A stretch of DNA of 64,000 bases from Dipteris shenzhenensis (lineage: Eukaryota), in NCBI GenBank assembly GCA_047967505.1, contig CM106538.1; one strand, given 5' to 3'. Position 1 is the stretch's first letter; each line of letters opens with the position of its first letter. The notes under the pieces are model-generated. The model did not search any database. It saw nothing but the letters and a program-made list of their open reading frames with translations, and was not told the DNA's origin. The translations under genes were made by a program, and so were the position numbers. Positions 1 through 64,000 of this stretch are shown piece by piece.

Positions 1-573
1 TGTTTTGTAAACACCTCTGGTCACCTTATGATGTAGGCCATGTGTATGTTTTGCTCCATGGTACCTCCTGTAGACATTGTGTGCATGTACATGCAGGGGA
101 GATAACCATTGGAAGGTCTTTTTGTATTCCTTTTGTTTACCTTACACCCAAGGGAACCCTTGCTAGCATGAGAACCTAGCCATAGATTTATCCTTGACCA
201 CCATGAGATGGCATGAGAAACTATGAGACTAGATGTATCCTTGACATAGCCTGAGGCATTCCCTTGAGGGGGGGTTTGATGGGATATCTCAAGGTGTATG
301 CCTCAGGCACACCTTGGTTTCTATGTGTGAGTGCTAGAGGCACAGTTAGGTGGCCATAAGCACAGTTAGGTGGTGGAAGAGCCACATAGGATGATTGAGA
401 GAATCTAGGAGCAGATTGAGGAGATGATTGTGGAGCTCTAAAGTCATCAGTGATGTCAGTGAGCATGTATGAGGTACCTACTTAAGGACCTCCCTCTTCT
501 TCATTCTACAAGCAAGTAATGCAAGTATTCTGAGTTTGTGTCCACTCTTTCCTTTCCTTTCAGTTTACCAACA
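1..573 (+). mobile_element. Probable 3' part of an LTR, running off the window start
   Basis: Non-coding, TATA-like CTACTTAAGG at about 478 followed by a CT-rich stretch, ends ...TTACCAACA just before the tandem array. No partner LTR seen. Confidence 0.3.
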
Positions 574-1095
574 CTCTCTTTCCCTCTTCTCTATTTCCGC
601 ATAAGCTCATGCTTATGCTTCTCTCTTTCCCCCCTCTCTATTTCCCCCTTCTCTCATTCTCTATTTCCACATAAGCTTATGCTTATGCATGAGCTTATGC
701 AGAAATAGAGAATGAGAGAAGCATAAGCTCATGCTTATGCTTCTCTCATTCTCTATTTCCGCATAAGCTCATTCTCTGTTTCCGCATAAGCTCATGCTTA
801 TGCTTCTCTCTTTTCCCCTTCTCTATTTCCCCCTTCTCTCATTCTCTATTTCTGCATAAGCTCATTCTCTATTTCCACATAAGCTCATGCTTATGCTTCT
901 CTCATTCTCTATTTCTGCATAAGCTCATTCTCTATTTCTGCATAAGCTCATGCTTATGCTTCTCTCTTTCCCTCTTCTCTATTTCCCCCTCCTCTCATTC
1001 TCTATTTCCGCATAAGGTCATTCTCTAGCTTCTCTCTTTTCCCCTTCTCTATTTCCCCCTTCTCTCATTCTCTATTTCTGCATAAGCATAGGCAT
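574..1095. repeat. Modular tandem array with an internal inversion
   Basis: Repeated modules CTCTCATTCTCTATTTC(C/T)GCATAAGCTCATGCTTATGCTTCT. One module is reverse-complemented at about 688-728 (GAGCTTATGCAGAAATAGAGAATGAGAGAAG). Confidence 0.9.
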
Positions 1096-1291
1096 GAGCT
1101 TATTCTCTCGAACTCTTATTCTCTACTTCCCTCTTCTTCCTCTTCTCTTTCCTTTCCCTCTTCTTTCCTTTCCCTCTTCTTTCCCTCTTTCTTTTCCCTC
1201 TTCTTTCCTTTCCCTCTTCTTTCTTCTTGCCTATGCCTATGCTTATGTTTGTTTTTTTGTTTTTTGTTTTTGTGTTTGTGTCTATGTTAGA

Positions 1292-2852
1292 CATGGGATC
1301 ACGTCACTCATCCGATGAGTACGGACAGCCTCGCAGGAGAAGAGCTCATGATCTTTATGCTCCAGAGGACTTTGATTCCTCTCAGGCGACTACCCTGAGG
1401 ACTACCCCTGGTCCGACTCCTCTCGGACCTAGCACTACGACTACCCCTGGTCTAACTCCTCTTCCACATAGCACTGCGACTACCCCTCGGGGAACTCCTT
1501 TGCTAGCCGTGCATGGCTTTGTTGGGAGTCCCGACGAGTTTTTAGCATAGATGAGCGATGAGGAGGCAACGAGATTCTTCTCTCTGCTATCTCAGAGGAC
1601 CTCAGAAATTCCCTCCCTTACACTGACGGGTGGACGTACTGCCCAGCCGTCCCCTCATGCCCCTTCGACTGCGGGGTCATCACCTGCGCATGTGTCTTGC
1701 AAGGGAAGGAAGAGTAGGACAGGCAGCTCATGTTGTGCTGACTCGGGAGATGTAGACAAGTCAGCACACTCATGCTCCTTTAGGTCTCCACTTGGTCTGG
1801 AGACACAGTATTAGTCAGGTCCCTTTCCCTCTCCTACTCCCACTACTACTCCTCGCTCTGGAAGCGCTCGCGCAGCTTCCACTCCTTCTGACTCTGCTAC
1901 CGTTAGTCCTCCTTACTCATTAGGGATCCTCTCCTATCAAATCACAGCTACCGGAGAGATAATAGAAGATAGAAAGGGCAAAGCAGTGAGGGCCGCCATG
2001 AGGAAGTTGATGAGTCATCACTTCAAGAGCGGCATAAATATCGATTGGCAGTATCAAGATGCCCAAAAGAAGTAGGCGGTCATCGATGAGTTAAAACAAA
2101 GATACCCTAATCCGCCAAATGTGGAGTTTAATGACGATTATATGCGAGAGCGCATGGGTTTGGTCTTGAAGCATCGTAGATCAACCTTGCATACTTCCAT
2201 CACAAAGGGGTTGGCTAAACCCAGCTGGGCAGACAAAGCTGATTGGAAGTACTTCAAGAAGAAACATAGGGACCATCCTGAATTGTTCGAGGGTCAGAAG
2301 AGGGCTGCGAAGAGATGGCTGGATGTCGTAGGTACTTTGCACTTTGGTGCAGGCGGATGGTATGCGTTCGAGGCAACCGTGGTAAGTCTACTTATTCTCA
2401 TTTAATGTATGGTTCTATTTGTTTTACTACATATTACATGCACTTTAGCTAACTCTAACTCTCGTAAATTGGATCCACAGCTCATCCATAGCAAGCTGCG
2501 ATGGGTCGTCTTCCTACAGATGCAGAGACGTGATGCACATTTTGGATAGGAACAAAGCCGTGGTTCATTAAGCAAGAGGCAATGGGAGCGACAGTCGATT
2601 GGGCTGAGGTGGCTGCTCGCATGGTATAAGTTTACTCCTACTTGTAATCTCACTTTTTAATTTAAGTTCCAATCTAATTTTCGATTTATATGGTTCACTC
2701 TTAGGGTCAAAGCTCAAGCGTCCCATCATCGGAGGCGAGCGATCAACAGGGCCAAGGATCAGACACAGGTGGCGAGGACGAGGGAGAAGACGCAGGTGTC
2801 GAGGACCAAGGAACAGGCCAACAAGACGAGGATGATTCGGATTCGTCGGATG
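1292..2852 (+). pseudogene. CACTA second gene (TnpA-like / Ptta-En/Spm type), disrupted
   Basis: S/T/P-rich N-terminus, then KPSWADKADWKYF and HFGAGGW segments. Introns GTAAGT (2382) to CAG (2480) and about 2623 to TAG (2704). Acidic tail. In-frame stops at 1548 and 2073. Lies just inside a CACTA end. Confidence 0.6.
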
Positions 2853-3139
2853 AGTAGTAGTGGTAGTAGCATTTTGTATATCTGCTTGTTTGATCAATTT
2901 TGTATCGCCCTTTCGAAAGGGTACTTTTGTTACAAACAATGTTGTATATGTCTGACATGTATATGCTTTTGTTGCTCATCATTTCACAAGAGCGATTTTG
3001 TATCACCCTTTTCGCAAGGGAAATTTTGTTATAAAAAAACTTTGTTTTGTAATTACAAAAAAAAAAAGGATTAGTGGAGCTAAACAGGGCCAAAAGGAAG
3101 CCCTGTTTAGCCCCACTAACCCTTTTTTTAACTTCTGTT

Positions 3140-3378
3140 AATTGTCGCTATATAGCGACGTTTACCAGTGTCGCTATATAGCGACGATTAACAGTGTCAC
3201 TATAAAGCCACGTTTCCAGTGTCGCTATATAGCGACGTTTGCCAGTGTCGCTATATAGCGACGGTCCTTTTTTGATACTTTTAGCGACACTTATAGCGAC
3301 GTTTGCGCCCGTGAAAAAAAAAAATTATTGTAAAAAGCGTCGGTATTTTTGTCAGAAAATGGCCTATGCCTTGTAGTG
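3140..3378. mobile_element. CACTA element 1 terminus with palindromic subterminal repeats
   Basis: Several GTCGCTATATAGCGAC palindromes, then ...GCCTATGCCTTGTAGTG (reverse complement CACTACAAGGCATAGGC) ending at 3378. The paralogous empty site is at 32070. Confidence 0.9.
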
Positions 3379-4306
3379 ATTCAAGTGGCTAGTCCCTAAT
3401 TGAGAAATTTCAAGAGCCACGTAAACGATCCCTTGAAACTCTGATTGCCTTGAAATCGGAGCTCTCACTATGCAAGTCTGAAACGTTCGAACACTGGACG
3501 CTCGGTGATTTTTCTTGATTATCCACGGTTACGTCGCCTCGTGGGAACCTTGAGGTGACCTTCGTCGACTTTGAACTCACAAGCGATCCTATGAATACAC
3601 CACGATTGACTAAGAAACGAGTCACGAGCTCCAGCTAGAGGAAAATGAGGCGAGAGACGGTGACTCCCTCAGTTCTCGCAATTCAACGGCGAGAAAAATG
3701 ACGATGATGAGATCCAAATTGTTTCAACGAGTGGCTTCTACAACGATACAAATTGTTTCAACGAGCGGCTTCTACAACGATACAAATTGTTTCAACGAAA
3801 GATTCAAGTAACCAAAACATGAGCATATGTAATTTGAATTTGACTCATCACACCGATTGAACTGCATGGCAGCAGCGAGAAATCCACATAAAATGACGTC
3901 ATTTGCCTTGCTGCCGTTTGCCTCCTTGCTTTGAAAACCTGTCCCTTCTTGCAAGCTTTTGACCTGTAGCCAACCTCGCAACCCAACCTGCTCACGAGAA
4001 GGTTACAAATAACCTCTTTGTCTCATGATCGCCATAGTCAGAAACTAGCTCTGCTTCCATCCTAATCCTGCTTCTTGATTCTGTCCTCCTGCTTCTGATT
4101 TTCGTTCCTCATACAACCTTACCTTGTCGTGGGGATTACCTCTACCTCTTCCACTCAATCTTTATTAAGTTCATAGCTGCTACCATCTGTAATCGTCTTT
4201 CGGCACAAAGCATTTTGATGTCATAATTCTGTGCCGAGGAGCAACCAAGGGCGGACGTAGATCAGTGTGCATTGGTGTAGGAGCTAGTGTAGCCTCGTTA
4301 AGGTTG

Positions 4307-4474
4307 ATGTCTTCAAGCAACAAGCCGCCTTTGTGCGGGCCTTTATGCCTTCTTTTAATCATAGGAATATTATTAGTGCTCCCAGTTGAGTCCCGCAGAA
4401 TACAATCATCTCCTTACCACCGTTTTCGAACCCGCCAGAGACAGGAGGGATAGATGCCCCAAATCCTCCCCATC
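4307..4474 (+). pseudogene. Truncated copy of the secreted CLE-like peptide precursor
   Basis: Near-identical to 32981 onward, with the signal peptide retained. TAC>TAG at 4451-4453. A deletion at CATC (4471-4474) removes the C-terminal peptide motif. Confidence 0.9.
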
Positions 4475-4771
4475 ATGAAATAAATAGAGAGAAAATTTAA
4501 AGGAACTAATTAGAAAAAAATATGAAAAAATTTGAAAATTTTATGAAATACTTAAGAGGAAAAAAGGAAAGTTAAGAAAATTAAGGAAAAACTAAGGAAA
4601 ACTTAATTAAAAATCAGAGAGAGAGAGAGCGAGAGAGAGAGAGAGTTAAATTAGGGAGAAATTAAGAGGAGAACAAGGGAGTTTGAGGGAAAAGAAATTA
4701 GGAAAATTAAGGGGGGTTGTCGAGGGGAGCTCTAATAAACAAGTGGTAAAACCAATGGAGGAAGGGATAGT

Positions 4772-4805
<34 letters not shown>

Positions 4806-5609
4806 CCACCTTTGTCCCCGTAGGATATAACACACTAGGTGAGACAGTAAGTCATCACCTAGTGTGATAACCTACTGTCTACCCGAAGAGAATAAGAAGT
4901 ATTAAGAAGTGCAATTTAAAGTAATGGAAATGGAAGAGAAGTACTTGAGTGAGGTAGGTGAATAGTATGGAAGCAAAGAGGAAAACCAAGTTAGATCAGG
5001 GAGTTAAAAAGCCAAATAATGGCCTTGATGACTTAAAGGTCCTATGTGCAACCATCCAAAGTTATAGGGGAAAGCATGTGTGTGTAGTAGACATTTACAA
5101 CACCCCTTTCCATAGTGAAGAGTAGACAAATTTGGAGTAGGAAAGAGAAATGTTTAATAGATAAACTTTGCAATAAACATCACAAAAAGTGAAGTAGCAT
5201 AATTAAAGGATGAACATTTTTTTCTAAAATAGAAAATGTGAGCAGTGAAGCTTAGATAAGTCATTGGAAGCATCACTTTTATTGAAGAGGGGAGTCTGCC
5301 TACCTACCACCATCCAACAAGAAAAATGATAAGAGCCATATTTTAACTTAGTTGAGAAGACAAGTGTCATAGACACCCCTCCCTTATTATCGAGATCACA
5401 ATAATATCGAGATCACAATAAAAAATAGTTGCACACGCTTAAGACTTATAAAGCAAATTTTTGATATTGCACTTTTGAGTGTAATAAAAAGTTGGGGTGT
5501 AGATAGTAGGTAGAAAGGATTAATGTATGTAGGTGTCAGAGGTGCAGAAGGGGAGAATTTGATAGGGTAAATTTATGCAACATTTTCGAAAGAATTTGTA
5601 AAAAAGTTG

Positions 5610-6950
5610 GAAGTTGCAAAGTTCTTAATATGTGTAAGATACATGTGCTTGCAAAGTTTCTCGTAATTTTTTTTGTGCACCATGCGAAAGTGCTCCAAAA
5701 AATATGCATTGTTGTACTTATACCATCATGTGTATGTGTGTATAGTACTTTGCAAAGGTCTTAATATGTGTAAGATACATGTGCTTGCAAAGTTTTGGGT
5801 GATTCAAATATCATTTGGGAGGTAAGGCATGCATAATTTCTAGTTTTTTTAATCATGCACAGTGCTTAAGTACTCCAAAAAATTTGTGTTACTACATTTC
5901 TACCATCATGTGCTTGTGTGTGATGGGTACAATAATTTGTACTAACCTTAATATGAGTAATTTCCATGAGCTCATAAATTTTATCATTTTTGTGGTAAGA
6001 TATATGTATTTCTGTGTTTTTTTATCATGCACCATGCTTAAGTCCTCTAAAAAATATGCAATATTGTTGTACTTCTACCATCATGTGTATATATCCGATG
6101 GATACTATACTTTGCAAAGGTCTTAATATGAGTAAGATTCATGTTCTTACAGAGTTTAGTATGATTAAGATCTCGTTTGTAAGGTAATATATGCATCCTT
6201 TCTAGTTTTTTAATCATGCACCATGCGCAAGTGCTCCAAAAATTTGGTGTTGTTGTAGTTCTACCATCACATGTATGTGCCTAATGGAAAAGATAATTTG
6301 CACTGACCTTAATATGAGTAATATCCATGATCTCATTTTTTTTTTGGTTATTCAGATATCATTTATATGGTAAGATATGCACATTTCCATGTTTTTTAAT
6401 CATGCACCATGCATAAGTGCTTCAAAAAATATGAATTGTTGTACTTCTACCATCATGTGTATGTGTCTAATGGGTACCATAATTTGTAGAGGTCTCAATA
6501 TGAGTACTATCCATGTACTTCCAAAGTCTATTGTGATTTGGATATCATTTTTTAGGTAAGACATGCATAGTTTCTACTTTTTTTATCATTCACCAAGTGT
6601 AAGTACTCTAAAAAACATGCATTGTCGTGCATCTACCATCATGTGTATATGTATAATGGGAACAATTATTTGTAGAGGTTTTAATATGTGTAATATCCAT
6701 GTGCTCATAAAGTTTAATGTGATTCAGATATTATTTATGAGGTAAGAGATGCATAGTTTCTAGTTTTTAAATCATGTACGATGCACAAGTGCTCAAAAAA
6801 ATGTGTGTCATTATACTTCTGCCATCATGTGTATGTATCCAATGGGTACAATCCTCGTACGATACTATATACTGGCCTTAATATAAATAAGATCCATGAG
6901 ATTGAAATTTTTTGTGTGATTTGGATATCATTTGTATCATAAAATATGCA
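5610..6950. repeat. About 185-bp degenerate tandem repeat (about 7 units)
   Basis: Anchor TACCATCATG recurs at about 5721, 5900, 6076, 6262, 6448, 6634 and 6820. Confidence 0.9.
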
Positions 6951-8909
6951 TATTGGGTCATTGGTTGCTTGGGTGTAGCCATTTTTGGTGAGATTTAGGG
7001 AATTTGTTGGATATATGTATCTTGCATGACCCATAACTTATGCTCAACGGAATTTGACAAACTTTTCTCCAAGTTGTAGTACACATTCCAAACTTGAACA
7101 TGAAACCAAAAAATTTTGGAATAACAATTTAAAATGAGACCGTTAAAGCATTACCAATGCTCTGTTGCATGTGAATCATGCATCGTGAAGACTACGGGAT
7201 ATAGCAATTTATTTAAGAACATCAAAATTTTGTTATGTATATATATGCAACCAAGTAATCATTCAAAAGTATTAGGCATGGATTAATGGGCCTCCAATGT
7301 TGTGCTAAAGTGATGCACACCTATTTTGAGGGCACGCTCCATAACATTTTTTTTAATTTGTTGAAAATCATAACAAATTGAAATTTTCGAATCTAACTAG
7401 TGAAACTACTGCATGGTGGTCTTAAAACATTGATAGTTATTGGTATTGGTATTTAGATTCACCCTAAAATGGAAGAAGTTGAAAATGTGTAATTTGTGCA
7501 TGTGCAAAGATCTTTTAATAAATCCAACACTATTTATAATTTTAAATTATTTATTTTTCCATGCACTTGCTTGCTATATGGCTCATAAGCATGCCAAAGG
7601 TCATTGCATTTCATAATACATAGCATCAAACCCGATAGCATGCCCTTTGGGAGCCCTTTGGACTATTTGTGTTTTGAAGCATTTGAGGCCACATTGCTTT
7701 TGTTTGGGATATTATCCAATTCTATTGATGTGTATTGTCGGAGGGATGAAACCGATGGCTGAAAATTTTGCTACTCCCACAAATTTCAAATTTTCATACC
7801 TCCCCTATGCAGATTAAGTACCTACAACCTACCCCTGCCGTGCAACTCGCACGAGCCTCAATGTGACCTTGTGCCATCTTTGGTTTGGCATTGTCATGTT
7901 TTGGGTAAGTTGTCTTCTATTCTTTGCTTGCCTCACAAGCTAGCTTCTCTCTATTTTGGTTTGGCATTGTCATCTTTCATTGATCATTTCCTTGGCACCG
8001 TGTAGCTCACCATGGCTTACAAGAGAAGAAGACAGAGGCACTGATATAGGAAAGATGAAAAGCTTAGTCAAGGCACAAGGACAGATTGCGGGTCGAGGAA
8101 AGAAACGGCACAGTATCAAAACAACAACGGAAGACAAGTTTTGCAACACTTGCAAAGGGAGAAACAACGAGAAGAAATAAGACTCCTTACAGCGTAGCAA
8201 CAGGAAGCGGTTATAGATGCATGCATTCAATCATTGACATTAGAGCAAAGAACACAAGTTGTGAAGCAATAGCCATTCAGGTGAATACCAATCTCGACTC
8301 TTCATAAGCTTTTTCTCGCACCCTAAATTTTGTAGAGTGACAACCCTACCAATACGTCGGGAGATGCACGTAGAGCGGAAGCAATGCCCAATCATCCCGA
8401 TCCGAGCAGTCAACAAAATGTAAGAAAAGGAGAGACAACCTAAGTGCAAAAGTCATTACAATAGTGATGATGTTTTGGCATTTATCTAAATAACAAGGAC
8501 ATCTATAGAAAGTAGATGGGATGCAAGATGCTTGACGAGCACATCATACACATGCTTGATACAATGTAGGTCAGTGATTGCCTAAACCATCCTGGTGGTT
8601 GTTTGTGATTGAGCTTTGGGATAGTTTACTTGTTTCATTTCTTGATACAACACAAGTCAATGGTTGCATGTATGTACGTTGCTCTACTAAAGAAGAGGCT
8701 CATACAAATGACAAGGTATAGCAACCTATCAAACCTGTGTGCTCAACTTTCATGAGTTGAAGGTCGTCTATTGTTTGCATGGATAAACATCCATCGGCAT
8801 AGGATGTAGCATCTATCATAGGCTCATAAAGAAGGAGCTGACAGTGTAAAGGCCTAGAAGCCTAAAATATCACTAAGATAGCATAAGATATCCCTAAAGC
8901 ATTTCAAAG

Positions 8910-10450
8910 AGGTTTAAATCCATCAGGTCCGCGCATGACAACTGCTCTACTGTCATGTGGCTATAGCTACCTGATGCCTTATATTGGGGCATGCTGCAAG
9001 ATTGTAAGGCCTCTGCTAGGCCTGCCCATGGAGTGGAACAAGTGCCAGTGGCAAAGGATGTTGTCTCTTGAGGGGTGGTGGAGACTGAGACATAGGGCAT
9101 AGTGGGGGTGGTCGGCATAGCTTCGCCTCTTGTATGGCTCTTGTATGGAGACCTATTTCAATTGTCTCATCGCCCTGAAGATCTTCAATGAGAATAGGCT
9201 CCACTTGAACCTATTTGCCCTTGCCTTGAGGATCCGCTCACTGGAGATGCAGTTGTTGATGCATGAACTCGTGCAACTGGCAGTCCTCATATTGAGCAAG
9301 CAACTGACTTGTGTTCGGTTGCATATAAATTACCGGAGTGACACTGGGCATTGTCCTTGCTCTCTTGGGCTTCACCTCTGTTTCTTCTTGCTCGGTCTGT
9401 ACTGGGCCGGTGGTGGATTCTCTGCTAGGCCGAAGTTGACTGGCAGATGCTGACTCTTTAAGTAATAGAGGACCGACATGTATAGCATGGGATTGCCGAT
9501 AATATCCTCATGGGTGCTGAGATCGTCTCGCATTTGGCTGCAGAAGTAGTCAGCCCAGTTTGTCTCTTGGAACTCCACCATTCGCAGCAAGATATTGGGG
9601 ACAATGGACTGATGATGGTATGTGTGCTTAACTTGAGTGAGCCATTGCAAGGCTCTTGTTGGTTGCTCCACTTTGGGCTTGTGGATGGCCATGAATTGGA
9701 GGTGGCCCTTGCACTTGTGGCAGTCATAGTGACAGACCGTTTTGAGGGCATCAAGCATTTTCTTCTTGTTGGAGTGTTTCTCCCTTACCACTAGCAAGTT
9801 GAAGGCTACCCACACCATGTCCTAATTGATTTGGTAGTGGTGGGGGTTGCTTGCTGCATCTTGCAAGATGCCAATGTTGGTGTTGCTGTTGTATGCCTTG
9901 AGGAATTTTGCTAGTGTCATGTTGAGGTGGCATGGGAGACGGGCGGCTATTATGCCCAAGCCTGCAAAGTTGAGTGACTCCACCACTGCTAGGTCCTGGA
10001 AAGTTGTGTATGCTGCCTCTGCTGTATGGTAGTGGAGGGTGTAGTCGTAGCCCTCGTATGCAAAGCGCAAGTGTATCACATAAGCATTTAGTTCTTAGAG
10101 CCATGCTGCTTCTCCAAGTGGCGGGTGTTTGGAAGCGTACGACCTTGTACTCGGCTTGCGATTGGCACTGGGGTGCGCTTTCATGTCCTCGAGCGAGGTG
10201 TGCCTGCCATAGTTGGATCTTCTTGAGTGGCCTGCCTGGTGGAAGTTTCTCCACCTTGTAAGTCTTCCAAGGGTATCTAGGCCAACATGTGGATTGTGGC
10301 AGACGGAGTGCTTTGGGAGTCTGATGGGCCAATGGCCTCTAGGTTAGGGTGAGGGTGGAGTCCGAGGTCTGTTTCGAACTCAAAGAAATTGTGCTCAATC
10401 ACCATCAAAAATAGTGATGGAACTGAGTGATGAGGGAATCGGTGGAGGAG
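8910..10450 (-). pseudogene. Degraded unknown ORF, probably a retrotransposon accessory ORF
   Basis: ORFs 9822-10079 and 9372-9818 are in one frame separated by a single stop. Motifs KFLKAY, VWVAFNL and NWADYF resemble accessory ORFs of large Ty3 elements. Minus-strand TATA (CTATATAAGC) at about 10582-10591. Confidence 0.4.
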
Positions 10451-11699
10451 GAGGAGCAGGAGGACATAAACTTGATGTTTACATTGTAGTGGAAGGGGGT
10501 AGGAAATTGTCAGATTTCTGGGCAAATTTTGCAAGAGTTCTAGGGCAACTACTATGGCAATGACCTAGAGGGGTAAGCCTGCTTATATAGATTTCCTATC
10601 CCCTGGATCGGCGGGATACAGGTATGGCAGTGGTCGGTGCTAAAAATCGATGGCACGGTAGTTGGTGGGATGTGGCCAAGGCTGCGACTGGCATGATACG
10701 AGATGAAGACAGGTGGTGCGATCTACAATGGCGACCAGCAGTGGTGTCTTTCCTTGATGTCGATCGGTGGAATGTTGGGATCGCAACGGTCGATGGGATA
10801 CTTCTAATGCAACGATTGGCATGATTTGTCGATGGCAATGGTCGGCAAGATGTTGGGATCATGACGGTCGACACGGTACTTCATTGGCGACAGTCAGTGG
10901 GATGTTGGGATCACGACAGTCAGTGAGATACCATTATGGCGACGAACTGACGGGGTACTTGATTGTGTAAAAGAGAAAAAGAAAGAAAGAGTGGTGTGTG
11001 GGGGGGGGAAAAGGGTAATTGAGCAGAGTGCACTTGTGCAATGCGGACATGATAATGAGTTCAGCGTGCAAGATCATGAACACATGCAAAAATGCAAAAA
11101 TGGATTCTAATCACCTACTGCTAACCGTGTGTATGCGTGCAGTGTGTTCGGTAGGGACTAGTGGGCTATGGGTGTGTCGGGTGAGATGCAATGATTATGA
11201 TGAATGCGGTGAAGGTGGGCATCATACTACAGCATAGCATCATGTAAGGAGCCATGTAGAGTACGTGTCCAACTTATTCTTTACCTTAGATGCCAGGGGC
11301 ACATTTGTGTCAGACTTCGTTGTTGCCGCATGGTCCATCTTCTTGGGAGAAGTGACCTTTTGTGAGTCCACCCGTGGGGTTGACCCTTGCTTTCGTGAGT
11401 AGGACGGTACCATTGGAGGGGGTACATTCGCCACCATTACCTTCAAGTGTTCGCTGCCAGAGGGAGGTTCTTATGTAACTCTTCAAAATTTCTTCTCCTT
11501 TCGAGCTAGGACTTTAAGTGGGGTGCTAGTGGAGGCTGGGGCTTCCGGTCTGCCTTGTTGTGTAGCTTCATTATCGTGGATCGATGAGGTTGGAGCTGAT
11601 GAGGGGGGGCTTGGTCCACATAGCAGAACTACCACCGTTTGGCCACCATTGGTGAGCAAAGCAGTTCGGGTGCACTAGTCGATTTGACCGTTGATGGCA

Positions 11700-14183
11700 T
11701 AGCACCATGTTTGTCCTAGTATAAGCTGTTTGGTAAACCATTAGAATTAGATTTACATAACCCAAAGTTTATAGGAGTTGGCCATTTACAGAAATATATC
11801 TGTTGGCAATGAAAACTAAAAATTGAAATACCTTGTAACTTGTTGAATTTAGAAACTATGTTATGATTGGGGAAATTGATAAGGAGTTATTTTCTTGGAT
11901 TCCCGATTAGAGATTCAGCTAGAATTTTCTTAAGCATTAACATGAATGAAAATACAGTCATGATGAAACAATGGCTGCCAGGGGCCTTTCAAAGCTCTGA
12001 CGAAGAATCTTGAGTAGCGGAGATTTACCTTTGACAGTGCAAGCCATTTTTTGGTATCATCTGCAAAATTCTTGAGAACCCCCTGTTTGTAATGGGAGAG
12101 TATTTTGACAGCAGTACCTCCTTTGACCTCCTCATGTTAAGGTGTAACACTACTCTCTTTCCTTGTTGTGATGGCGTTAAGCCTTGCCTCAAGGGTACTA
12201 TTTGTTACCTTGACCTCTTGTAGGGCCAAAAAGTAGGTGAAAGAGAATTTTCTCTCAGCTAACTAGCTATAACTCCCCTCTTGAGGGTTTAATTAACCCA
12301 CACACATTTAGTGTGAGGAAAGAAATAGGCTTACTCACCAATTTCTTTTGCTCCTTTTTGACCTCGGGGTTGGGGCTCTTAGCATGGGCTAAGGCTTCTT
12401 TGTCCTGGGGTAATATCCTCTTATTTTGTATCCGAGGGGTGCACTATTAAGAAACCTAGATACCATGTGCATTCAAGGTGTATTTTAAAAACCCCTTACC
12501 TGTGAATTTTTCTTGGATAAAAATACCCCTTTTTCTATACAAACTTACAGGATTTTTTCAAAGTTCAAATTAAAAATCCCATATGTAAATACATTTTTCT
12601 AAATTCGCCTAAAGTTTTTGAATTGAAAAGCCCCTCCATTTGAACCCACGTTTTATAGATACATATTTCTAGGTGAATCCCCAGGGATTCCATATGACTA
12701 CCAGAGCTTTTCCCTGCATAGTCATGTCTTTCTCAAATTGAGGAGCTACAGGAAGGTCTTCTTTTGAGTCATATTCATTATCCCATGTCAACATCTCATC
12801 TGTCTTAGTAATGTCTTCTTCAAACTCTTTAGACCAAGCACTCTCAACCTCCTCCTTGGGATTCTCAAGCATCTTCTCCTCTAGGTCTTGATCCACAGGG
12901 TTTTTCGAAACAATAGAAGGCTCTCCTTTTCTTTCAAAATTCTCCTTTTTGCCAATACTTGGAGTAGACTGATCTTTTGGGATATTGGTATGCAAGTTGT
13001 CTAGTTTTGAGAGGTTTTGCATGTGGGGTGTCAACCTTAGAATCCACCTTTCATTAGGATTTGTGGGAGGAGATGCAGGAGAAAGCTTGTGGCTTTGGCC
13101 TTCTTAAGAGGACAATTGTTAACTAGGTGGCTTGCAAGGCCACATAGAAACAAGAATTAGGGAAGTTCTTGTAAACAAGATACTTCTCTCTAAAACTTCC
13201 CCTCTCCTGTTAAGTAGGAAAAGAGTGTTGGGTTACAATTCTTTAGCTAAATCAAGCTTAACTTAGACTTGAGGATTACTATGGGGATTAATGACTGTTT
13301 TCTATCTACCCTCAAAATTTCCCCTAGCCAACTATAGAGAGAATTCGCTTTTGATAGCATAGAAGATTGGGTCAGTCTACCCACACTAGAAGTTTGGTTG
13401 ACAAAGATCATCTAGGCTAACCTTGGTCTCTAAGCCTCTAGGTACAAGGGCTAGTTCACTGAAGTAGAACTTGGGCCATAAAATTGCAAAATCAAGGGGA
13501 TTTGGGCACTCGCCCATGTGAGTGGAAGCTTGGCTTTAGTTCCCAAGGGGTTTTGGGTGCTCGCCCATGTGAGTGGCTACCCACATCCACCTGCAACTTT
13601 TTTGAAAGCTGCAACCAAGCTTCCAATGCATGGGACTAAATCTACTACTCAGATTCATCCAATAATTCTCCATGATCAATAACAACTGAGATAGTTTTAC
13701 TTGAACCAGCAGAGCTATTCGTTCATGAAGACTTATCGCCTTGGTTCTAAATGATTCATGGACTCTCTAGTGCTCATTGTCCTCCTCTTGAGGCTCCTTC
13801 TGAGGCTCCTCTTGAGGAGGCTAGTTTTCTTGGTGTTGGTCTTCTACTGCTGGTATTTTTGGAACTCTATGCACCACCCTATTCGGTCTCTATTCTTTAG
13901 CTTTCTCCTCCCTTCGTATCCCGAGTTCTCTATTGTCGATGGTACAACAATTATTGAAATTGGTTTACCTTTGCAGAAGGGTATTCTAAAAGAACCTCTT
14001 TCTGATTTTCGTATTGTGCTCACATAAAAGGCGTGAGATTTAGTACCTTGTAGAGTCGAGCCTGATGCATGTTCTTCGGGGTTCTCAGCATCACCACCAA
14101 ATCTTGGGTATCCATGACCCATAGAATTCTTACCAACCGTCATGGTGATGGGTTCCTATAGAGGCTGCATGGAATAATATAGA
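11700..14183 (-). mobile_element. Degenerate LTR-retrotransposon remnant
   Basis: ORF at 14143 begins with gag-like YPRFGGDAENPEEH (compare IPAFCGWVEENPNEYL at 20071). The remainder is acidic, low-complexity and decayed. Confidence 0.35.
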
Positions 14184-14258
14184 CACTACAAGGCATAGGC
14201 CCTTTTCCGACAAAAATACCGACGCTTTTTACATTAAATTTTTTTTTTTAACGGGCGC

Positions 14259-15247
14259 TATTAGTTAGAAAAGAAATCAAGACAAGAGGCTAGACACTAA
14301 GCATGGTGACGCTCAAGGGCCATAGAGCAAAGGAGAACATGAGGGCGAAACATCATCATGGGAGGGGAAATGGGATTAGAAGGGGAGGGAATGAAGAGGG
14401 AGACTATGGCACAAGGGGAAAGGAAGAGGGGGGAGAGAAGCATGTACATGATGGGAGGAGGAATGTAAAGATGGAGACATCAAGGGAAGAGGGCCATGCT
14501 TTATTTGAAAGGAAGGGAAGGGGGAAATCAAAGTACTAGCTAGGTGGCTTTACAAGAATGAGCGTGTCTCATCAAGGAATAGCCCCCTCCTTTTATAGCC
14601 AAGAGAGGGGGTCTCTCCCAATAATTGCATCCTCTCACATGCATGGTGTGTGTGGAAAAGTCTCCCATGTGGGCTAGGCAGTTACGCACTCTCAATTGTG
14701 TGCGACAACCCTTTGCCTCAATTTTCCACATAAATCAAGCCCCATATCTCAAGTCTATGATACTCCCTTGGTCTCTCCTTAATTTTATAATACGTTCAAA
14801 CCTCTAGGAGGACAAGTGGAGGGTTGGCACAAGAAATCTTGCCACCTCATCCTACTTTCCCCATTATTTAACTTGCATTCTTGGACCTTCTATACCTCCC
14901 CCACATGGGCCTATCCTACATGAAGGGAATAATCCAATATGATATCCATCTCCACCTATTTTATATTACTTCTCCCATGGACTTTGGGCCATATCTCACT
15001 CAATGCAACCTAGGTGGAGGGGTGGCACATGGAGGAGCCATGCCACCTTACATTTTATAATATTACTACCATGGATTATGTACATCACACCTTATGGGTC
15101 CTCTTACGTGGAAGGGTGGCACATGGTCATGCCTTGCCACCTCAACCTTGGGCCCTATGCACACCATATTTTATTATACTATTGCCACACATACAAGCAC
15201 ACACACATATTTATGCCTTTTTTCCTTAGACAAATTTATCCATAACA
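14259..15247 (-). repeat. 3' LTR of the Ty3 element
   Basis: Begins TGTTATG on the minus strand right after the PPT. Minus-strand TATA GCTATAAAAGG at about 14589-14600. Homologous to the 22418-22535 fragment. Confidence 0.85.
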
Positions 15248-15299
15248 GTTCCCCCCCCAAGCAGGGAATGCACAATATTTCCATGCCTGGGTCCATCAC

Positions 15300-16560
15300 G
15301 CACAAATAAGGACTTGAGGTAGTGCTTGTTGATCACCTTCTTGCCATATGGCTCATGCAGCTCTTGAACTTGTATAGACCCATTGCTACGTTCCTTGATG
15401 ACTTTGTATGGACCGGTCCACAGTGGCAGAAACTTCTTATCCATTTGGTGGTCCAATCTATTATCAAAGCATAGCACAACATTCCCCTCAGCAAAGTATC
15501 TTTCCCATCCCTTGTGAATCTTAGCATCCAAGCGAGCCTTTTGTCGATTCTTCTGGATCTCTGTTTGGTGTAGTGCAAGGCATCAAGTTTCACCTAACTT
15601 CTCAAGTTGTACCAATCTGGCCTCTACATGTTCATCTTCTATCATCCTCTGTTCTTATGCCAATCTCAAGGCCGGAATCTCTATCTCTAGTGGTAAAATT
15701 GCCTTAGTACCATACACCAACTCAAAAGGAGTGTCACTTGAAGACATTTTATGAGTGATGTTGTAAGCCCACACGGCTTTAGTGACCTTCTGATCCCACT
15801 GGCTCTCGTTCCCTGTGGCCATTTTTCCCATGGTTTTACAAAGGAGGCCACTGGTCTGCTCTGTTTGACCCATGGATGCTGGATAATAGATGCTAGAAGT
15901 GCGATGATCAATACCCATGCGATTCATGAGTAACTCCACTACTTCATTTAAGAATGGAATCCCATGGTCAGAGACTATTTCCATGGGTGTCCCAAACCTT
16001 GTGCAGATACGTTCAAATATGAAATTTGAAACTGCCTTACCATTTGCAGCAGGGAGGGCGATAGCTTCAACCCACTTAGTGACATACTGAGTGGCCACCA
16101 AAAGATACTTCTTTTTGCCGGCAGTCATGGGCAAGGGCCCCGACACTATTTCCATGGGTGTCCCAAACCTTGTGCAGATATGTTCAAATATGAAATTTGA
16201 AACTGCCTTACCATTTGCAGCAGGGAGGGTGATAGCTTCAGCCCACTTAGTGACATACTGAGTGGCTACCAAAAGATACTTCTTTTTGCGGGCAGTCATG
16301 GGCAAGGGCCCGACAAAATCTATTCCCCACTTCTGAAACGGATGGATGGACATCACTAAGTGATGTTGCCTAGGATGCAAATCCTTCCTAACAAAGAATT
16401 GGCATGGTTCACAGGTTTTGCAATACAAAGTGACATCCTTGAACAGCGTCGGCAAATAGTATCTAGCATGTAAAATCTTCTTAGCTGTATAGTCAAGCTA
16501 TATAGTCACTGGCATAGTGGCCTCCACAAAATCCATCATGATAATGCTTCAATACCTTAG
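15300..16560 (-). pseudogene. Ty3 integrase
   Basis: HDGFCGGH...CKTCEPCQ zinc finger, KWGIDFVGP, IVSDHG, TPFELVYG and GPY/F motif WTGPYKV. Contains an in-frame 171-bp duplication. Confidence 0.95.
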
Positions 16561-16779
16561 GCACTTCATCTGCATCAATGGCCCATTTTAGTACCCCATC
16601 CATGCCTTGACGGTATAACACCCCATCAAAGAGGGTGTAGCGCCTACCATCTCTGCAGATCTTCTTTCTCTCATAGCTAGTACTTTTTGGAGAAAAGGAG
16701 AAAGCAGTCAGAAACCTGTAGATACCACCATACCATGGATCCCCAACTTCTATGGCCGCTACAAGGGTTACATCAAGGC

Positions 16780-17960
16780 ACTCCTCTAAATCAATCAAAG
16801 CATTCTTCAAGTTGGAACAACCCCCTTTTACAATTTTGAAAGAAAAATCATATTCTTGTAAAATTGCCAACCATTTGGCCAACCGGCCCATGGGGTTTGA
16901 TGATTGAAGAACTTGCTTTGCAAGACCAGTGCTAGTGAGTATAATGAAGGACTTTACAGCCACATAATGCTTAAATTTCTCAATGCAGAATGCCAAAGAT
17001 AAGGCATGCTTGTCAACCTCTGAATAGCATCGCTCAGTGTCGAGCAATTGTGGAGAAGCAAATCGAACGGGATACATGAACTAATCCTCCCCTTGCTGAA
17101 GAAGAATGCCTGCCAGAGTGTGCTCACCAAACCCAGGATTGATATAGAAAGTCTTTGACCAATCTGGATTGTGTAGAATGGGTTCTGAAGCCAGAGCATT
17201 CTTGATTTTTTCAAACCCATGATCACAATCCTCATCCCAAGAGAAATCAGCCCCATCTTTTAATAGCATCGTCATGGGTCGTGTCAAAGTAGCATATTGA
17301 TCAATGAAGCGATGATAGTATCCTGTTGGATTGACAAATGAATGTATCTGATGTTTGGTTGTTGGTGGGGAGAGCCTGAGGATGGCTTCTACCTTCTCGG
17401 GTCAGGCTTGATGCACTTAGATGAGACAATATGTCCTAGTAACCTCCCTTGAGTGGCTCCAATGGTGCATTTCTCAGGGTTGAGATTGCCATTCGCATCA
17501 TTGACCCTTTGGAAGGCCAACCTTCATGACGTGCCCCTTACGTGATGAGAATATACAAAAATCATCTAAAAACACCTCCAAGAAATCCCCCAAATAGCAT
17601 CTGCATAAATCTTTGAAAGGTAGTAGGAGCATTGGTGAGGCCAAATGGCATTACTTTGAATGCAAATGTCCCCCAAGGTGTGGCAAATGTGGTTTTAAGC
17701 ACATCTTCTTCGGCAATTCTGATTTGATAAAACCCAAAGTAACCATCATAGAAACCATACATCTCATGACCACTTACCTTCTCAAGAATGAGGTCTTGAA
17801 AGGGCAGAGGATGGTGATCCCTCTTGGTGGCCGCATTGAGTTTCTTATAGTCGATGCAAACCCGCCACTTGTTGTATTTCTTTAGGGTGACTACCACTGG
17901 TGAAACCCATTCAATATTGTGAACCGAAACAATAAACCCACTTTCTACAAGTTTCTATAA
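16780..17960 (-). pseudogene. Ty3 reverse transcriptase and degenerate native RNase H
   Basis: [20 protein letters not shown] and a frameshifted VFLDDF. RH region ALASEPILHNPDWSKTF...GRLAKWLAILQEYDF. Confidence 0.95.
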
Positions 17961-18419
17961 CTCTGAGCACAAAGCATCAGTCTGTACGGGCCCTAATCTC
18001 CGATACTTTTGAGCCACAGGCTTTAGGCTTCAGCTCTATCTTGTGTTCTATGGCAGTCACATGGCGAAGGTGGTGGTAGCTATTTGCGAAAAGGTCAGGG
18101 AAATCTTTGAACATTTCTAGGAACTCATCTTTCTCACTTGGAGTGAGGTCTGGGGAAAGCATAGATTCAAGTTGTTGAGGACTAGCGGCTACCTTTTCTA
18201 TAGGTGGTGGGGTTGGAGACACCCCCATCATGTAAACTTCCTCATCTGAGAACTCCTCCCCCCCATCTGATCCTTCCATTGATTTAGACACCAAGGATGA
18301 GAGAGTATCAGTGTCTTGCTCCTCTTCTTCTTCTAGTTCCGTGGCACCTAGTTGCACCGAGATCTTCTCCTTAGAAGCACCACAAGACATGTGTCCTATC
18401 TTCCAATAGCTGACTGCAT

Positions 18420-20071
18420 CACTCTTTCTCAACCATGGTCTCCCGAATATGGCTAGGTAACTCCACTACATAGAAATTGACGGTGGTGATCAACCCATTG
18501 ACAGTGATGGGCAAATCCTCAATGACTCCCAGGGTGGCGAGTCGTCAACCATCTGCTACCTTAATTCGAGTGGAAGAATGCCTTGTGCATTTCAAATTCA
18601 ATTTCTTCATGATTCGGGGCACCATGATATTACATGCAGCTCCCCTATCAACACACACACTTTTGACACGGCAATTATCTATGATGACATCTATTGTATG
18701 TGGGTGCCGATCAATTTTTTCAGAGATAGAAGATACCTCTTGTACCTTTCCCTTTTTCTTGCTCTTCCTTGTTTAGATCCCTTGCTGCAACTCACATCTC
18801 ACCTTAGGGCTTAAGAGGGGCTTAATGCTATTAGTTGAGGGAGCGTGATGCTCAAAGACCGATGAGCAAGGTCCTAAATGACCGAATAGTCCTCTTGCCC
18901 TAAGCCGATGGAAATTTCAAGGGCGACCACTTACTCCTGCGGGATCTTTTAGTCTTCAATATTGGTGGGTCTGCCATCTCAGCATCTGAGGGCTATGAGA
19001 AGGACAGTTCTTCTTGGGGCAGCCTGGTCCATGGTTTGGAGAGGGGTCCGAGGTGGTACAACTTCTTTTCCCGAGGTCAAGGATCTCTACGTCAGAATCC
19101 TCAGTGCCTGATTTACTCAGAAGATTCACCCTTGGAATATTGGGACATTCCGTGCGATAATGACCCTTCTGGTGGCACTCGTAGCATACAACATTAGCAT
19201 GGTCTCTTGGAGGGTGGTTGGCTTGATTTCTGATGCCCACCATCTCAAGCCGAAGATCATTCAGGGCCTTGGCTAGCTCATTGACTCCGGGTTCTTTTGC
19301 AGGGGGGGCCTCTTTAGCTGGAGGGGTCGAGGGAGTAGAAAGGAGGGGGGCTCGTGGCGAGGTTGGGGAAATCTTTGAGGCAGAGGGTGAGAATATACAC
19401 CTTGTTGAGGGTAAGCATCTAAGCGAGGACCATACATTTGAGGTGGAGGCGGTGGATACATCCTTGATGGGGGGTGGGAGTATGCCTCTGAGTTAGACCC
19501 CCCAGGTTGTTGTTGCAAGAATTGAGGGGGTTGCAGATGGACAATCATCTTCTTTGAAGTGGGGTCAGACTGAACTTTATCAAACTTTTGAGCAATCTCA
19601 TGTGCTAGCACCATAGTTTCTGGATTCTCCCATTTAAGCTTGAGGCGGAATTCATCACTTGCTCCTACTACAAGGTAGCCCAACACATGCTGAGTCATTC
19701 TAGCTCGAAATCTGGCATTGTCCTCCTGCATGACAATTAAACAGTCTAGGAGCACAGCCGCTCGATCCACATATCAACGCGCCATCTCACCTTCTGATTG
19801 CTTCAAGTTTGTCACCTGCAGGTACACATTCTCCGGCTCTTCTTTGCTGAAATACTCAATCATCACTGCTGTCAACCTTGGCCAGCTTTGGCAAACATCG
19901 TTGGCCTACTTCTCATACCACACGAGCCAAACCCTCTAGAAATCTGGGAAGAACCAACAGCCATCTGTCTTCAATAAGAAAGTTGAGAGAAACACAACGG
20001 CACTTGAAGGCCACAAGATACTCATTTGGATTTTCTTCAACCCATCCACAAAACGCAGGAATGTCAGCCAT
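18420..20071 (-). pseudogene. Ty3 gag and aspartic protease
   Basis: MADIPAFCGWVEENPNEYL start, CCHC knuckle CYECHQKGHYRTEC at about 19146-19190, protease VCVDRGAACNIM at about 18650. Frameshifted. Confidence 0.85.
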
Positions 20072-20529
20072 GCTTGGAAAATGGAAAAGAGAGACGAAAT
20101 GAGGCTTATCTATGGGCAAACAATGGAAAGAGGTAGCTTGAACTGAAAATCAGGTGAAGATACATCCACAAAGCACACATACGCAGGGTAGGGTGTCACT
20201 GGTGTATTGTGAAATACTACCCGGGAAGAATTTTCAGCATAGAATAGCTCATAGACAATCTTAAAAGGACCAACCCTCATGATATCATAGGCATCTTTAC
20301 AAGTGAGGGTTCAAGACGTGGCGCTGCATGAGGTTGTTCATCAAGGCAAACAAGAATGCCATGACAAATGTCAACAGTTGGAGAGCTTGCACATCACCTT
20401 CAGCTTCTTCCAGTTCTTGTAGTCGCCATGCTATTTCTTCAAGGGGTGTGCGATGTGGCATCCTTCTTTTGAGAAATGTCCTTGAGGACCTTTCTGATGA
20501 TCTTCCAAAGTCGGTAAACTCGCATCAAA

Positions 20530-21040
20530 TATGCCCAATACTTAGTTTCATGATGACCACAACCTTTGCATTCCTTACAAATGATCACCCTCCTTCATGG
20601 CTTGCAGCTTTGTTGGGGTGGTGCTTCCACTCGCGTCATGCATGATTGAAGTACAAGCTTCATGTGCCAAGAAATCAGCAACTGTATTTTGAGGTCGAGG
20701 GATATGCTAAATTTTTACCTCTTCAAATTGTTGGCACAGTTCCAATGCTTATTGATGTCGTGGAATCAAGCCTTGCTCCGCACCTTCCACCTTCCACTAA
20801 CTTGTTCACACACTAGTTGAGAATCTCCTTGCACCTCAAGTTGCTTGACGTGATGTTCTTGTGCCTTTTGTAGCCCAAAAATGAGTGCCGAGTACTCAGC
20901 TTGGTTGCAAGTACTTGCAGGTGTAGACTGGCTATAACAATACTCCTCACCACCTGGTGAAGTGAGCTTCACACCCACGCCAGCAGCCTTGGTCGAAGGT
21001 TTGTAAGCTCCATCAAATTGAAGGATCCAAGATGTCATCA
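20530..21040 (-). pseudogene. Archaeal-type RNase HI (aRH) ORF with a downstream zinc knuckle, upstream of gag
   Basis: WILQFDGA, CNQAEYSALIFGL, LEVQGDSQLVCEQVSGRWKV, then after a frameshift and two stops HIPRPQNTVADFLAHEA. Followed by CKECKGCGHHETK(Y) at 20538-20579. Confidence 0.9.
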
Positions 21041-22380
21041 CACCAAGACTAAAATTGGGACATCCAAAGTTTCTCGATAGTCCAAGATAGGTAGAAGGAG
21101 AGGGTGGGGAGAATTTAATACTTGAGCCAAACGTTCAGCACCAAATAAACTTGCAATCCTTTGTTGATAGTTTATCTTTAGACCAAAAATAATTACAACT
21201 TGAAGCTCGAAATGAGGCACAAAAGGTTGATTAGGTACAAATGGATTCCTTGGTTGAAACATTACCAACCATAGCCAAGGCCTAGAAACCTTTGTAGTGA
21301 GATTGAGAATAAACCATTCAAGACGAGCTTATCCACAGGAATTAATAGGCAGATGTGCCAAATCTCCCCCCAAGCTTAGGGAGCATCCCACCCTTCAAAG
21401 AAGGACACCCTTTTAATTACCTCCGAAGTAGCAAGTAGCTCGATCACTGCACAATGAGTAGAATTAAAATCAAAGTCCTCCCAGTGTATCACTAGTTCTT
21501 CACCTTGAATCATCCGAGGTGTATCATCCCACCCGTCGTCTCCTTAAACAATGCACTAGACAATCAGCCTTTGAAGGTCGACATGATGATCAAGCAAGAG
21601 ATCTCGCCAATTGGTAGCCGTAATGAGCAGAGGACCAGGCACCAAATCCTTAAACTCGTCGAGAAGTGACATAAATATCCACCCTCCTCACGTGGCATGC
21701 ATCCGTAAAGTGAAGTTGAAAAAGTTTTGAATCGGCGATCTAGTAGGAGATGTGAATAGAGCACATGAAATGAAATACTTTTGCTTTTTACAGCAAGAGT
21801 AAACTCCCCACGGTTAGAGAGTTACAGTTACCGAGATTTCAATATATAAGCAAAAATCATTACATTTTCATCACTTCCTACTTGTTGGCCCAATGATAAG
21901 TCTCCCTTTTGTGAAGGGGGAGGTCTTGGGTTTAAATCCCACTCTTTAATAAAAAGAGAGGAGAGGACAGGAGAAGGAGAAGAGAAAGAGAAGAGAAGAG
22001 AGAGGGGAGGCACGGGATCTGTTATAGTTTTGCAAAAACCCAGAAAAACTGTCCGCGACCAGAAGACACAGGAGCCCAGAAACCATCGCGGTCTATCCGT
22101 GATGCGCGCGGGTGTACATAGTGGACAGCGCAGGAGTTCAGAGGGAGCACATATGTTGTAGTTCTACAGATGCGACCGGTATGAGCAGAAGATTCGCCAA
22201 CCAAAATACACATAGGAACTGCAAGCAGAAAGCAGGCAGACTAAAAGTGCAGAAGTAAGGAGGTTTTGCAGCCGTAAAGACAAGGAAGGCACACAGTTTG
22301 GAGATGCAAAAGTAGAGAACTATGCACGGAAGAGGCCACAGAGCTGCACCCACCTAGGAGTAACAGATTTTACACCACTA

Positions 22381-22413
22381 GCCGTGGAGATTTCGATCCC
22401 AGCAGCCATACCA
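22381..22413 (-). other. Primer-binding site, tRNA-His-like, with extended complementarity
   Basis: The plus strand GCCGTGGAGA-TTTCGATCCCAGCAGCCATACCA reads like a tRNA 3' half ending in CCA, 4 nt from the 5' LTR. Confidence 0.7.
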
Positions 22414-23217
22414 TTTCTATTAGCCGGAAAAGAAATCAGGACAAGAGGCTAGACACTAAGCATGGCGATGCTCAAGGGCCATAGAGGAAAGGAGAACATG
22501 AGGGCAAAATGTTATCATGGGAGGGAAAATGGGAAGCAACTTCTCAAAGAGATTGGATTGAGGAGACAAGGAGAAAGAGGAGGAAGACAAATACAAAAAA
22601 GACTAGAAGAGAGGTGTCTTCTATCTTTTATAAAATCTCGTTTTTTATCTTCAATCCTTTGAAATCAAGCACAAAAACTAGCACATAGCCTTAGCAATAC
22701 TCACAAAACGAAATCTCACAAAAAACGAACCTCCGTTGTTCAAAGAGACTCACCTTCTTGAAATACTTCTTTTCAAGAAAGCGCAGAGGGAGAAGGGTGG
22801 AGAGGGAGCACAAGTGTTAGAAGAGAGGTGAGTAGTGGTGAGAAGTGGAGAATAGAGTGGGAGGTCGTCGGGAATAGGTGGGAGGAGAGATTGTAGCTTA
22901 CAATAGAGATTACTAAAGAAAGCACCGCGCATCGCGAGGTTCGGGTTTTAACCCACAGCATCACTATATAGCGACGCTGGTCAGTCGCTACATAGCGACG
23001 CTAGTCAGTCACTATATAACGACGCTTATATTTAAAATCATCACTATATAGCGACAGAATAGAGCAAATCGTCGCTATATATCGACGGAACAGGTCAAAA
23101 TGTTGCTATATAGCGATGCTTCAGGACACTTCATGTTTAAAGTTAAAAAAGAAGCTCATAGATACTATTTTATAACTGTTAATATATTTCCTTGCAACTT
23201 ATGTTGTGATTTTATAA

Positions 23218-26033
23218 GTGCAGATAGAAGAGACGAGTGGAAGGTCGTCCGATGATGCGCCAATGCCTGGGAGCACAAAGTGGCTTACGGAGAGGTTATA
23301 TTGTCATTGCACTCATTGCAAGCGAGAAGTACGACATCAATGTCATATTATCATGTGCCACTTGCAGATGTATGGGGAGGAGCCCGAACCAGTACCCACC
23401 GTTGGTGTTGCACGTGTTGATGGATTATCGGTAAGTCAAAGCTATTTAAGTTCACGGTTAATATTGGATACCATTATGGTACGAAACCTTGAGACAATAT
23501 CTTATATTTACATGAAATCTTAAAACAGGATGAGGAGGCTGACGAGGGTATGCATATACCTTCACACTTTGAGCATCATATTTGAAGGCAAGTGACTGGA
23601 TTCAAGCTTCGAGGGCGAATGGAGAGGAACGTCCTCCTGGTATGAAGAGGCTATTGATCTTTCACGAGCTTCCTTATTGGGTTCAGTTACAAATCAATCA
23701 TCTCTTGGATCCCATCCATATCTTCAAGAATCTGGGGGCTACTATTTGGGCACACTTGGTTGGTTCCAAAGACTCGAGAGGAGTGCGAGAAGACTTGCGT
23801 GCTATGAATAAGATGTCTCATTTGTGACCCCAAGTGCATGCTGCGGCAAAAGTTGTCCTCCCGAAAGCAACATGGATCCTCTCTATGAGGGAGGAGGCAG
23901 TGGTCAAGGCAGACATTGCCTCTTTTCAAACACCGACAGGGTACATGCATTGCTTGAAAGGAGCATTTTCAAAGGACAATAAGCTTAGTGGACTCAAGTC
24001 CCATGATTTGCACAATGTCTTACAGGTATTCTATGCTGTAGAATTAGTGTACCGATAATTGTGATGCATTAGCGTAATTATGATTATGTTATATTGTTGA
24101 CATGACTTCTTTGTTGCTTTGATAGTTCATCCTCCCAATTACAATAAAAGGGTGCTTACAAGAGATGTTAGAAATGCTATATTCAAGATCAGTGGTATTG
24201 TGAGATATGCTTACTATCAAATCGCATTGATTGCATTTTCTTCAATTTAAGATGATTAATTATGAAAATAATTTTCTTCAATTTAAGCTGATTAATCTGT
24301 AGACTAATTATGAAAATATCTTATGGACATGTGAAATAGGTGGATACCTCAAAAAGAGATCTCCAAATCGAGCATCGAGAAGGCTAGGGTGGAATCCATC
24401 GAAGCCGTATGCTTGCTTGAGAAGCACTTTTCCATGAGCATTATGACAACTCAAGTCCACTTGCTTGTGCACATTGTCGATGAGGTGGCTATTGCAGGTA
24501 CCGTTCATAGTCGATGGATGTTTTTTCTCAAGCAGTTTATGAAAACTTTGAAGGGATTTGTAAGACTAAGAGCAAGACCAGAAGCAAGCATGGTAGAGGG
24601 ATGGCTTGTGCAAGAGTCATTAGTATATATCACGGAGTTTCTTGCATCCACGGATCCTGATATGCTGCAAGCTTGTCATAACAAGAATGATGATCGCATC
24701 ATTGGCGAGGTTCCCCAAGAAAAAGGGATTGAAAGAAATATGAGCGAAGAGCAAATGGAGAAATTCAATAAGTTTTGTATCCTCAATAGCCCTGAGATGC
24801 AGAAGTGGATTGACAGATATGAAGTGGCTAAAGCAGAAAGAATAAATGCAAGAACGAGATTCAAAGTAATGTACGGGCGATCGCAACCATATCCACGGGA
24901 TCTGGCTCTTCTCCCCACTCACATGTCACTTGATTGGCTACAACTGGCTCTACGTAAAGCCGAATGCGATGGAGAGACAATAAACGAGTGTGAGCGAGAG
25001 TTATCATCTGGATGTATGATGCATGTAAGTTTCTTACCTCTTGACGTAATTAAGTAATTATTTGTGGCAATATATGCTATAAAATAGATGCATCTTCATT
25101 GTTTTAATGATGCTCTTTTACAATACAAAAAGTACAGTGCATTATGGTCATATGGACGACATTTGCGTGTGCTACGCATCGATTCAAAGAGAGTCACGTA
25201 TGATTATGGAGTCATGGCTAACTTCACACAAGATAGCTGAGCAAGTGCTTTGGATACCAATCTTCTCTCCTCACACTTGGATTATTGTGAAACCATACGC
25301 GAAATCTATGAAGCTGATTTCAGACGATTTAGTATTTTCATTCTTAATGTAAAATGGTTTAGAACTATTTACAACGGTCCCCATGCAATAGTGAGAAAAG
25401 ATAGTAGCAGATTCTTTGCAATAAACTCCACCAAACATTGGACCAATGAAAGTAATACTTTTGTTCTTCCTGAGCACTGTGAGCAGATGCATACTAATGA
25501 TTTAATTAATTGAAGCTTTCATTTTTAAAGATCCATTAATACATGTACTTAAGCATAATTTCATATATATAATTGACGACATCTGGCACCCATCTTCAAT
25601 ATAGGTGGTTTTTCATCCGGATCGTTCTGATCCAAGATGGTGGTATGTGATCCAAGTTGCACCACGAAGTAAGAAAATTTTTGAAGATAAAGATGTGGAT
25701 ATGGAGATGCCACTACCAATGCCGGATCCAATTGATCTCGATGAATCTAGCGAAGAAGATGAAGATCATAATATGAGCCAAGAGAAAGATGTGCATAATG
25801 ACATCACACGGGAGGAAGATGGAGATCACGATATTGAGGAAGAAGACAACGATCATCAAGAATCACCACACTTTATTGAAGAAGATGATCAAGTACTTTT
25901 AGGTGAACGTACGATGCTAGAGTACGATGATGATCATATAGGAGATCAACTCGATATAGAGCTAGAGATAGACTTGTTTGGCACGTTAGACTTGGCTCAA
26001 GATGAAACAGTTGATGTAAATGCTCTTCATTGA
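23218..26033 (+). pseudogene. CACTA (En/Spm) TnpD transposase, spliced, with the central core deleted
   Basis: N-terminal CHCTHC...HL, IFHELPYW...HLLDPIHIFKN, LSGLKSHDLH, VHLLVH...RWMF...RARPEASMVEGW, VKWF...FVLPEHCEQ/VVFHPD...WWYV, acidic tail. GT-AG introns. The central Tnp2 region is absent. Confidence 0.92.
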
Positions 26034-27162
26034 TTTTTTTCATCTCAAACTTGGACATGAATATATGAGCTTCAAAGGCTTGATGTACATGCTCTCATAC
26101 TTTTATTCTCTCAAAAGGTCAAACATGTATGAAAATTTAAAAAAATTTGTCCTTGGAAAAAACTAACTTTTAAGGCCTATATGAGTAAAAAAGCTCTCTG
26201 GAAAACGTCGCTATAAAATAGTATCTCAGTGTCGCTATATAGCGACACTTAGATTTCTGACAAACATCACTATATAGTGACTTTAGAAATCGTCGCTATA
26301 TAGCAACATTTGCTTAAAGTCGCTATATAGCGACGCTTTACGGGATGCACTTCCCATACCGATGATTAGCACCTTGCACGCGCTAAACGTCGGAACTTAA
26401 ACGTCGCAATAGGATCCGTGTGTAGTAGTGTGACATCTTCCTTGGGCTATAGTAACATGCTGGAAGTTTGTCAAACCATGCAAGTCAAAAGGAGATAAGG
26501 GAAGTTGAAAATATGTCGTCTTCTTGTCAAGGAGAGCAGGAAAAGCCAAGAGATCAGAAAGGTTCTAGTCAAAAGAGACATGAGGAACCACGACACTCCA
26601 GGTATATTCACACTTGATTTGGACGTCACATCGGGGTCATATCCAAATGCTTCAAAGAAGCTGTTATACTTGAGTGCAACAGAATGAAGGACATTTGGGG
26701 GCTCAGGAGGGAGAGGAGAGGATGTCTTATGAATCGTCCTCATCCCATTGCCGATTGATCAGAGATTTGTGAAGCCAACCTTACCCATATAACCTTCCTC
26801 TATTTTTGCCATTCACCCTCTCCTCCTTCCTCCTGCCCATCATCCCTACTACTCCCATTTTGCTTATCATCCCTACTCATGTGTGTGTGCATGCTTGAGG
26901 GCTAGCAAGGTTAGGTTTAGGTTTAGGTTTAAGTTCCGTTAAGTATATAGTTAAGATTAGCATTAGCTTATGTCTTTATGGATGACGTATGGGGTACATG
27001 GGTGTAAATGTTAGGGGATTTTCTGGTCAAACTATGCCTAGCGTTATGGACTGTATTGTGGGTGATGTGTAAGTTTGTATCTATGGCATTTTTTTGTAAA
27101 TTATGATTTGGCATTATGTAGCCTTAGCCACTAAAAAAGTAGACCCATTACATGCTTGTATG

Positions 27163-27217
<55 letters not shown>

Positions 27218-27739
27218 TGAGGAGTTACGAGGTGCACACTACCTAAGGCCTATGTCAAGTGGTAGTAGGTTTCCTTTCCTAGGGCAATCAGACGCAGGCA
27301 GCCACTCACATGGGCGAGCACCCAAATCCCCTTGAGTCTGCAATTTATGTGGTCCCCAGGAAAGGACATGGGGAGGCTTGTTGACAGGCAACCGACCCGA
27401 GAGCATGTAGGTCGACCCTTGTCCTAATGATGTGATAATGAGTTCCATTCTTAAGGTACGCCAGCGACCATCGATCCATATCAATCGGGCTTGTGTGTCA
27501 TCATTGCCAACCACGAGCTTCACGATTGTTTTCTTTTCTCTTTTTTTTGAACACACCCACACCATACTCATGCACCCGAGGTCCTATCGAGGGGCACTCG
27601 CCCTGGACCAGTGGGCAATGGGTCCACAGCTGTGGCACTCACACATACCCAACCACAAGCTAGGATTCCATGCCCCATATTCCACCAAGACTTGAACCCA
27701 TGACATGAACACTCAAACCACTAGGCCACAACCTTGGGG
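27218..27739 (-). mobile_element. tRNA-headed SINE-like element
   Basis: Minus-strand A box TGGCCTAGTGG (27718-27728) and B box GGTTCAAGTC (27689-27698). The 3' end runs into (TG)n(AG)n at 27164-27217. Confidence 0.6.
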
Positions 27740-28552
27740 ATCATTTTGGCCGTTGAATTGGAACCCACGTGAGTGAGTAGGTCGATGTGATGGCCCGTAC
27801 TCGTTCTTAGTTAATTGTGGCTTGATAATATCGAAGTCAAAGTCGACAAAGGGGACCTGCAAGGTTCATAACCGAGCGTTCATATAAGCATGAATAATCA
27901 ACAAACATAACCCAGCATTCATGTAAGCTAAGCGTTCAATGCTTTCAAAGTCGCAACGATGGAGACACTCAAAGCTGCAATTTCTTCTACCTCGAGGTAC
28001 GTAGCCCACATTGTTTTGAATAAAAGGGAGTGACTGCCGCTACCATCAACCACAAAATGCAATTTCATAACCCCACAAAAGAGAGAGACTTCGTGGAAAC
28101 GGCCTAATTATTCTGCAACGAGAGATTCAAGCAACCAAATGAGCACCACGACGTAGGAGGAGCAGACATATTTTAGTGATTTGAATTTGATCACACCGAT
28201 TGAACAGCATCAATCCGCCTACGACGAGCCAACTTGTAATCACTCTGTTTGACTTTCTTCCATTTGCCTGGAAAACTTGCCCCCCCCCGCAAGCTTTTGA
28301 CCCGTGAGACGATACAAATAACCTCTCTGCCTCGTTGCCATAATCAGAAAACTAGCTCCCAATTCATTTCCTTGCGCCGCTTCGCTCCCGTCTTGATTCT
28401 TCTTCCTCATACAACCTTATCTTTTTTTGAGAATTGTCTCTCATTAGTACTCAGATCATAGTCTATAAACGTTTTCTCGGCGCAGAACAATTTGACGAGA
28501 TTACTCTGTCGTGAAGGGCAACCCACAGCCACAGTCTAGCCCTGTAAGCTCG

Positions 28553-28969
28553 ATGTCTACAAGCAGCAAGGCTTTGTGCCTTCTTATAATCGTCGTGATG
28601 TTGCTAGCGCTCCCAGTTGAATCTCGCAGAATGGAATCACATACTCACCACCATTCTCGAAGACGCCAGAGACAGCAGGGACAGTACATGCTCCAAAGCC
28701 TCCCCACCTCGCCTTATACTAGCCAGAGGACTAGCAGAAGATCGCACGCACAAGAGAACACTGACGAGCAAATAAGGCTATTAGACGTCAGAAATCAAAG
28801 CACACCAACGGGCCGGGGACTAAGGTTCCGTAACCGCAAAGTCTTAAGACCTGTTGCAAACCAACGGCAGTCCCTCTTCCGAGCAGCAGCTGCTCATGTG
28901 CAGTTCAACAGACTGAGCACTCCAGTTTCAGGGCCAAACCCTGGAGGCAATTCAGTACCAGCGCCGTGA
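28553..28969 (+). CDS. Secreted small-peptide precursor with an atypical CLE/TDIF-like C-terminal motif (138 aa)
   Basis: Intact single exon. Signal peptide LCLLIIVVMLLALPVES, basic variable region, C-terminal RLSTPVSGPNPGGNSVPAP conserved with the paralog. Confidence 0.85.
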   Translation: MSTSSKALCLLIIVVMLLALPVESRRMESHTHHHSRRRQRQQGQYMLQSLPTSPYTSQRTSRRSHAQENTDEQIRLLDVRNQSTPTGRGLRFRNRKVLRPVANQRQSLFRAAAAHVQFNRLSTPVSGPNPGGNSVPAP

Positions 28970-30434
28970 TTATCTTGTGCCAATCACAGAAAGCGCCCTA
29001 GTCATTGCCTTTGTCGTTGCCACGAAGTTGATACAATGCTAGAGGCAATTCCGCACCAGCGCCATCGAGACAAACCATGAGGAACGCCAGGGCAACATGA
29101 TAGATTATTATGCACCTTTGATCTAGAAGAAACGATTCTCTCAAGGACGGATAGTTCAAGAAACTCTAAGGTTAACTTCTCCAAACGTATGATAGTATGC
29201 AGAAAGAGCCTTCCGAACCCTTGCAGCCCGATAGAATGGCATTGTGATGCCCTACGTTTGTTCAAACAATGTGTATAGTACTGCGTATTTGATTGGTTTC
29301 TACAACAAACAGGGGCTACTGAAAAAGAGAAGTTGCCCAAGAAGAAAACCAAAGAATTGTATGTTTTGAATTTATCAAAATTACGGCTTTTCTATGAGAA
29401 TGGATTCTTTAATTCTAGAATTCGTGGAATTGAACTATAGATTCTAAGTAATAGCATTCATAGCTTTTTTCAATCGTTTATAAGATGAAAATGATTTGAA
29501 TATGTACCTATGAAGAACAAAACAAATTATACATGTTGAACTTAAAATTTTGTGCTTATATGGAACAAGTGTTTGAAAGTGTGACTCCCTATCATGTTTG
29601 AGTGAATAAAACATTGACTTTTTGAATTTCCTAAATTATTTATTCCATTCACAAAGGACAAGGTACAAAAATACTCTGCCATACCCACAAACTCCTCTTC
29701 CAGGATCGAGAGAGGGAGTGGAAAGAATGGGTTGGTGCCCCTCATTTCTCATTCCAGGATCCTGAGAGTGTGGTGGCCGTTGAGGGTGGCTGGGTGGAGG
29801 AGGTGGCAAGCAAGGGGGAGGGGTAGGGTTGAGGTCGGCGAGGTGATCACACCAGCGAGGCGGAGGGGAGGGAGTGAGAGGGTGATCACAACGAGGCTGA
29901 GGGGAGGGGCAAAGGAACATTAAAGGTTAATTAGATTAGCTTAATTGACATTAGGAGGTTTAGCATAGGTTAATGTTTTAATTAAATTGCCAACTGATTT
30001 TTTCAATGAATCATGCAAATTTTGTAACTTTTTTTAATCCAATCCAAATTCCTAATGCCAAGACAATTGAAATAGAAAATTACAAACCTAATGCAAAAAG
30101 TTTGATGCAAATTCGATGCTCGAGCACAAAGTTAGAGAATTTTTAGAATTAGTAGAGCCATTAGTATTATCTATTTCAATGAGAGGAGGTCAAACATTAA
30201 AATACAAAATAAGTTTTAAGGTCAAGAGGAATATAGATTTCAATTGCTAAATTTATTAAAAATCTTCTCATCGTATCTTCTAACATTAAAACAAAGAAAA
30301 ACTAATTTGGTGATGACATGTGGCAAGAAAAAAATTTCTACAAGCAAAGTTTTACAAACCAAGCTTACAAAAAAACATGCGTAGTCCATAATAATGGGGG
30401 TAACATTAAAATTCCATGTTAATTACAAGTTCTG

Positions 30435-30615
30435 TTTGTGTGTGTATGTGTGCATGAGTGCATGTTTGCACATGCATGCGTATGAGATGCCTACATCGAT
30501 GTGTATGTGCATGCGCATTTCGTGTGCATGTGCGAATGCATGCACACATTTGTGCATGTATGTGTGTGTAGATGCATCTCTGTGTGTGTGTGTGTGCATG
30601 CGCGTGGGAGAGAGA
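30435..30615. repeat. Degenerate (GT)/(GCAT) microsatellite
   Basis: Alternating purine-pyrimidine tract TGTGTATGTGTGCATG... Confidence 0.8.
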
Positions 30616-32980
30616 CACTCATGTATGACCAACTTCCATTTTCATCTAAATACCCTTACACATTTTCCACAATCCTCATCACATATTCAACTATTTGCTG
30701 AATAAAACACATGACACTTTACTATGGGTTATCTCTATAGAAGTCAATTGATCTCTCCAAGTCTATGACAAATCATTAAAGGAGATGATGATAATTCCAT
30801 CAAATGGGATTATTGTATGCATATATATGTATGTGTAGAGAATCACAAAGTAGTATTTTACACAACCCACTAATTGCGCAATCTGCAATGCTCTTGTCTC
30901 AAGGATAGAGTTTCAACATGGAAAAAGGTTCTTCCTTCTTTTTTCCCTAATTATTGGTCATTTGTAAAGTTGAACATGCACATTTTGGCATTTTCAAACA
31001 TGCAAAGGTGTGTATTGCTTATCTGTATGTGTTTGATGGTTAAGGCACTTTGAACAAACCTTTGAATAAGTATTTTCCATAAACTTGTATTTTTCCCTAA
31101 GATTTTTATGAAATTGGAGATTGCACAGCCAAAATTTATGAAATCTATGTAGTCATTTGTATGGTGCACCTTGCACATTTTCTCTATGTTCTTCTTTTAC
31201 TTTTTCTCAAGTTTGAGTGCATAACTGCCAAAAAGTTGTGCAATGATATGCGTATATCATAGATGTACATTGTTGTACGTTGCCAATGGTCACGAAACTT
31301 TGAAAAAAACTTTCAATGAGTAAGTCACTTATACTTGAAAAGATTCATAATGATGCGTGTCACGTATATGGTGGGATATGCACATCTTCTCATTTTTAAA
31401 CAAGCTACACATTGCATAAGCACCCAAAACATGTGCATCCATACACTTATACCCAATGTGTATATTGGAGATGGTCACCAAACTTTGCAAAGACCTTTTA
31501 ATGATTAACGACAAGCAACCAATCACCCAAGTTCCCCAATGCTACTCTTGGGCCTTAGAACAATAACCCCTTCCCCATGAGGGAGCTCAGTCAACCAATT
31601 ATTCCAACATTTACTATTTGAAAACTCATTCTATTAAGCCTACATGATCTCAAGTGACATCCCTAAATCATCTTTTAAGGAAATTATAGTACTATACTAG
31701 TAAAAAAGTGGTCCACCTTACTATGTACCAACCCATTTAAAGTTATCATCACTACTCCACCTAAATGGAGTAACTCTAATCCACTCTTTTTACGAAAGAT
31801 GTAACATTGATCCACATTTTGAGCTTAACCCAAGTTACTCCCAAGTCCAATGCAACATAATATGTGGATAACAAATTTTCTTTCCACAAGATAGATCCCA
31901 CCTACTAAAAACTCTTATTCATGTCTACTATCATGAAGGTGCACTAAGAGCTAACTCAATATATTGAGGACATAGCATTATCAACTCAAGTGCACCAAAT
32001 TTCAACCTTATTGGAACGGAGAGCTCTTCTTATGGTCACAAGTAAAAATAATTGATATTGTAAAAGGTGATTCAAGTGGCTAGTCCCTAATTGAGAAATT
32101 TCAAGAGCCACGTAAACGATCCCTTGAAACTGTGATTGCCTCGGAGCTCTCACTATGCAAGTCTGAAACGTTCGAACATTGAACGCTCGGTGATTTTTCT
32201 TGATTATCCACGCTTACGTCGCCTCGTGGGAACCTTGAGGTGACCTTCGTCGACTTTGAACTCACAAGCGATCCTATAAATACACCACGATTGACTAAGA
32301 AACGAGTCACGAGCTCCAACTAGAGGAAAATGAGGCGAGAGACGGCGACTCCCTCATTCTCGCAATTCAACGGCGAGAAAAATGACGATGATGAGATCCA
32401 AATTGTTTCAACGAGCGGCTTCTACAACGATACAAATTGTTTCAACGAAAGATTCAAGTAACCAAAACATGAGCATACGTAGGAGGAGCAGACATTTTTT
32501 GAGTAATTTGAATTTGACTCATCACACCGATTGAACTGCATGGCAGCAGCGAGAAATCCGCGTAAAATGACGTCGTTTGCCTTGCTGCCGTTTGCCTCCT
32601 TGCTTTGAAAACTTGTCCCTTCTTGCAAGCTTTTGACCTGCAGCCAACCCCGCAACCCAACCTGCTCACGAGAAGGTTACAAATAACCTCTTTGTCTCAT
32701 GATCGCCATAGTCAGAAACTAGCTCTGCTTCCATCCTGATCCTGCTTCTTGATTCTGTCCTCCTGCTTCTGATTTTTGTTCCTCGTACAACCTTACCTTG
32801 TCGTGGGGATTACCTCTACCTCTTCCACTCAATCTTTACTAAGTTCATAGCTGCTGCCATCTGTAATCGTCTTTCGGCACAAAGCATTTTGACGTCATAA
32901 TTCTGTGCTGAGGAGCAACCAAGGGCGGACGTAGATCAGTGTGCATTGGTGCAGGAGCTAGTGTAGCCTCGTTAAGGTTG

Positions 32981-33409
32981 ATGTCTTCAAGCAACAAGCT
33001 GCCTTTGTGCGGGCCTTTATGCCTTCTTTTAATCATAGGAATATTATTAGCGCTCCCAGTTGAGTCCCGCAGAATACAATCACCTCCTTACCACCGTTTT
33101 CGAACCCGCCAGAGACAGGAGGGATACATGCCCCAAATCCTCCCCATCTCGCCGAATAGCCAGAGGCCTAGCAGAAGATCGCACGCACGAGAAAACGCTG
33201 ACGGGCAAAGAAGGCTGCTAGACGACACAAATCAAAGCATACCAGCTGCGGACCTGGCACCAAGGTTCTCTAATCGCAAAGTCCTTAGAACTGTTGTTGA
33301 CCAACGGCAGGCTGCCTTCCAAGCTGCAGTTGCTCATTTCCAATTCGACAGACTGAACACTCCAGGTTCAGGTCCAAACCCTGGAGGCAATTCAATACCA
33401 GCGCCGTGA
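32981..33409 (+). CDS. Secreted small-peptide precursor with an atypical CLE/TDIF-like C-terminal motif (142 aa)
   Basis: Intact single exon. Signal peptide LCLLLIIGILLALPVES, C-terminal RLNTPGSGPNPGGNSIPAP. Confidence 0.85.
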   Translation: MSSSNKLPLCGPLCLLLIIGILLALPVESRRIQSPPYHRFRTRQRQEGYMPQILPISPNSQRPSRRSHARENADGQRRLLDDTNQSIPAADLAPRFSNRKVLRTVVDQRQAAFQAAVAHFQFDRLNTPGSGPNPGGNSIPAP

Positions 33410-35658
33410 TTGTGTCAAGGACTCAATCACAAAAGATATATAGTCTTTGCAACAAGGTAATCCAATCCTTCACGCCATTCTGCAAATTTCTGCTTTTGGA
33501 AGCTGAAACAAACCATGCGAGACGACAGGGCTATTCTTGATTTAGACGAATCGATCACTTAAAATAAGTTCGCAGTTGGTTCAAACAATGTACTGTGTTA
33601 AAATAAGTTCATTGTACAGTGTCCTTTTTGGGATAGCCCGTAAGTTAAAATCTTCCTTCAATTTTGCGGCAAATTACATGAAAGAAAACCTAGAAAATTT
33701 GTGAATGACTACCCCAAAAAGGCGGTTGTGAGGAGATGCTTGTATTATTATTCCAAGAGTTGGTGGAATTCTAAAAGCCTAATTATAGAATCTATCTAGG
33801 TAGAATTATACATACATTGTAAGTAATGGATGGCAAACTTCTTCATATATCTTGTACTTCTACTCTCCTACGATAATGGACTTTGTATTTCTAACTACAA
33901 GTTATAGAATTTTAAAACCTTGTCTCATAGGAAGGTCCATAGTTTATATGATGAAAATGATTTGAATAAGGTTAACAAAGACATTTCGATCTTATTATTC
34001 TGGAAGTTTTCTATGCAACAATTCTTTGAAACAATGATTCATTATGATGTCTGAGTGAATAAACAAGTAAGATTTTCCAATTTAAAAAATAATCGATTCC
34101 ATTCACATATGACAAGGTACAAAACTATTAAGAATCCATGATTGATATGTCACTATCCAATATTGTCTCAATGAGAATAGTCAAAAGATTTTGAATATGA
34201 CTTATTTTATATTTTTACATGCTTTTTGGTATTTTTCCAACGTTATGTTGGCCCTCTTCTGATTGGTTGAGAGCCTATTTTTCAAAACCCTAAAAGGCCC
34301 CAAAATGAGCTCCCTTTTTTCCTAATGAGATTTAATAATTATAATGAAAGAAAGGGAAGAGGGGGAGGGGGGGGGTGTTTCAATGAACATAATGTAAGAG
34401 AGGGGAGGGGGAAAGAAGGTAATTTTAAGGAAATAGAGAGGGGAGGGAAAAAGAAGGTAGGGAAAATATACATATATAAAGAGAGAGAGAGAGGGGGGGG
34501 GAGAGAGAGGTAATTAGAGTACGTAAGAGCCATAGAAAAACCATGAAAGATAGTGCTAAGTGAAATTTAAGGTACAGTGAAGGAAAGGGGAGGGGGGTAA
34601 TTAGAGTATGTGAAGTGAGGAAAAAATCATAAGAAGAGCGCGATAGAGACCTAAGAGTCCATGACGAGGTTTGAGAAAAGGGCGGTACCTCGAAATGCAC
34701 ACACACATAGAAATTCGAATGTGCCATCTTAAAGTGGCTTTGTGAAGTGTGCTGCTAGCACGGTGCAGTGGCAAAAGGTAGGAGAGTAAGGAGTGAAGGC
34801 TGTGAGGTTTTTATTTTATAGAAGAGAGATATAGTTGGGTTAGGAGTCGAGGAGGTGAGAGGTCTAGGGGCTAGAGGAAGCGAAAGAGGCACGCATTTGT
34901 GAGGCATATAGACTACAGCATGGACGTGAGAGAGGCATGTAAAACGAGGTGTTTAGACTGTGTAGTGAGGAGAGTGAAAGGGGAAAAGAAAGGGTGATGC
35001 ACGTGGTGATCAAAGCTTAGATAGTTTAAGTAATTTTTAAATTTTAAACAATAGCATAGACAAATACCATTAATTCGTAGAAAAAATAAGGGATTTAAGG
35101 GGAAAGTAGAAAAAATAGGAAATTTAAGGGAATTTAGAAAATAAGGGAAGCGGGGGGGAATTAGAAAACAAGGAAAAAAATTAAGGGAAATTAAAAGAAA
35201 GTTTGGGGACTTAAGGGAATTAAGGGAGACTAGGGTGAAATAAATAGTTGGGGTGGAGATAGTCGGTACAAAAGATTAATGTAATAAATAGATAGTAGGA
35301 AAAGAACAAATTAGGAAGAAAAAGAAAGAGGAAATAAATAGGAAAATTAGGATAAATTTGAAAAACATCATGAAATAAATAGAGAGAAAAATTAAAGGAA
35401 CTAATTAGAAAAAAATATGAAAAAATAGAAAATTTTATGAAATACTTAAGAGGAAAAAAGGAAAGTTAAAGAAAATTAAGGAAAAACTAAGGAAAACTTA
35501 ATAAAAAACCAGAGAGAGAGAGCGAGAGAGAGAGAGTTAAATTAGGGAGAGATTAAGAGGAGAGTAAGGGAGTTTGAGGAAAAAGAAATTAGGAAAATTA
35601 AGGGGGTTTGTCGAGGGGAGCTCTAATGAACAAGTGGTAAAACCAATGGAGGAAGGGA

Positions 35659-35660
<2 letters not shown>

Positions 35661-35744
<84 letters not shown>
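35661..35744. repeat. (GT)42 microsatellite
   Basis: Pure GT run. The paralogous run at 4774-4803 has 15 units. Confidence 0.95.
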
Positions 35745-35746
<2 letters not shown>

Positions 35747-36534
35747 CCACCTTTGCCCTAGTAGGATATAACACACTAGGTGAGACAATAGGTCATCACC
35801 TAGTGTGATGACCTACTGTATACCTGAAGAGAATAAGAAGTATTAAGAAGTGCAATTTAAAGTAGTGGAAATGGAAGAGAAGTAGTTGAGTGAGGTAGGT
35901 GAATAGTATGGAAGCAAAGAGGCAAACCAAGTTAGACTAGGGAGTCAAAAAGCCAAATAACGACCTTGATGACTTAAAGATCCTATGTGAAACCATCCAA
36001 AGTTGCAGGGGAAAGCATGTGTGTGTAGTAGAAATTTACAACACCCCTTTCCATAGTGAAGAGTAGACAAATTTGGAGTAGGAAAGAGAAATGTTTAATA
36101 GATAAACTTTGCAATAAACATCACAAAAAATGAAGTAGCATAATTAAAGGATGAACATTCTTTTCTAAAAGAGAAAATGTGAGCAGTGAAGCTTAGATAA
36201 GTCGTTGGCAGCATCACTTTTATTGAAGAGGGGAGTCTGCCTACCTACCACCATCCAACAAGAAAAATGATAAGAGCCATATTTTAACTTAGTTAGGAAG
36301 ACAAGTGTCATAGACACCCTTCCCTTATTATCGAGATCACAATAAAAAATAGTTGCACACGCTTAAGACTTATAAAGCAAATTTTTGACATTGCACTTTT
36401 GAGCGTAATGAAAAGTTGGGGTGTAGATAGTAGGTAGAAAGGATTAATGTATGTAGGTGTCAGAGATGCAGAAGGGGAGAATTTGATAGGGTAAACTTAT
36501 GCAACATTTTGGAAAGAATTTGTAAAAAAGTTGG

Positions 36535-37875
36535 AAGTTGCAAAGGTCTTAATATGTGTAAGATACATGTGCTTGCAAAGTTTCTCGTAATTTTTTTTGT
36601 GCACCATGCGAAAGTGCTCCAAAAAATATGCATTGTTGTACTTATACCATCATGTGTATGTGTGTATAGTACTTTGCAAAGGTCTTAATATGTGTAAGAT
36701 ACATGTGCTTGCAAAGTTTTGGGTGATTCAAATATCATTTGGGAGGTAAGGCATGCATAATTTCTAGTCTTTTTAATCATGCACAGTGCTTAAGTGCTCC
36801 AAAAAATTTGTGTTGCTACATTTCTACCATCATATGCTTGTGTGTGATGGGTACAATAATTTGTACTAACCTTAATATGAGTAATTTCCATGAGCTCATA
36901 AATTTTATCATTTTTGTGGTAAGATATATGTATTTCTGTGTTTTTTTATCATGCACCATGCTTAAGTCCTCTAAAAAATATGCAATATTGTTGTACTTCT
37001 ACCATCATGTGTATATATCCGATGGATACTATTCTTTGCAAAGGTCTTAATATGAGTAAGATTCATGTTCTTACAAAGTTTAGTATGATTAAGATATCGT
37101 TTGTAAGGTAATACATGCATCCTTTCTAGTTTTTTAATCGTGCACCATGCGTAAGTGCTCCAAAAATTTGGTGTTGTTGTAGTTCTACCATCACGTGTAT
37201 GTGTCTAATGGAAAAGATAGTTTGCACTGACCTTAATATGAGTAATATCCATGATCTCATATTTTTTTTGGTTATTCAGATATCATCTATATGATAAGAT
37301 ATGCACATTTCCATGTTTTTTAATCATGCACCATGCATAAGTGCTTCAAAAAATATGAATTGTTGTACTTCTACCATCATGTGTATGTGTCCAATGGGTA
37401 TCATAATTTGTAGAGGTCTCAATATGAGTACTATCCATGTACTTCCAAAGTCTATTGTGATTTGGATATCATTTTTTAGGTAAGACATGCATAGTTTCTA
37501 GTTTTTTTATCATTCACCATGTGTAAGTACTCCAAAGAATATGCATTGTCGTGCATCTACCATCATGTGTATATGTCTAATGGGAACAATTATTTGTAGA
37601 GTTTTTAATATGTGTAATATCCATGTGCTCACAAAGTTTGATGTGATTCAGATATTATTTGTGAGGTAAGAGATGCATAGTTTCTAGTTTTTAAATCATG
37701 TACGATGCACAAGTGCTCAAAAAAATGTGTGTCATTATACTTCTGCCATCATGTGTATGTATCCAATGGGTACAATCCTCGTACGATACTATATACTGGC
37801 CTTAATATAAATAAGATCCATGAGATTGAAATTTTGTGTGTGATTTGGATATCATTTGTATCATAAAATATGCAT
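36535..37875. repeat. About 185-bp tandem repeat, duplicate of 5610-6950
   Basis: Same units in the same order. Confidence 0.9.
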
Positions 37876-40079
37876 ATTGGGTCATTGGTTGCTTGGGTGT
37901 AGCCATTTTTTGTGAGGTTTAGGGAATTTTTTAGATATAGGTATCTTGCATGACCCATAACTTATGCTCAACGGAAGTTGACAAACTTTGTCTCCAAGTT
38001 GTAGTACACATTCCAAACTTGAACATGAAACCAAAAAATTATGGAATAACAATTTAAAATGAGACCGTTAAAGCATTACCAATGCTCTGTTGCATGTGAA
38101 TCATGCATCGTGAAGACCACAGGATATAGCAATTTATTTAAAAACATCAAAATTTTGTTATGTATATACATGCAACCAAGTAATCATTCAAAAGTACACT
38201 ACATGAGCTTCTTGTTCGTCGACCCAAGGACACACCTAAATGAGAACATTAGGCATGGATTAATGGGCCTCCAATGTTGTGCTAAAGTGATGCACACCCA
38301 TTTTGAGGGCACGCTCCATAACATTTTTTTTAATTTGTTGAAAACCATAACAAATTGAAATTTTGGAATCTAAACTAGTGAAACTACTGCATGGGGGTCT
38401 TAAAACATTGATAGTTATTGGTATTGGTATCTAGATTCACCCTAAAATGGAAGAAGTTGAAAATGTGTAATTTGTGCATGTGCAAAGATCTTTTAATAAA
38501 TCCAACACTATTTATAATTTTAAATTATTTATTTTTCCATGCACTTGCTTGCTATATGGCTCATAAGCATGCCAAAGGTCATTGCATTTCATAATACATA
38601 GCATCAAACCCGATAGCATGCCCTTTGGGAGCCCTTTGGACTATTTGTGTTTTGAAGCATTTGAGGCCACATTGCTTTTGTTTGGGATATTATCCAATTC
38701 TATTGACGTGTATTGTCGGAGGGGTGAAACCGATGGCTAAAAATTTTGCTACTCCCACAAATTTTAAATTTTCATACCTCCCCTGGGCAGATTAAGTACT
38801 TGCAACCTGCCCCTACCCGCAACCCGCACGAGCCTCAATGTGACCTTGTGCCATCTTTGGTTTGGCATTGTCATGTTCTGAGTAAGTTGTCTTCTATTTT
38901 TTGCTTGCCTCACAAGCTAGCTTCTCTCTGTTTTGGTTTAGCATTGTCATCTTTCATTGATCATTTCCATGGCACCGTGCAGCTCACCATGGCTTGCAAG
39001 AGAAGAAGACAGAGGCACTAATATAGGAAAGATGAAAAGCTTAGTCAAGGCACAAGGACAGATTGTGGGTCGAGGAAAGAAACGGCACGGTATCAGAACA
39101 ACAACAGAAGACAAGTTTTGCAACGCTTGCAAAGGGAGAAACAACGAGAAGAAATAAGATTCCTTACAGCGCAGCAACAGGAAGCGGTTATAGATGCATG
39201 CATTCAATCATTGACATTAGAGCAAAGAACACAAGTTGTGAAGCAATAGCCATTCAGGTGAATACCAATCTCGATTCTTCACAAGCTTTTGCTTGCACCC
39301 TAAAGTTTGTAGAGTGACAACCCTACCAATACGTCAGGAGATGCACATAGAGCAGAAGCAATGCCCAATCATCCCGATCCGAGTAGTCAACAAAATGCAA
39401 GAAAAGGAGAGACAACCTAAGTGCAAAAGTCATTACAATAGTGATGATGTTTTGGCATTTATCCAAATAACAAGGACATCTATAGAAAGTAGACGGGATG
39501 CAAGATGCTTGACAAGCACATCATACACGTGCTTCATATAATGTAGGTCAGTGATTGCCTAAAACATCCTGGTGGTTGTTTGTGATTGAGCTTTGGGATA
39601 GTTTACTTGTTTCATTTCTTGATACAACACAGGTCAGTGGTTGCCTAGACTAGCCTGGTGGCTGTTTGTGATTGAGCTTTGGGATAGTTTACTAGGCTGG
39701 CTTGGACATAATGTGATTGTCCTAAACTAGCCCGATGGTTGGAATATCATGCAACCGTGGTGGTTGGTTCAACTCAAACACTAGAACCAGGATGGCTTGG
39801 ACTTAATGTGATTGTCCTAAACTAGCCAGATGGTTGGAACATCATGCAACGATGGTTGGTTCAGCTCAAACACTAGCTATGTGATTGTCTTGAACCAGTG
39901 TGGTTGAACAAAAAGTAACAGCAATATATTTCATAATAGAACAGTAATATATTGTTATTTTACTAAACCAGCTCGGTGGTTGGTGAGAGCGGAAGTGAGA
40001 GAGGGAGAGCGAGAGGAGTGCACATGATATAACTACCTGTACACTAAGTGTATTGACAATGAACATGAAGACATACATG

Positions 40080-43000
40080 TGAACCCCTTAGGTTAAGGTT
40101 AGGGTTTGCCCCTATGCCCTATGTGGATAGTGCAATTTACACTATCTTGTTGGCACTTGGATAGCAAGGCTAGTTGCTTGTTGTAAGAATGGCTTTTGTT
40201 CTTGTATGGCACCAAGATGGGGCTGCTATGCTACCTCAAACAGTGCCTTTCCTCCTTTATTGTGCTGTGTTTTCTTCCTAGAGCTTTTGTGGCTTCATGA
40301 CTAAGAAGGAACAAAACCCTGTTTGGTGCATATGATAGCATCCAAAAACTGGAAAGAAATCACTGTACTATGTGCGTATGTGAGTGCACTGACTACATAG
40401 TGGAAGCATGTACAATGAGTACAACTTATGAGGTCATGCACAAGATGTGCATTTTCCCCTCTTAAGTTGTGGGTCATCCTTCGCCTTTGGGAACGAAACC
40501 CAAAAAATAGGGCAAAGGGAAGAGAAAGGAAATATGCAGAAAGTAAAGTCCTTTTGGATCAAATACTAGTCAATCAAAAGATGACTGCGTGAAGAACGAT
40601 GTGTATGGCTACGTGTTGAACATGTCAAAGATGAGCATGTCATAAGTCATCATGGACTGTGCAGCTACCCTGAAGAGGCATCCGGATGTGAATCTAGTCA
40701 ATGTAGGCATGAAGACATGATCTGGTAGGTTGTGACATACGAGGGTGTCACCAACCCAAAAGAACTGACAGCAATGTGCGAGGTATGCTGGAGTAATGTA
40801 ATCTCTATCGAATGATGCGGGGTCAAAGAAGACCGCATAGTCGATGTGGACAGAGTGATCTAGGGGCTGAAAATCTAGGGCCAAAGGTGCATGTATGTAC
40901 ATTGCTCTACTGAAGAAGAGGCTCATACACATGACAAGGTATAGCAACCTATCAAACCTGTGTGCTCAACTTTCATGAGTTGAAGGTCGTCTTTTGTTTA
41001 CATGGATAAACATCCATTGGCATAGGATGTAGCATCTATCGTAGGCTCATAAAGAAGGAGCTGACAGTGTAAAGGCCTAGAAGCCTGAAATATCACTAAG
41101 AAAGCATAAGATATCCCTGAAGCATTTGAAGTGCCTAATGCTGATGAAGGGACCAATTTGAAGTCATGGATCCAACCACTGAGCTACATGAAGTAAGGCT
41201 ATATACTACAACCATAAGTGCATGATGAAACAATGAGTCTCCCCAGGTTGCGCTATAACTGGATCCAAGGGTGGTGCAATGCGGTATGTCTGAGCCAATG
41301 CTGGAATGTTCTAAAGGCCGATGTGCTAATCTGAAATGCTGGAAGGAAATGTGTCCAAGGTATGCTCTATGTTAAAGGTGAAAGCATCAGTGATGGATGC
41401 TGGAATGGTATCACCTGAAGAGCTGGATGCATTGTGGCATGTATCTCTGCATGTGGTTGGAGATGTGTGTGCCTCGTACTGAAGACTTACCAGCTGAATA
41501 ACTACATGATTATTAGTGAACTCCTGCTGAGTATCTACATCTGTGGCAAGAGATGGAGTCGAATCCATGCATGAGAGTGATGGCTGTGCATCACAAGAAT
41601 TAGTCTAAGCTGATGTCGATGGGACTACCTCGTATTGAGGACTGACTGTCGAATATGCCTTGTGATGAGGGCTTACTGCCGAATGTGCCTCATACTGAGG
41701 GCTTACCGAGGAATGTGCATTATCAGAAACTCCATGCAGATAAGTCCATGCTGGAGGCGGTCTGGTGCTCTGCACAAGAGGCTTACCCGTGTACCGACGA
41801 GAGTGTCTACCCATGAGAACACTACTGTGTGAGAGCTACCATTAGGGGGCTTACGCTAGACTATCAAAACCAAGCCATGTGAGAACTGCAATATGCCAAG
41901 GATCAAGCCTGTAATTGAATGATGACAACTGTGTGTCAAGATAACCAAGAGGCTGTACAAGGCTGATGTGTATGTGTGTGAACCAATGCCAAAAATAGTC
42001 AACAAATGTGACTTTACATGGGTGGCATTTGAGTGCAAGCTGTGTGCAACAATCCTGAATCCGAGAAGGATCTCTTCCAAGGGTCACACTGAGTGCTAAA
42101 CTACTGAATGCCAAGAGAATTGAACTGGTGTCAATGTGTGAATGTGTATACCAGTGATAGATCCAATGGGACTAACGTCGATGGGAACTAATCGGGTAAT
42201 GTGGTAATGGTGGCTGACTTGGCTTGGTGGAGTTGGATCTCCTTTGTGGTGATGATATTCTATAGCTAGACTACACGTCGAATCACAAAATCCAACAAAT
42301 GAATCTTATCTGGATTCATTTTAAGTGCTGGGTGCGTTGCAAAGGATTAGGAGGTGGTCTGATGATGAGGTTTCAATGACTCTAACATATGGAAATGTTA
42401 GATAGAATATTTGAGATACTCAACGTGTAGAGCATGATCTAGCGATCCTTTTTTCTTTTTACAACTCTGTGAAATTCCTTCTAGATCAAAAGATATGGCC
42501 CCTAGAAGGATAGGCCAAACTTTGATCCCAAGAAGGCCCAAAAATGATGATATGGCCTATTGTGAGGTGGCAAGCTGAGATCACATGCTAAATGCAAAGT
42601 ATGCCTGAGGCACTATGTGCTGAGGTGGCACATGGTGACATGGCACTGCTGATGATTGGGTAGGCTGATTGCGTTGTTGATTGACTGGGCACTGCCGCGT
42701 GTCAAGTGACTTGGCAGGCTGACTGGGTAGATGAGGTGGCATTGCCATGTGGACATGCTGAAGTGGCAATATGACTGGATGGTCAGTGATGATGTGGCAT
42801 GCCACTGTGGTACTGCTGACATGGCATTGGTGATGTGGACACTGCACTAATTGTGACGACATGGTAGACAATTGTGTCTGTTGACGTGGCCCGATGCGAT
42901 TGCCATTTGGCCGTTTGTCCACCAAGCTATGTGGCTACCCCTTTGCTGCTACATGTGAGTGTTAGGATCACTGGAATCTGGAAAGATTTTGTTGGGATCC

Positions 43001-43800
43001 TAAGATTATGTTGACAGAGAAGAACTAGAGGGGAGGGAGAAGGCAATGGTCGTGGAGACCTTACCCTTGCATAGCCACTGCAGATGTTGAAAGAAATCGA
43101 TGGCACTACAAGTCGTGTGGGAGGCAGCGCGCTATTGGAGTCGACTGATGGTTTCCTTGCGTTGGAGATGTTGAGTGTCATGCAATAGAGCTTCTTTTTG
43201 GTCGACTGCTCTATGGAAGTGCTACTTGAAGGTCGTTGAGGCACGTTAGATTTCTTGCATGCGCTTAGTCGACTGTTCTTTTGGAGGCTGCTTTGTTGCT
43301 AGAGCTTGTGTTGAAGAGCTGAGCCAGCTGAGTATCGAGGCGGCTTGGAAAGCCAAGCTGCTTGATAGATGTTCGTGCAAGTACTAGTAGTTGGCACCAC
43401 TCGCGTTTGAGCATTGGAGCCTTGCTTTGATGCCTAGATCTAGCACGTTCGAGGCTTTGTTTAGCATCGTGCATGCTTGTCGTCAAAACATGGCCTTGCT
43501 ATCTTGACAGATTAGATGTAGCATGGAGACAATGCACTCGTGATGGACAGCTCGTGGCTCATTGCACCTCATTGTGCGTTGGAGATGGACTATAGGTGTG
43601 GCTCGTTGGAGCTAGAGGATCAGCATTCGGTCAGGATGAAGACCTCCCATCAGTTGAGCATGTGATTTGGAGAGGCTGCTGGTCCTTGTAGTGCTCATTG
43701 GTAAAGGCAAAGCTGACTGGAGGAGCTATTCAACCTATAGGTGGGTCGTTTGAGTTTCTCGTTGTGTTGCGGTTGCTACTCTGGGCGTGTCTACTACTAC
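40080..43800 (-). mobile_element. Highly degenerate, probably non-autonomous retroelement sequence
   Basis: Short decayed S/T/P/H-rich ORFs and a GTGGCA/TGCCAC-rich block at 42600-42920. No recognisable pol motifs. Confidence 0.3.
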
Positions 43801-44719
43801 AGACTCCTTTGAGGTCAACTAAGTTACTTTGAGTAGTCCCTTTGGATAAATACAAAGACAATTTACTACTTTTTTTTCAAAGAAGACAATTTACTACTTA
43901 ACTCAAGATCTATTGAAAGATGGCTATATTAGAGGGGTGGTCAGTCCCCTAAAAAGGTCCCAAAGATTCCAAGAGATCAAGTCTGAGATCTTTGAAGGAC
44001 TTTATATTTATGACAGGATTCCAAGACAAGGGCTCAACACTTTGAACAATGGGAGCCTTTAATAACATACTTCACAAATTGTGGGCTATTATAATATTGA
44101 GGGTCTTTCCACAGTTCCTCCTTCAATATGACCATCTTGTGAATGAAACTCTTAAGAACTCTATGTTCCTCCTCCAAGAGATCAATCTCATCTATGACAA
44201 TCTTAGGTTGCCGAGGGAGCCCTTGTGAAATGGCTTCATCAAGCTCAAGACAAGCGGCAAAAAAAATGTCATTGCTGTTGTGGCTTTCCATCTTTGTTCC
44301 TTTGCTGCTCCTTCACTCGAGACTTGTCGGGTTTTTATATTTAGTTTGCTATCCAAGCTATAATTGTTCACATATTCTAATCTTTCAAATCAAGCCGTCT
44401 TGACATGATCAACGATGTAATCCAACGAGATCTTTGCCACCTTTGAAGACCCATGTACCAATAGATTCCCCACACATTACATTGATGAATATGACAGGTT
44501 AGTTGTATGATAGTTAAGGCTAGAGGAGGTAAGAACTGGCTAGAGGAGGTAGGAACTGGTAAGGAAATGCATTTTCCTTGGTTTAGTATTAACTGCAACC
44601 CCCACAAAATATAATCTTTAGTAAATCCCAAACAACCATCGTGTTTGTTTCAATAAATCCCAAAGTAATTCCAAACAACGAAAAATGTAAATCCCAAACA
44701 ACCACCGCACTTGTTTTAG

Positions 44720-45205
44720 TGACAATGGCTGTGCATGAGGGACCATCTAATTCATAGGTTCATATTAGCATTGAGTCGGAATCAGACTATAATAACAATA
44801 ATTGTGCATGAGGGACCATGTAATTCTCAAGCTCAGATTAGCATTGAGCCGAAATCAGACTATAATAGCAATGACTTTGCATGGGGGACCATCTACTTCA
44901 CAAGATTAGATTAGCATTGAGTCAGATCATCAAACTATAATAACAATAGTTATCATTCTTATGACCAAGAACTATTGTTATTACAGCCTGATGAACCGAC
45001 TCAATGCTAATCTAATGTCATGTTTTGATCTTGCCTTTCTCCAAGGCAGTTGACTGTAATAACAATGACTTTGCATGAGGGACCATCTAAGTCACAGGCT
45101 TAGATTAGCATTGAGTCGGAATGAGACTATAATAACAATGACTTTGCATGAGGGACCATCTAATTTACACGCTCATATTAGCGTTAAGCTGGAGTTAGAT
45201 TATAA
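44720..45205. repeat. 73-bp tandem repeat with an embedded inverted copy
   Basis: GCATGAGGGACCATCT anchor at about 44733, 44806, 44879, 45073 and 45146. Inverted segment at about 44970-45017. Confidence 0.9.
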
Positions 45206-45250
45206 GAACATATCAGACTGTTAGATTTTTAGAATTTCTAGTTATAATGG

Positions 45251-45690
45251 CCATTGAATTATTATGACATTGGCCCCAATGATTGAGAAATTCTCTCATG
45301 GCAACCATCTAATCGCACGTCATGGCTAGACGATGATGTATATGACTGCCTACACTAGGCTAGGCTACCAGCAAGCTGGGTGCATGTGCCACCGCTTTTC
45401 CCCCCTCATCCCATTGAATTATTTTGATCTTGGCTCCGATGACCGAGAAATTCTCCCATGGCAACCATCTTATCCCATGTCATGACTAGAGGATGATGTA
45501 TATGACTGCCTATCTAGGCTGGGCTACAAACAAGCTAGGTGCATGTGCCACCACTTCTCCCCCCTCATCCCATTGAATTATTATGATCTTGTCTTCGATG
45601 ACCGAGAAATTCTCCCATTGAAACCATCTAATCGCATGTCATGGCTAGACGATGATGTATATGACCGCCTACACTAGGCCGAGCTACCAA
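45251..45690. repeat. About 160-bp tandem repeat (about 2.8 units)
   Basis: CCATTGAATTAT at 45251, 45411 and 45570. Confidence 0.9.
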
Positions 45691-47644
45691 CAAAATCCAA
45701 CAGGTGGATTTTGTGCTCTTAGCAGCGATAGGCACCCAGAGTCACACAAACTAACATAATAAACAAAGGGGAAAAGAGTGGAAGGGCGGAAAGTCTAAGG
45801 CCTTAAGGGCAGAGAAACAATTCACCGCACCCAGGAAAATCCCTCCCCTACCCCCTTCCATGCTCTCCAAGCCCCCTTCCACCCCTGTGACGAATCTTCT
45901 GCTACAACCTTAATGGCCCTTCATAATGCTCCCCAAGTCATGGGATCCATTTTTTCCCTTGGCTCTCCATCCTACAACACTCCACTAGCCATAGCCAAAC
46001 CAAGAGAGTTACAGGATGGGGAGCCAAGGGAAACGGATCTAAAGGAGGGGATTGTAGAATGGATTTAAGGTCTGTCACATTTGATCATGTTCTCAGCTAC
46101 TACAAATTTCTATCATCGTTGTTCCATAAAGCACTGGAAGAGATCTCAACTTGGTGGAGAGTCACTCATAGTCGAGCACAACCTTCGGCACTGAGGAAGG
46201 AGAACTCAACTTGGTGAGAGAATTAGTGTGCTAAAGCTCACCACCAGATTCAGTTCTCCTGCCCATTGTCAAAGGTTGTTCTCGATTTCAGGGAGCTCAC
46301 CACTAGGTTAAGCTCTCTCTCCAAGTGCCTTGAAGGAAGTTGTTGTAAAGAAGGTTATGTTCAATTACGAGGTGCTTGTATTGTGCCCTGCATAGAAGGA
46401 GTTCCGGGTCAAAAGTGTAAGAAAGTACTAACTATGAGGTACTTGTATTGTCCCTTGCATACGAGGCACCAGGTCAAAAGTGTAGTGGCTCTAAATAAGC
46501 ACAAATGGCATATTTCTTCCCTCATTTACATTTTATTGCACCATAGGGATCTTTGCACAATAAACTATTGAAATTTTTGTTATTACTATAGTGAAAATGG
46601 TTCACAAATGCCCTCATTCAGGATGTACTGCAACCGATGCAATTCTTGCACAAGCAATTATTGCAGAAGGAATAGAATTGCTCTAAAATAGGACTACATT
46701 TTCCTTAGCTTACAACCAAAATAGCAATAAAATAGCTCCAAGAACTAGTAGAACTTGTTGCACAAGGACTAGTAGGACTAAAATAGCTTCAAAATAGGAG
46801 TATATTTTCCTTGGTTTAGAACTGTAATAACTCCAATAACTAGCGTGGTGGTTGCAAGGAAACTATCATAAATTGCAAATTTCTACATTTTTCTTAGCTT
46901 GGAACTAAAATAGCTCCAAGAACCAATGCGGTGGTGGTTGAGAAATTGTTGCATAAGGACTAATAGGACTAAAATAGCTCCAAAATAAGACTATATTTTC
47001 CTTGGTTTAGAACTAAAATAGCTCCATCAACCAGCACGGTGGTTGCATATATGAAACTTGAGGGGTCTCCTTTAGGGATTGACATGCCATGGTGGTCTTC
47101 ATGCCAATGTGGTGGTCTCTCTATGCCAACATCATTGCTCGAACCAGCACGGTGGTCAACGTAACAAAAGATTGTGTTGCGCAGTGATAGATGGCAAAGC
47201 TATGCAATGAGAGGTGGCAAGGCAAAAGTCGAGTGATGTAGTCAGGACAACATGGTGGTCCATGCCAACATCATTGCTCGAACCAACACGGTGGTCAATG
47301 CAACAAAAGGTTATGTTGCGCAGTGATAGATGGCGAAGCTGCACAATGACAAGTGGTAAGGCAAAAGCTATGTGATGCAGTCAGGCTAGAGACTACGCTA
47401 TGCAAAGGAGGTCAGAGAACAGTCTCTATGCTCATGACTAAATGCATATAGTGCCATGTGTCGAGCTTTGCGCTATTGACAATGATAAGATTGTGTCCCG
47501 TTATTACGCCACTGCGGCAATCATGATGTCAAAAAAACTTCCGACGAGAGTACAAGTCCGCTCAAAATTCAAAATCTCACCCACTAACGCGTCGCTTCAT
47601 GGCCCCAAAAATAGTTCCACGATTGGCTAGAAAACATTGACCCT

Positions 47645-47958
47645 ATTTTCATGTTTTTTTAATCATGCACCATGCATAAGTGCTCCAAAAATATTTGTTG
47701 TTGTACTTTTACCATCATGTGTATGTTTTCGATGGGTACCACAATTTGCAAAGGTCTCAATATCATTAAGGACCATATGCTCACAAAGTTTGTTGTGATT
47801 TAGATATCATTTGTGAGGTACGACATGAATATTTTCTATTATTTTATCATGCACCATGTGTAAGTGCTCCCAAAAATATGCATTGTTGTACATCTACTAT
47901 CATGTATATATGTCCAATGGGTACCATACTTTGCAAAGGTCTTAATATGATTAAGATC
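47645..47958. repeat. Two further units of the 185-bp repeat family
   Basis: TTTTAATCATGCACCATGCATAAGTGCTCCAAAAA...ACCATCATGTGTATG, abutting the copia truncation. Confidence 0.85.
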
Positions 47959-49470
47959 TGTGATGTGCATGACCAAACCTGGCATGCTATAAATCACCTG
48001 GAGTAGAAGAAGAGACAGACGTAGCATGCTGATTATAAGGCTGAGCATCAAGCTTGTAAAGACCCATGCTAGCCTCATAAGAACCTGTAGCCACAATCTC
48101 ATTCCCTTTCTTTGGATCCTTGATCATGCATTGATCATCCTCGAATTCCACAAGCATGTGTTGATCATGGGCCATGGATGGAACTGAAACAATATTTTTT
48201 CTCAAATCAGAAACATACTAGACATCATGGATATACTTTTTCTTTCCTGAATCCAGAAGGATGGGAACATCTCCCACTCCTATGATATCCTGAGTTGCAT
48301 CATTAGCACAAGTAATCTATTTGCCATGAACAGGTTTGATCTCTTCAAACCACTCTTTCCTGTGAGTCATGTGCTTCGATGCACCACTATCTAGATACCA
48401 AGTATCTATGGCAGCAAATGAAGAATCCCAAGATGAAGCAAGAGAAGCATCATGTGCAACTAAATCTCCCTCGACACCAAAGTTGTCCTGAAATGCAGTA
48501 AACACATAATCCTTTCCCTCTTGTGCATAGTTTGCATGAGATGAAGCATTGGCATTTTCAACTGGTGCCACATAATTACTACTTGCGCCTTGCCTCTTTC
48601 TCTCATTGGCAATCCTTTCCTGGGATTTTACAATGTAATGACCAGGTTTCTTGCAATAATTGCATTTTTCTTTTTTCACCTTTGCACCTTTATATGCATT
48701 CCCTACATTGGTGTTTGCATTCCCCTCCTTCCTGGGCTGATAAGCATGGCTGGTCTTTTTCTGAAATTTACCCTTTCCATGAGTGGCAAGTGCTTGCTCA
48801 CTCAAACGGGCTGAATCAAAAGTCCGTATTTCTTCCTGTAAGACCAACCAACTCACTCCTCAAAACTGAGTGGAGGAACCATGAGCATAATAATCAAGGA
48901 AGTAACAAACATATCATATGAGGGTGCCAGACTATTGAGGGTGATAGAGACCAATTTCTTGTCTTCTATATCCTCATCAATAGCTGCGAGCTCATCCCGA
49001 ATATCAGTAATCTTTGCAATATGAGCTGAAATAGTTTGACCTTCCTACATGAGCAAGTCATTGAGGTTATAATTCAAAGCAATGCTTCTTAATTCATTCT
49101 TCACATTCCACATACTTTTCACTCTATCCTAATCTGCCTTTAAAGTCTTGCAAGACTTGATACAGTGGACTTAATGTGTGTCTTCACAGACAATGCAATC
49201 AAAGACAACGCTTGGACATCCCTACAATCAAATCTATTCCGATCCTCCGTGGGAGCGGTAGTAGAAGCTTGAGTGATAGTGCCAAAAGTGGATGATACAC
49301 TCGTTCTTGATCCAACAAGTCTAGCCTGATCACCATTCACAATGTCCCATAAGCCCTTTCCAACCAAGGTATTCTTGATTGTAAAGACCACAAAGCATAG
49401 TTAGGTCCATCCAACTTATCTACTTCAGTTATGGTACCAAAATGCTCATTGAGAGACATGATTTCAAGCT
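47959..49470 (-). mobile_element. Ty1/copia gag-protease fragment, truncated before the integrase core
   Basis: KLDGPNYALW, LVGKGLWDIVNG, ALSLIALSV, CNYCKKPGH, WYLDSGASKHMT, RKNIVSV, GLYKL, L*HARFGH, then an abrupt end. Confidence 0.92.
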
Positions 49471-50859
49471 CAAGAATAAAGGCAAGTGTACCTGCAAAGG
49501 AAACGACAGCAAATGGACAACTGAAAGAACACTGACTGCTATGCAATCACTGCAATGGCATTCACTGACAGCGGCTGCTCCGAAATAGCAGTAACTTTGT
49601 CCCCAAAATTTTGTTCAAACCTCAATCCCTTCTGGGATACAATATGCAATCAAGCACTATATTTTCGCTCCAAAAAAGTTATCCTCAACCACAGGCAAAC
49701 ATTGGCTCAAATTCAATGTGCTTCTATCCCAAATAATCAGCCTGTATCCCAACCAAACAATGGCTCAGAATGCAAAAGCAAACTCTTGCTCAACAGGCAT
49801 CCAAAAGTGCATCAACTTACAGCCAACACTTGAATTCATATATGCACAACACCTAAGCAATGATTTATACTCAATGTGTAGCCAAAAACAAGTCCCAAAT
49901 GCACTTATACTTGTGCAATGCAATCTGCAAGATACATGCACAATGCTATCTGCAAGAACCAACTGGGAGAGACTAAAAATGAGCTAAAGTAAGGATCTCG
50001 AGCAAAAGTCGAACCACCAAGTCGAATCCAGATCCAGAGATGCAAGTGGTGATCTAGAGAGGCAACGAGCAAGCGGGCAAGTCAAATGGAGAGGTGGAGA
50101 GACGAGGTGTACGAAAATCAGTAAAATCAGCAAACGTACTGATATTGCTGGTATGTTGCTCAGAACAAAATTCTAATGGCACGAACAGCTCCGAAAGAGG
50201 GATAAAGCCCTAGTACAACCAATACAACTGGTCAAAACTTTCGGGCTGCTTGACGCAGCTATACAACTTTCGGTAATTGAAATTGCCTGAAAAAACTATG
50301 CGCGCAACGCAAAGCGAAGTCGCCCAGCTGAGGAATGCTTCCTTTTGGAAATCTCGTAGCAAAACTGAATATCAAGATCACGCGAAGCTCGTGGGAGCTT
50401 AGGACAACCAAAAGAGAAGTTGACCAGCAAGAACTAACTCCTCCATTGCGACAGAAGTGCAACACGAGCACGCGGGAGAGCGAGGAAGCAAGTGACAAGA
50501 CAAGAAAAAGTAGCTCTCATACCACATGTAGGAACAAGAATAGAGAAGAGTTGTGAACATAAGAGAACAAGAAGTGAGCACAAGTGAACTCCAACTAAAC
50601 TGTTCAAATGAAGCAATACAAGTACTTGGTATATATAGTTACCCAAGTAATGGTCAACCATATAGTTGACTTATGGCCTGCCATTACCAAAGCAATTAAA
50701 AAGTACCTTTTAGCGTACTTCGTGTTTGCATTTGAAAAGAAGTCAGTACAAGAAGCATCTGAAAAGAAGTCAGTAGAAGAAAAGTCTCATTTCTCTTAGT
50801 TAGAAAAGCAGCGGACAAATTTTCTTTTTTAGTTTAAAGAGTGTTTTTATGACTCAGTT

Positions 50860-51045
50860 CCACAGGAGTTGCCCCCTGAAAGGCTAGAAGACCATATGAT
50901 AGACATAATCCCTGGTAGCAGCACACCTAACAAACCCCCTTATAGGATAAGTGCATCCCAGCAAGAGGAAATTATGAATCAGGTCCAAGATCTATTGGAG
51001 AAGGGGCTGATACAGCCCAACTCTTCCCCCTACTACTCACCCCTT
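50860..51045 (+). pseudogene. Ty3/gypsy RT N-terminal fragment
   Basis: LPPERLEDHMIDIIPGS...PPYR...QDLLEKGLIQPNSSPYYSP. Confidence 0.85.
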
Positions 51046-53257
51046 CTTGAGTTCAATTCTGGCATTGGTCAAGTGTTAGACCGGAGATTAAATATCAAGG
51101 CTACAGTGCATGGGGAAAGGTCGGGTCTCGAACTCAGACATAGTATCAAAGCCTTGTTGTTGAAAGATTTTTGTAGTCTACATAGATGCTAAATGAAGGA
51201 GTTCCTCTCGGGTGGAGCAAGCTCAATGATACAGTCAAGTTACGTGTGTCACTGACTCAGAGGAGGGTTGACTCGAATGGCTAGCTAGAAGCCCATTGCC
51301 CAACTGGCAAGCTCGACAAGTCCAACTACCCTCCGTGGAAGAGGACAATTCGGAGTTTTAGTAGTGAGCAGTTTTCAACAGATAACTATCGGAATGGAGT
51401 TGCGACATTTTGGTATTTTTGCTCCATATGCGTGTTGTCCGTACAACTGTACGGATTTCTGCATTTTGTTGTGTCATTGGTCTGAACTTTGCAAGCAGAT
51501 CTTTTGGAGCTTCCATTTGCTATTTTTAAGTTTGTATTTTGAAGATCAGCCAGCAGGGTTGACTTTGGGATTGTTGGCTTTTGGGTCACATTTTCTCACA
51601 TTGCAATGACATTGGCTTGGTTTAGTCAAATTTTGGGAATTTTCCGCCTTTGCCCTCTTTTGGCACATTTGCCCAGCTTTTGCCAAAATTGCAGCCTTTT
51701 GCTCTCAAATTGCCTAGTAAGGGTGAAGAGAAAAATACAATTGAGGCACGGTATCAGCTGCTTCTCCCCGCTCCACGCTGCTCCCTCCCCCTCTCTACGC
51801 TTTAGCCCTCTCCTCTCCCTCTCCCTGTCCCTAAGCCCTTCCCTTCCCCTTGAAACAATGCTCTGACTCATCTCAAGGTTGTTAGCGAGACACCCTATCA
51901 TCCAGGTCCCACCTAGGAATCCTACTCTCTTGGAATCTATTCCAGGAGATCTGTAGGGTTACCTGTCATTTGGGGCCAATGAGAGCTGTGGAATGCAGAC
52001 CTTGGTTGCTGTTGTGATCTGGACTGAACCAACGGTAGGATTTTGAGCAGTTAGCAGTTTACTGCATGGCAATCACAGTTCAATAGCGTACTTTCTCTTG
52101 GAGTTTTTCAACTCTGTAGGTGTTGTGGATGGGGTAGATCTACTGCTCCCTGTTCCAGGCCTGATTTGCTACGGATCCCGATGGTGCTTACTAAGAATTG
52201 CTGCCGCTGAACAGCCTGCAAGAGAATGAAATGAATGCCAAGGGGGCTGCCTTATATAGGCTTTTAGGGCAAACTGGTCGACCATGGTCGGCATTGCCTC
52301 TGACATGCCAGGCGTGCAGTAGATTAGGAGATGCACCCTCAGGATCCACAGTCAAGTGGGGTGGTGTCATGCGAGCACCTAGCTTTCTCAAGTCAGAGCA
52401 GATTTTCAGCACGAGGTCCTGGGGCACCTAATTCAGGATATCTTAATGGTCAGGTTAGACCATGGTGACAGTCCTGCGAAATAAAATTATGCTCTCTTGG
52501 ATAAGGCTCAAGCTATACCGACACCCTAAAGAGAGCCTCTTGCCCCCTCAAGATGACATGTCAGAGGCCATAGCTGGTATTACTACCTGGCATATCCGAG
52601 TAGTCTACTTATCGGTAGATAGGAGACTCAACCCGCAGCCACCACAGGAGAGCATCTCACCCCTCAAGGTGACATTTCAGAGACCATAGCTGGTATTATT
52701 TCCTAGCACATCCGAGTACTCCTACTTATCTGTAGACAGGAGACTCAGTCATCTGCCTCTTAATACTATCTTTCCCCTTGAGCTCTAAAGGGACAGCAAG
52801 GTCCAGGAGATTCTTGCAAAGACATCCGATCGTCACGAACCGTTTCTTGAGACCTGGCCGCCATGCATTGTCAATCATATCACAAGAGAGGTATACGTTG
52901 ATTGTATAGCCCGCAATTAGCTCCCTGCTGCTGGTCCTGGGTTCTTAAAGGCAATGAGCAGAGAAATATCCCGCAAGGATTGTTCCACAGATGCCCTCAG
53001 GTAAAGCTTAATCAGAAATTCCTATTTTCACCGGGGATGGGGGATGGATGATGGAACTAAACTCCATATAGAGCCTATATCAATCTAGTATGACAGCCCA
53101 CAACATAACAAAAGCATAAACACTAGTGACAAAAACACTCTCTCATAAGGCGTGAATCTGGCAGAACATTAGTGTACTCAAGGACCATCGAGTTGACAAA
53201 AAAAATAGGTGCAGTAGACACCATGACAGATGCAGTGTAATATGATGCTGAAAGACG

Positions 53258-54876
53258 TCATACGAGAATGGCAAAACTGTTACCAACCTCTTCTAAGGCA
53301 GCCGGGGCATGTTTTGTTAGAATAGCAAGAATTTGTCTCATGATTGGGCGTTTATCTGGATCCAAATCTGTAGCAGTCAGGCCAACAAATAGTAGCCTTT
53401 CCATTTCATCAACATTAAAGCCTCCAGCCAGGCGTGGATCAGCTGCTTCCATTAGTCTTCCTTGTTTGTTCAGGTCCCTCACCTTTTCCAATAAGAAATA
53501 GAAACCAGATTCAAAGGCTAATTGAAAGCTTGGTCGCCCACATGCCACCTCTAGAGCAACAATACCGAAGCTGAAAACATCCGATTCTGCAGTAGGAAGG
53601 CAAGTCGTAGCAATTTCTGGGGCAATGTAACCGATTGTGCCAACTGCATTCATGGACCATGGAATAGCATCAGGATCACTATCGTGCCAGGCCAAAGTCT
53701 CCAAGTTTAGCCTCAAAATTGGCATCCAGCATAATATTACTGGGTTTCACATCTCTGTGCACAACTCGTTTTCCCCCTTCCTCATGAAGATACAACAGTG
53801 CTGTGCCTAAACCACAAATTATTATATTTCGAACATGCAAACCAATGATCAAATCGTTGTTTGCGAATAACCATTTATCTAGACTTCCATTTGGCATATA
53901 GTCATACACAAGCAGGAGCTCTCCTTTGTGTTTGCACCATCCTTGAAGCCGCACCAGATTTTGGTGATTCAGCTCACTTATGATACGCAATTCAGAAACG
54001 AGGTCACGCATTCACCTGCCTCCTTTCTCAGCTGCAGCGACCTTTTTTATTGCTACTTGTAACCCGCCCCTTTTCAAAATGCCCTTGTAAACCTGTCCTT
54101 GGGCTCCTTGTCCCAGTAATTCAGAGGAGTTGAAAACCCTGGTGGCAGAATAAAGCTCCTTGTACTTAAACCTCTGATGACCAATTCGAATATGTTTATT
54201 TCTCCTTCGCTTTTCCGTCGATTTTTCCGCGTCGATCTCAAACGCGCAAAAATAACTGCCAAAATGATGATAACCCCTGAACATACTCAAGGACAAGACG
54301 AATCGAGTCTCAAGGTTGTGCGTCACCCGGGCAGAAGGTGATCGTGAAATCGGCACCAGAGCAATTGAACACAGATGATGCATTGTCGTGGGAAAACGTA
54401 GAGGCAGTAGGGCAGAGATTCTTGAAGACTTGGGTGTAGTTATTAGACTTACAAGCACTGGTGCAGCAGTATTGGTCCGTTTGGAAAGCGTTGCATGGGC
54501 TGGAGCATGCGAAGGTGCTGCCATTGTGGGAGACTCGCAGCTTGCAATTGTGAAGGACGTTGGCTATGCAAGAGGGGCTTCCGCAAGTCAGAGCACTGGA
54601 GCTCTTGGAGGCGAATTTGGGAGATGGAGAGATGGCGAGAGGCAGGTTGAAGCCGCCAACGAGAGAGATATCGTAGAAGTAGAGATTGTTGGATGATCCT
54701 AGCTTGAATTCCGCGAGGGTAACGGGCAAAGAGGTGCTGTTGATTTGGCATTGCAAACCGCTGCTACCGTCACAGTTCCCATTGTCACAGACAAAGTAAT
54801 TGGTGGTGTTGAAGGTGCAACCAGTGTGTCCCCAGAAGCGTCCACTCCAATCGGAAGGGACGTGGACAGGGTTGGA
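53258..54876 (-). pseudogene. Thaumatin (PR5)-domain receptor-like kinase, disrupted
   Basis: Thaumatin domain WSGRFWGHTGC...TLAEF...FYDISLVGGFNLP...YCC...FKNLCP...ITFCP. TM segment VCSGVIIILAVIF then basic stop-transfer. Kinase RFKYKELYSAT...VAIKKV...HRDVKPSNIMLD...DFGLAR...GTIGYIAPE...SDVFSFG. Stops at 54310 and 54012, several frameshifts, signal peptide and N-terminus missing. Confidence 0.92.
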
Positions 54877-55675
54877 GCTCCAAAGGCATTAAGGACTCTT
54901 GATGGTAGTATGCCACAAGTCCGATACAAAAGGAGGCTAGCCATTCGTAGAACCCCCCTAACTCTTTTGTCCAACCAATGGTGGGTGGTCAAGGTGTAAA
55001 GATTTCTCAGGGAATCGACACAACCACGCCATCAGCATCACTTCATCCCAGCCAAAATAACTCTAAGGAGGCCACAACAATTGACCAAACTGTTCAACTG
55101 TCTTCTCTGCTCAACACCTTTGTCCAGAACAGGATTGGGGTCACGAAGAGCAAAAAACCATACCCATAGGTGGCTGTGCCGGGGCCCTCCAAAGGCCCTA
55201 TTGTCATTAGTGCTTTCTATCATCCTCAGCTTTGTTTCAAAGAGGAACGTGAGTGATGTCAGTTGCTGCTGTAGAACCAATTTGGTCAAGATTGTCCCCC
55301 GAATGTGTGCTAAGCCTTACATCAGTTTTATCGTATCTTATGGCCAGAGTATTACCAGTGTAAAAGCCAAAACTTTTGTTTTAACATGATATAACCCTCT
55401 TTTCTAGAAAAAAGAAACATTTGGGAGACATTCCATGTAGAACAAGGAATCAAAGGAAGCTAAGATCCTTGACTTGGAATGATCTTTGTGCAATAGGGAA
55501 TGTTACTCTCTGCTTCTATAGAATAAGAGGTACTTATAGCAAATCTCTCTTGTCACGTCAAAACCCTCCCATGCAATAGCTATCAAAATCACTTCCTAGT
55601 AGATCCATATTCGTCAATAAGGATGGCCCATGAGCAGCAAGGAGGTGCTAGATTCACAACTATCACAACCTAAAT

Positions 55676-56152
55676 CTATAATTGAGTGCCTGGTGGATTT
55701 ACCAAATCCTTGCATTGTGCTGTATTCCCACTAGTTACAGAATCAACACACTTTCCATGATCCTCTCCTAGTGCCGTTGAGGGATCTATAACGGCATCCT
55801 CCCATTCCCCATGACTAGGTCCTGAATTTTCAATACATTTACCCACAGCATCTGGTACCAGTCCAACAGTTCTTGACTTGACCACCTCTGCTGCACGACG
55901 GAAAGCTTCCTGCAGGAAAAATGCCAGCTCTTTACAACATAGCAAAATTCATTAAACAAGACAAGGTCGATGTTCTCATTGAGATACATGTATCCGTGAA
56001 TGTATCACAAATTAATAAAAAATCTTGGCTGAAAACCAGTATCCGATGGATACCTGAATTCCTTCCATAGGCAGCGCAGGTTCTTCAAGGCCTGCATCCT
56101 CAAGCCTAGGAGGATGTATAGAAAAATAATTCCTGCTACCATTGCTTTCCAT
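55676..56152 (-). CDS. Two-exon small conserved plant protein of unknown function (PPRLEDAGLE family), possibly C-terminally truncated
   Basis: Exon 1 at 56152-56054 (MESNGSRNYFSIHPPRLEDAGLEEPALPMEGIQ), phase-0 GT..AG intron at 56053-55910, exon 2 at 55909-55676 (EAFRRAAEVVKSR...). The motif is recalled from uncharacterised angiosperm proteins. Confidence 0.65.
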
Positions 56153-56881
56153 AACTATTGCTTTAGAAGAATGTGTGAATCATTTATCAGGTATTCCACT
56201 CTGTTGATATCACAAGGCTAAATGAATGAGCTACATATATTCTAGCAGTGGAAGACACACCATTTTTCTCAAAAAATCTCATAATGGAGCACAGCTATAG
56301 GGATGTATACAGTGGGCATCTCCCTGATATTTTTTAATCACCATTTGTAAGCGTATAACACTACTCAGATCTGAACACATCATACAGACCCAGACATCAA
56401 AATTACACATGCACAATTAACAAGATAGAAGCCCCAAATTGTCCTAGAATCAGTAGAATGGCATACCTATCTGCTCTGTCCAACCTCATACTTAACTAGC
56501 ATTTGGTAGAGAGAAGAGCACAAGGGTAAGAAAGGAAATCAAGCCACTATTAAAAGGCTGCAAAAAATATACTTGATGAAGAAACAAGATAATGTCAGAA
56601 TGATTGTCACACTACAAGATTCTAAAAGATGTTTGAAGTGCAGAATGCATGGAAACACCTCTTTTACTAAGAATCTTAACTCCTTGGTGAATAAATGAAA
56701 AATTATGCAAACAAAAATTAATTTCAGTAGCATCATGGTTTCCCAAGTATTATGTCCATGTCATGAAATGCGGCCACTAGTAACTTCATGGTCTTGATAT
56801 TTTGGAGTTCTGAATTTTATAGCTTAGCCATTTAAGTATGTTCTCCAATATGACCACAAAACCTTTCTATTCCCCTCCCCT

Positions 56882-59870
56882 TGTGACACGACCATGATCG
56901 CTCCCGGAAATCCGGACCTGCACACAAGCACAAACCACCGATCATAGAACCACAAAGAGAGGCACAGGCATGCTCACCACCCAACCGTGATGCTCACGCC
57001 TCCACGGCCTATAGAATCCGAGCATCCCCGAGCCACATGCTGGGCTGCTGGCACAAACATCTGCATCCAACCTGTCAACAACGTCCTGGTGTCCCATACC
57101 ACCGGAAGGCGCCCATAGGGCCTTAGGACTGCACTGGGAATCTAGGCTGCGCTAGAAAGCAAGTGCGCATCTGCAACCCGATCTAGGATCCAGACCAGCA
57201 AGGAAGAGCAAGACCTGCTCTGGCTTGCTTGAATGAAAACTGAACCCCTGGGCCCCTTATATAGGCTCAACCCCAGTGCTGCTAAAAATAGCTGGAATCC
57301 TAACTTGTCCGTTGCCCTTGCCACCCAACTTGAGAATCGCCTACCTATCCACTAGCCTCCCCAAGCTATCAAAGCTAGTCCTATCCGCCTAAGCACACAT
57401 CAGATACAATCCCTGCACATGACATACTCCCCTTCCTCTGAGAACTCACTCCTGGAAACACTCTTTGAAGGTTAGTCAATGTCTCCCATGTAGAGTCCTC
57501 CTCCACACGATCCTTCCACTTTATCTTGTATTCTATGATCGTCCTATTTCTAACTTGACGTTCATGAAAGCCAAGAATACTCTCAGGCTCGTGTGGTATA
57601 AAGGTTAATTGTTCAAACTACCTAATCCTCAACACCCAACACTTCTTTCAGTCTACTAACATGAGTCTACTAACATGAAAGAATAAATGAATCCTTACAT
57701 TAGGAGGTAAATCCAATTCATATGCAACTTGGTCAATTCTTCGGATAACCTTGAATGGACCACAGTATCTGGGGGATAACTTCCTAACCTGTCCAATACT
57801 GAGACCCTTGGATTCCTTGGGAATACGTAAGTATACCATCGTTCCAATAGAGAACTCTCTAGGCGAACAATGTCTATTAGCATAAAATCTATCCCTGTCT
57901 TAGGCACTTCTAATAGACTCCTTGGCAAATTGCAGCATCTCTTGCATATCTTGCAAGAATGTTTTCGCAGCATTATTCTTGATTCCCTTGGAGATTTAGG
58001 TTGAAGCCCGTACTATGTACATAAGCATAAAAGGACTGAAACCAGTACTAGAATGCTTTGCACTGTTATAAACAAATTCAACCATGGGTAAGTAGCCTTC
58101 CCATGACGACTGCCTCTTGGAAACATATGCACAAAGCATATCCTCTAGAAGTTGGTTCACAACTTCCGTCTGACCATCAAGCTGGGCATGTTCAGAGGAA
58201 CTCGCACTAAGAGTGGTATCCAAACAAGTGTCCAGAATTCACTCGTAAACTTAGAGTCCATATCACTGACTGTGTTAGGCAGTAAACCATACAGTGGTCA
58301 ATGAACTATTGAGCTAGCCGAGTCGTTGTGACCGTGGATCTCGTAGGTATAAAACTAGCCATCTTTGTCAAGCGGTCCACGATAACCCATATGGAGTCAT
58401 GGCCCTTCCGTGGTCATGGCAATCCCGTAATCCATGGAAATACTTTCCCACTTATTACCAAGAATGTCCAAGGGTTGTAAAAAACCCCGTGCTTCTAAGG
58501 CGTTCTGGTCACTTGACAAGTACGGCAACCTACCATGTAGTCCTAAACAAATTCTCTCATCTTAGGCTAGTAAAAACTACGTACTCCAGGATGTCTCCCA
58601 CTAGGTGCGTCATGACACTCCCGAAGAATCTTTGATCTAAGGTCAGACACATCTAGTAGCCAAATTTTTACATTTCGGAGCAACAAGCCATTCCAAATCA
58701 TCCACTGACCTCCCACTGCCTGAACCATAGGTGGCACAATCCGTGAGTCCTGGTCAATCATACCAATACCATCTTGGACCTTCTACCAATAATGACTAAA
58801 ATGACTATCAGTCGTGCAAAGCCCTCTTAAGGATTGAAATAGGTCAGAGGATATCTCAGTAAATGATAAAGCATTCACCATCTTAATCCGACTTAGGGCA
58901 TCAGCAACACTATTCAAAGAGCCTTTCCTATATCGAATCTCAAAATCAAAATCCTGCATCAACTCAACCCATCGAGCCTTCCTACCCCTCAAATCATCCC
59001 CTTAAGGATTGAAATAGGTCAGAGGATATCTCAGTAAATGATAAAGCATTCACCATCTTAATCCGACTTAGGGCATCAACACATATTGGATCGATTGATG
59101 ATCAGTCAATACGACAAATCCAGAACCATACAGGTAATGCCTCCAAACCTTGACAGCATGTTTGCATAGAGTTCATTTTCCATGGTAGGCCAACGATATT
59201 GAGTATCATCGACCTTTTTACTCTCAAAAGCTACAGGTCGGCCCTCTTGGAATAACACTGCCCCAATGGCATAATCACTCGCATCGGCCTCCAACACATA
59301 AAAAGACTTGTTCAACTCTTCATTCCAAGTAATAGGTTGTGTAGACCTACGACCATGACCCTTCAATGCGTTGTCAAGGGGACCGTGATTTTGGAATAAT
59401 CACGAATGGATTTTCTCAAAAAGACGATAAATCCTAGGAAAGAACAAAGTTGTTTCACTGTCTGAGGTATAGGCCAAGTCAAAACCTTTTGAATTCGGTC
59501 TTCATCAATGCTCTCACCTTTGCGATAATCTTGTGTCCTAAGTAAATGATATGTTTCATGAAGAAATCGCACGTATTAATCTTAGCATATAACTTATTCT
59601 GTCTTAATAGAATTAAGACAATCCTAAGATGACCAATATGATCCTCTAAAGCCTAAGATATCATCCAAGAACACAAAAACAAACTTGCCCAAGAACTCTC
59701 GAAACAAGTCATTCATAATCTGTTGGAAAGTCACGGGAGCATTGGTCAATCCAAAAGGTAAACTCGTAATGACCATACCTAGTCCGAAATGTTTAATGTC
59801 ACCAAATTGGTACTTCTCCCAAGATATAAAGAGGAGTCTTTATTGCATTGACGATGGTCAAGAAAGTTGA
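56882..59870 (-). mobile_element. Chromovirus-type Ty3/gypsy: partial RT, RH, INT, chromodomain, PPT and 3' LTR
   Basis: [49 protein letters not shown], chromodomain EPESILG...YKIKWKD...STWE. PPT AGAGGAAGGGGAGTA. LTR 56882-57424 (TG...CA). Confidence 0.9.
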
Positions 59871-61358
59871 CTTTGGTTAATTAGAATAATATTTGTTTTA
59901 CTTTTGCTTCACATTCTTACCTTGCTGGTCAACATATCCATCTTGATTTTGCTCACCCTCATTTGATTCCTCAACAATCTTTTCACTGATCAAGCCTTCA
60001 TTGACATTGTTATGTTGGCTTATTCCATCACCCTGCATACATGCATTTCTTCCATTAGTATGCTGAACTGTAAGAGCTCCATCTAGGGCATTATATTGTT
60101 CCTGCAAATTGCAATAACCATTCTCTTGCTGTCCACTTTTGTTCCCATCATGTGGGCTGTTGGTTGTATTTGAGCAGCTATCCCCACAGAATCTTTTAGT
60201 ATTTACAGTTGTAATTGCCTGGAGACAACCAGATTTTTTTCCGGCATATTGATGCATCTTCAATGGCTTTAAAACATGATTTGACTGCATGCTAGGGAGA
60301 GGCATAGCATGGCTGGTGCGCTGGCTGCATTACCAATATTGGCATGACTGCATTCTTCTCAGGTATTTGCTGCCCACTTTTATAGGCTTGCATAGCCTTT
60401 GGCATAACTCCCCTCAGCATCATCATAGCTCCGACTTGGTGGCTGGTCAAAGTAGGAGCATCATCCTTGCTAACAAAAGACCTCCTAGCCTCTTCCCTGG
60501 ATTCACTAAAAATGGTCTCATCGTCTGTCCTGAGATTCTTGGAATAGGTATCCTTCCCATCCCCATCATTTCGGTCCATAGGAGAAAGCATGGGCTCTTG
60601 CATTGCAGTGTGCACAACCTCTCCGATCTTCTCGCAAACTTGTTGGCGACTTTCGACGATGGGCTGCAGTCTAGACTCTACAGGCAGCGATTGTCGATGA
60701 CAAGCTGCAGGACGTCCGTCGTACGTTCCATCGCATCCTTCGTCTCCGTGGCGGTATTCTAGTTGGCGATTCAAGGCAAACCTCGTGGGCTAGGCCGCCA
60801 TCATGGTTGATTACGGACAGGATGGTTGTCTTCCAGCAGCTCATCTTGGCGTTGGTTGTCTGCTGCAAGGTACGACTAAGCGTTATGGCTGCCAATAGCT
60901 GAAAGCTTATGGAGTCATGTTGTGCGCCTATTTGGAGTTGGCGTTAACGTAGGAGTTTGAAGTGAAAGGTGAAAGGGAAGCAAAGGTGCCAGAGTCAAGG
61001 CTCTGATACCAATGTAGAGAAGGGGGAAGGGGCAGATTTGGAGATGGGGAGAGAATAGAAGAAGGAAGGGAGGAGAAGAGAGGAGAAGGGGAAAGAGAGA
61101 GGACAAGAGAGAAGGATGAGGGGGTAGAGAGATAGAGAGAGGGAGGAGAGAGAGTGTGTGAGCATAGGCAGCAGGTAACAGGAAGGAGGAGGGAGAGTAG
61201 ATAGGATTAGATGTCACATCAAAAAGGTCCCTTGTACATGAGAGGATGGTACTTATATAGTACCTCCTTGGCCCTTTAGACGCCTCTATCTTGCAAACAC
61301 CCCAAATACTAATTATCCTAACCCCCACTAACTTGACCCACTTTTGGCCTTCATTACA
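59870..61358 (-). mobile_element. 5' LTR, tRNA-iMet PBS and decayed 5' ORF of an LTR element
   Basis: LTR 61013-61358 (TG...CA). PBS TGGTATCAGAGC (plus strand GCTCTGATACCA, 61000-61011). Confidence 0.8.
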
Positions 61359-62057
61359 ATGATACTATCAAGATGACGGAGATCATTTAGGAAGCTCGAG
61401 AGATCTATGGAAGTCATGATTTAATCTGTATATTTCAGGCTTCTCTGACAGCCACCAATGAGACGTATTGTCTGCACCTCCGAACATTTTACCAGTTTAT
61501 TAGTCTCACATGAGGTGAGTATGCAGGCTATTTATGCAAGCCATGCCTAGAGAATAGGTTTCTAAGATGCAATCATCCAATGAAACATGGTGCCATTTTC
61601 AAAATTCTCTTAGCAGTCAAACTCGAACCTATTATTCCTAATTATCCCAATCCACAGACACACCATTTCAGCTGTTCCCACAAGTCTTCTCCCTCTCCCA
61701 CAACCTCTCAACACTGCAGGGAGGCTTGCAGCGGGTGAGATTTTATACGAGGGAATTCAGAAGGACAAAGATCTGGAAAAGCTCTAAAAAGAAACCGTAT
61801 GAGTGTTTGAAGTGCCGGCGATTGTAGGTAACGTGTTTAATTCATGTTAAATACTCCAAAGCGACTTGGATAGAAACCTCAATTATACCCACAAGCAACA
61901 CACAAGCTTACCAAATTGGAGTGACAAGTCACAATTGATGATTGATCGGCACCATAAGCCAGAGCCTTTCCCTGCAACAAGAGAGTATGGCATCGAGTAG
62001 CAAATTTGGGGCCATAAAGAAATACATCAAGCAATAAAAACACGTGGAAACACACAC

Positions 62058-62090
<33 letters not shown>

Positions 62091-62943
62091 AGGATGGTTC
62101 CGGATATGAGGCCATTACCATTGTCTCTTCAGGGATGGTTCCAGATCCCTCTCCAATTTTTCATCATACCCAGATCAGAGATGCCTGGTCGCTTTCAAAC
62201 CGCAGGAGACCGAGTCGAAGGAGCACTTCGTTTTCAGATGCTCAATATACTACAAGATACGAAACCGTTACCACTGTCTCTTCAGGGATGGTTCCGGATC
62301 CCCCTCCAGTTTTTAATCATACCTAGATCAGAGATGCCTAGCCACTTTCAGCCATGAGATGTCCCAACACAGAGACCATTTTGCTTAGGACAAACATATG
62401 GCATACAATCAAACTCCACTCAGATCATGATTACAGAATTTTTCCATTCAGCTAGTATGGACCAGCAACCTCAGGGATAGGTACACAATGGAGTCAGGAC
62501 CAGGAGCGTGAGCGAAGGAAGACTTGCCCGCAGATTGATACACATGGGCACCTTATATCCATTTTTACTACAGCAGAGACGGGTCCGATGGGTGTAACAG
62601 TGGCACTTGTCCGATGTAGAGCTACAACTAGAAGACCACAATGGACCACACAGGGACTATCACCAGCGTTCTATCACAAGTTTTATGCCATTGCAGACTA
62701 GCACACCATTGGGCTCCCCTCTCACCTACCATTGGGCTCCCCTCTCACCTTGACCCTACTACCACTCACCAAAGGAGTAGCACAATGAGGTCAAGGGCTT
62801 GGATAGATATATCATTCATGCATGGTTGCTTCCATGTTATGTTATTTTTTTGTTTTGGATTACAGGCCCCACCTATTCATCTCATTGTACCTGTTTTTTT
62901 AAGTCTCATAGACCCTTTTGTCTTTTAAAGACTTTTAATAAAA
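62091..62943 (+). mobile_element. 5'-truncated LINE 3' end embedded in (TC)n
   Basis: Frame not in the ORF track reads ESKEHFVFRCSIYYKIRNRYHCLFRDG and SYPDQRCL (H-x4-C half of a LINE ORF2 C-terminal zinc finger, locally duplicated). Ends AATAAAA plus (TC)n and is preceded by (TC)n. Confidence 0.6.
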
Positions 62944-63093
62944 TCTCTCTCTCTCTGAGTGTCAGAGAAAATCAAGCTGAGTTGCCCTGTGCACTCCTTG
63001 ACTCTCTCTGACACACGCAGATGTAATGGCTACTCTTTCTTGGATGTGTACTTTGTCTCATAAGCTCGTGAGGCCTTCTAAAGACGTTAATAC

Positions 63094-63138
<45 letters not shown>

Positions 63139-63141
<3 letters not shown>

Positions 63142-63503
63142 GTGCTCGTCAAGAGTCGGGTAGCTGCCAAGAGGACACAACAGACTACTCGCCCAGATAG
63201 TAGACAACGATCTATCATTGGTTTCTTGCCTACACTGCCTAGTTCACCATCGGGTGTACCCTGACATTCCCTTATGCACTGTCTTGTATTGTATGGGATC
63301 AAACTGCATCTCCCATGGGGATGAGGTTGCCAATGATGGATGTATATGATTATGATGACATGTATGATGATACCATTGACTATGTCTTTAGAGTTTTTCT
63401 CTAGCATGGGTTAGGATGCTCATTTAGTTACTCCACCCTTTTGCTCATTGTATCAGGTTTTCTTTCAGTCTCATAGACCCATTGGTCTTTAGCACACTTT
63501 AAT

Positions 63504-63506
<3 letters not shown>
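63139..63506 (+). mobile_element. Second related LINE 3' end between (TC)n tracts
   Basis: Homologous to 62600-62943 (VVLVKSR...QRSIIGF versus VALVRCR...QRSITSF; shared CTCATTGTA...GTCTCATAGACCC...TAATAAA tail). Flanked by TC repeats on both sides. Confidence 0.6.
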
Positions 63507-63547
<41 letters not shown>

Positions 63548-64000
63548 TTTCCATCTTCCTCCCGCCACCGGTATAATATAGAAGCCCTCCTCTAATATTA
63601 TAAGAAAGTGATTTTGTGGAAAAGAAGTTTGAGTAGGTGTACTCCAAGTGCAAGAACTATGCAATTGTAGATAACCTATCTAATGATGCCCTTATAGGGT
63701 TTTGGTTAAGGCAATCAAGGTTGCACTGTGCATGCACCCTTGCACTTGGGTGCATTGTGACACACTGCCTACATCATCGAGTGCTTAGTATATCCCTTTA
63801 TAGGTGATTTTGTTGCGTGACCACTTTGTGAGCCCTAGTCCAAGGACATCACGCATGAGCTACGTAGGTCAAGCTCTCAGCCTTAGGTGAAGCCCTTTGT
63901 TCACTGGTACCCACTGGAGAACTCAGTAGGATAGAGTTTTTCCGTCTTAGGATTGGTTAAGAGTATGTGCAGCCCATGATACAGGGCCCCAAGGGCAGCA

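Follow-up and report, generated by a model that had tools for sequence, protein, structure and literature searches.

Organization of the element

The window (the whole stretch of 64,000 nucleotides of DNA that was analysed) contains reverse transcriptase (RT), RNase H (RH) and integrase (INT) domains in the Ty3/gypsy order, all on the minus strand. Pfam identified these domains in the three sense frames, each translated with X in place of stops. As the preliminary description had it, the archaeal-type RNase H (aRH) belongs to a Ty3 element. Between 20071 and 15226, the coding sequence is fragmented into many pieces lying in three frames. A partial RT core is located at 17586-17882 (RVT_1, E = 1.2e-12, or 2.4e-14 on the open reading frame), followed at 16850-17239 by the native RNase H, which is 'tether'-like in that its catalytic core is degraded (RT_RNaseH_2 at 17239-16940, E = 5.2e-21; RT_RNaseH, E = 1.3e-15). 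The integrase, composed of zinc-binding and core domains, occupies 15655-16497. Integrase_H2C2 and rve were matched at 16479-15880 with E-values of 1e-4 and 1.6e-13, respectively, and the corresponding values on the open reading frame were 7.6e-06 and 1e-16. A 171-nt tandem duplication (15971-16311, 96% identical) is present in the integrase core, in which about 57 residues are repeated and two rve matches are obtained. No chromodomain was matched at E <= 0.01 in the three sense frames of 14200-22600 or in the open reading frame 15229-15582, which for a decayed copy is weak evidence.

An aspartic protease was matched weakly at 18461-18691 (Asp_protease_2, E = 0.0031; gag-asp_proteas, E = 0.0037), under the curated cut-offs. 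The presumed gag (19145-20071) consists of pieces in three frames. It is assigned by its position and a single CCHC knuckle (19186 to 19145), and its presumed ATG start at 20071 is assigned by position alone. The window has a single full CCHC pattern, at 19186 in the presumed gag, where zf-CCHC was matched at E = 0.0055, under the curated cut-off. No gag or capsid family was matched by Pfam.

The element is flanked by a single pair of direct repeats. The 5' terminal repeat, an LTR or LTR remnant, lies at 22417-22590 and the 3' terminal repeat at 14258-14439, both read on the minus strand. Their best-matching cores (22417-22534 and 14258-14375) are 118 nt long and 90% identical, and a gapped local alignment extends to about 180 nt, reaching 22590 and 14439, respectively. 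Neither TG..CA ends nor a target-site duplication was found at the element termini. No purine tract directly precedes the 3' repeat, and a purine-rich tract is present just after the pol stop, near 15214-15227. Contigs of three public DNA runs (X1, X2 and X3) were placed on 13500-23500 at a likeness of at least 80%, giving 564, 786 and 150 contigs, respectively. The public contigs cover about 14168-22851 and little beyond, which agrees with the limits of the element. Their depth drops to about 0-7 below 14168, and the summed contig depth at 13500-13833, outside the element, was 0, 0 and 0.8 in X1, X2 and X3, respectively. As an alternative to short repeats, the element could have a 3' LTR of about 950 nt and a truncated 5' LTR, a reading based on the purine-rich tract at 15214-15227 and on the higher X1 depth over 14168-15169. 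An X3 contig that diverges into unlike sequence at 22601 favours the short repeats. The alignment of the two repeats is limited to 118-180 nt.

A site resembling a primer binding site (PBS) was read from the sequence at 22394-22413 on the minus strand. The PBS proposed earlier at 22413 holds as a TGG-initiated site located 3 nt past the repeat, but it was matched to no tRNA. No tRNA gene was found in the window by ARAGORN. No Rfam family was found in the window at the gathering score, and none in 19900-22700 at E <= 1. The PBS-like site is followed by a long 5' leader (21039-22393) that is covered by public contigs and has no Pfam domain in any sense frame. The stretch from 22416 to 21039 measures 1378 nt and contains 21 ATG triplets. 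The leader is followed by the aRH gene remnant, and a spacer of 503 nt with 16 ATG triplets (20072-20574) separates the aRH stop from the presumed gag start.

The aRH gene and its state in this copy

The aRH domain is located at 21038 to 20575 on the minus strand, which is the sense strand of the element. This agrees with the preliminary description, which placed it between the PBS (22413) and the start of gag (20071). The gene remnant (20575-21038), a broken counterpart of a 154-codon open reading frame, was delimited by its RVT_3 match and by alignment to the sister protein P0010. On the open frame 20766-21134, Pfam gave RVT_3 at E = 4.1e-16 and RNase_H at E = 3.5e-06. When stops were translated as X, the RVT_3 profile was matched from position 2 to 105 at 21017-20709 (E = 2.9e-15) and, in a second frame, from position 90 to 123 at 20757-20656 (E = 6.5e-04). 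Pfam found no second RVT_3 match in the three sense frames of the element, and tblastn with the sister protein found this single aRH copy in the 64-kb window.

The first 89 residues of P0010 match the stretch from 21038 to 20772 without a stop, and 81 of them are identical. Residues 84-154 align to 20796 to 20578 in a different frame, with in-frame stops at the codons starting at 20751 and 20709, and the same alignment puts the natural aRH stop at 20577-20575. The aRH of the window is therefore a pseudogene, whose frame changes once near 20772 and is interrupted by two stops. The aRH had been described beforehand as complete; the domain is real and all four motifs (FDG, AEY, GDS and NxxAD) are encoded in the window copy, but the reading frame is broken.

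A CX2CX4HX4Y 'knuckle' (20545-20590, minus strand) had been described along with the aRH. It shares the frame of the N-terminal part of the aRH. The intact sister open reading frame thus runs in a different frame and has its natural stop, at 20577-20575, before the knuckle, which was rejected as a feature. Translation of the window in six frames gives nine occurrences of the loose pattern CX2CX4H.

The label 'archaeal-type' is right, since P0010 matches the structures of Halobacterium RNase HI (4e19, E = 2.8e-17), Mycobacterium tuberculosis Rv2228c (3hst, E = 3.3e-16) and Sulfolobus tokodaii RNase HI (2ehg, E = 2.3e-11).

Intact sister proteins

Sisters of the aRH were identified among public proteins of 67-214 residues, in which nine of 20 candidates matched with 73-91% identity. 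The two best matches head clusters of 25 and 8 members. Fourteen of the 23 cluster members listed are full-length proteins of 154 residues, all of them distinct, and the other nine are 78-145 residues long. The 14 intact open reading frames each have their own start and stop and are 89-99% identical in pairwise comparison; they were predicted on short contigs, a procedure biased towards open frames. D9, E48 and D72 are invariant in all 17 aligned sequences, as is D122 in all 15 sequences that reach it. Among the 14 full-length proteins, 20 of 129 core positions are variable versus 10 of 25 tail positions (Fisher p = 0.01). To judge from these predicted proteins, an aRH with the D-E-D-D residues appears to be kept intact in many sister copies, unlike in the window copy.

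P0018 contains about 210 nt of the last part of the leader in frame before its RNase H, with 47 of 70 residues identical. Since P0018 carries the leader of the window in frame, the upstream context in that copy is the same. In sisters such as P0010, RVT_3 and RNase_H are the only domains recorded. No close fused form of the aRH was found among proteins of 159-2000 residues from short contigs, in which nine of 37 candidates matched at 40-45%. The earlier proposal that the aRH is supplied as a separate protein is supported by the 154-residue open reading frame of the family, which has its own start and stop and no close fused form.

Sister copies in public DNA runs

Part of the stretch is contained in 14 of the 22 public runs listed, with a best share of sampled words of 0.18, and no RNA run is listed among these 14. 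In one small DNA run with 17,770 contigs, 564 come from the element family. In the two bins covering the aRH (20514-21181), the summed contig depth was 77.9 and 40.1 in X1, 91.6 and 68.5 in X2, and 9.0 and 10.7 in X3. The corresponding values in three gag bins (19178-20179) were 99, 115 and 58 in X1, 32, 32 and 61 in X2, and 7, 2 and 13 in X3. The summed contig depth of the aRH, which is not equal to copy number, is in the range of the gag and most pol bins. The RT-core bin (17508-17841) had a depth of 2111 in X2, compared with 15-250 elsewhere in the element, and many loose ends fall at 17604-17666. Many other Ty3 families are also matched there by the conserved RT core.

A 1027-nt X3 contig covers 20153-21178 with 51 differences, and an X2 contig links 20259 to 18866. 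The contiguity of the aRH gene with the gag start is supported by these two contigs, at 20153-21178 and 20259-18866, together with unbroken depth, no contig shown bridging both alone. Among the joints listed, which are those of the longest contigs, none deletes the whole aRH gene, and two lie within it: a 129-nt skip (20556-20686) and a 9-nt skip (20921-20931), each in one X2 contig. Sister contigs in all three DNA runs show a one-letter length difference at 20772-20775, the site of the frame break in the window. For this reason, the frame break near 20772 is probably private to the window copy.

The RNA run X17 gave only seven reads, all less than 90% alike, partial on the stretch and mostly in the conserved RT bin. 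The search for sister DNA in JGI metagenome contigs gave one unrelated match (33% identical), and that in viral contigs gave none. The gene is carried by contigs of the three DNA runs and by clustered sister proteins, which argues that the aRH is common to sister copies rather than a one-off fragment.

Native RNase H domain

The native RH, read through its one stop, aligns to the Ty3 RT/RNase H structures 4ol8 (E = 8e-12) and 7q5b (E = 8.8e-11). At the first three of the Ty3 columns that we take to be the catalytic D-E-D-D, the window encodes G, D and S, and the fourth residue is non-acidic. Related pol fragments were found in seven matches among 225 candidates. They are only 58-78% identical to the window and may come from a sister subfamily. 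The related copies P0040-P0045 have G, E and N at the same columns and then the same non-acidic fourth motif, and part of the native RH domain is missing in both P0040 and P0041. As read from these alignments, the native RH seems to be devoid of three of its four catalytic carboxylates in the window and in the related copies. As the related copies also lack three carboxylates, the loss would belong to the wider family and extend beyond this decayed copy. A native RH degraded in a 'tether-like' manner has been reported in every aRH-bearing Tat structure (PMC10508981), a pattern that the present losses match.

Relatives of the aRH

The aRH gave 14,423 matches at E <= 1e-3 among 1.84 billion representatives. 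None of the 150 matches listed is above 48% identity, except for the family members P0012 and P0018. Twenty of these 150 (the top 10 and 10 long ones) were scanned with Pfam. Seven of the 20 (P0047, P0053, P0060, P0077, P0079, P0097 and P0184) are 543-728 residues long and combine a SAP domain at the N terminus with RVT_3 domains repeated in tandem two or three times. One of the 20, P0094, is a piece of a retroelement pol, a Tat-like fragment with RT_RNaseH_2 followed by RVT_3 that shows 36% identity to the aRH. Look-alikes of the aRH in the ESM Atlas were generic bacterial RVT_3 clusters only. The phylogeny of aRH has been called unresolved, and single and multiple captures are inseparable from the aRH tree (PMC10508981). 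Independent capture of the aRH, which the preliminary description had considered possible, is neither supported nor excluded by the present results.

Other features of the window

Transposase-like open reading frames on the plus strand (23200-25100) adjoin the 5' side of the element. One of them contains DUF4218 (E = 4.6e-22), which we take to be a domain of plant CACTA/En-Spm transposases. The end of a Ty1/copia-type gag with a CCHC-like knuckle and a protease start is located at 48317-48859 on the minus strand (Pol_BBD, E = 5.5e-09).

The stretches 3376-8907 and 32067-41130 are 92-95% identical in the same orientation, with about 5.5 kb aligned in three blocks. They represent either a second repeat family present twice or a segmental duplication. 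Arrays of a tandem repeat of about 180 nt, 70-82% alike, are present at 5647-6950 and 36571-37878, inside the duplicated stretches, and at 47644-47960.

A host-type gene at about 52900-54900 on the minus strand encodes a thaumatin domain (E = 1.2e-46) and a protein kinase domain (E = 1.2e-32), both identified by Pfam. The two domains lie in different frames and a stop is present within the kinase, which points to an intron-bearing gene or a pseudogene. Its kinase motifs presumably have more in common with L-type lectin receptor kinases than with kinases of the PR5K type.

Identity of the element

The locus is probably one dead member of a multi-copy retrotransposon family, a Tat-like Ty3/gypsy LTR element whose layout is the one published as structure #4, or 'pre-capsid'. 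The best explanation of its organization is a layout composed of a 5' repeat, a PBS, a long leader, a 154-codon aRH gene, a spacer of about 500 nt, gag, PR-RT-(dead RH)-INT and a 3' repeat. The element agrees with Tat in the four features tested and is called Tat-like here, as RT phylogeny, the defining criterion, lies outside that basis.

Biryukov & Ustyantsev 2023 (PMC10508981) described structure #4 for two clusters, Tat B from mosses and Tat C from Selaginella tamariscina, and the pre-gag aRH layout was reported in that paper from four mosses and one clubmoss. The available text of Prokopeva et al. 2026 (PMC13468544) names the layout 'pre-capsid' and attributes its discovery to the 2023 paper together with Wang et al. 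2021 (New Phytol). The available text of the REXdb paper (PMC6317226) gives three aRH positions, each within the polyprotein. The position of the aRH before gag had been put forward in the preliminary description as a new placement. It has been in print since 2023 and belongs to a lineage already catalogued, structure #4 of PMC10508981.

Since the layout is already in print, the locus leaves known retrotransposon architecture unchanged. Its value is that of a worked example, in which a dead native RH is accompanied by a free-standing RNase H of 154 residues that is apparently kept intact in many copies. A further reading, which we hold to be possible and rather doubtful, is that the host is a plant beyond the four mosses and one clubmoss, and that the family is abundant and recently active there, with many intact 154-codon aRH genes. 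A host outside mosses and Selaginella would widen the taxonomic range of structure #4, and the family would provide a tractable natural system for an unlinked RNase H that serves a retrotransposon with a dead RH. In a bolder variant of this wider-host reading, the aRH may have been captured independently in that host.

Proposed function of the aRH in the family

In live members of the family, the small aRH protein is predicted to supply RNase H activity in trans during reverse transcription. Its tasks would include degradation of the template and processing of the PPT and primer. The native RH would persist purely as a connection ('tether') domain with a structural role, like its retroviral counterpart. 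The aRH would reach the particle by binding to RT or the tether, to Gag or to nucleic acid; since it is fused to neither Gag nor Pol, its entry would have to proceed via such binding. Gag-Pol would be translated past the aRH open reading frame via reinitiation, leaky scanning or a processed RNA. Plain scanning seems unlikely because of the 21 ATG triplets in the leader and 16 in the spacer, some of which may have been added by decay. How a separately encoded aRH domain could function is a question raised in PMC10508981.

Alternative explanations

The aRH open reading frame could also be a passenger of the whole family, present in all copies, idle in retrotransposition and open only because the copies are young. 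The sister open reading frames are 89-99% identical to one another, so many of them could be recent copies of one master, and PMC10508981 itself asks how such a domain could work. However, the native RH seems to have lost three of its four carboxylates in the window and related copies, so that some other RNase H would be needed, and the variation among sister proteins avoids the catalytic core (20 of 129 core sites versus 10 of 25 tail sites) and leaves D-E-D-D unchanged. An idle passenger is accordingly given a small probability. A convergent origin is slightly more probable and still unlikely. In this case, a non-Tat Ty3/gypsy lineage, or a Tat branch devoid of aRH, would have captured a host or LINE RNase H and set it before gag. 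The aRH has no relative above 50% identity outside its own family among the matches listed from the 1.84 billion representatives, and the inability of the aRH tree to separate single from multiple captures (PMC10508981) leaves room for such an event. Against it, Tat structure #4 has been published with exactly this layout and with a native RH that is likewise degraded, repeated captures were judged unlikely by the same authors (PMC10508981), and the relatives listed include the Tat-like pol fragment P0094 at 36% identity.

A single insertion could also have nested a fragment in the leader of this one element, derived either from a plant LINE (its 3' end) or from a cellular RNase H gene. Plant L1 elements and cellular RNase H1 bear the same RVT_3-type domain, and the window copy is broken. 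The aRH is, however, carried by sister contigs of three runs and by 33 clustered sister proteins, P0018 links it to the same leader, and the sister open reading frame is compact, starting and stopping on its own. In none of the sense frames was RVT_1 or another domain of a LINE found upstream. A one-off insertion is thus highly improbable. An L1-type 3' fragment, for which a non-LTR RT immediately upstream, a poly(A) end and a single insertion would be expected, was rejected as the source, as the leader upstream has no RVT_1 and both gene and leader are common to the sisters. A cellular RNase H1 gene, which would be low in copy number and would usually bear a hybrid-binding domain at its N terminus, was also rejected, as the aRH is multi-copy and embedded in a retroelement, and its sisters show only RVT_3 and RNase_H. 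The preferred reading remains a dead copy of a Tat-like family in which the aRH gene is a regular component.

Comparison with known systems

Tat structure #4 is the closest known system. Like the element, it has a separate aRH open reading frame 5' of gag on the sense strand, a degraded native RH and the Ty3/gypsy order of domains. Absence of a chromodomain is also shared, none having been matched here. Unlike the structure #4 reference, the window copy is pseudogenic and its terminal repeats are very short (about 120-180 nt).

In Tat structure #3, or 'post-integrase', of conifers, Cycas and Ginkgo, the aRH is likewise encoded by its own open reading frame outside pol, and the question of how such an RNase H could act is the same. 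This open reading frame is located after the integrase in structure #3, whereas the aRH of the element is located before gag. The angiosperm elements Ogre and Retand (Tat structure #1) and the dual RNase H of retroviruses combine a dead native RH tether with an acquired catalytic RNase H, and the same combination is proposed for the element. In structure #1 and retroviruses, the acquired RNase H is fused in Pol right after the tether, whereas that of the element would be an unlinked protein of 154 residues.

A sense open reading frame between the 5' LTR and gag is also present in Ogre (ORF1) and as extra open reading frames of other Tat elements, according to the available text of PMC4408406 and PMC6317226. 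The Tat extra open reading frames described in the available text of PMC4408406 (2015) are homologous to the plant mobile domain or transposase 28, whereas that of the element encodes an RNase H. The archaeal-type RNase HI proteins (4e19, 2ehg and 3hst) belong to the same sequence family and have the same D-E-D-D residues as the aRH. These proteins are cellular enzymes, whereas the aRH is borne by a retrotransposon and has a variable tail of about 25 residues.

Follow-up and report, generated by a model that had tools for sequence, protein, structure and literature searches.

Candidate stand-alone GGN-type peptide genes in Dipteris shenzhenensis, possibly derived from a fern IDA-type polyprotein

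Results

In a 64,000-nucleotide stretch of Dipteris shenzhenensis DNA (the window), we find two intact, intronless genes, ORF A and ORF B, for putative secreted-peptide precursors that share a motif near the C-terminus with the core SGPNPGGN. We consider it somewhat probable that A and B are paralogous GGN-type secreted-peptide genes, single-motif offshoots of a fern IDA-type polyprotein, with a product addressed to an LRR receptor kinase of subfamily XI. The motif is kept across ferns and co-occurs with IDA motifs in one precursor. Judged by sequence, these precursors form an IDA-type polyprotein family in which 1 to 11 copies of (D)TPVSGPNPGGN precede an IDA motif at the C-terminus.

Structure and constraint of the two genes

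The window holds the following features of interest.

3376–8907, plus strand: segmental duplicate of 32067–41130, with two internal gaps, through one of which C lost its 3' part
4307–4474, plus strand: pseudogene C, the first 56 codons of a copy of B, with TAG at codon 49 (4451–4453) and no motif
28116–28552, plus strand: upstream region (promoter/5' UTR) shared through the old A/B duplication, homologous to 32443–32980 and ~21% diverged
28553–28969, plus strand: ORF A, single exon, 138-aa secreted peptide precursor
28553–28624, plus strand: predicted signal peptide of A (aa 1–24, ending VES; from hydropathy, cleavage site inferred)
28832–28846, plus strand: NRKVL in the pro-region of A, by eye like NRKML/RKLM, which SmIDA1 and MpIDA1 have ahead of their IDA motif
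28904–28915, plus strand: F-x-x-L anchor (FNRL) of A, directly before the peptide, with weak alignment support
28916–28951, plus strand: predicted mature 12-mer of A, STPVSGPNPGGN
29041–29064, plus strand: out-of-frame relic, 98 nt beyond ORF A, that copies the final 24 nt of the ORF
32981–33409, plus strand: ORF B, single exon, 142-aa secreted peptide precursor
32981–33067, plus strand: predicted signal peptide of B (aa 1–29; inferred from hydropathy)
33356–33391, plus strand: predicted mature 12-mer of B, NTPGSGPNPGGN

Both reading frames are intact, as the sequence-only reading of this DNA had stated, and their products are 66% identical. Each has a single strong N-terminal hydrophobic stretch (Kyte-Doolittle 11-mer value of 3.7 in A and 3.5 in B, peaking at residues 8 to 23, with values of at most 0.87 beyond residue 40), which ends in LALPVES-RR and is followed by a pro-region of ~95 aa. 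Both proteins are basic (21 and 19 Lys plus Arg versus 6 and 9 Asp plus Glu), and their one or two cysteines all lie within the signal region. Hydropathy and sequence thus bear out the signal peptide, basic composition, and C-terminus that had been quoted for the pair. The proposed architecture of a post-translationally modified peptide precursor also stands, with a signal-like N-terminus, fewer than 200 aa, few cysteines, and a conserved Pro-rich motif near the C-terminus; the precursors are short and probably disordered. The FNRL of A is positioned like the FxxL with which IDA EPIP motifs begin.

SGPNPGGN occurs twice in the window, against 4e-6 occurrences expected by chance. The relic beyond A matches the end of the ORF at 20 of 24 nt, a score reached by none of 2000 shuffles, and is possibly a decayed second repeat unit; no such copy of the ORF end follows B.

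The locus has evolved by birth and death, as had been suggested, with an old A/B duplication and a dead copy, C. The earlier description of a third copy at 4307 was right in calling it dead, but what remains is only the 5' end of a duplicate of B, and the motif is absent. C differs from B at 4 of 168 nt, and none of the changes is silent. It lies in a segmental duplication from B that is recent (blastn blocks of 92%, 94%, and 95%), from which ~2.2 kb containing the rest of the gene (33149–35365 in the source) were deleted at a CATC microhomology; truncation of C by a transposon insertion was rejected in favor of this deletion. The surroundings are transposon rich, and the window contains a broken kinase gene.

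Between A and B, start, stop, and both frames have survived a neutral divergence of ~20 to 25%, a neutral simulation of the pair stayed free of stops in only 4.4% of runs, and all four indels in the coding sequence are in frame, compared to 8 of 29 in the flanks. Identity amounts to 18 of 22 residues at the C-terminus, 53 of 88 in the pro-region, and 19 of 26 in the signal region. For this pair, the claim of a C-terminus far more conserved than the middle is therefore overstated (Fisher p = 0.08 for C-terminus versus pro-region), although the core SGPNPGGNS is identical at nine of nine positions, with no replacement. The dN/dS ratio is 0.77 overall, not different from 1 (p = 0.30), and by part it is 1.05 (pro-region), 0.73 (C-terminus), and 0.27 (signal region), none of the tests run being significant; the comparison of motif and pro-region that had been recommended thus shows no significant difference in the pair.

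These values bear on the possibility that A and B are what remains of a truncated IDA polyprotein gene in slow decay, or that the repeats are non-signaling spacers, with no active peptide coming from the locus. The overall dN/dS fits such decay, as do the dead sister copy nearby with its four nonsilent changes out of four, the decayed repeat past the stop codon of A, and the transposon-rich surroundings with their broken kinase gene. We nevertheless regard this explanation as quite unlikely, given the survival of frames, start, and stop, the in-frame indels, the unreplaced nine-residue core, the low dN/dS of the signal region, and the conservation of the motif across fern orders.

Relatives with repeated GGN motifs in ferns

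Of 434 candidates in a motif profile search, five scored at E ≤ 10 (P0005 to P0009), and all five have the motif in tandem repeats (11, 11, 6, 6, and 2 copies; consensus DTPVSGPNPGGN). They include Adiantum nelumboides MCO5612106.1 and MCO5596496.1 and Pteridium EukProt EP00250_P000797. When 1.84 billion representatives were scanned independently with HMMER, the one match was again among these five relatives. Conversely, a profile made only from the 36 repeats of the relatives detected ORF A with an E value of 2e-7, at the top of 3264 six-frame segments, and ORF B with 5e-6. The motif is thus conserved beyond this species, as the sequence-only reading had anticipated, and its label of a lineage-specific family has to be dropped: the motif is found in ferns of the Polypodiales and Salviniales, and spruce and Selaginella have its core or a variant that differs at one residue.

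An IDA-like C-terminal motif lies downstream of the repeats in four of the five relatives; P0008 and P0009 have it intact, and in P0005 and P0006 it is degenerate. PF27884 (IDL5) is precomputed on two of the five, P0008 and P0009. The name IDL5 for this family comes from a protein-cluster search with P0009, in which all leads were below 0.9 and two of the three listed had PF27884 on 14 to 23% of their members; the corresponding search with P0005 gave no usable match. In repeat-bearing precursors the IDA motif is followed by Ser, as GGN mostly is. Words flanking the motif in the window recur in the relatives (RLNTP in P0007, RLDTPV in P0005 and P0006). In addition, a Salvinia protein listed among IDA peptides (PMC8462819 supplement) has the pro-region word PQIQMVT in common with the relatives, and it combines a single GGN-like motif in its interior with an IDA motif at the C-terminus. 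The relatives retrieved from ferns are thus IDA-type precursors, which speaks against the earlier term "CLE-derived," yet the 12-mer itself is nearer to CLE46 (7 of 12) than to IDA (4 to 5 of 12).

Across the 36 repeats, N8 is kept in 35, P9 in 31, G10 in 32, G11 in 34, and the Ser after the motif in 29; for S5, G6, and position 12, the search pattern itself prescribed or restricted the residue. Position 4 is Val in 26 repeats and Pro in 3; B has Gly there. We rejected the suggested 14-mer beginning at the upstream Arg: of the relatives' 36 repeats, only 3 have Arg there and 15 have Met, so that Arg is not a conserved start.

The profile search is blind to a lone SGPNPGGN (in a local test, the SmCLE15 repeat scored E = 2.6e4 and 16D10 E = 1.4e6) and did not return the spruce, Salvinia, and Selaginella proteins; we therefore rejected absence from flowering plants as a finding. 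A whole-protein word search with B yielded none among 43 candidates, a Pfam scan of A and B found no family at E ≤ 10 with a copy of the database that missed PF27884 even on P0008 and P0009, and a PDB sequence search gave one chance-level match (E = 0.61).

Outside the motif, homology to the relatives is weak. Compared with the relatives' profile, 27 of 1000 shuffles did as well as the pro-region of A and 969 of 1000 as well as that of B; with the signal region included, these numbers are 21 and 257. Alignments of the C-termini to two fern IDA segments were equaled by 29, 71, 18, and 338 of 2000 shuffles, and because they are driven by the common SGP, we do not use them as proof. Neither A nor B was matched by a profile built from the intact IDA motifs of P0008 and P0009, and neither contains the IDA EPIP motif FxxLP...PP-S[GA]P-S-x-x-H-N. 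The weak homology outside the motif leaves room for its independent recruitment.

Discussion

If A and B are offshoots of the IDA-type polyprotein, analogy with IDA and TDIF suggests how they would act. The precursor would enter the secretory pathway, Pro7 of S-G-P would be hydroxylated, and subtilase-type cuts after x-L before position 1 and at the N|S bond would release a peptide of ~12 residues that ends in Asn (for SBT processing of IDA and CLE40, see the review PMC11756074). The receptor would be an LRR receptor kinase of subfamily XI, for which the HSL clade is a somewhat likelier candidate than PXY/TDR; the predicted peptide would lie along its concave face, with the Asn carboxylate held by the receptor's RxR pair, as is the free C-terminal Asn in IDA-HAESA (PMC4848090) and TDIF-PXY (PMC4856767), and with recruitment of a SERK co-receptor. 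Since positions 1 to 4 vary among repeats, the recognized part is probably positions 5 to 12. Separate genes would permit expression of the GGN signal independently of IDA; cell separation and root or stress signaling are guesses as to its output.

Binding of this kind could also serve inhibition: GGN might be a built-in antagonist or damper of IDA signaling that occupies the receptor groove by means of Hyp7 and Asn12 yet, having P-G-G where IDA has K-R-H, recruits SERK poorly. The co-encoding of GGN with IDA at up to 11:1 would suit such a role, and in Arabidopsis the four C-terminal residues of IDA contact SERK1, the K66A/R67A peptide binding 10-fold worse and perhaps being weakly dominant negative (PMC4848090); 16D10, with the same core, does not rescue ida mutants (PMC5972575). 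Against this, the Adiantum precursors combine a degenerate IDA motif with many well-kept GGN repeats, and spruce GGN repeats accompany GxGH motifs rather than IDA, layouts that fit GGN as a signal in its own right. We hold an antagonist to be quite improbable.

The sequences point to GGN peptides as a possibly overlooked class of plant peptide hormones. We found no paper describing such a class in a literature search, single members being catalogued in supplements, and reviews describe the peptide signals peculiar to non-flowering lineages as almost unknown and a common ancestor of CLE and IDA as probable (PMC8462819, PMC7552357). One motif here joins a CLE46-like C-terminal half to IDA-like flanks, and it occurs in IDA precursors of two fern orders, together with GxGH motifs in spruce and with CLE motifs in Selaginella, and as a free-standing gene in the present window. 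For the orphan receptors of subfamily XI in ferns, this provides a candidate ligand, and for the birth of peptide families it suggests a route open to testing, by tandem duplication inside a precursor, divergence, and then fission. In a wider and, in our view, rather doubtful scenario, SGPNPGGN peptides would be an unrecognized, ancient hormone class of vascular plants (lycophytes, ferns, and conifers) that has a subfamily XI receptor to itself. The class would have begun as passengers of mixed IDA/CLE/CEP-PIP polyproteins that record how the families arose from one another, and 16D10 would mimic it via a receptor that flowering plants still have.

Comparison with known peptide systems

The 12-mers are 7/12 identical to AtCLE46, 6/12 to TDIF and MpCLE1, and 4 to 5/12 to IDA. 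GGN may accordingly be an H-type CLE of unusual form (SGPNPxGN, like CLE46 and MpCLE1) that acts on receptors of the PXY/TDR clade after losing His1, its place in IDA precursors being secondary, through fusion or a convergent repeat; we judge this unlikely. The CLE marks G6, P7, N/D8, P9, and N/H12 (site weights in PMC7552357) are all present in A and B, in line with the SGPNPxxN core and GN end noted from the start, and the GN end recurs in CLE46 and MpCLE1, which with TDIF and SmCLE13 have SGPNPxxN. TDIF tolerates alanine at positions 2, 5, 10, and 11 (PMC4856767), so that G10-G11 need not block PXY binding; spruce GGN motifs are filed as CLE Group 4 (PMC7552357), and the SmCLE15 precursor contains H-type CLE motifs. 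However, as had been recognized, the 12-mer lacks Arg/His at position 1 (Ser in A, Asn in B, Arg/His in 0 of 36 repeats of the relatives) and Pro4 (Val in A, Gly in B; Pro4 in 3 of 36), and it has Pro3 instead of Val/Ser3 (Val3 in 5 of 36) and Gly10. His1 and Val3 of TDIF contact PXY (PMC4856767), and both are absent from A and B. Moreover, by eye none of the five fern relatives, which are multi-repeat IDA-type precursors, has a CLE motif besides the repeats, ordinary TDIF genes are kept in ferns, and the spruce assignments were backed by one of three classifiers. With the residues at positions 1, 3, and 4 absent, no clean assignment to a described CLE/TDIF subgroup was obtained.

CEP and PIP/PIPL peptides are marked by a C-terminal GxGH (PMC8462819), whereas A and B end in P-G-G-N. 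The Picea abies precursors MA_10356943g0010 and MA_24844g0010, which the PMC7552357 supplement gives as candidates for CLE Group 4, have the exact SGPNPGGN in tandem repeats (three and one), Asp1 in most copies, and a second peptide type later in the precursor; they differ in V-A-P at positions 2 to 4, in Lys after Asn12, and in partner motifs that end in GxGH (CEP/PIP-like) and not in IDA. In Selaginella SmCLE15 (BAH56546), the first repeat, LSPPTGPNPGGN, is followed by Ser and is 8/12 identical, and the precursor mixes IDA-like and CLE motifs, but it has Thr at position 5 and contains ten motifs, being named for the last, CLE-type ones.

The Meloidogyne effector 16D10, CLE-like and needed for root-knot parasitism, is identical at positions 5 to 12 (8/12), so that GGN plant sequences have its last eight residues exactly. 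It is a nematode gene with other first four residues, including Pro4, and its peptide directly follows the signal peptide without a variable domain (PMC8618561), whereas A and B have a pro-region of ~95 aa. 16D10 is reported to bind SCARECROW-like transcription factors and has no known receptor, a long-standing puzzle on which plant sequences with its last eight residues may bear. Convergence of the core is plausible, since 16D10 is one change from the CLE46 end.

Compared with the fern IDA/IDL precursors (PF27884; Salvinia Sacu_v1.1_s0067.g016251, Azolla Azfi_s0991.g094677, and the Pteridium and Adiantum proteins named above), A and B have one C-terminal GGN motif and are devoid of an IDA motif, with neither PP in front of SGP nor S-x-x-H-N. 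They share with them a signal peptide and, after it, a start rich in basic residues or His, an FxxL or xxML anchor, the S-G-P core, Asn followed by Ser, and, in all except Azolla, the GGN motif, with T-P-V present in Azolla as well.

Results

Genes A and B, two neighbouring ORFs for a putative secreted peptide, are real genes encoding a conserved peptide variant, a 12-residue, Asn-ended motif with the core SGPNPGGN at positions 5 to 12 (the GGN motif). Both are as the sequence-only reading had described them.

Elements of the window
ORF A, 28553-28969, plus strand: 138 aa, intronless
ORF B, 32981-33409, plus strand: 142 aa, intronless
Copy C, 4307-4474: recent duplicate of B's first 56 codons, without the motif
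LTR-retrotransposon remains (integrase, RNase H), 15655-21038, minus strand: between copy C and gene A
DUF4218 transposon fragment, 24434-25057, plus strand: between copy C and gene A
Tandem-repeat family of ~180 bp, 5647-6952, 36571-37878 and 47644-47964: 70-82% alike, two of the three places in the segmental duplicate
Broken receptor-like kinase gene with thaumatin ectodomain, 53285-54873, minus strand: interrupted by one in-frame stop and by changes of frame when compared with P0002 of Pteridium (PF00314 plus kinase)

A and B are 66% identical. In each, the only hydrophobic stretch at the N-terminus ends in LALPVES-RR, the pro-region is basic, and S-(V/I)-P-A-P comes directly after the C-terminal motif. 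Within the window, SGPNPGGN is confined to these two frames (4e-6 occurrences expected by chance). A TATA-like TCTATAAA lies ~90 nt 5' of A's ATG (28461-28470); B has TCTGTAAT at the aligned upstream site, which hints at a difference between the promoters.

The A/B pair alone lends modest support to selection, frame preservation being the more telling part: 4/4 coding indels are multiples of three compared to 8/29 in the flanks, and both frames stayed open in 4.4% of neutral simulations with an equal number of substitutions. The C-terminus, described earlier as far more conserved than the middle, does show higher identity (18/22 residues against 53/88 in the pro-region), but at p = 0.08; dN/dS is 0.73 in the C-terminus, 1.05 in the pro-region, 0.27 in the signal region and 0.77 overall, and overall pN versus pS gives p = 0.30.

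Copy C is dead, as proposed, but it retains only the first 56 codons and carries no motif. It differs from B at 4/168 nt, none silent, one of them producing TAG at codon 49, and it sits in duplicated sequence: 3376-8907 is a segmental copy of 32067-41130, aligned as three blocks at 92-95%, from which the remainder of the gene is absent, the source stretch 33149-35365 having been lost at a CATC microhomology. Just 3' of A's stop, 29041-29064 is an out-of-frame copy of the last 24 coding nt (20/24 matching; 0/2000 shuffles as good), and B has no counterpart downstream. The kinase part of the broken thaumatin-kinase gene is 77-82% identical to its match in Pteridium aquilinum and 50% to the best named match after that, Gb_20500, which would place the window in a fern; legume-lectin receptor kinases are next closest to the kinase of P0002.

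A Pfam scan of A and B returned no family and a whole-protein word search no relative. A HMMER profile of A and B against 1.84 billion representatives gave a single match, the hypothetical protein P0005 of Adiantum nelumboides (E 3.8e-9), with ten stretches, all on the motif, and the motif profile search gave relatives in 5/434 candidates at E<=10. With a pattern that required G6 and restricted positions 5, 8 and 12, GGN repeats number 11 in each of the two A. nelumboides proteins (P0005 and P0006), 6 in a Pteridium protein, and 6 and 2 in the remaining two. These 36 repeats give the consensus (M)L-DTPVSGPNPGGN-S; residues vary at positions 1 to 4 (D 19, T 18, P 19, V 26) and are closely conserved at positions 7 to 11 (P 27, N 35, P 31, G 32, G 34). 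A profile built from them alone singled out A (E 2e-7) and B (E 5e-6) among 3264 six-frame segments, the next best scoring E 2.1; the motif is therefore real and conserved outside the source genome, a conservation whose absence would have counted against the sequence-only reading. By tBLASTn, P0006 and P0009 are colinear with A, the alignments starting in the signal region and extending to a GGN motif; with that motif counted in, identity is 25-26% and E is 1e-5 within the window.

Four of the five relatives also carry an IDA-like motif 3' of the repeats. It is intact in P0008 (FSELPRAPVPPSGPSPSHN) and P0009, both of precomputed family PF27884 (IDL5), and degenerate in P0005 and P0006, where it ends HS, one copy is shortened and GGN repeats reach 11, as if a passenger GGN motif had replaced the original IDA ligand; P0007 has none after its repeats. 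In the available part of the PMC8462819 supplement, a Salvinia cucullata protein among the Fig. 8 IDA peptides carries MLDAPSSGSNNGGNS once internally, ends in an IDA motif and shares a pro-region word with the fern relatives; the Azolla IDA there lacks an internal GGN-like motif. Since Salvinia belongs to Salviniales and Pteridium and Adiantum to Polypodiales, the two-motif layout would be older than that split. In ferns, the GGN class most likely resided in IDA-type precursors and separated from them.

The motif is not lineage-specific, as had been suggested, but occurs in other ferns, spruce and a lycophyte. Selaginella SmCLE15 has a pair of GGN-ended repeats at its start; IDA-like PSPPAGPSPVHN repeats and CLE motifs come after them. 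In the portion of the PMC7552357 supplement available, PNPGGN occurs in only 4 rows (two genes each from Selaginella and Picea abies) among 2156 CLE candidates from 69 species; because this list was pre-filtered and holds no ferns, absence from flowering plants cannot be read from it. In Picea abies, (H/D)VAPSGPNPGGN is present three times in one gene and once in the other, ahead of motifs with the GxGH end that marks CEP/PIP (PMC8462819). The same PMC7552357 material includes Sphagnum fallax Sphfalx0094s0048.1, a possible moss relative, whose C-terminal VPAPPGGNPGHN looks intermediate between CLE (NPLHN) and GGN ends. Four Picea IDA-like proteins (PAB00030716, PAB00026896, PAB00056962 and PAB00019422; PMC8462819 supplement) have a conserved internal IPSNQNAGGGN-like element 5' of the IDA motif that faintly recalls the fern internal motif.

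Discussion

The GGN peptide class is apparently undescribed. No plant paper matched its motif variants; literature on fern CLE/TDIF, fern IDA, fern tandem-repeat precursors and non-flowering peptide signalling did not describe it; none was found on SmCLE15; and that on conifer multi-domain CLE/CEP and on 16D10 with CLE/TDIF gave neither a GGN class nor a plant match to 16D10. Neither the accessible Ceratopteris CLE Table S1 (no GGN motif) nor the accessible CEP supplements (no GPNPGG) contain it, and no description of two-motif fern IDA precursors was found, with coverage thin for subscription papers and supplements and the PMC7552357 supplement searched in part.

In full-text literature, the string GPNPGGN leads to root-knot nematode papers and, where examined, is the Meloidogyne effector 16D10, whose positions 5 to 12 are identical to those of A and B. 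In the passages available, 16D10 is reported to be necessary for parasitism and to bind SCARECROW-like factors (PMC8618561), and not to rescue ida mutants (PMC5972575). As 16D10 is one substitution from the CLE46 end, mimicry of GGN peptides is no likelier than convergence on H-type CLEs, and the match is a lead, not an established link.

The sequence-only interpretation is partly supported, its functional steps all being ones we infer. According to the excerpts available, IDA and CLE40 are processed by subtilases (PMC11756074), two receptor arginines grip the free Asn in which the mature peptide must end in the HAESA and PXY structures (PMC4848090, PMC4856767), and HAESA depends on the Hyp in the middle of the peptide and does not accept IDA extended at its C-terminus (PMC4848090). 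Because S-G-P and the N|S junction are kept in GGN repeats, each unit appears built for excision, by analogy, as an Asn-ended 11-13-mer, and the variability of positions 1 to 4 suggests that receptor recognition may rest on positions 5 to 12. The HSL clade would be favoured as receptor by the gene context and by the Gly-rich end, reminiscent of that clade's GxGH ligands. PXY is possible, since it tolerates alanine at TDIF positions 10 and 11, but the His1 and Val3 contacts would be lost (PMC4856767). Given that K-R-H of IDA contacts SERK1 (PMC4848090), GGN peptides could also act as antagonists.

The derivation from CLE proposed earlier is not supported. The A/B 12-mer shares 8/12 residues with the spruce motif, SmCLE15 repeat 1 and 16D10, 7 with CLE46, 6 with TDIF and MpCLE1, 5 with CLV3 and Azolla IDA, and 4 with AtIDA. 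It mismatches CLE at positions 1, 3 and 4, which bears out the noted lack of R/H at position 1 (found in 0/36 repeats of the relatives) and of Pro at position 4, and it mismatches IDA at positions 4, 8 and 11. By eye, the flanks of A and B lean to IDA, formal tests being weak or indecisive: F-x-x-L, which opens the IDA EPIP motif, directly precedes the GGN motif; Pro3 and the Ser after the motif are IDA-like; T-P-V recurs in Azolla IDA and in P0009's IDA motif; and NRKVL in the pro-region resembles NRKML of SmIDA1. Given both sets of mismatches and these flanks, we assign A and B to neither family and set GGN apart as a variant class in its own right, common to ferns, spruce and a lycophyte and placed between IDA, H-type CLE and CEP/PIP.
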